DNA of 24,000 nt, taken from Metallosphaera sedula DSM 5348 (GTDB lineage Archaea; Thermoproteota; Thermoprotei_A; Sulfolobales; Sulfolobaceae). The notes beneath the pieces are model-generated. The model saw only the letters and a list, made by a program, of their open reading frames with translations, was not told the DNA's origin and ran no database searches. Both the position numbers and the translations under genes were made by a program. The DNA lies in NCBI RefSeq assembly GCF_000016605.1, contig NC_009440.1:1291789-1315788 (forward strand), in the 5' to 3' direction. This document shows positions 1 to 24,000 of the stretch, piece by piece (the first letter of the stretch is position 1; each line of letters starts with the position of its first letter).

Positions 1-2
1 TA

Positions 3-161
3 AGGGAACTATACGGGGCAAAGGGACTCCTCATTCCAGGTAGGGTTACCTTCGTGATTGATCCTGAGGGAAAGATCAGGTTAATTTATTCGTCACAAAT
101 GAATCCAACATCTCACGTGAAGGAAGCTCTGAAGGTTATACCTCCTGTACCTACAACCTGA
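3..161 (+). CDS. peroxiredoxin (Bcp/thiol-peroxidase family), C-terminal fragment; 5' end lies outside the window
   Basis: Frame 3 is open from the window edge: [52 protein letters not shown], with stop TGA at 159-161. The R.TFVID..GKI segment is typical of the C-terminal part of Bcp-type peroxiredoxins. The fragment is too short to see the catalytic Cys. Confidence 0.55.
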
Positions 162-233
162 AGTTCTAGGGAGGTTTTAAATGATAATTTACGCCACGGA
201 AACCTTATTTAGTTAGGATGAGAAATTCCATTG

Positions 234-653
234 ATGAGAACGGACATTCTTGTGTTCTTAGCTTATAAATATGCCAAAGACGGTAAAAAGGACGCTATTT
301 GCAGGGAAATGACGGACAGGAGGTTTGTGATTGTCTCGAGCAAAAAGACAACTGACCTGCTTCTTTACCTTATCTCCAAGAACATTGGGTTGAACGCTAT
401 GATGTACGTTGTGGACTCGAACACCCATGTCTCCTTTTCTAACGTTAACGACCTAAACGCATTAATAAAGGAGATCTCAATGACCTTGTATGATGACGAT
501 AATAAAACGTTTTTACAGAGCGTTGAAGACGACGGATCGTTCTTCTTTATGACAGAGAGAAAGGGGATATACGTACTCAAAAGGCTTGAGTCGGACGAGT
601 TCTATAAGATGTGTACCGGGGAGGAGAAGGGAGGATCCCATCCCCATGTGTAG
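234..653 (+). CDS. hypothetical protein (139 aa), no recognisable motif
   Basis: Long ORF. The track start at 231 is TTG, and ATG follows one codon later at 234. The stop lies 8 nt before the next ATG (662), suggesting co-transcription. I recognise no family signature. Confidence 0.45.
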   Translation: MRTDILVFLAYKYAKDGKKDAICREMTDRRFVIVSSKKTTDLLLYLISKNIGLNAMMYVVDSNTHVSFSNVNDLNALIKEISMTLYDDDNKTFLQSVEDDGSFFFMTERKGIYVLKRLESDEFYKMCTGEEKGGSHPHV

Positions 654-661
654 TGTTTTTC

Positions 662-1264
662 ATGATCGTGGACATTCAACATGTTGGGATTAGGGGATAT
701 GAAAGAGATTTAGGGTTGGATCTGGTTCTTCTTAACCCGTCATACAGGCTAGGTTGTCAGTGCTGTGTGGACGGTTTCTATCAACAGTATCTTTGGTCGA
801 GGGGAAGGAAGGGATACATACAGCTGGGTATTTACAATCCCAGGTGCAGGGTTCCAGTAGAGGTGGAACTGGAGAGGCAGATCAGGAAGGGGATTGTTGG
901 CGTGGTGTTGAACCCTGCAAACCACGGGTACTCCTTGAGGGAGGCCAAGAGGACAGTGGAGTACGTCAACAGGAAGAGGCTCAACCTCTACCTTTACACT
1001 AGGACGCTGTCACTTGAAGAACTTGAGGAATTGAATGACGGGCTTGACGTGAAGCTGGTGATCCTGGATCCTAGGGAAGAGATATCTCCGCTCTCTAGAG
1101 AGAGTAACGTTTACTTCAATGTCAAGGATTACTCGGGGGATTTACCAAGTAAGAGGGCAATACTAGCCACGTTTTACCCCTATGAGAGTGAGAAGGTGGC
1201 CAGGGAATTACTCTCAAGGTTTAGCTGGACTTTTGATAACTTGCTTGAACTGGTAAGTACATGA
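662..1264 (+). CDS. hypothetical protein with weak amidohydrolase/TIM-barrel-like features
   Basis: The track ORF begins at GTG 611 and overlaps the upstream gene. The internal ATG at 662 (MIVDIQHVGIRGY...) avoids that overlap. The MIVDIQH N-terminus and the GIVGVVLNPANHGY segment loosely resemble amidohydrolase-2 type proteins, but only one His of the usual HxH is present. Confidence 0.4.
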   Translation: MIVDIQHVGIRGYERDLGLDLVLLNPSYRLGCQCCVDGFYQQYLWSRGRKGYIQLGIYNPRCRVPVEVELERQIRKGIVGVVLNPANHGYSLREAKRTVEYVNRKRLNLYLYTRTLSLEELEELNDGLDVKLVILDPREEISPLSRESNVYFNVKDYSGDLPSKRAILATFYPYESEKVARELLSRFSWTFDNLLELVST

Positions 1265-1432
1265 ACTGGTAACTCACATGATGACAAGTTTTTCCGTCAA
1301 AGTAAGAGTAACTGAGCTCCGCCTTCAATTAGATCTTTAGTCTAACACGAGAAGAACTGGTGAGACGTTTCTCAATGAGCGACTTACTCATCGAGAAGTC
1401 CCACTGGGAGATACTGACGTAAGTGCACGCCC

Positions 1433-2062
1433 CTAGATCTTGAGCTGAACCTCCCTAGCCCTCCTTAGTTCTTCCATCATCTTCACAATGTCTGGGAAAG
1501 GAGTCAGTGCTTCAAGATGCTTCCTTCCATCTGATACTATCTTCACGGCCTGGGGATATATCTCGTTCAACCTCCTCAGCGCGAACGTCTTATCTGTGAC
1601 AAGACTTAGGCCAAAGTTGATATGTCTGGCCTCATCCTCTATTATGTGCTTTATTCCCTGAGTGAACCGCGTCAAGCCATATCTCTCTCCAGCGTTCCTG
1701 AGAACGTTTAGCCCGGTCGTGGCAAGAATTCCCTCAGTGACCAGGTGGAACCTGGTGACTATCCTCTGAATATCCCCGCTCTCAAAATCCTTCATAAGTT
1801 CGTCAAAGAAGTCAATATATGAGCTAGGTAGTTCCACTTCGGATAGTGGATCATCCCTGAAATAACTCTCAAAGAATTCGAAATGATCAAGCTCCTCCTG
1901 GTACTGCTGGGGTGAATATCCCCTCACGTTACCCACGAACTTCATGGATAGGGGCTTAAGAATGCTCCACCGGCTCATGTACCTCTTGGGATAAAAATGG
2001 GCTGATAAATACCTTATACCAAATCTGACCTCTTCAGGAATTTGATTCCAATTTAAGTCCAT
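1433..2062 (-). CDS. ferritin-like di-iron-carboxylate superfamily protein resembling the C-terminal half of ribonucleotide reductase R2
   Basis: The 209-aa ORF contains HLVTEGILATTG ... IIEDEARHINFG, i.e. E-x33-E-x-x-H, the same spacing as the second half-site of class I RNR R2. It has its own AT-rich upstream region, shared divergently with the fdhA-like gene. Confidence 0.55.
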   Translation of the reverse strand: MDLNWNQIPEEVRFGIRYLSAHFYPKRYMSRWSILKPLSMKFVGNVRGYSPQQYQEELDHFEFFESYFRDDPLSEVELPSSYIDFFDELMKDFESGDIQRIVTRFHLVTEGILATTGLNVLRNAGERYGLTRFTQGIKHIIEDEARHINFGLSLVTDKTFALRRLNEIYPQAVKIVSDGRKHLEALTPFPDIVKMMEELRRAREVQLKI

Positions 2063-2317
2063 ATGGATTACTGATTAAGATAAGCTAAAAACTTTTTTAT
2101 AAAAATAATTAAAATGGAACTTGGGTTGATGGAACTTGTTTAATGAAGAGATCATTTCAATGAATAACCGTTTAATAACCCTATCACTTAAGCTGGTTGG
2201 AGAAAATTAAATATGTCTAGCTTATTTAATTCGGATCATCAGTTGTTTATTTTCACATCGCATTTATCTAAAGTATATAAAATGTATATAAAGTTAAACA
2301 ACAATATAGAGATATGC

Positions 2318-2325
2318 TTTTAAAT
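2318..2325 (+). promoter_or_regulatory. TATA-like box for the fdhA-like operon (leaderless geometry)
   Basis: TTTTAAAT is centred about 25 nt upstream of ATG 2346. GGAGGT at 2339-2344 is too close to the ATG to act as a normal SD. Confidence 0.4.
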
Positions 2326-2345
2326 GTACCCAAGAAAAGGAGGTC

Positions 2346-5267
2346 ATGTCTCTCACGGTGAGGATAAATGATAAAGTATATTCCGCTAACCCTGGGGAGA
2401 CTATCATTGACGTTCTGAAAAGGAACAACATTTACGTACCCCACGTCTGCCTCAACGAGGGTCTAGTGCCCATAGAGAGCTGTGACACTTGTCTGGTCAG
2501 GGTAAATGGTAAGTTAATGAGGGCCTGTTCCACCAGGGTTGAGGACGGAATGACAATAACCACTAACGACGATAAGTCCAAAGGGGCTAGAAAGGAGGCC
2601 ATATCTAGGATACTTAGATATCACAAGCTATACTGCACAGTTTGCGAGAACAATAACGGAGATTGTGTCCTTCATGAGGCCGTGATTAAGGAGAAGGTCT
2701 TCCATCAAAGGTACGTTGAGAAACCCTACTCCCTAGATAATAGTGGGCCCTTTTACGTTTATGACCCTGCACAATGCATCCTTTGCGGGAGATGCGTCGA
2801 GGCATGCCAAGACTTCGCCGTAAATGAGGTAATATGGATCGACTGGAACCTGAATCCGCCAAGGGTGGTGTGGGATCAGGGTAATCCCATTGGAAATTCT
2901 TCCTGCGTGAACTGTGGGACCTGCGTCACAGTCTGTCCCGTTAATGCCCTTATGGAGAAGGGAATGTTGGGGGAGGCTGGACTCTTTACGTGGATAAACC
3001 CAGAGCTCAAGAAGAAGACAATAGAGGCAGTTGGGAAAGTTGAGGACAACTTTAGCTTGCTCATGACAGTGAGCGAACTAGAATCCAAGGCGAGACAATC
3101 ACAGATTAAGAAGACCAAGACTGTGTGCACTTACTGCGGAGTTGGTTGCTCCTTTGAGGTGTGGACTAAGGGAAGGAAGATCCTGAAGGTAGAGCCCAAA
3201 CCTGAGTCACCAGCGAACGGGATCCTGACTTGCGTCAAGGGTAAGTTTGGGTGGGATTTCGTCAATAGCCCAGATAGGATAACTAAACCACTAATTAGAG
3301 AGGGAGATCACTTCAGGGAAGCCAGCTGGGATGAGGCAATCCAGCTTGTTGCGAGGAAGTTTAAGGAAATCAAGGAGAGGTATGGCCCAGATTCCCTGGG
3401 CTTCATTGCCTCAGATAAAATGACCAATGAGGAGGCTTACCTCCTTCAGAAGCTAGCTAGGGCAGTTGTGGGCACGAACAACGTAGATAACTCCTCTAGA
3501 TATTGCCAATCTCCGGCTACAGTGGGTCTTTGGAGGACCGTTGGAATAGGAGGTGATTCCGGGACCATAAGGGACATTGAGAACGCTGATCTAATCCTCA
3601 TAGTGGGGCATAACACCACGGAAAGTCACCCCGTTGTGGGGAGTAAGGTTAAGAGGGCCCAAAAGATCAGGGGGGCCAAGATTGCCGTTATTGACGTCAG
3701 GAAACACGAGATGGCAGAGAGAGCTAACCTCTTCATCAGGCCCAAGCCAGGTACAGATGCAGCGGTCTTGGCAGGGGTAGCGAAGTATATCGTGGACCAG
3801 GATTGGGTGGATCACGAGTTCCTCAAGAGAGTTAATGGTTTTGAGGAGTTTAAGGAGACCATCAAGGGCTTCACGCTGGACTACGTTGAGAGCGTGTCTG
3901 GAGTGCCCAGGGAACAGATAATCAAACTAGCTGAAATGATACATCAAGCAAAGGGCGTAGCAGTGTTGTGGGGGATGGGTGTAACTCAGCACTTAGGTGG
4001 GGCTGACACTTCCACCATCATATCCGACCTTCTCCTATTAACCGGAAATTACGGACGCCCAGGAACCGGGGCTTTTCCCATGAGGGGGCACAACAACGTT
4101 CAAGGGGTCAGCGACTTCGGTTGTCTACCAAACTACATGGTAGGATACCAAAAGATGGAGGAGAGCGTTATGTCCAAGTTCGAGGACTCGTGGAGAACGA
4201 CCCTTAACAGAAAACCTGGCCTGCAGATACCACAAATGATAGAAGGGGTCCTCGAGGGAAAGATCCATGCCCTTTACGTCGTGGGAGAGGATACCGTGAT
4301 GGTTGACTGTGGAACTCCTCTTACTAGAAAGGCGTTGGAGAACGTGGACTTTCTTGTGGTTCAGGACATGTTCATGACAGAGACAGCGAAGTTAGCTGAC
4401 GTCATACTTCCAGCTGCGGCGAGTCTTGAAAAGGATGGGACTTTCGTCAACACAGAGAGGAGGATACAGCGGATCTACAAGGCCATGGATCCCTTAGGTG
4501 AATCAAAGCCTGACTGGGAAATAATCCAAATGATAGCTAACGCCATGGGAGCTAACTGGAACTATCATCATCCCTCGGAGATCATGGACGAGATCGCTAG
4601 GCTGACCCCAATATTTGCTGGCGTTTCCTATTCGAGGCTCGAGGGTTTCAATAGCCTGGTCTGGCCAGTGAACGAAGATGGAACTGACACCCCTCTGCTT
4701 TACGTGAATTCCTTCGCCACTCCTGATGGAAAGGCAATCCTCTACCCGCTGGAGTGGAAACCAAGACCGCTGAAGGATGAGGTACACTCCATAGTGGTAA
4801 ACACTGGAAGGGTACTTGAGCATTTTCACGGTGGTACAATGACTGGAAGGGTTGAAGGTCTTAGGAGAAAGTTCCCAGAAACGTTCGTGGAAATATCCAA
4901 GGAACTAGCTGAGAGGTACTCCATCAAAAACGGAGATCTAGTACTCGTTAAGTCAAAGTTTGGAGGGGAGATCAAGGCAAGGGCGCTGGTCAGCGAAAGA
5001 GTGTCAGGAGAGGAAGTGTTTATTCCCCTCTTTGCCTCAGAACCCTCAAAGGGTGTGAACAACTTGACAGGCCAAGAGTTTGATAAGGCTTCCGGAACTC
5101 CAGGCTATAAGGATACGCCCGTCTTGATCGAGAAGATATCCAGCGGTGAGGGAACTCCGTTACCAAGGGATAACTGGAGGTTTCACGTACAGGAGAGGAA
5201 GAGACAGATCGGGATTGAGGTGACCAAGAAATGGATGAGAGAGGAGTTCAAACCCTTGACAGAGTAA
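2346..5267 (+). CDS. fdhA: formate dehydrogenase alpha-subunit-like Mo/W-bis-PGD oxidoreductase with a NuoG-like N-terminal Fe-S domain (Cys type, no selenocysteine)
   Basis: 973 aa. N-terminal C-x10-C-x2-C-x13-C (2Fe-2S). HKLYCTVCENNNGDC (His/Cys 4Fe-4S). Two ferredoxin-type CxxCxxCxxxC(P) motifs (CILCGRCVEAC, CVNCGTCVTVCP). CTYCGVGCSF cluster at the start of the molybdopterin domain. GTNNVDNSSRYCQSPATVGL active-site segment. WGMGVTQH and PMRGHNNVQG motifs. Confidence 0.88.
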   Translation: MSLTVRINDKVYSANPGETIIDVLKRNNIYVPHVCLNEGLVPIESCDTCLVRVNGKLMRACSTRVEDGMTITTNDDKSKGARKEAISRILRYHKLYCTVCENNNGDCVLHEAVIKEKVFHQRYVEKPYSLDNSGPFYVYDPAQCILCGRCVEACQDFAVNEVIWIDWNLNPPRVVWDQGNPIGNSSCVNCGTCVTVCPVNALMEKGMLGEAGLFTWINPELKKKTIEAVGKVEDNFSLLMTVSELESKARQSQIKKTKTVCTYCGVGCSFEVWTKGRKILKVEPKPESPANGILTCVKGKFGWDFVNSPDRITKPLIREGDHFREASWDEAIQLVARKFKEIKERYGPDSLGFIASDKMTNEEAYLLQKLARAVVGTNNVDNSSRYCQSPATVGLWRTVGIGGDSGTIRDIENADLILIVGHNTTESHPVVGSKVKRAQKIRGAKIAVIDVRKHEMAERANLFIRPKPGTDAAVLAGVAKYIVDQDWVDHEFLKRVNGFEEFKETIKGFTLDYVESVSGVPREQIIKLAEMIHQAKGVAVLWGMGVTQHLGGADTSTIISDLLLLTGNYGRPGTGAFPMRGHNNVQGVSDFGCLPNYMVGYQKMEESVMSKFEDSWRTTLNRKPGLQIPQMIEGVLEGKIHALYVVGEDTVMVDCGTPLTRKALENVDFLVVQDMFMTETAKLADVILPAAASLEKDGTFVNTERRIQRIYKAMDPLGESKPDWEIIQMIANAMGANWNYHHPSEIMDEIARLTPIFAGVSYSRLEGFNSLVWPVNEDGTDTPLLYVNSFATPDGKAILYPLEWKPRPLKDEVHSIVVNTGRVLEHFHGGTMTGRVEGLRRKFPETFVEISKELAERYSIKNGDLVLVKSKFGGEIKARALVSERVSGEEVFIPLFASEPSKGVNNLTGQEFDKASGTPGYKDTPVLIEKISSGEGTPLPRDNWRFHVQERKRQIGIEVTKKWMREEFKPLTE

Positions 5268-5587
5268 TGGCTCAGCTCGTCGAGAGCGGGGAGGCCCTTG
5301 AGCAGTTCCTGAGGCTAGTGAACGCTCTCAACAGGTCTGGGATCCTCCCCTTCCTGATCGGACTGGCGGAAAACCTAGACGTCACGCTCTCCACACTGAC
5401 GGAACAGAACACTGGGCTAATCAAGACACTGAACGTGATATACGCTGCGCTTAACGGTGATGAGGAGGTGCAGGACGTGTCTCTCACCCAGATATTGAAG
5501 GAGTTTAACGACCCAGACGTTAAGAGAGGGCTATTGCTAGTGCTGAAGATACTTAAGGCGATAGGAAGTGCAAGTAAGCAAGGTTAA
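5267..5587 (+). CDS. DUF1641-family protein (small helical protein commonly encoded next to FdhA-like genes)
   Basis: ATG at 5267 overlaps the fdhA-like stop (TAATG, 5265-5269) and is in frame with the track ORF 5231..5587. The helical, Leu-rich sequence ends in NDPDVKRGLLLVLKILKAIG, typical of DUF1641. Confidence 0.65.
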   Translation: MAQLVESGEALEQFLRLVNALNRSGILPFLIGLAENLDVTLSTLTEQNTGLIKTLNVIYAALNGDEEVQDVSLTQILKEFNDPDVKRGLLLVLKILKAIGSASKQG

Positions 5588-6332
5588 CCTAGTCAAGGTG
5601 AAAGACGGACATACGGAGATAGACGAGGACTTCGTGGCAGTTGAGGAACCCCTGGAGATAGTTGTCTGTAATGGTGGATGTAAAACCTTCGCAATAGTCA
5701 TGAGAACACCTGGGAATGACCAAGAGCTTAGTCTGGGATTTCTCTACTCCGAGGGAGTTATTGATTCCATAGAAGATGTAGTGAAGGTAAAGCAGGAACT
5801 AAACAGGGTAGAGGTGTACCTAAGGGACGTGAAGAAACTTGAGTCCCGCCAGATAGTGGTTAACTCGAGCTGTGGGATATGCGGGAGAGCTCTCCTCTAC
5901 ACCTTGGACATCCTATCCACTAACGCTACTGTGAGCAGGGATGTGATCCTTTCGTTACCCGAGAAATTGAGAGAGAGACAGAGTGCCTTTAACGTGACAG
6001 GTGGTCTCCACGCTGCTGGACTTTTCACGAGGGAGGGGGAACTACAGTACCTCTATGAGGACGTGGGAAGGCATAACGCTGTGGACAAGGTTGTGGGGAA
6101 ACTACTCATGGAGAGAAAATTACCGGCTAACTCCAGTGTTCTCCAGGTTAGCGGAAGACTTGGATATGAGATCGTGAGCAAGGCAATTATGGCCGGGATA
6201 CCTGTAATAAGCGGAATATCTGCCCCCACTAGCTACGCAGTAAGGATAGCAGATAATGCGGGTGCAACACTGATAGGTTTCGTGAGGGGAAAAAGCTTTA
6301 ACGTATACTCTCATCCAGAGAGAATATCTTAA
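5568..6332 (+). CDS. fdhD: formate dehydrogenase accessory sulfurtransferase FdhD
   Basis: 254 aa with EEPLEIVV, the SSCGICG catalytic-loop motif and the GRHNAVDK motif. The GTG start at 5568 overlaps the DUF1641 gene by 20 nt, so the exact start is uncertain. Confidence 0.88.
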
Positions 6333-7852
6333 CTCTTGAGACCGGCCTCCTTAGCCTCTGCCTCAGACTGACTCTCTCTCCAGGGCTCGGCCTTACTCGT
6401 GAACTTCACTTCGCTCTTTCTCCCTGCTAACTTCTTCGCTACTTCCTGGGCAAAGTTCAGGTCATACAACCTGGAGAACATTATTCTCTGCGCTGCGGGA
6501 CTTCCTGCTCCATGAACAGACTCTATCTGGAAAGCCACACCCATGCTCACGTTCTCCACGAGCCTGACCATCCTCAACCTATCCTCGGCCGTGAAGTCCT
6601 CAGCTCCCTGGAGGTACCTGGATATGTACTCCTTGAGTTTGGGGTTCTTTAGGTCCCATTCACTGGGGGCTGTTCCCACAATTCCTCCTGCTAGGTCTAT
6701 GGAAAGCTGTGCAATCTGGGATGGGAACCTAGCAACCAGGTGTTTCGTGACATTAGCGTGCATGGGGTTAACCCACCAGCAGTTATCACACATTTTCACG
6801 GCATTAAGGCTCGCAGCGATTCCAGCTGAGTACATGGTCTCGGTAAGGAAGATCATCTCAGTGAGCTTATCCTGAACGTGGGACGCCCTATCAACTCCAA
6901 TCTGCTTTGCTAGATCTGCACTTGCCCCTATGATCACGTCTCCGAGTCCGGCCTTACATCCACCATAACCCTGCCTGTGATAGGCAGAGAATATCTCAAC
7001 CAGGGTTCCCGTATACTCCCACTCACCTGCCAAGAAAACCCTGTTCATGGGGACGAACACGTTATCGAAGATCACTAGACCCTCGTGATTGTAGAAGTAG
7101 GGAAGTCCGTCTATCTCACCCTCCTCCATTCTCCTCGCATCATTCAGTTGCCTCCCCACGACTATCTTGACCCCTTCGGTATCTGTCGGGATCGCGAACG
7201 CAACTGCGTAATCCTTATCCTCCGGGCCCATTGCCCTAGTGGGTAGCACGACCATCTCTTCTGTTGCCGCTACTCCCGTAATGTTAGCCTTGGCACCTGA
7301 CACGTAAATTCCATCCTTTGTGACCTCGGTTATCCTGAGGTAAGCGTTCTTGTTGGGTTGCTGACTTGGTTTAAGGTTCCTAATACCCTTCGCGTCAGTC
7401 ATGGCTCCAGCAAGGGCAAGGTCATTCTTCTGAACGTACTTGAGATATTCCACAAATCTATCCCTCACCTCGGTTTTGCCCTTCTTGGCCATCATAGTGG
7501 TCACAATGTGAAGCGTGTTCAGGGAATCCCAACCAACGCATCTCTGGAAACATGCCCCTGTTTTATGGCTCAACTTTCTCAGCAACTTAACCTTAGCAGC
7601 CAGATCATCCGGTGATCTATGAATATGATTAAACCTGTTTATCTCCTCCTCTAGGTAGGGACTCCATGCCCTGCCTAACTCCTTTGTGTCCTCTTCCCAA
7701 GCAGCGTCAAATGTAGCCTTAAAGGACATTACAGAAGGCTTAAGGAAGGGATGCTTAGTCACGTCCTTGACTTCCCTGCCCATTACGTAAATCTCCACCT
7801 TTGACCTGTTACTTATGGATTGGAGATATTGCTCCCCTGTTCTGACGACCAT
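6329..7852 (-). CDS. abfD: 4-hydroxybutyryl-CoA dehydratase / vinylacetyl-CoA isomerase (AbfD family)
   Basis: 507 aa. The [10 protein letters not shown] (C-x3-C) and [12 protein letters not shown] (H-x6-C) spacings match the 4Fe-4S ligands of clostridial AbfD. Overall length and N-terminus (TGEQYL.S) fit the 4-HPA-hydroxylase/AbfD fold family. Confidence 0.88.
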
Positions 7853-7866
7853 GCAAGTTAATAGGG

Positions 7867-7884
7867 TTTAAAGTTTTTAAAGTT
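7867..7884 (-). promoter_or_regulatory. tandem TTTAAAGTT x2, TATA-like boxes upstream of the dehydratase gene
   Basis: TTTAAAGTT occurs at 7867-7875 and again at 7876-7884. The distal copy is centred about 27 nt upstream of ATG 7852 on the minus strand. Confidence 0.3.
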
Positions 7885-7918
7885 TAGTATAATGTTCTTT
7901 TAACTGAAACTCAAAAGT

Positions 7919-9616
7919 TCACTGAAATCGTTCCAGTTCCTTGAGTGCCGAAACAACCTGTGCGTGAACGAAAACCTGGGGGAAGTTACCGGTGAACTCT
8001 AGGGTGGAGGTGTCCAGATGCTCTCCTAGGAGGTGAAGGCTGCCGGAGACCCTGTCTAACCTCTCCAGGAGATCCCTGGCCTTCCCTGTTTCGCCTAACC
8101 TTATGTAAATCCTTGCCAGCCAAAGCGTGGTGAGGAGGAAGGGATGTTTCGCCTCTCCCATGAAGTCCGAAACATATCTCTTGACGAATCCGTCCTTAAC
8201 CAGATCCCTCTCTACCCTGCGTAGGGTATTTAGAAATACCTTATCGTTAACGTCAACGAAATCGTAAAGGGGTGCCGAGAGGATCGAGGCGTCAACCTGG
8301 TCACTTCCTGGATATCTAGGAAAGTACTCTCCTGACTGTTCAAGAATCCAGGACCTCAGCTCCTCCCTAGCGTCCTTCCATCGATCCTGCATGCCTAGGG
8401 TACTCGCGATCTTCCCAGCCCTGTCCATGGCAACCCACATCATCACCTTAGAGTGAATGTAGTGCTGAGGCTCTCCCCTATCTTCCCATATCCCTGAGTC
8501 CTTCATTCTCCAGTTCTCTGCCTCCCAGTCAGCGAGATAGAAAATCTTCTCGAGGGCATCGTAAATGTATACCCTATCTCCCGTCTTCTCAAAGTACTTG
8601 TAGAGCGTTGCCATGAAAAATCCCTCGACGTCGAGCTGAACCTGAGTTGACGCCCCGTTTCCCACCGTAACCGGTCTAGATCCCCTGAAACCTGAGAGCC
8701 AGGGAAGTTTCCTCTCTGGAGGTGGGATAGTTCCCTCCACCGTGTAGAGGGGGTAGAAGAAAGGTTTCGACGAGAAGTTAATCAGGGAGAGCAAGAAGTT
8801 AATTATGTCCCTGGCCTTCACCACGTAATCCGCGTCTAGGAGGGACTCGGCGATAATAGAGGAGTCCCTTACCCACGCAAAACGGTAGTCCCAGTTCCTG
8901 GACCCACCTATCACCTCTGGTAGGGAGGTTGTGGGGGAAGCCACTGGACCTCCCGAAGGGGCGTAGATGGATCCCAGGAGAACTGCAAGTGAAGTGGTGT
9001 ATAAATCCTCTAGGTATATCCTGGACTTGGGTAGGGACCTTCTCCAGTACTCAACGGTCTTCTCAAAGGGTCTGGAGAAGTCAAGGGATAGGTGGGAGGT
9101 CCTCTCGCTCAATGGACCGTGCTTGGCATCTGATGAGTAATTAGCTACGAGATATCCCTTTCCGCTTGAGAATTTCCAGACATCGTCGCTCTCCATCTCC
9201 ACTTCTCCATCATACTCATAAAGAAACGCCACACAGTCCCTCCCCCTTGGATTGATTCTCCTATTGCCATCGGGAACTGGTCTGTAGAGACCATAATGGA
9301 ATATTGGATTGAACACAACCCTGAAGGGAAACTCGCTCTCCACCCTCCTTATAATAATGGTCTCCCCTATGGGAATAAGGTCTTGGATAACCATCTTTCC
9401 CTGGTCTGTTTCCACGTAAGTTGTGAGAACCATTGGGTCCCTGTATTCCTGAGCCATGTAAGTTACCTTTCCCGGCACCACGGAGAATTCCCCTCCCCTT
9501 TCATCAACCAACTTGGAGAAGATTGAGGGAGAGTCGAACTTGGGAACTGGAAACCAGACAACCGATGTGCCGTCAATGATAGCGGATGTTATTTGATTGG
9601 AAATGAAGCCTAACAC
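7919..9616 (-). CDS. glycoside hydrolase family 15 protein (glucoamylase/trehalase-type)
   Basis: 565 aa with a GTG start. N-terminal GFISN....A.IDG..VVW...PKFDSPSIF. NWDYRFAWVRDSS. GIWEDRGE (general-acid Glu region). LLGEHLD (general-base Glu region). Confidence 0.85.
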   Translation of the reverse strand: MLGFISNQITSAIIDGTSVVWFPVPKFDSPSIFSKLVDERGGEFSVVPGKVTYMAQEYRDPMVLTTYVETDQGKMVIQDLIPIGETIIIRRVESEFPFRVVFNPIFHYGLYRPVPDGNRRINPRGRDCVAFLYEYDGEVEMESDDVWKFSSGKGYLVANYSSDAKHGPLSERTSHLSLDFSRPFEKTVEYWRRSLPKSRIYLEDLYTTSLAVLLGSIYAPSGGPVASPTTSLPEVIGGSRNWDYRFAWVRDSSIIAESLLDADYVVKARDIINFLLSLINFSSKPFFYPLYTVEGTIPPPERKLPWLSGFRGSRPVTVGNGASTQVQLDVEGFFMATLYKYFEKTGDRVYIYDALEKIFYLADWEAENWRMKDSGIWEDRGEPQHYIHSKVMMWVAMDRAGKIASTLGMQDRWKDAREELRSWILEQSGEYFPRYPGSDQVDASILSAPLYDFVDVNDKVFLNTLRRVERDLVKDGFVKRYVSDFMGEAKHPFLLTTLWLARIYIRLGETGKARDLLERLDRVSGSLHLLGEHLDTSTLEFTGNFPQVFVHAQVVSALKELERFQ

Positions 9617-9689
9617 ACCTAGTTTAGGAGTTGGGCTATTAAACTGTTTGGGACGACAAAGATTAATATTCTTTATCTCATTTTATCTT

Positions 9690-10844
9690 ATGAAATTCTT
9701 AATACTTGGAGCAGGGTATGCAGGACTTACCGTGGCTCATAAGTTGAGGAGGTACCTCAATGACGAGATAACCGTTATCTCTGAGTCTAGGGTGGTGAGA
9801 GAAAACACAATTTTCCCGCTTCTCCTCACGGACGAGGTGAAGGTCGAGGAAACTGAATTTGACGCCAAGGTAGCCATGGAGAGGAAGGGAGTGAACTTCG
9901 TGGAGGGTAGGGTGACGCAGATCCTGCCTGAGAGCAGGGAGGCCAAGACGGACAAGGGAACCTTTGACTATGACTATCTCTTCCTAGCCCTCGGTGGAGG
10001 ATATGAGGAGAACTTCAGGAGGATACCTGGACATGAGAACGCAGTCATGCATCACACCCTGGATGGATTCCTCAAGCTTAAGGAAATGCTGTGGAACACT
10101 GAGGGGAACGTGTTCGTAGGTAACGCGCCAGGGAGTCCCATAGAGGGTCCCTCGTATCAGGTCGCCCTCATAGCTGAGTACATTCTTAGGAGGAGAGGGG
10201 TGAAGGGGAAGGTTTACCTGGCTACGCAAAGTCCCAAGGGTGTCTTTGGCCCAATTCCCTTGGACTGGGTTCACGAGAAGGCCAACTCATACTTCGAGAG
10301 GAGGGGTATAAGCGTCCTCAAGGGTAAAGCCGTAAAGGAGATTAAGAGAGGGAAAGTAGTCTTGAGCGACGGCCAAGAAGTGGAGGCTGATGTGATCTCC
10401 GTGCTTCCCTCACTCTCTGCGCCAAAGGTGGTTAGAGATGCTGGACTTGCGGGAAATTCAGGTTTCGTTGAGGTGAAGTTACCAAGTTTTAGGAAGGATG
10501 ACAGGATATTTGCCCTAGGAGACCTGGCCCAGACTCCCTTCCCTAGGACAGCTAGGGCAGCAATGATCTCCGCAGAGAATGCAGTCTCGTCAGTGTTAAG
10601 GGAGGTCAAGGGACTGGAGTTGCCCATGTACTCCCTAGGTGTTCTATGCGTGATGGAGGGAGGAGATGACGGTGGAATTCTTAGATTCGATACGAATGGG
10701 AAAGAGGTGAAAACCACGCTAGCCTTTGGAAAGAGTTACGTCACCATCAAGAAACTCTACAGTAAACTTCTAGTCAAGAGGGCCTTTGATGTTCCCTATC
10801 ACGGAGCGCTAACAGTTGAAATACGCTACAACTTCTCTCCTTAA
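9690..10844 (+). CDS. FAD-dependent pyridine-nucleotide-disulfide-type oxidoreductase (SQR/NDH-2 family)
   Basis: The ATG at 9690 gives MKFLILGAGYAGLTVAHKL (a GxGxxG Rossmann start). The track N-terminal extension from 9597 overlaps the divergent GH15 gene. ATTAATATT at 9662-9670 lies about 24 nt upstream of this ATG. The C-terminal ALGD motif is typical of the family. Confidence 0.75.
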   Translation: MKFLILGAGYAGLTVAHKLRRYLNDEITVISESRVVRENTIFPLLLTDEVKVEETEFDAKVAMERKGVNFVEGRVTQILPESREAKTDKGTFDYDYLFLALGGGYEENFRRIPGHENAVMHHTLDGFLKLKEMLWNTEGNVFVGNAPGSPIEGPSYQVALIAEYILRRRGVKGKVYLATQSPKGVFGPIPLDWVHEKANSYFERRGISVLKGKAVKEIKRGKVVLSDGQEVEADVISVLPSLSAPKVVRDAGLAGNSGFVEVKLPSFRKDDRIFALGDLAQTPFPRTARAAMISAENAVSSVLREVKGLELPMYSLGVLCVMEGGDDGGILRFDTNGKEVKTTLAFGKSYVTIKKLYSKLLVKRAFDVPYHGALTVEIRYNFSP

Positions 10845-11139
10845 TAAGAAATTATGAACTCGCGCGTCATATACGCCGTTTCCTTGATATTTGAGCTTTT
10901 ATCCGTAGATGATCTTAAACCATATAATATCGATCTAATATCCTTAGATGCCCAATCAGACCCGGTTACTTGCCGGTTCTCATCAGGATTAATGGAGTTA
11001 GATTTCCTTTCCTATCAAATGGATTAGTAGTCTATGAACCCCAGATAAATCATTTTTGCGTGTCATGAAATTGGTGATACCAGAAATATAAGCTCACTTG
11101 AGTGAATACCTGGAAATCCATCAGTATCGTTACCTCCTA

Positions 11140-11223
11140 CCTGAAAATGATTTTAACATTGGGAGGTTAAGGGGGTAGAAGTCCCCATCGCGAGGTGGGG
11201 ATGCTCCGTCCGTAAGGGCGGTG
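11140..11223 (-). terminator. GC-rich hairpins plus a T-run immediately downstream of arlJ (putative operon terminator / 3' UTR structure)
   Basis: Read on the minus strand after the arlJ stop: CCGCCC-TTAC-GGACGG (11206-11221), then CCCC-N10-GGGG (11183-11200, or alternatively with GGGG at 11171-11175), then TTTT (11144-11147). This GC-rich island sits in an otherwise AT-rich spacer. Confidence 0.3.
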
Positions 11224-11237
11224 TAGTTCATGCTAAT

Positions 11238-12725
11238 TCAGATATTGCCTGGAATGCTAGTTACTGTTGGTAATCCTTGAAATACCCCTGAGAATATTCC
11301 CTGAGTCAGAACATAGGTGAAATGGAAACTGAGAGCAGTAATCACAAGAAGTATTCCCACAAAGTAAAGGGAGGAATAGAAGGTCTTACCATATGCGATT
11401 GCAATAGAAATTCCGTTAGCAAAGGACAGCGCAACTAGGATAGCCAAGAGAAGCAGTGATAGCTGAGGAATACTAACCTGTCCCAGAGTGAAAATTGAGT
11501 TAATAACATTTGTACTGAAAATATTCTCGAATACCTGGATTAACGCCAAGAGCGAACCACCTATAGCCGAACTGGCTCCCTGCATGGCGAAGACCGAGGC
11601 TTCGAAGGCTCTACCGTTCTGCTCCCTTCTAGCCCTAAGGTTGAGCAGTGTAGTCCCTATCCTTGAGACAGTTTCGCCCACCTCTTTTACATTACCTCCT
11701 AACTCCACGGTAGCCGATATAATTCTGTTCATCATCAAAATCAAAACACTACCGCTCTCCTCACCCATCATCTCAAAAATTAATGACTTTCTCACGCCAA
11801 ATTTGAGCCTATTTAGGGAAGATGAAACCAGAGGTCTCATGGTCCCCAGATCCCCCCTCATCACACTGAGGAAAGTATCCATTAAATTGTTGACTACATG
11901 ATAGGTCCTGGAAAAGTAGGTGACAAATGCCACATAATGTCTTTCTAATATGTTAAGTCTTCTCTCCTTCATTCTGAAAAACATTCCTGTTCCTATTAAC
12001 ACTCCTCCCGCTATGGCCACAGCAACATAATTTCTTTGAAGTAGCATTATTGTCATGGATAAGAGCAACCCTATTACAGCAACCAGTTTCTCATTCCTCT
12101 TCAGGATCACGTAAATCTCTGGTTTATATAGCACGTAAACCACTAGGGTAAGTAGACCTATCACGGCAACCATTGCCATGGAAAGCAGTTGAAGAACTGA
12201 AGTTCCCACATCAAACAGGATAGATACCAGTGTCAAGTTTACCATCAGGAAGACTAGCGAGCTACTCAAACTCCCATAAATTGCAAGAAAATTATTCATT
12301 GATTCTATTTTCCTGTTCATGTCAGCGTTATAATCATTTAATGTCATGTCTATTTCCCTGTTTAAGAAAGAGATCATCTCATCCCCGTGGGAGAGGGCCT
12401 GTGAAAACCTAACTATGAACTCTCTGAAAGGTTTAATGTGAATCTTAGTACTCACGATATTGATTGCGTTGGAGAACTTGTATCTATATCCGTGAATTAG
12501 CGTGGCCAGTCTACCAAAGGTCTTGGAGTACTCTCCAAAGTACTTAAGGCCAGAGAGTGTCACCACTATGCTCTCTGGCGGAAGATCCGCAGTGAACAGG
12601 GCCAGTATGTACGCTACTAAAAAGATAAACTTGGAGTCCACTTCGTCTTGACTACGTAACTGCAATTTGCCTGATCGCCTCCTCCAATCCCATTTGTCTA
12701 GATTTAAGAATCCAATTCCAGACAT
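11238..12725 (-). CDS. arlJ: archaellum polytopic membrane platform protein ArlJ (FlaJ)
   Basis: Last gene of the operon. Multi-TM protein with two GspF/TadB-like repeats. The maximal ORF reaches 12794. Candidate starts are ATG 12725, TTG 12665 and GTG 12641, so the start is uncertain. Confidence 0.88.
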
Positions 12726-14196
12726 CAAAATAATTGAATATCTTCTTCTCCACAAGTGTCTTGATAAATTGTGCCCTAAGATTGAGCTCATCATACAATA
12801 AGTTCATGTTCCTCCTATCTATTCCCCTCCTCACCGCTATCTTGTTCTCGATGAGAAACGAGGATCCCTTACCGGCAAAGTTAATCTGGTCGTAGATGGG
12901 ATCATAGGTAAAGACTGGGACAAATATGACATCGCTAGTCACTGGATCAACATCTATGATCTCATCCACCTCTATGACCCTTCTCACAGAATTTCCCTTC
13001 TTATCGTACAGAGCGCTCTGGAACAGGGCTAGGTTCAAATTATTGATATACGATTTGGGTACCTCTATTGGATAACCGCTCAGTCTCTGTACTAGAGTCC
13101 TGATGTTAGCTGCGTGAAATGTGGCCATAACTGAGTGGCCTGTCTGCATTGCCTGAAACGCTACGTTACCTTCCCTATCCCTTATTTCTCCCACTAGAAT
13201 ATAGTTGGGCCTCTGTCTTAGGGCCGCCTTAAGCAGATCAAATAGCTTTACTGTCCCTTCGCCTCCAGTTTCCCTAGTTACCTCAGCCACCCAATTCTCA
13301 TGAGGAACTGTAAGTTCTGGGGTGTCCTCGATTGTAATTATCTTCAGATTGGGAGGAATGAAGGCAGTAATTGCATTAAGTGACGTCGTTTTCCCTGACG
13401 CTGTTTCCCCACACACAAATAGGTTCATCCCCTCATCTAGCAACATCCAGATATACCCTGCCAGTATTGCTGACATGGTACCGCTGGCTACCACTTGAGT
13501 TATACTCATTGGAACCTTACTGAACTTTCTTATGGTCAGATTGGAGCCCCTTCTACTTATGTCCGTCCCAAAAACGAAGTTTACCCTAGAGCCATCGGGA
13601 AGGGCTGCGTCTATGATGGGCCTATTATGCGAAACTGGTCTTAACGTCTTCTCGCTCAAAGTGACAATCAGTTCGTCTAGCTCTTCTTGATTTTCTATCC
13701 TTATATTTGTCTTCATGGGTCCAAATAACTTATGGACAATGTATACGCTCCCTAACCCTGGGAGGCTTATATCCTCAATGAACGGATCTCTTATCAGAGG
13801 CTCTATAGGCCCAGTATACAATTTATCTCTGATAAAATGATAGATAATATATTCTCTGTTAAACCCCTTAGTTTTTATCTTTTCCAGAAGAGCTCTCATC
13901 TTCTTCTCTTTCTCTTGCAAAACGTCAGGTACTTTCTCTTTGTAGTTAATTAATTTGGCAAACTGTATTTCCACGTCCTCAAGGAGACTTGCTGGAGGTC
14001 TTGGAGGCTCTATCACGAAGTATTGATAATATCCGTCATCCGACCTTCTGCTAAGGGCATGGATGAAAATTAAATCGGATACCTTGTAGATTATATTGAA
14101 AACCTTAGACCCCTTATACCTAGATGGATCGTCTACTATTTCTGGTCTCTCCTCGAGTCCATTTATGTAACTCTGGAGGTACTCACTCATGGTCAA
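12652..14196 (-). CDS. arlI: archaellum motor ATPase ArlI (FlaI), type II/IV secretion ATPase family
   Basis: 514 aa with Walker [10 protein letters not shown] and Walker B region ILVGEIRD. The start overlaps the arlH stop (ATGA). Position between arlH and arlJ fits. Confidence 0.95.
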
Positions 14197-14876
14197 GCCC
14201 TCGACAAAGTTAGTGGAACCACTTTGATTCCTAAGCTTGGATCTACATCAAATGAAATAGAATCAGAACCGAAGGTACTTTCGCTAGTTTTTATCTTCTC
14301 AATAACCTTAACTCTCCTATTTCCAATTGACGCAGATGATGTTCTAAAGTAGACATCCGCTTCGCTCCTCACTCTAGTCACCATATCCTCACTAAACGCG
14401 TTTGGATGAACAGTAATGATGATCTCCTTGCCGTTTGAGACTGCTACACGCAATCCTTTAAGGAATTCCATAAGATCCTCTCCCCTTGCAAAGGTAGAGA
14501 TAACAGTGAAGCTATCAATTAGTACGAAGTCCTTCACTCTCCTTATGAACTCGAGGATGAAATACAGAAGCTTCTTTGCGAGAGATGAATTCCAACTAAA
14601 TCTACTGGTGTTAAGTGGGGCCATCCCTAGTTTCCCTCTTAAGAAAAAGGGGATAAGGTCTATCTTAACCTCCCTCATTTTCTTGAGGTAACCGTAAGTT
14701 GATTGTTCCGTTGTGATAATATAACCAGACTTTCCTGCAGAAAGCAGACCGTACACAAATTGGGCGCCCATTACGCTTTTTCCCGTCCCATGATCTCCTT
14801 CGATCATGATAAGGGCAGGGAATGGTATTCCTCCCAACCTTCTATCTAATTCCTCGTTTGTGGTGGGGATAATCAT
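14193..14876 (-). CDS. arlH: archaellum RecA/KaiC-like ATP-binding protein ArlH (FlaH)
   Basis: Walker A GDHGTGKS. The ATG at 14876 forms an ATGA overlap with the arlF stop, while the track start at 14891 lies 5 codons upstream. Confidence 0.88.
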
Positions 14877-15358
14877 AGGGTACCCCTCCACACTGCCGAA
14901 GTACCATAATTCGTGGATATCACTGCAACCGCAGGGGTATTGGGATATGGTGGATAGGGAAGAACTATCTGAAATTCTGAGCTACCGTCAGGTTCTAGAA
15001 TCTGAGAGGAAGTCCATTGATAAGAGGAGGGAGAGTTTGAGAAATTATAAAGGGAGACCAGGAGAGTAGATTTATTACTTATATTGGCATAATATTGTAT
15101 AATTACAGCAAAATGTTGAAAGTCCCAGAGGGGAATTGAGCCGTTATTGGTCACCATGAGGATTAGGTCATTTCCAGATAGGGAGACGCTCCCTATTGAT
15201 ATCTTAGAATTCAACTGATCTAGATAGAGCGATTGCCTTACGCTCTCAGATTTCTCGACAGTACCCACAACGTTCGTTACAACTAGAAATATGGAACCAA
15301 AAGTGGCCAAGCCTATGAATATAGTTAGCGAGAATGCTATAACGTTGGAAACCCCCAT
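14873..15358 (-). CDS. arlF: archaellum stator/S-layer-binding protein ArlF (FlaF)
   Basis: 161 aa with an N-terminal hydrophobic helix (VIAFSLTIFIGLATFGSIFLVV) followed by a beta-rich domain. TAATG overlap with arlG. Assigned by operon position. Confidence 0.78.
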   Translation of the reverse strand: MGVSNVIAFSLTIFIGLATFGSIFLVVTNVVGTVEKSESVRQSLYLDQLNSKISIGSVSLSGNDLILMVTNNGSIPLWDFQHFAVIIQYYANISNKSTLLVSLYNFSNSPSSYQWTSSQILEPDGSSEFQIVLPYPPYPNTPAVAVISTNYGTSAVWRGTL

Positions 15359-15828
15359 TACATCACCTCAAACACGTAATCTGTCTCATATCCGTTCTGT
15401 GCCACAAACATAGCCTCATAGTACTGATACTGCTGAAGTGGAGCTGGAAGAGTTAGCGTTATCTTTGCAGTACTGCCCGGAGACAGAACCGCGACAGATG
15501 AGGTCCAGTTTGGTGGAGAAGAGGTAGAGTATCCTGTTGGTTGAAGTTGATATACCTTGCCAAAATACAGAGTGGATGAGGACATGAAGATGTCCGTTTC
15601 TCCCGTATTCTGAATATATATTACCACTGTGGTAGAGGAAACATTGGTTGCATAAACTATCTTCAGATCAGTGGTGAGTTTCTGCGACAAGGAGAGGGAC
15701 ATAGAACTCATACCAGAGCTAATGCTAGTCAGTGAAAAATAGACTCCAGCCACTAAAACCCCTACGAGAGTTATGCTGGCTATAACCAGGATGGACTCAC
15801 TGATTATCTCTCCTGCCATTTCCATCAC
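15358..15828 (-). CDS. arlG: archaellum protein ArlG (FlaG)
   Basis: 156 aa with an N-terminal helix (ESILVIASITLVGVLVAGVYF) followed by a beta-rich domain. It lies between arlX and arlF. The start may be one of the Met codons 15828-15819. Confidence 0.78.
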   Translation of the reverse strand: MMEMAGEIISESILVIASITLVGVLVAGVYFSLTSISSGMSSMSLSLSQKLTTDLKIVYATNVSSTTVVIYIQNTGETDIFMSSSTLYFGKVYQLQPTGYSTSSPPNWTSSVAVLSPGSTAKITLTLPAPLQQYQYYEAMFVAQNGYETDYVFEVM

Positions 15829-16606
15829 CTATCAGGACCGACATGAATTTAACCAGCTCTGAATCCACCGAGTTGTAACTCTTTGCTATATCATAGGCTA
15901 TTAGGGCAAGTTCTGCAGCATCTACTTTTGGACGGTTCTTATGGATGATGTCCTCTATTTTAGATATCATCTCCAAGTCTTGAGGGGAGATAAGGCCTAA
16001 GTTAAGGAGAGCCCTAATCTTCACCTTATCATAGTCTAGAATTGCTAGAAGGATTGATAGCTGTATGAGTTTTTTTAAATTTATATTTGGAAGCTCATTT
16101 TGAGAAATATCCTGCGTGATGGACGAGCTACTGTTCGGAATATTCAAACCAGTGAACTTAGCATCCACGCTGTCCCTTGAGGTCTTAGGATCTTGCTCAT
16201 TTAATTGAATCAAATTGAATGGAGATTCTGCATCGCTTTTAGTAGCTTTAATAGCCAGGGCCAGATCCTCAAGGTTTTTGCCCAGATTTTCTACAGACTG
16301 TCTAAGCTCTGTTGAGGTATCAGAGATCATCTTTGCTAAGTCTGCTTCCATCTTGTCCACACGTGATGTTATTTTAGAGATGTCTTGTTGAGGTTGAGGT
16401 GTAGAAGTTTGAGTAGGTTGTTGAGGTGGAGGAGGTATAGGTGAAGGAATTGCAGATTGAGCAGAACTGTTTGTGCCAGTTGGCCTTCTGAAATTTATTC
16501 TACCTGGTCTTAAAACAAAAAAGAACAATAAAACAAAGAATATAGAAAGAGGGACTCCTACGGAGAAGAAAACAATAAAAAATTGACTTGAAAAAAGGTC
16601 GGTCAT
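15797..16606 (-). CDS. arlX: crenarchaeal archaellum scaffold protein ArlX (FlaX)
   Basis: 269 aa. N-terminal TM helix, Pro/Gln-rich linker (PSPIPPPPQQPTQTSTPQPQQ), then a long helical/coiled-coil region. GAGGT lies 8 nt upstream of the ATG. The position directly after arlB is diagnostic for Crenarchaeota. Confidence 0.8.
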   Translation of the reverse strand: MTDLFSSQFFIVFFSVGVPLSIFFVLLFFFVLRPGRINFRRPTGTNSSAQSAIPSPIPPPPQQPTQTSTPQPQQDISKITSRVDKMEADLAKMISDTSTELRQSVENLGKNLEDLALAIKATKSDAESPFNLIQLNEQDPKTSRDSVDAKFTGLNIPNSSSSITQDISQNELPNINLKKLIQLSILLAILDYDKVKIRALLNLGLISPQDLEMISKIEDIIHKNRPKVDAAELALIAYDIAKSYNSVDSELVKFMSVLIGDGNGRRDNQ

Positions 16607-16627
16607 TTAACTTACCTCGTTGTGCTA

Positions 16628-17536
16628 TTATCCAATCGCGGTAACAGTGCCTTCAGGTTGATATATGTATTCGGATAAAGTCAGTGGCGAACCGATATTT
16701 GGCGTTATTTGAATATTGATGGTCTGATATTCGAATACATGCTGTCCCAGATTAGGGCCGAATAATATCATGAAGCCTACTGTAGATCCGGCAGGGGCAA
16801 TGGCACTTCCAACTAGTGGATCTCCAGCAACAGGATATGAGAACGCGAATGTTTGATTAATGAACACATAGTACAATACTTTTTGCCCAGCTATAGTTAA
16901 AGTGAAAGTAAAATTATTATCATTTTTAAGCCATGAAGGCTCTGGGTTGGTGCTGGAGAACGAGGTGTAATTGATATAAATTGGTGAATGTCCGCTAACT
17001 TTGGATAGAGATTGATTTAAAGCTAATAATGCTAAATACGGGCTTGAGAAATAATAGTAAGTATTACCTCCGCTAGTTAAATTACTTTCAAGAGTCAGAG
17101 AATAGCCACTTGCAGATACAGGAGTTAAATGGGTATCAGTAAGTAGTGTATATTTGTAAATATTAGAAAGTGTAATGCCCTCCTCTGTGGCTATAAATGA
17201 AAGTCCAGTTGTGGCAGGATCTAATTCTACGCTAGAAACTCCGGAGGTCGGACTTACTGTGAAATAAATCCAGTAGCTCTTTGTATTACTTGGATAGTTC
17301 ACTGCATAAAGCACCGAACTAGATACTGTTAGAGCCGTAGAAGCCGTCTCTTCACCCTTATTTATAGTAGTTTTAGCTTTTTGCGTAACGAATAGGCCCA
17401 TATTTATAGCTACGAAGGCTAGCACGGAGGCGGTTATTATAAATGCTATTAATATTATTGCTGTATCCAATCCAGCTAGCCCTCTTCGCCTTACCAATTT
17501 ATTATATTTTTGGACCAGACCTCTAATTTTTCCCAT
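16628..17536 (-). CDS. arlB: archaellin ArlB (FlaB)
   Basis: 302 aa. Class III signal peptide with a basic leader and ...RRRG/LAGLDTAIILIAFIITASVLAFV. Five N-x-S/T sequons (NLT, NQS, NYT, NFT, NQT). First gene of the operon. Confidence 0.92.
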   Translation of the reverse strand: MGKIRGLVQKYNKLVRRRGLAGLDTAIILIAFIITASVLAFVAINMGLFVTQKAKTTINKGEETASTALTVSSSVLYAVNYPSNTKSYWIYFTVSPTSGVSSVELDPATTGLSFIATEEGITLSNIYKYTLLTDTHLTPVSASGYSLTLESNLTSGGNTYYYFSSPYLALLALNQSLSKVSGHSPIYINYTSFSSTNPEPSWLKNDNNFTFTLTIAGQKVLYYVFINQTFAFSYPVAGDPLVGSAIAPAGSTVGFMILFGPNLGQHVFEYQTINIQITPNIGSPLTLSEYIYQPEGTVTAIG

Positions 17537-17575
17537 TTGGATCTCACTTTCTGATGAACCTCCAACGGACCATCA

Positions 17576-17585
17576 TTTTAAATAT
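17576..17585 (-). promoter_or_regulatory. TATA-like box of the arlB promoter
   Basis: The minus strand reads ATATTTAAAA, centred about 43 nt upstream of the arlB ATG. This implies a short 5' UTR of about 15-20 nt. Confidence 0.4.
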
Positions 17586-17596
17586 GCCCTAGGATT

Positions 17597-17611
17597 TCGA
17601 CCCAAAGTCGA
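17597..17611. promoter_or_regulatory. palindrome TCGAC-CCAAA-GTCGA just upstream of the arlB TATA box (candidate regulator site)
   Basis: Perfect 5-bp arms with a 5-bp spacer, centred about 22 bp upstream of the TATA centre. It has the same CGAC-N5-GTCG core as the site at 17977-17989. Confidence 0.35.
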
Positions 17612-17811
17612 TGATTTTACCGACGCGGATCACACAATAAAAGGTAGTTTCAAGATTTTATCTTAAATAATATCTAGCTTTAACAATATTTCCACGAAAT
17701 AAAACATGGTGTCGTCATGTCAGCATAAATGAGTCCGCATGAAGATAGAATCAGGAATCCAATCACGAACCATGAAAATTGTGCCACTGTAATGACATCA
17801 TGAAATAAAAC

Positions 17812-17853
17812 AAAGAGTGTATATATTTTTAAAAAGAGTGTATATATTTTTAA
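17812..17853. repeat. perfect 21-bp tandem duplication (AAAGAGTGTATATATTTTTAA x2)
   Basis: Read directly. Unit 1 is 17812-17832 and unit 2 is 17833-17853, and they are identical. The repeat is mirrored in the repeated LKIYTLF of the spurious ORF 17680..17895. Confidence 0.95.
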
Positions 17854-17976
17854 GATGAGATCCGTAAGAGCTTTCTTAATCCCTGCATACTTCACAGATT
17901 AATATCCAGGAAATCAACGGAGAACTTGAAACAATAATGCTCGATCCTTAACAAATATCATCTTCATGCCCAATTG

Positions 17977-17989
17977 CGACTTAGAGTCG
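17977..17989. promoter_or_regulatory. palindrome CGAC-TTAGA-GTCG upstream of the 18034 operon TATA box (candidate regulator site)
   Basis: 4-bp arms with a 5-bp spacer, centred about 25 bp upstream of the TATA centre at 18005-18012. Confidence 0.3.
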
Positions 17990-18004
17990 AAACCACAACT
18001 TCTC

Positions 18005-18012
18005 TTTAAATA
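18005..18012 (+). promoter_or_regulatory. TATA box for the 18034-20990 operon (leaderless geometry)
   Basis: TTTAAATA is centred about 25 nt upstream of ATG 18034. An in-frame stop at 18007-18009 rules out a longer ORF. Confidence 0.5.
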
Positions 18013-18033
18013 AACGCTTTACCACAGACTATC

Positions 18034-18498
18034 ATGCCTTACTTTCTAGGATACGAAGTGTTCACAAATGCTAGCAATCCAATTTACATTTTCTATATCT
18101 TTAACTTTACAAATCATAGTGTATTAATCAGTACAGTCAATCCTGTTACCCACACTATCCTAAACTATACGTCTGCTATTCCTAGCTTTCTTCTAGTTAC
18201 TTCCGTAAACGGGACCCCTGTCTCATTTCATCTCCAAGGCCTCTCTATCCCTGCATTTGAGGTAATGAGAAACGGAATTTACATCTATTCCACAAAGGGA
18301 GTGCTGCTAGAACAAGTAAATAACAACGGAAACATGACGCTGATTTACGCAAATTTTCCTGGACTTACCAGTCAATCCCTCCCCAGTCTGCACGGGTTAG
18401 CTGGGAATATCGTTCTCTTCCCTGTCAATATTATAACCCTTCTTGGGATTGTTCTCTCGCTCCAGCTGTTTTTGATACTTAAAAAGGTGATTAGATGA
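18034..18498 (+). CDS. beta-rich, N-x-S/T-rich protein with a single C-terminal TM helix and basic tail (copy 1); no N-terminal signal peptide seen
   Basis: 154 aa. Six sequons (NAS, NFT, NHS, NYT, NGT, NMT). Alternating hydrophobic beta-like segments. C-terminus IVLFPVNIITLLGIVLSLQLFLILKKVIR. Paralog of 23346..23822 (shared ILNYT[ST]..P.FL[LV]). Confidence 0.6.
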   Translation: MPYFLGYEVFTNASNPIYIFYIFNFTNHSVLISTVNPVTHTILNYTSAIPSFLLVTSVNGTPVSFHLQGLSIPAFEVMRNGIYIYSTKGVLLEQVNNNGNMTLIYANFPGLTSQSLPSLHGLAGNIVLFPVNIITLLGIVLSLQLFLILKKVIR

Positions 18499-19250
18499 TA
18501 GTTGTTAAACGGGATTTCGCGTGGTTTTCAGCTGGTCTGGCCTTCTTGGCAATAGTGTTCTCCCAAGGGATTGACATCACACTAGGTAGAACAACATTTC
18601 TGAACGTTTACGAACTACCGATGTATTCCATTATACTTAATATTCTTGCTTCTATTTTCTTGGCATTTAACAAGGGTTACTATATTTACGCGATTCCAAT
18701 TTCATTTCTGAGCTATTTGATTCATCCTGAATTAATTAGTATAATTATTTTCGGATTAGCGCTGACAGCCGTGAAGGGAATTCCAACTTTCGCTAGGGAC
18801 GTTCTCCTTGGAATAGATGCCTTTGGGATAATATATGTATTACTAGCCCTCATGTCTATAAAAATAAATTTTCTCCTTCTACCAATCATGGCAATTCAAG
18901 CTGGAACCCCCATTCTAATTCCTTTGGTCCTAATCTTCGGGATACTCTACGGGCTAAAGAGAGATACTATAACGGAAACAATGAAATTCCCCATAACCTT
19001 AACAGTACTCATTACATTATTAATTACCACCTTACCGCTCACCGCCATCAATTCTCTTGGAAAATCAGAGACTGTGGACTGGATATACTATGCCAGTTGG
19101 ATATCCTCCCCCTCAGTAGGATGGTTCTTCTTTTCTAGGCCACTATACTTGGTTCTGCTATATCCCTTCGGAAAATTAATTGGCCCTGATATAGTCTCAC
19201 AGTGGCAAATTCCTGTTCTTTCCTTGATTTTCATCTTTTCAGCCTATTAG
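18495..19250 (+). CDS. polytopic membrane protein, N-terminal part (ends at in-frame TAG 19248-19250; probably one gene with 19305..19949)
   Basis: 251 aa with many TM helices and no Cys. AGGTGA lies 4 nt upstream of the ATG, and there is an ATGA overlap with the preceding stop. Confidence 0.6.
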   Translation: MIVVKRDFAWFSAGLAFLAIVFSQGIDITLGRTTFLNVYELPMYSIILNILASIFLAFNKGYYIYAIPISFLSYLIHPELISIIIFGLALTAVKGIPTFARDVLLGIDAFGIIYVLLALMSIKINFLLLPIMAIQAGTPILIPLVLIFGILYGLKRDTITETMKFPITLTVLITLLITTLPLTAINSLGKSETVDWIYYASWISSPSVGWFFFSRPLYLVLLYPFGKLIGPDIVSQWQIPVLSLIFIFSAY

Positions 19251-19304
19251 CTAGGGAATTCGGTCAAGGAGGGATTAGGTCCCCTAGCAGCTCTCTTAGC
19301 TGGA

Positions 19305-19949
19305 GTGTCTCCTACACTTCTAACATTCCTTTATTCAGGTTTGCAAGCAAATTTCTTCTCATTATCCATGATATATCTGTCCCTGGCCTATCTCCTAAGG
19401 CAGGAGACGGGAAGGGCAATACTATTTTCTTACCTATCTTTGCTATCCCACGTGTATGCTTGGGCCCAGCTAGAGGGAGGAATTGTTATCTTTATAATTA
19501 CCTACTACCTCATGAAACGCGAATTACCAGCCCATTTTAGGAGATACACACTTTTTACAGGACTTCCACTGGTCCTAGGTCTGGTGGTGATGTTTATGGG
19601 AATACTTCCTGTCCCACTAGGTTTCTCGGTTAATAGCTACATGAGTCAAATAACTGTGTTAAGTTGGGGAACAATAAACGCATTTCTATACTACGCCATC
19701 TCGGTTTATGGTCTAACTAAGTCTCCAAGACTAATTTACGTAATTTTTGCGTCCTCTGTTCTGGCAACCTTGGTTCTTGGGGTGGTCCAGAACTTGATAA
19801 TCGACATCCCGTTATTCATACCCGCATCCCTGGGAGTACTCAAGTTGAATTCCAAACTGAGGATTCCGGTTCTCGTCCTTTTCGTGATATGGGCGCTAAT
19901 CATGTCCCTCAACAGCTTCCCCTATCTGTATAATGGGGTGACCATATGA
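19305..19949 (+). CDS. polytopic membrane protein, C-terminal part (same frame as 18495..19250; GTG start is only nominal)
   Basis: The frame is identical to the upstream ORF, with only TAG plus 18 sense codons between them. A GTG 19305 start would fall inside a predicted helix (GPLAALLAGVSPTLLTFLY). The stop overlaps the ParA-like ATG (ATGA at 19946-19949). Confidence 0.5.
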   Translation: MSPTLLTFLYSGLQANFFSLSMIYLSLAYLLRQETGRAILFSYLSLLSHVYAWAQLEGGIVIFIITYYLMKRELPAHFRRYTLFTGLPLVLGLVVMFMGILPVPLGFSVNSYMSQITVLSWGTINAFLYYAISVYGLTKSPRLIYVIFASSVLATLVLGVVQNLIIDIPLFIPASLGVLKLNSKLRIPVLVLFVIWALIMSLNSFPYLYNGVTI

Positions 19950-20638
19950 TGAGAAAGATCATTATAACGGGGGTAAAGGGAGGTACTGGAAAGTCGCTTA
20001 TATCTTTTCTCCTACTGAGAGAATTGGTAAATACAAAGAGAGTACTTTTCATTGATCTAGATAATACCCTGACAGTTACTAGATTATTGGGAATTCTTCA
20101 TCTTGATGACATATTTAATAATGACTATAACGTTAGTTCTTGGACCTACAAAAATGTTAGCATAATACCACTAGGTGTTGCAAATCAAGGAAAATTGCAG
20201 GAATTTCCTAAAGCATATATGGATCTCGTAGAAGATAAAGATATTATCATGATAGATTCCTCCAACATCACTAATCCAGTCCTTAGCCTTGAAGCCAAAT
20301 TGAGCCCCCAAAGCGAATTAGATCTTATCTTGGTTACTACGCCCCAATCTATTTCACTAAAGAGAACCATTGATACCTTACTATCCTTTAAGACGATTTA
20401 CCCCATAGCACCTTCACAGAAGCTCGTGGTTTTAAACATGACTAAGGAGGAGGTTCAGGAGCTTCAGAACGATATTCCTTTTGTAAAAATACCCTTCATT
20501 AAGGAACTATTTCTTAAAGGAATCTCAGCAGAATCATGTGAATATCCATCTATTCTAGCCTCCATAAGAGATATTTTGTATATTTTGGACCTGACCAAGA
20601 TATTAGGTGATAATAATGGAAATAAAAGAGTTTATTGA
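19946..20638 (+). CDS. ParA/MinD-family (SIMIBI, deviant Walker A) ATPase, copy 1
   Basis: 230 aa. GVKGGTGKS deviant Walker A with the signature Lys. VLFIDLD (A'/switch I). DIIMIDSS (Walker B). The small size and lack of an N-terminal HTH resemble type Ib ParA / SegA / MinD. Confidence 0.8.
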   Translation: MMRKIIITGVKGGTGKSLISFLLLRELVNTKRVLFIDLDNTLTVTRLLGILHLDDIFNNDYNVSSWTYKNVSIIPLGVANQGKLQEFPKAYMDLVEDKDIIMIDSSNITNPVLSLEAKLSPQSELDLILVTTPQSISLKRTIDTLLSFKTIYPIAPSQKLVVLNMTKEEVQELQNDIPFVKIPFIKELFLKGISAESCEYPSILASIRDILYILDLTKILGDNNGNKRVY

Positions 20639-20990
20639 GGGGAACAAAAAGACGATAATTCTAGATGAGGACCTTCACAGAATCATTACATTCAGGATCG
20701 ATAGGGAGACCAACAAACGACTAGAGGAATTATCTGCAAAGCTCAATGTTACTAAAACAAAACTAATATTGAACATGATAATGAAATTTCTTGCTGAAGA
20801 TGAGCAGAGGAGAATCCTCATTCTTCAATATCCGGTAACCATAAATTCAAACTCCATAATTGGAGTAAGGGTCACTGAGTCGTTACTCTCCATGTTCATA
20901 GAAAAAGTACCTACGGAATATCCCTACACAGTAGCTCTAAGAAAAATTGTAACATTCTATACTAATGATATTCGCGAAAATATTTTATGA
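20616..20990 (+). CDS. ribbon-helix-helix DNA-binding protein, apparently with two RHH repeats in one chain
   Basis: ATG 20616 is preceded by AGGTGA (20605-20610); the track start is GTG 20607. Repeat 1 is RIITFRIDRETNKRLEELSAKLNVTKTKLILNMIMKFL (strand-helix-turn-helix pattern). Repeat 2 is SIIGVRVTESLLSMFIEKVPTEYPYTVALRKIVTFY. It overlaps the 3' end of the ParA-like gene. Confidence 0.6.
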   Translation: MEIKEFIEGNKKTIILDEDLHRIITFRIDRETNKRLEELSAKLNVTKTKLILNMIMKFLAEDEQRRILILQYPVTINSNSIIGVRVTESLLSMFIEKVPTEYPYTVALRKIVTFYTNDIRENIL

Positions 20991-21028
20991 CTTTCTATCA
21001 TTTCCTCAAGAGGGTTGTTAGCAAAGAG

Positions 21029-21038
21029 TTTTTAAATT
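21029..21038 (+). promoter_or_regulatory. TATA-like box for 21060 gene (leaderless geometry)
   Basis: TTTTTAAATT is centred about 26 nt upstream of ATG 21060 and is preceded by AAAGAGT, as in the 21-bp repeat unit. Confidence 0.4.
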
Positions 21039-21059
21039 GTATGAAACCAACCTTCTTAT

Positions 21060-21461
21060 ATGAGAATAGTTGTAATACTGCCTACGATAGTCTTCTCAAT
21101 CATGACAGCTGCTGCGTTCTATTTTAACGATATTCTACTAGTACTATTGGCTTTACCATTATTATTTATACAATATTTTGTAACTAAGAGCCATGAAATA
21201 GTTGATCAAGAAAGCCTTAATGCATACATAAAACATGCATATGGTATCTCCTGCGAAGGGATCATCTCCTTCACTGAAGACCTTGAGCTATATCTTTACT
21301 TCCCTTCTAAAATGAAGGATAATACGGCCATGGTAAGCAGAGATAAATGTGTGATTAAGATCAACGGAACTGTAAAATCAATGGAGGTTTATGAGGGAAT
21401 AGAGGAAGCTGTCACAAAATTATGTAAACCGAGGATAAATAAGATCTCAAGCTTAAATTAA
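21060..21461 (+). CDS. small membrane protein (two N-terminal TM helices plus a ~85-aa soluble domain with 3 Cys), unknown function
   Basis: 133 aa. MRIVVILPTIVFSIMTAAAFYFNDILLVLLALPLLFIQYFV is followed by a polar domain. Its stop is 4 nt from the convergent ParA-like copy 2 stop. Confidence 0.5.
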   Translation: MRIVVILPTIVFSIMTAAAFYFNDILLVLLALPLLFIQYFVTKSHEIVDQESLNAYIKHAYGISCEGIISFTEDLELYLYFPSKMKDNTAMVSRDKCVIKINGTVKSMEVYEGIEEAVTKLCKPRINKISSLN

Positions 21462-21465
21462 GATC

Positions 21466-22146
21466 TCACATTATATTCTCCACTATTTCAACTAATTCGT
21501 ACAATTCCTTTGGTGGTTCACAATTCTGAAAGCCATTATATAGTAGGTCCCTGTAGAAAGGTACTTTGATAACCCTTATTCCAGGAACTTCTATATCCTG
21601 GTTTTTCACCATATTAGCCACAAGAGCCAGTATCTCGAGAGATATTATTTTTGGAATCATCTGCTTAAGTATTTTTCTATATTCCTCTACAAAGGCCAAA
21701 GCTCGGTCTAGTTGAAGGGCTGGAGTAGTGACAGGGATGAAATAAGAGTCCGATCCCTCCACGGTCTTATAATAGGCCTTATACTCCATTAGTTCTATCT
21801 CGCCTATCCCGCCAGGCGAATTATCAGTTATTACGATATCTGCACCCTTCAAGATATTACCATAGATGGGATAAAATTTCTCCAGAGATGGAATATTACT
21901 AGGTTGAAATCTAGCCAGCGATACAACCTTGAGGTTACGATCTTCGTAAACAAATTCGCCACTTATATCATCTGCCAAATAATTGAATAACCCAATTTTT
22001 ATTCCGAAAATAGAACTTATAGTTGCTGTTAAATCGCGATCTATAAGTACAACTTTATATTTATTACTAAGCAATTTAGATAGATAGTAAGCAATAGTAG
22101 ATTTACCTACTCCTCCCTTAGGACTCACAACAGCAATACGAATCAT
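21466..22146 (-). CDS. ParA/MinD-family (deviant Walker A) ATPase, copy 2 (paralog of 19946..20638)
   Basis: 226 aa. SPKGGVGKST, VVLIDRD, DIVITDNSPGG. It shares VTTP, NM[TV]K, [IV]K[IV]PF.[KR][DE]L...G and CE.P segments with copy 1. Confidence 0.8.
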   Translation of the reverse strand: MIRIAVVSPKGGVGKSTIAYYLSKLLSNKYKVVLIDRDLTATISSIFGIKIGLFNYLADDISGEFVYEDRNLKVVSLARFQPSNIPSLEKFYPIYGNILKGADIVITDNSPGGIGEIELMEYKAYYKTVEGSDSYFIPVTTPALQLDRALAFVEEYRKILKQMIPKIISLEILALVANMVKNQDIEVPGIRVIKVPFYRDLLYNGFQNCEPPKELYELVEIVENIM

Positions 22147-22167
22147 GATATAATAATACCGTCTTAT

Positions 22168-22177
22168 TTTTATAAAA
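22168..22177 (-). promoter_or_regulatory. TATA-like box for ParA-like copy 2 (leaderless geometry)
   Basis: TTTTATAAAA (self-complementary) is centred about 26 nt upstream of ATG 22146. Confidence 0.4.
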
Positions 22178-22204
22178 GGACTTAGTAGTTTCGACTACCT
22201 ATCC

Positions 22205-23068
22205 TCATTTCCTTGTTCCAAGAAATGCCATTATACTAGAAAGAGTGTAAAATACTAGAAAATAGAGCCATATGGTAGCAGCTATATGGTCTATGGGGCT
22301 TTTGTAGAAATAGAAAATAATTGGAGATATTATAGCAAATATTATTAAAAGTTTAAAAATAGCGTAATCCAGCCTAGTACTGAGAGTGGAGCGCAAAATG
22401 AATTTAAGGAAAATATTGTTTCTCATTTTGTGAATGCCGGGAATCTTTCCCAGAACTTTCTTTCCCTCGTCTGTAATCAGCCATTCTACCTTTAAACCTG
22501 AGACACTTTTTCTATTTATTCTCTTAAAGAATTTATAGCGCACAGATAACACTTCTAAGTAATTTATGATAGTTCTTTTAGAGACGCCCAGTTCTTTGGA
22601 AAGTGCGGTAACGGGGACTTTACCATCGTTTATCATTGCAGCTTTACCAATTTCTACAAAATAGTAGTAATGATTCAGGTTATGCATTATATCCATTTCT
22701 CCATCTATAGTGTTCCGGTCCTGAACAAAATTTGAGTATGAGCTAATATCCTTAGGATTACCGTTGGAACCGTTAAGAGGTTCCCTTAAATATGATAGCG
22801 TGGAAAGCTTCTCAAGTAAACTCCTGCCTGTGGCTGACAGGTCATATATATCATATTTAACTCTTTCAACGAGGCCTTTAGCGATAAGCTTCCTAATGGA
22901 GTCTATCGAAGCCTTCTTGTTAACGCCTATACCCTTTGATATTTCTGATATTGAGGATGCTCCCTTCTCTGACAAGAAGAGCATTATTTTCCATTGAATC
23001 TCGCCCTTAGCAAAATCAATACTTTCGTCCAGCTCCCTCAATATATCCATAAGGTCGTTAGTCCCCAT
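22205..23068 (-). CDS. membrane-anchored winged-HTH transcription regulator, ArnR-like (archaellum regulator family)
   Basis: 287 aa. N-terminal wHTH (KIMLFLSEKGASSISEISKGIGVNKKASIDSIRKLIAKGLVERV). A second HTH-like segment (VTALSKELGVSKRTIINYLEVLS). Two C-terminal TM helices (LLIIFAIISPIIFYFY and IWLYFLVFYTLSSIMAFLG). The architecture and the proximity to arlB match ArnR/ArnR1 described in Sulfolobus acidocaldarius. Confidence 0.6.
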   Translation of the reverse strand: MGTNDLMDILRELDESIDFAKGEIQWKIMLFLSEKGASSISEISKGIGVNKKASIDSIRKLIAKGLVERVKYDIYDLSATGRSLLEKLSTLSYLREPLNGSNGNPKDISSYSNFVQDRNTIDGEMDIMHNLNHYYYFVEIGKAAMINDGKVPVTALSKELGVSKRTIINYLEVLSVRYKFFKRINRKSVSGLKVEWLITDEGKKVLGKIPGIHKMRNNIFLKFILRSTLSTRLDYAIFKLLIIFAIISPIIFYFYKSPIDHIAATIWLYFLVFYTLSSIMAFLGTRK

Positions 23069-23345
23069 TATCTTCTATATTAAAGAAAATGAGGAATATA
23101 AAATATTAAGGTCGTTTTCCGGGAATAATCACGTTAAGTTTTCAAACGATGTTACGCTAAAATCATTTATGAGGGTTAGTATATTACTTTACCGTAATAT
23201 TTAAACATATTCATGTAATTCACTATTCTCGATCATAAAAATTTAAATATAATCAATTGGAAAAGGAGTTTATGTGCGCTGAATATAGCCAAGCGATCGA
23301 AATTTCTGGAGATTCTTAATATTGTTGATACCTATAAACACAATC

Positions 23346-23822
23346 ATGGATTTAATTAATCAGACATTACTTTATGCTGTTAGCACATCTGGCCATCTAG
23401 CATACTTCCTGTTGATAAAAATAGTCGCAGTTTCCAATGGATCAATAACGGTAAACGCTACAAACATCCAACCTAATGGTGTTATTTTAAATTACACAAC
23501 GGGTATGCCCCTATTCCTTGTGATCTATAATGGTAGTGGACAGCCTTCTGGGGAGATATTCAATGTTCCAGTGGATAGGGTATCTGTTCCAGGCTACACG
23601 TTATATGTGGATCAATACAACGGCCTCGTTCTCTCCTATATTTCAGCTAATCAAAATTTTACCCTAAACGGCTCCACCATACCCATAGGACCAGGAAAGA
23701 CTTTACCCATTATTTTGCCTTTTCAAAAACAGACAAACTATACCTATGAGGTTCTTTTGCTAAGTTCTGTTCTTGTTTTATCCTTCTATCTCCTGTTTAG
23801 GAGAGGATCGTCTCATGATTAG
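23346..23822 (+). CDS. beta-rich, N-x-S/T-rich protein with a C-terminal TM helix and basic tail (copy 2)
   Basis: The track start is TTG 23322. ATG 23346 aligns better with copy 1, and TTAATATT at about 23315-23322 lies about 27 nt upstream. Eight sequons. C-terminus YEVLLLSSVLVLSFYLLFRRGSSHD. Confidence 0.55.
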   Translation: MDLINQTLLYAVSTSGHLAYFLLIKIVAVSNGSITVNATNIQPNGVILNYTTGMPLFLVIYNGSGQPSGEIFNVPVDRVSVPGYTLYVDQYNGLVLSYISANQNFTLNGSTIPIGPGKTLPIILPFQKQTNYTYEVLLLSSVLVLSFYLLFRRGSSHD

Positions 23823-24000
23823 ATACGAGTTAACTTATTTAGGAAGGGCCTTCGTTGCCTCATCTATCATTCTCCTTCTTCTATCTGCTATTTTCTTTAT
23901 GAGTGATCAAGACTTATCCAATACCATGGGAGACTTTACTTATTTCTTTCTTGTCATAGGAGTGTTATTAGTAGGAGCAGGGAAATTGCCAGACGATGAC
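23815..24000 (+). CDS. membrane protein, N-terminal fragment (presumed copy 2 of the polytopic membrane protein); continues beyond the window
   Basis: ATG 23815 overlaps the preceding gene by 8 nt. The frame is open to the window end: MIRYELTYLGRAFVASSIILLLLSAIFFMSDQDLSNTMGDFTYFFLVIGVLLVGAGKLPDDD, with two hydrophobic helices. It has the same gene order as 18034/18495. Confidence 0.5.
   Translation, partial: MIRYELTYLGRAFVASSIILLLLSAIFFMSDQDLSNTMGDFTYFFLVIGVLLVGAGKLPDDD

Follow-up and report, generated by a model that had tools for sequence, protein, structure and literature searches.

A conserved gene block beside the archaellin gene of Metallosphaera sedula as a possible ArnR-controlled archaellum accessory arm

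Beside the archaellin gene arlB of Metallosphaera sedula lies a block of genes (Msed_1331 to Msed_1339) in which membrane proteins, ParA-like ATPases and DNA-binding proteins are combined, which raises the question of what such a block does at an archaellum locus. The window, that is, the whole stretch analysed here, comprises 24,000 nucleotides of chromosomal DNA (Table 1). A sequence-only reading of it had proposed a duplicated trio of a ParA/MinD-like ATPase, a C-terminally anchored protein and a polytopic membrane protein as a candidate archaellum-associated system; its observations were partly confirmed and its interpretation is partly supported. We infer the functions of all the block genes, and tentatively favour, at somewhat less than an even chance, an archaellum accessory arm controlled by ArnR and made up of a glycosyltransferase-like pair and FleN/MinD-like regulators.

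Table 1 Genes and promoter elements of the block and its flank, with positions in the window
Feature	Position	Strand	Remarks
arlB (Msed_1330)	16628..17536	-	archaellin; divergent from block; orthologues match Pfam Flagellin_arch-type
Perfect ArnR box	17597..17611		TCGAC-CCAAA-GTCGA; 60 nt upstream of arlB ATG
ArnR-box-like palindrome	17976..17990		GCGAC-TTAGA-GTCGA, 1 mismatch; 43 nt upstream of A1 ATG
A1 (Msed_1331)	18034..18498	+	154 aa; beta-rich, sequon-enriched, one C-terminal TM helix
B1 (Msed_1332/1333)	18495..19949	+	GT-C-like polytopic membrane protein; inactivated here by in-frame TAG
ParA1 (Msed_1334)	19946..20638	+	divergent ParA/MinD-superfamily ATPase; KGGTGKS; start overlaps B stop (ATGA)
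RHH protein (Msed_1335)	20616..20990	+	start within ParA1 3' end
E (Msed_1336)	21060..21461	+	133 aa; two N-terminal TM helices; family adjoins ArnR in every lineage
ParA2 (Msed_1337)	21466..22146	-	ParA/MinD-superfamily ATPase; 58 nt downstream of ArnR-like gene, same strand
ArnR-like regulator (Msed_1338)	22205..23068	-	membrane-bound wHTH regulator
A2 (Msed_1339)	23346..23822	+	A1 paralogue; alternative TTG start at 23322
Small two-TM protein	23815..24000	+	conserved A2 partner; runs off the end of the window

The genes from A1 to the RHH gene form a chain, as had been claimed. ATGA overlaps join A1 to B1 (18495-18498) and B1 to ParA1 (19946-19949), and AGGTGA at 20605-20610 precedes the ATG of the RHH gene. 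Start/stop overlaps of at least 4 bases between A and B, B and ParA1, and ParA1 and RHH are kept in Metallosphaera and Acidianus-type loci. Duplication was borne out for the A and ParA genes: A1 and A2 align over 80 aa with 28% identity (E 4e-6), have the ILNYT motif in common and fall into one HMM family; ParA1 and ParA2 align over their full length with 27% identity (E 2e-15). B is not duplicated. The gene at 23815, taken earlier for a second copy, was ruled out as such; it encodes a small unrelated protein (79-88 aa in complete genomes) without significant similarity to B in BLAST (E 0.03). Nor is the membrane protein of about 480 aa intact here, as had been assumed. An in-frame TAG at 19248-19250 splits B1 into 251 and 214 aa; three other Metallosphaera genomes have AAG at this position and encode a 484-aa protein. 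B is a pseudogene in this, the type strain, which the sequence-only reading missed, and the nonsense mutation implies that the module is dispensable in culture. As a natural control we offer M. sedula MJ1HA, in which B is intact and which is highly motile (bioRxiv 10.1101/2023.10.27.564410). The G+C content is 0.34-0.40 in the block and 0.45-0.51 in the first half of the window.

At every locus with a close B homologue, the translationally coupled pair A-B was divergent from arlB. These loci represent about nine Sulfolobales lineages (Metallosphaera, Acidianus-type, Saccharolobus-type, Sulfodiicoccus, Ca. Aramenus and metagenomic lineages), and in all of them the Msed_1336 family, ArnR, and the second A copy with its small TM partner lie within a few kb of A-B. 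No close B homologues were found away from arlB. The linkage of A-B, E and ArnR to arlB is thus kept across these lineages, and the conserved core is A-B with the Msed_1336 family, ArnR and A2, not the trio proposed earlier. The gene set beside arlB, which probably encodes a membrane sugar-transferase and its surface partner along with ParA-type ATPases, is common to most related hot-acid archaea and absent from the laboratory model species.

The ParA1-RHH pair is laid out like a type Ib partition operon, and the G+C content of the block is below that of the first half of the window. Both features would fit a plasmid or virus partition cassette, domesticated or resident, that was inserted beside the arl operon with its ParA and its RHH centromere-binding protein, an alternative already raised by the sequence-only reading. 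We regard it as very improbable and close to refuted. Searches of the plasmid, phage and viral-contig collections (tblastn for ParA1 against plasmids and phages) found no relatives of B or ParA1; the locus contains no integrase, tRNA or iterated repeat array; ParA1-RHH occupies the same place in two genera; and the flanking genes are housekeeping genes. The block is not mobile, nor is it a mobile partition cassette.

Msed_1338 matches the NCBIfam ArnR model with 236 bits (E 4e-70), below the equivalog cut-off of 400, and has two hydrophobic helices at its C-terminus, in agreement with its earlier description as an ArnR-like membrane-bound regulator. The ArnR box has the consensus TCGAC-N5-GTCGA (PMC6396743). 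Two matches with at most one mismatch occur in the 24 kb, at arlB and A1, against 0.31 expected, and at both divergent promoters the palindrome lies directly upstream of a TATA-like element (TTTAAATAAA at A1). The position of the arlB box recurs at three loci (L005, L014 and L027), and boxes are located 43-48 nt upstream of A-family genes at five (L001, L022, L014, L027 and L003), so that the geometry extends to other genera. At the M. yellowstonensis-type locus, no box with at most one mismatch was found ahead of the A1 copy, and arlB and the second A copy have 2-mismatch matches only. The M. sedula promoters have one good box each, unlike those of S. acidocaldarius, where ArnR binding in vitro needed both boxes (PMC6396743). 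Together with the position of this chromosomal block, the boxes at both promoters support the proposed archaellum association, and judging from these motifs the regulator of arlB itself appears to switch the block on.

In S. acidocaldarius, ArnR also binds the aapF and upsX promoters (PMC6396743), and this species swims without A-B. In addition, distant B relatives occur in general polysaccharide contexts. A general starvation-induced modification of surface glycans or lipids, with synteny reflecting merely the shared use of ArnR, would account for these observations. We consider it improbable, because A-B is immediately divergent from arlB in nine of nine lineages, in places across an intergenic region as short as 123 bp with a single box, and close B homologues keep to this position.

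By sequence, B had no match in the PDB and reached the threshold of no Pfam family, and five of the 48 members of the wider B family matched PMT_2 or STT3 weakly. In Foldseek searches, the top four matches were ArnT (two entries), an STT3A-sized translocon chain and ALG12 (probability 0.99-1.00), followed by PimE, PIG-U and ALG9; non-GT-C matches had probabilities of at most 0.06. The scores were marginal (E 0.05-0.13, TM-scores 0.37-0.42), and the model had a mean pLDDT of 65, with 70-92 in its core (residues 160-370). All 48 sequences keep D195 and R215, which lie in a loop predicted to face outward, with short juxtamembrane helices just ahead of a PMT_2-like bundle. The distant B relatives adjoin genes for a Wzx-like flippase, a GT4 and a phosphodiesterase. 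On the modelled fold, B looks like a divergent GT-C glycosyltransferase, a likeness missed in the sequence-only reading.

PIG-U chains among the fold matches raise the alternative that B serves as a non-catalytic scaffold of GT-C fold or as a lipid-binding platform, as PIG-U does in GPI transamidase, which transfers no sugar and with A aids the passage or anchoring of the archaellum in the membrane and S-layer. A scaffold would agree with the lack of a soluble domain in B, with the absence of any conserved acidic residue from its very first loop and with its strict synteny with arlB. However, the best fold matches are catalytic enzymes, and the N-P...P-x-V-D..YY loop, together with the invariant Asp and Arg, is kept across 48 distant homologues, none of which adjoins arl genes. 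This conservation argues for shared chemistry over an archaellum-specific scaffold, which we judge to be rather unlikely.

The A family is restricted to Sulfolobales. Its 16 members contain 98 N-X-S/T sequons, about threefold the 31 expected from shuffles, so the sequon richness noted earlier is real. Strands and a C-terminal helix were predicted. The sequons and these predictions suggest that A is extracellular, C-terminally anchored and N-glycosylated; against this, no signal peptide was recognisable and the structure model was unusable (pLDDT 48).

ParA1 and ParA2 match Pfam CbiA with 39.8 and 48.1 bits (cut-off 25.4), and both carry KGGxGKS. Both fall far under the MinD and ParA family cut-offs (20.5 bits for ParA1 against 201.75 for the archaeal MinD model), and the closest solved structure had an E of 0.013. 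The RHH gene is also real: its product scored 21.4 bits against RHH_3, just below the cut-off of 21.6, and its S. islandicus orthologue scored 26.2 bits against RHH_1 (cut-off 20.5). The ArnR-ParA gene pair is also found at one other locus (L008). ParA-RHH is a lineage-variable add-on, which follows B in no genomes other than those of Metallosphaera and the Acidianus type.

A ParA-centred positioning system, the main proposal of the sequence-only reading, would explain part of these data. ParA1 and its RHH adaptor, patterned on the nucleoid or membrane, would place A and B or the archaellum motor at a single site on the coccoid cell, with A and B as cargo or anchors and not as enzymes. In its favour, two genera show translational coupling of ParA1 and RHH to A-B. 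ParA paralogues cluster at arl loci, five in Metallosphaera and three in S. islandicus; behind A2 and its small partner comes a third ParA (266 aa, same strand) in Metallosphaera, whereas Saccharolobus has RHH and ParAs there. Archaella of S. acidocaldarius have been described at one pole only (PMC11607397), and Haloferax MinD4 and MinD2 provide a precedent. Nevertheless, the Sulfodiicoccus, L016 and L024 loci keep A-B-E-ArnR without any ParA or RHH, and the position and copy number of ParA differ between genera, indicating that ParA is not part of the conserved core. With ParA1 failing the archaeal MinD model and B apparently enzyme-like by fold and motif, we consider positioning as the main function unlikely.

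In the accessory arm that we favour, ArnR would turn on A-B(-ParA1-RHH) jointly with arlB in starvation. B would be a divergent GT-C-type glycosyltransferase using a lipid-linked sugar donor, in which an N-terminal extension of about seven TM helices precedes the GT-C core and the invariant Asp195 lies in the first outward loop of the core. The N-glycosylated, C-terminally anchored A, made in a fixed ratio with B, would supply the extracellular part, and the two would act at the outer face of the membrane to modify archaellin or the envelope surrounding the nascent archaellum. ParA1-RHH in the operon and ParA2 paired with ArnR would be lineage-specific, highly divergent ParA/MinD ATPases, which most likely act like FleN/FlhG or MinD4, tuning the machinery's expression or placement through the DNA-binding RHH protein or ArnR, and do not partition replicons.

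In S. acidocaldarius, published gene coordinates leave 142 bp between arlB and Saci_1179, with no room for A-B, and the pair has therefore remained undescribed. Since this species builds working archaella, assembly itself does not require the module; the ArlB of S. acidocaldarius shows N-glycans only at 2.0 A (PMC11607397). The idea of such a system was partly anticipated by Makarova et al. 2016 (PMC4858521), who noted generally that FleN/MinD-type ATPases are tied to archaeal type IV pilus loci.

As in the block, arlB of S. acidocaldarius diverges from a gene for a small membrane protein, behind which arnR lies (PMC4307647, PMC5007285, PMC8578740). The membrane-protein gene, Saci_1179, is a member of the ArnRAB iModulon (PMC8578740); by size (125 aa), strand and position it corresponds to the Msed_1336 family, and E is its probable counterpart on size and position. 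ArnS follows arnR there, and by published coordinates no ParA, RHH or A2 lies within the arlB-ArnS segment.

Type Ib partition operons, such as ParF-ParG of TP228 and delta-omega of pSM19035, likewise combine a small ParA lacking an N-terminal HTH with an overlapping RHH DNA-binding gene. In contrast, ParA1-RHH is chromosomal, without a repeat array or plasmid or virus relatives; it is joined to genes for membrane proteins and stands under the box of a motility regulator. FleN/FlhG and haloarchaeal MinD4/MinD2 are ParA/MinD ATPases that set the number and placement of flagella or archaella, and FleN antagonises the master activator FleQ. They share with the block a deviant Walker A ATPase of this superfamily in a motility cluster, and ParA2 directly behind the master activator ArnR can be set beside FleN-FleQ; the block differs in its RHH pairing and in the distance of ParA1 and ParA2, by score, from the MinD and ParA families. 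Like the GT-C enzymes ArnT, PMT, STT3/AglB, ALG12 and PimE, B has many TM helices and an invariant Asp in an outward loop, but it has the extra N-terminal block and lacks a soluble acceptor-binding domain. The pilin cassettes of P. aeruginosa, pilA-tfpW(-tfpX), with the GT-C family TfpW, and pilA-tfpO (PMC11841053; bioRxiv 10.1101/2020.04.19.049825), also place a polytopic glycosyltransferase-like protein and a small anchored accessory protein beside the major-subunit gene of a type IV filament, and likewise occur in some lineages but not in others. No sequence similarity between B and TfpW is detectable, and A is C-terminally anchored and beta-rich, whereas TfpX/Y/Z have three TM helices; furthermore, A-B diverges from the subunit gene instead of lying downstream, and a regulator box of its own precedes it.

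Exact look-ups placed the window on the Metallosphaera sedula/prunae chromosome, and the literature searched made no mention of Msed_1331-1338. A1 (the first copy of a sequon-rich, C-terminally anchored protein), the polytopic membrane protein gene B, the ParA/MinD-like ATPase gene ParA1 and the RHH gene form a chain of reading frames joined by two ATGA overlaps and by an AGGTGA-ATG start of the RHH gene within the 3' end of ParA1, as the sequence-only reading had described. Both paralogies that it claimed were also borne out: ParA1 and ParA2 are 27% identical over their full length (E = 2e-15), both carry KGGxGKS and both pass Pfam CbiA, and A1 and A2 belong to a single HMM family as distant paralogues (E = 4e-6). 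The polytopic half of the proposed duplication was not. The supposedly intact B of ~480 aa is broken by an in-frame TAG, at which three other Metallosphaera genomes have AAG and encode a 484-aa protein; M. sedula MJ1HA carries such an intact allele (BBL47441.1; locus L007), and B is a pseudogene in this strain. The reading frame at 23815, taken for a second polytopic gene, is just 79-88 aa in complete genomes and is unrelated to B, and its size and the comparison with B rule it out as a B paralogue.

Features of the arlB-A2 region in the window and at comparison loci (Lnnn, retrieved loci)
Feature	Locus tag	Position	Strand
arlB	Msed_1330	16628-17536	-
Perfect ArnR box		17597-17611	
Probably spurious 71-aa ORF		17680-17895	-
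21-nt tandem duplication		17812-17853	
One-mismatch ArnR box		17976-17990	
A1	Msed_1331	18034-18498	+
ATGA overlap, A1/B		18495-18498	
B, split	Msed_1332/1333	18495-19949	+
In-frame TAG in B		19248-19250	
ATGA overlap, B/ParA1		19946-19949	
ParA1	Msed_1334	19946-20638	+
RHH	Msed_1335	20616-20990	+
RHH extension		20790-20990	
E, small membrane protein	Msed_1336	21060-21461	+
ParA2	Msed_1337	21466-22146	-
ArnR-like/ParA2 spacer		22147-22204	
Palindrome in spacer		22185-22198	
ArnR-like	Msed_1338	22205-23068	-
A2	Msed_1339	23346-23822	+
Small two-TM protein		23815-24000 (runs off window)	+
Small two-TM protein, Metallosphaera		L005 10470-10736	
Three ParA/MinD paralogues, Metallosphaera		L005 10788-13899	
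HEPN/nucleotidyltransferase pair		L005 15779-16514	
Small two-TM protein, Saccharolobus-type		L014 13299-13481	
Three ParA/MinD paralogues, S. islandicus		L014 15118-18973	
Small two-TM protein		L001 14077-14220	
Soluble 221-225-aa gene, Sulfodiicoccus-type		L003 12091-12768	
Soluble 221-225-aa gene, Sulfodiicoccus-type		L016 12045-12710	
A, B and ArnR, Ca. Aramenus MAG		L012 5341-8667	

Close homologues of B formed a handful of clusters, all from Sulfolobales. Their loci were taken from genomes and metagenomes and annotated with family HMMs built in this analysis, and an ArlX profile scan of genome contigs returned three loci. The lineages covered were M. sedula/prunae, an M. yellowstonensis-type, two Acidianus-type, Sulfodiicoccus, a related metagenomic lineage, two Saccharolobus-type, one further lineage and Ca. 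Aramenus. In every lineage retrieved, arlX-arlB was followed by A-B on the opposite strand, with E (the Msed_1336 family) and ArnR always within ~4 kb. Most lineages had a second A copy, and a conserved small two-TM protein always came directly after A2. The ParA-RHH genes follow straight after B, with start/stop overlaps kept, in Metallosphaera and Acidianus-type loci only; Saccharolobus has an RHH gene and three ParA genes downstream of A2, and Sulfodiicoccus-type loci and locus L024 have neither gene. Since the placement and presence of ParA-RHH vary while the other genes are kept, the conserved unit consists of A-B, E, ArnR and A2 with the small protein, and ParA and RHH are recurrent yet optional. 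The archaellum linkage suggested earlier thus stands, with A-B divergent from arlB in all lineages retrieved, and the duplicated ParA module gives way as the core to a putative GT-C-like pair under an ArnR box.

The small two-TM protein is previously undescribed; it measures 47-88 aa, carries the motif LGR...LG[DN][FY][ST]Y, and always overlaps the end of A2. Sulfodiicoccus-type loci have a unique gene for a soluble protein of 221-225 aa between A2 and E, which has no Pfam match and is preceded by an ArnR-box-like palindrome 42-45 nt upstream. In the Ca. Aramenus MAG, A (64 + 70 aa) and ArnR (47 aa) are apparently fragmented beside a 461-aa B, which reflects either gene decay or MAG assembly errors.

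The ArnR-like protein matched NF041016 (E = 4e-70, 236 bits; below the equivalog cut-off of 400) and HTH_24, has a hydrophobic C-terminus with two TM helices, and is encoded adjacent to arl genes. The ArnR box of the Sulfolobus acidocaldarius arlB promoter is TCGAC-N5-GTCGA, as quoted from Lassak et al. 2013 in PMC6396743. Allowing at most one mismatch, the 24-kb window contained exactly two boxes against 0.31 expected, and a count of two was reached in only three of 100 shuffles. The arlB/A1 intergenic region contains both boxes, each with a TATA-like element directly downstream: a perfect box 60 nt upstream of the arlB ATG, and the one-mismatch box GCGAC-TTAGA-GTCGA 43 nt upstream of the A1 ATG. 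Both Acidianus-type loci have a box 43 nt upstream of A, Sulfodiicoccus has one 43 nt upstream of its second A gene, and both Saccharolobus-type loci have a single box in a 123-bp intergenic region, 59-60 nt from arlB and 47-48 nt from A. At the one-mismatch level there was no box before the B, ParA, RHH, E or ArnR genes, where a few two-mismatch matches occur. The M. yellowstonensis-type locus had no box with one mismatch or fewer before its A1 copy, and only two-mismatch matches upstream of arlB and of the second A. It should be noted that two boxes were needed for ArnR binding in vitro in S. acidocaldarius, whereas each promoter here has one good box (PMC6396743). From the box placement and its conserved geometry, we infer ArnR regulon membership for the A1-B-ParA1-RHH operon. 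The ArnR-like gene and ParA2 are separated by a 58-nt spacer that contains a TATA-like run and the palindrome GTAGT-TTCG-ACTAC with a TCGAC half-site, so that ParA2 may have a promoter of its own.

ParA1 and ParA2 scored 39.8 and 48.1 bits against CbiA (Pfam cut-off 25.4), with the motifs GVKGGTGKS, IDLD and IIMID in ParA1 and SPKGGVGKS, IDRD and IVITD in ParA2. Both are orphan members of the ParA/MinD superfamily of deviant Walker A P-loop ATPases. They fell far below the cut-offs of archaeal MinD TIGR01969 (20.5 and 24.2 bits for ParA1 and ParA2; cut-off 201.75) and of the ParA partition ATPase NF041546 (14.1 and 30.2 bits; cut-off 180). The closest solved relative was archaeal MinD for ParA1 (E = 0.013) and PF-32 for ParA2 (E = 3e-6). 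In a neighbour-joining tree, the post-B ParA1 proteins of Metallosphaera and Acidianus-type loci formed one clade and the post-ArnR ParA2 proteins another. Just past the window end, after A2 and the small protein, Metallosphaera has three further ParA/MinD paralogues, making five at the arl locus, and S. islandicus has three in the equivalent neighbourhood; these extra paralogues all carry KGGxGK[ST]. A HEPN/nucleotidyltransferase toxin-antitoxin-like pair lies a few kilobases downstream of the Metallosphaera ParA cluster. In Metallosphaera the RHH protein exceeds its orthologues from Acidianus and Saccharolobus (66-74 aa) by ~55 aa, and the extra part (residues ~65-124) looks by eye like a second strand-helix-helix unit.

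The overlap of the RHH gene with the ParA1 3' end is a type Ib-style adjacency of a centromere-binding protein gene, and the block has a lower G+C than the sequence upstream, the sole hint of foreign origin. The alternative raised earlier, that the block is a domesticated partition cassette, nevertheless failed at each search: ParA1 had no tblastn match in plasmid or phage collections, B and ParA1 had no relatives in IMG/VR contigs, PHROG gave only superfamily-level matches for ParA and RHH, and no centromere-like repeat array flanks ParA1-RHH (19900-21500). In addition, a PADLOC search for defence systems was negative, and the window contains no tRNA. The block occupies a conserved place on the chromosome, housekeeping metabolism makes up the upstream half of the window, and foreign origin is discounted because cross-genus synteny outweighs the lower G+C. 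These negative searches speak against the mobile-element, defence-system and partition-site readings; the block is chromosomal and archaellum-linked. The region has a single tandem repeat, a perfect duplication of a 21-nt AT-rich unit (AAAGAGTGTATATATTTTTAA x2) between arlB and A1, within a probably spurious ORF. M. prunae and strain MJ1HA share this duplication, and its exact flank did not turn up in L005, a more distant genome. Positions 1-11000 of the window carry ordinary genes of the chromosome, namely a formate-dehydrogenase-like molybdopterin oxidoreductase with FdhD, an HpaB-family (4-hydroxybutyryl-CoA dehydratase-like) protein, a GH15 glucoamylase-like protein and a pyridine-nucleotide disulphide oxidoreductase.

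B had no meaningful Pfam, NCBIfam or PDB sequence match as a single sequence or as 9- and 48-sequence profiles, the PDB matches being designed helical proteins only. A profile search of 1.8 billion representatives yielded 84 relatives, mostly 500-600 aa long and not adjacent to arl genes; of two examined, one adjoins a Wzx-type flippase gene and the other a GT4 gene with an overlapping phosphodiesterase gene. A reading of the longer relatives as A-B fusions was rejected, since they gave no A-profile match. B has ~14 hydrophobic segments, and its AlphaFold model is all-helical (mean pLDDT 65.5; 70-92 across residues 160-370). The best four Foldseek matches were ArnT (two entries), a 701-residue translocon chain of STT3A size, and ALG12, with probabilities of 0.99-1.00, weak E-values (0.05-0.13) and low TM-scores (0.29-0.42). 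PimE, PIG-U and ALG9 came next, and unrelated transporters had probabilities of at most 0.06. B and eight close homologues had no Pfam match, and PMT_2/STT3 appeared sub-threshold in only five of 48 distant relatives; the weak PMT_2 match maps to B residues ~240-360. Just before this stretch, loop 181-203 contains N186, P187, Y199 and D195, the last invariant in all 48 sequences, and an invariant R215 follows. The helix order of the model, taken with the positive-inside rule, predicts that the loop faces outward. A GT-C fold is somewhat more likely than not for B, which looks like a GT-C core behind ~7 extra TM helices, without a soluble domain. The B family would then be a branch of GT-C-like proteins to which Pfam assigns no family, and would count 84 representatives.

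Protein A is predicted to be beta-rich with one C-terminal helix, and its model (pLDDT 47.6) was unusable for fold search. No signal peptide was evident, and in hhalign comparisons the A family showed no relationship to ArlF, ArlG, ArlB or the E family (probability ≤1%). N-X-S/T sequons are threefold enriched in all 16 A-family members tested (98 observed, 31 in shuffles), which speaks for an ectodomain that is N-glycosylated.

What is known of how crenarchaea regulate and assemble the archaellum comes almost entirely from S. acidocaldarius. Its published coordinates place arlB at 993370-994284 (-), Saci_1179 at 994427-994804 (+, 125 aa) and arnR at 994943-995752 (+), followed by arnS. These coordinates leave no room for A-B between arlB and Saci_1179, and by them A-B, A2 and linked ParA/RHH genes are missing from the arlB-ArnS interval of this species, whereas Metallosphaera, Acidianus-type, Saccharolobus-type and Sulfodiicoccus genomes keep the A-B set in constant synteny with arlB, preceded by an ArnR box. 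By size, strand and position Saci_1179 may be a member of the E family. Reviews describe it as a small membrane protein that Sulfolobales fla loci conserve and whose deletion left archaella without deregulation (PMC4307647), and it belongs to the ArnRAB iModulon (PMC8578740).

As a whole, the block is best explained, tentatively and with a little less than even confidence, as an accessory arm of the archaellum locus under ArnR control. A-B would form a membrane glycosyltransferase-like complex acting on archaellin or the nearby envelope, and the ParA/RHH genes would encode regulators or positioners of a FleN/MinD-like kind, specific to particular lineages. Synteny, box placement, paralogy, the nonsense mutation and the sequon enrichment were observed directly, and every functional step is inferred. 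Makarova et al. 2016 had already remarked in general terms that FleN/MinD-like ATPases occur close to archaeal type IV pilus loci. The orphan ParA/MinD family described here may link how archaella are regulated with where they are placed. At 2.0 Å, the archaellum of S. acidocaldarius shows six N-glycans and no O-glycan, and the O-glycosyltransferase of Sulfolobales has been called elusive (PMC11607397); A-B is a candidate filament-linked membrane glycosyltransferase in this setting. It is unlikely, though conceivable, that A-B is an unrecognised archaellum-dedicated glycosyltransferase system, perhaps the elusive non-AglB (for instance O-mannosyl or glycan-extending) one, and that the ParA/RHH expansion couples ArnR to archaella number or position. 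If true, this would be a new crenarchaeal mechanism tying ArnR to archaella number or position in organisms without Che or canonical MinD. The conserved gene set provides a short list of candidate archaellum accessory genes in genetically tractable hosts such as S. islandicus REY15A. Furthermore, DSM 5348 (TAG) and MJ1HA or M. prunae (AAG) offer a natural mutant pair for a cheap test of B; MJ1HA is highly motile at 65 °C (bioRxiv 10.1101/2023.10.27.564410).

Among known systems, B agrees with the GT-C glycosyltransferases in being polytopic, with about 14 hydrophobic segments beside the eight or more TM helices typical of that class. The best bacterial analogy to A-B is the pilin accessory cassette, either pilA-tfpW-tfpX, which encodes the GT-C enzyme TfpW together with TfpX, a small membrane protein, or pilA-tfpO (PMC11841053). 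The trait of these cassettes, a glycosyltransferase gene next to the filament subunit gene, would have its counterpart in A-B, which lies divergent from arlB in all lineages retrieved.
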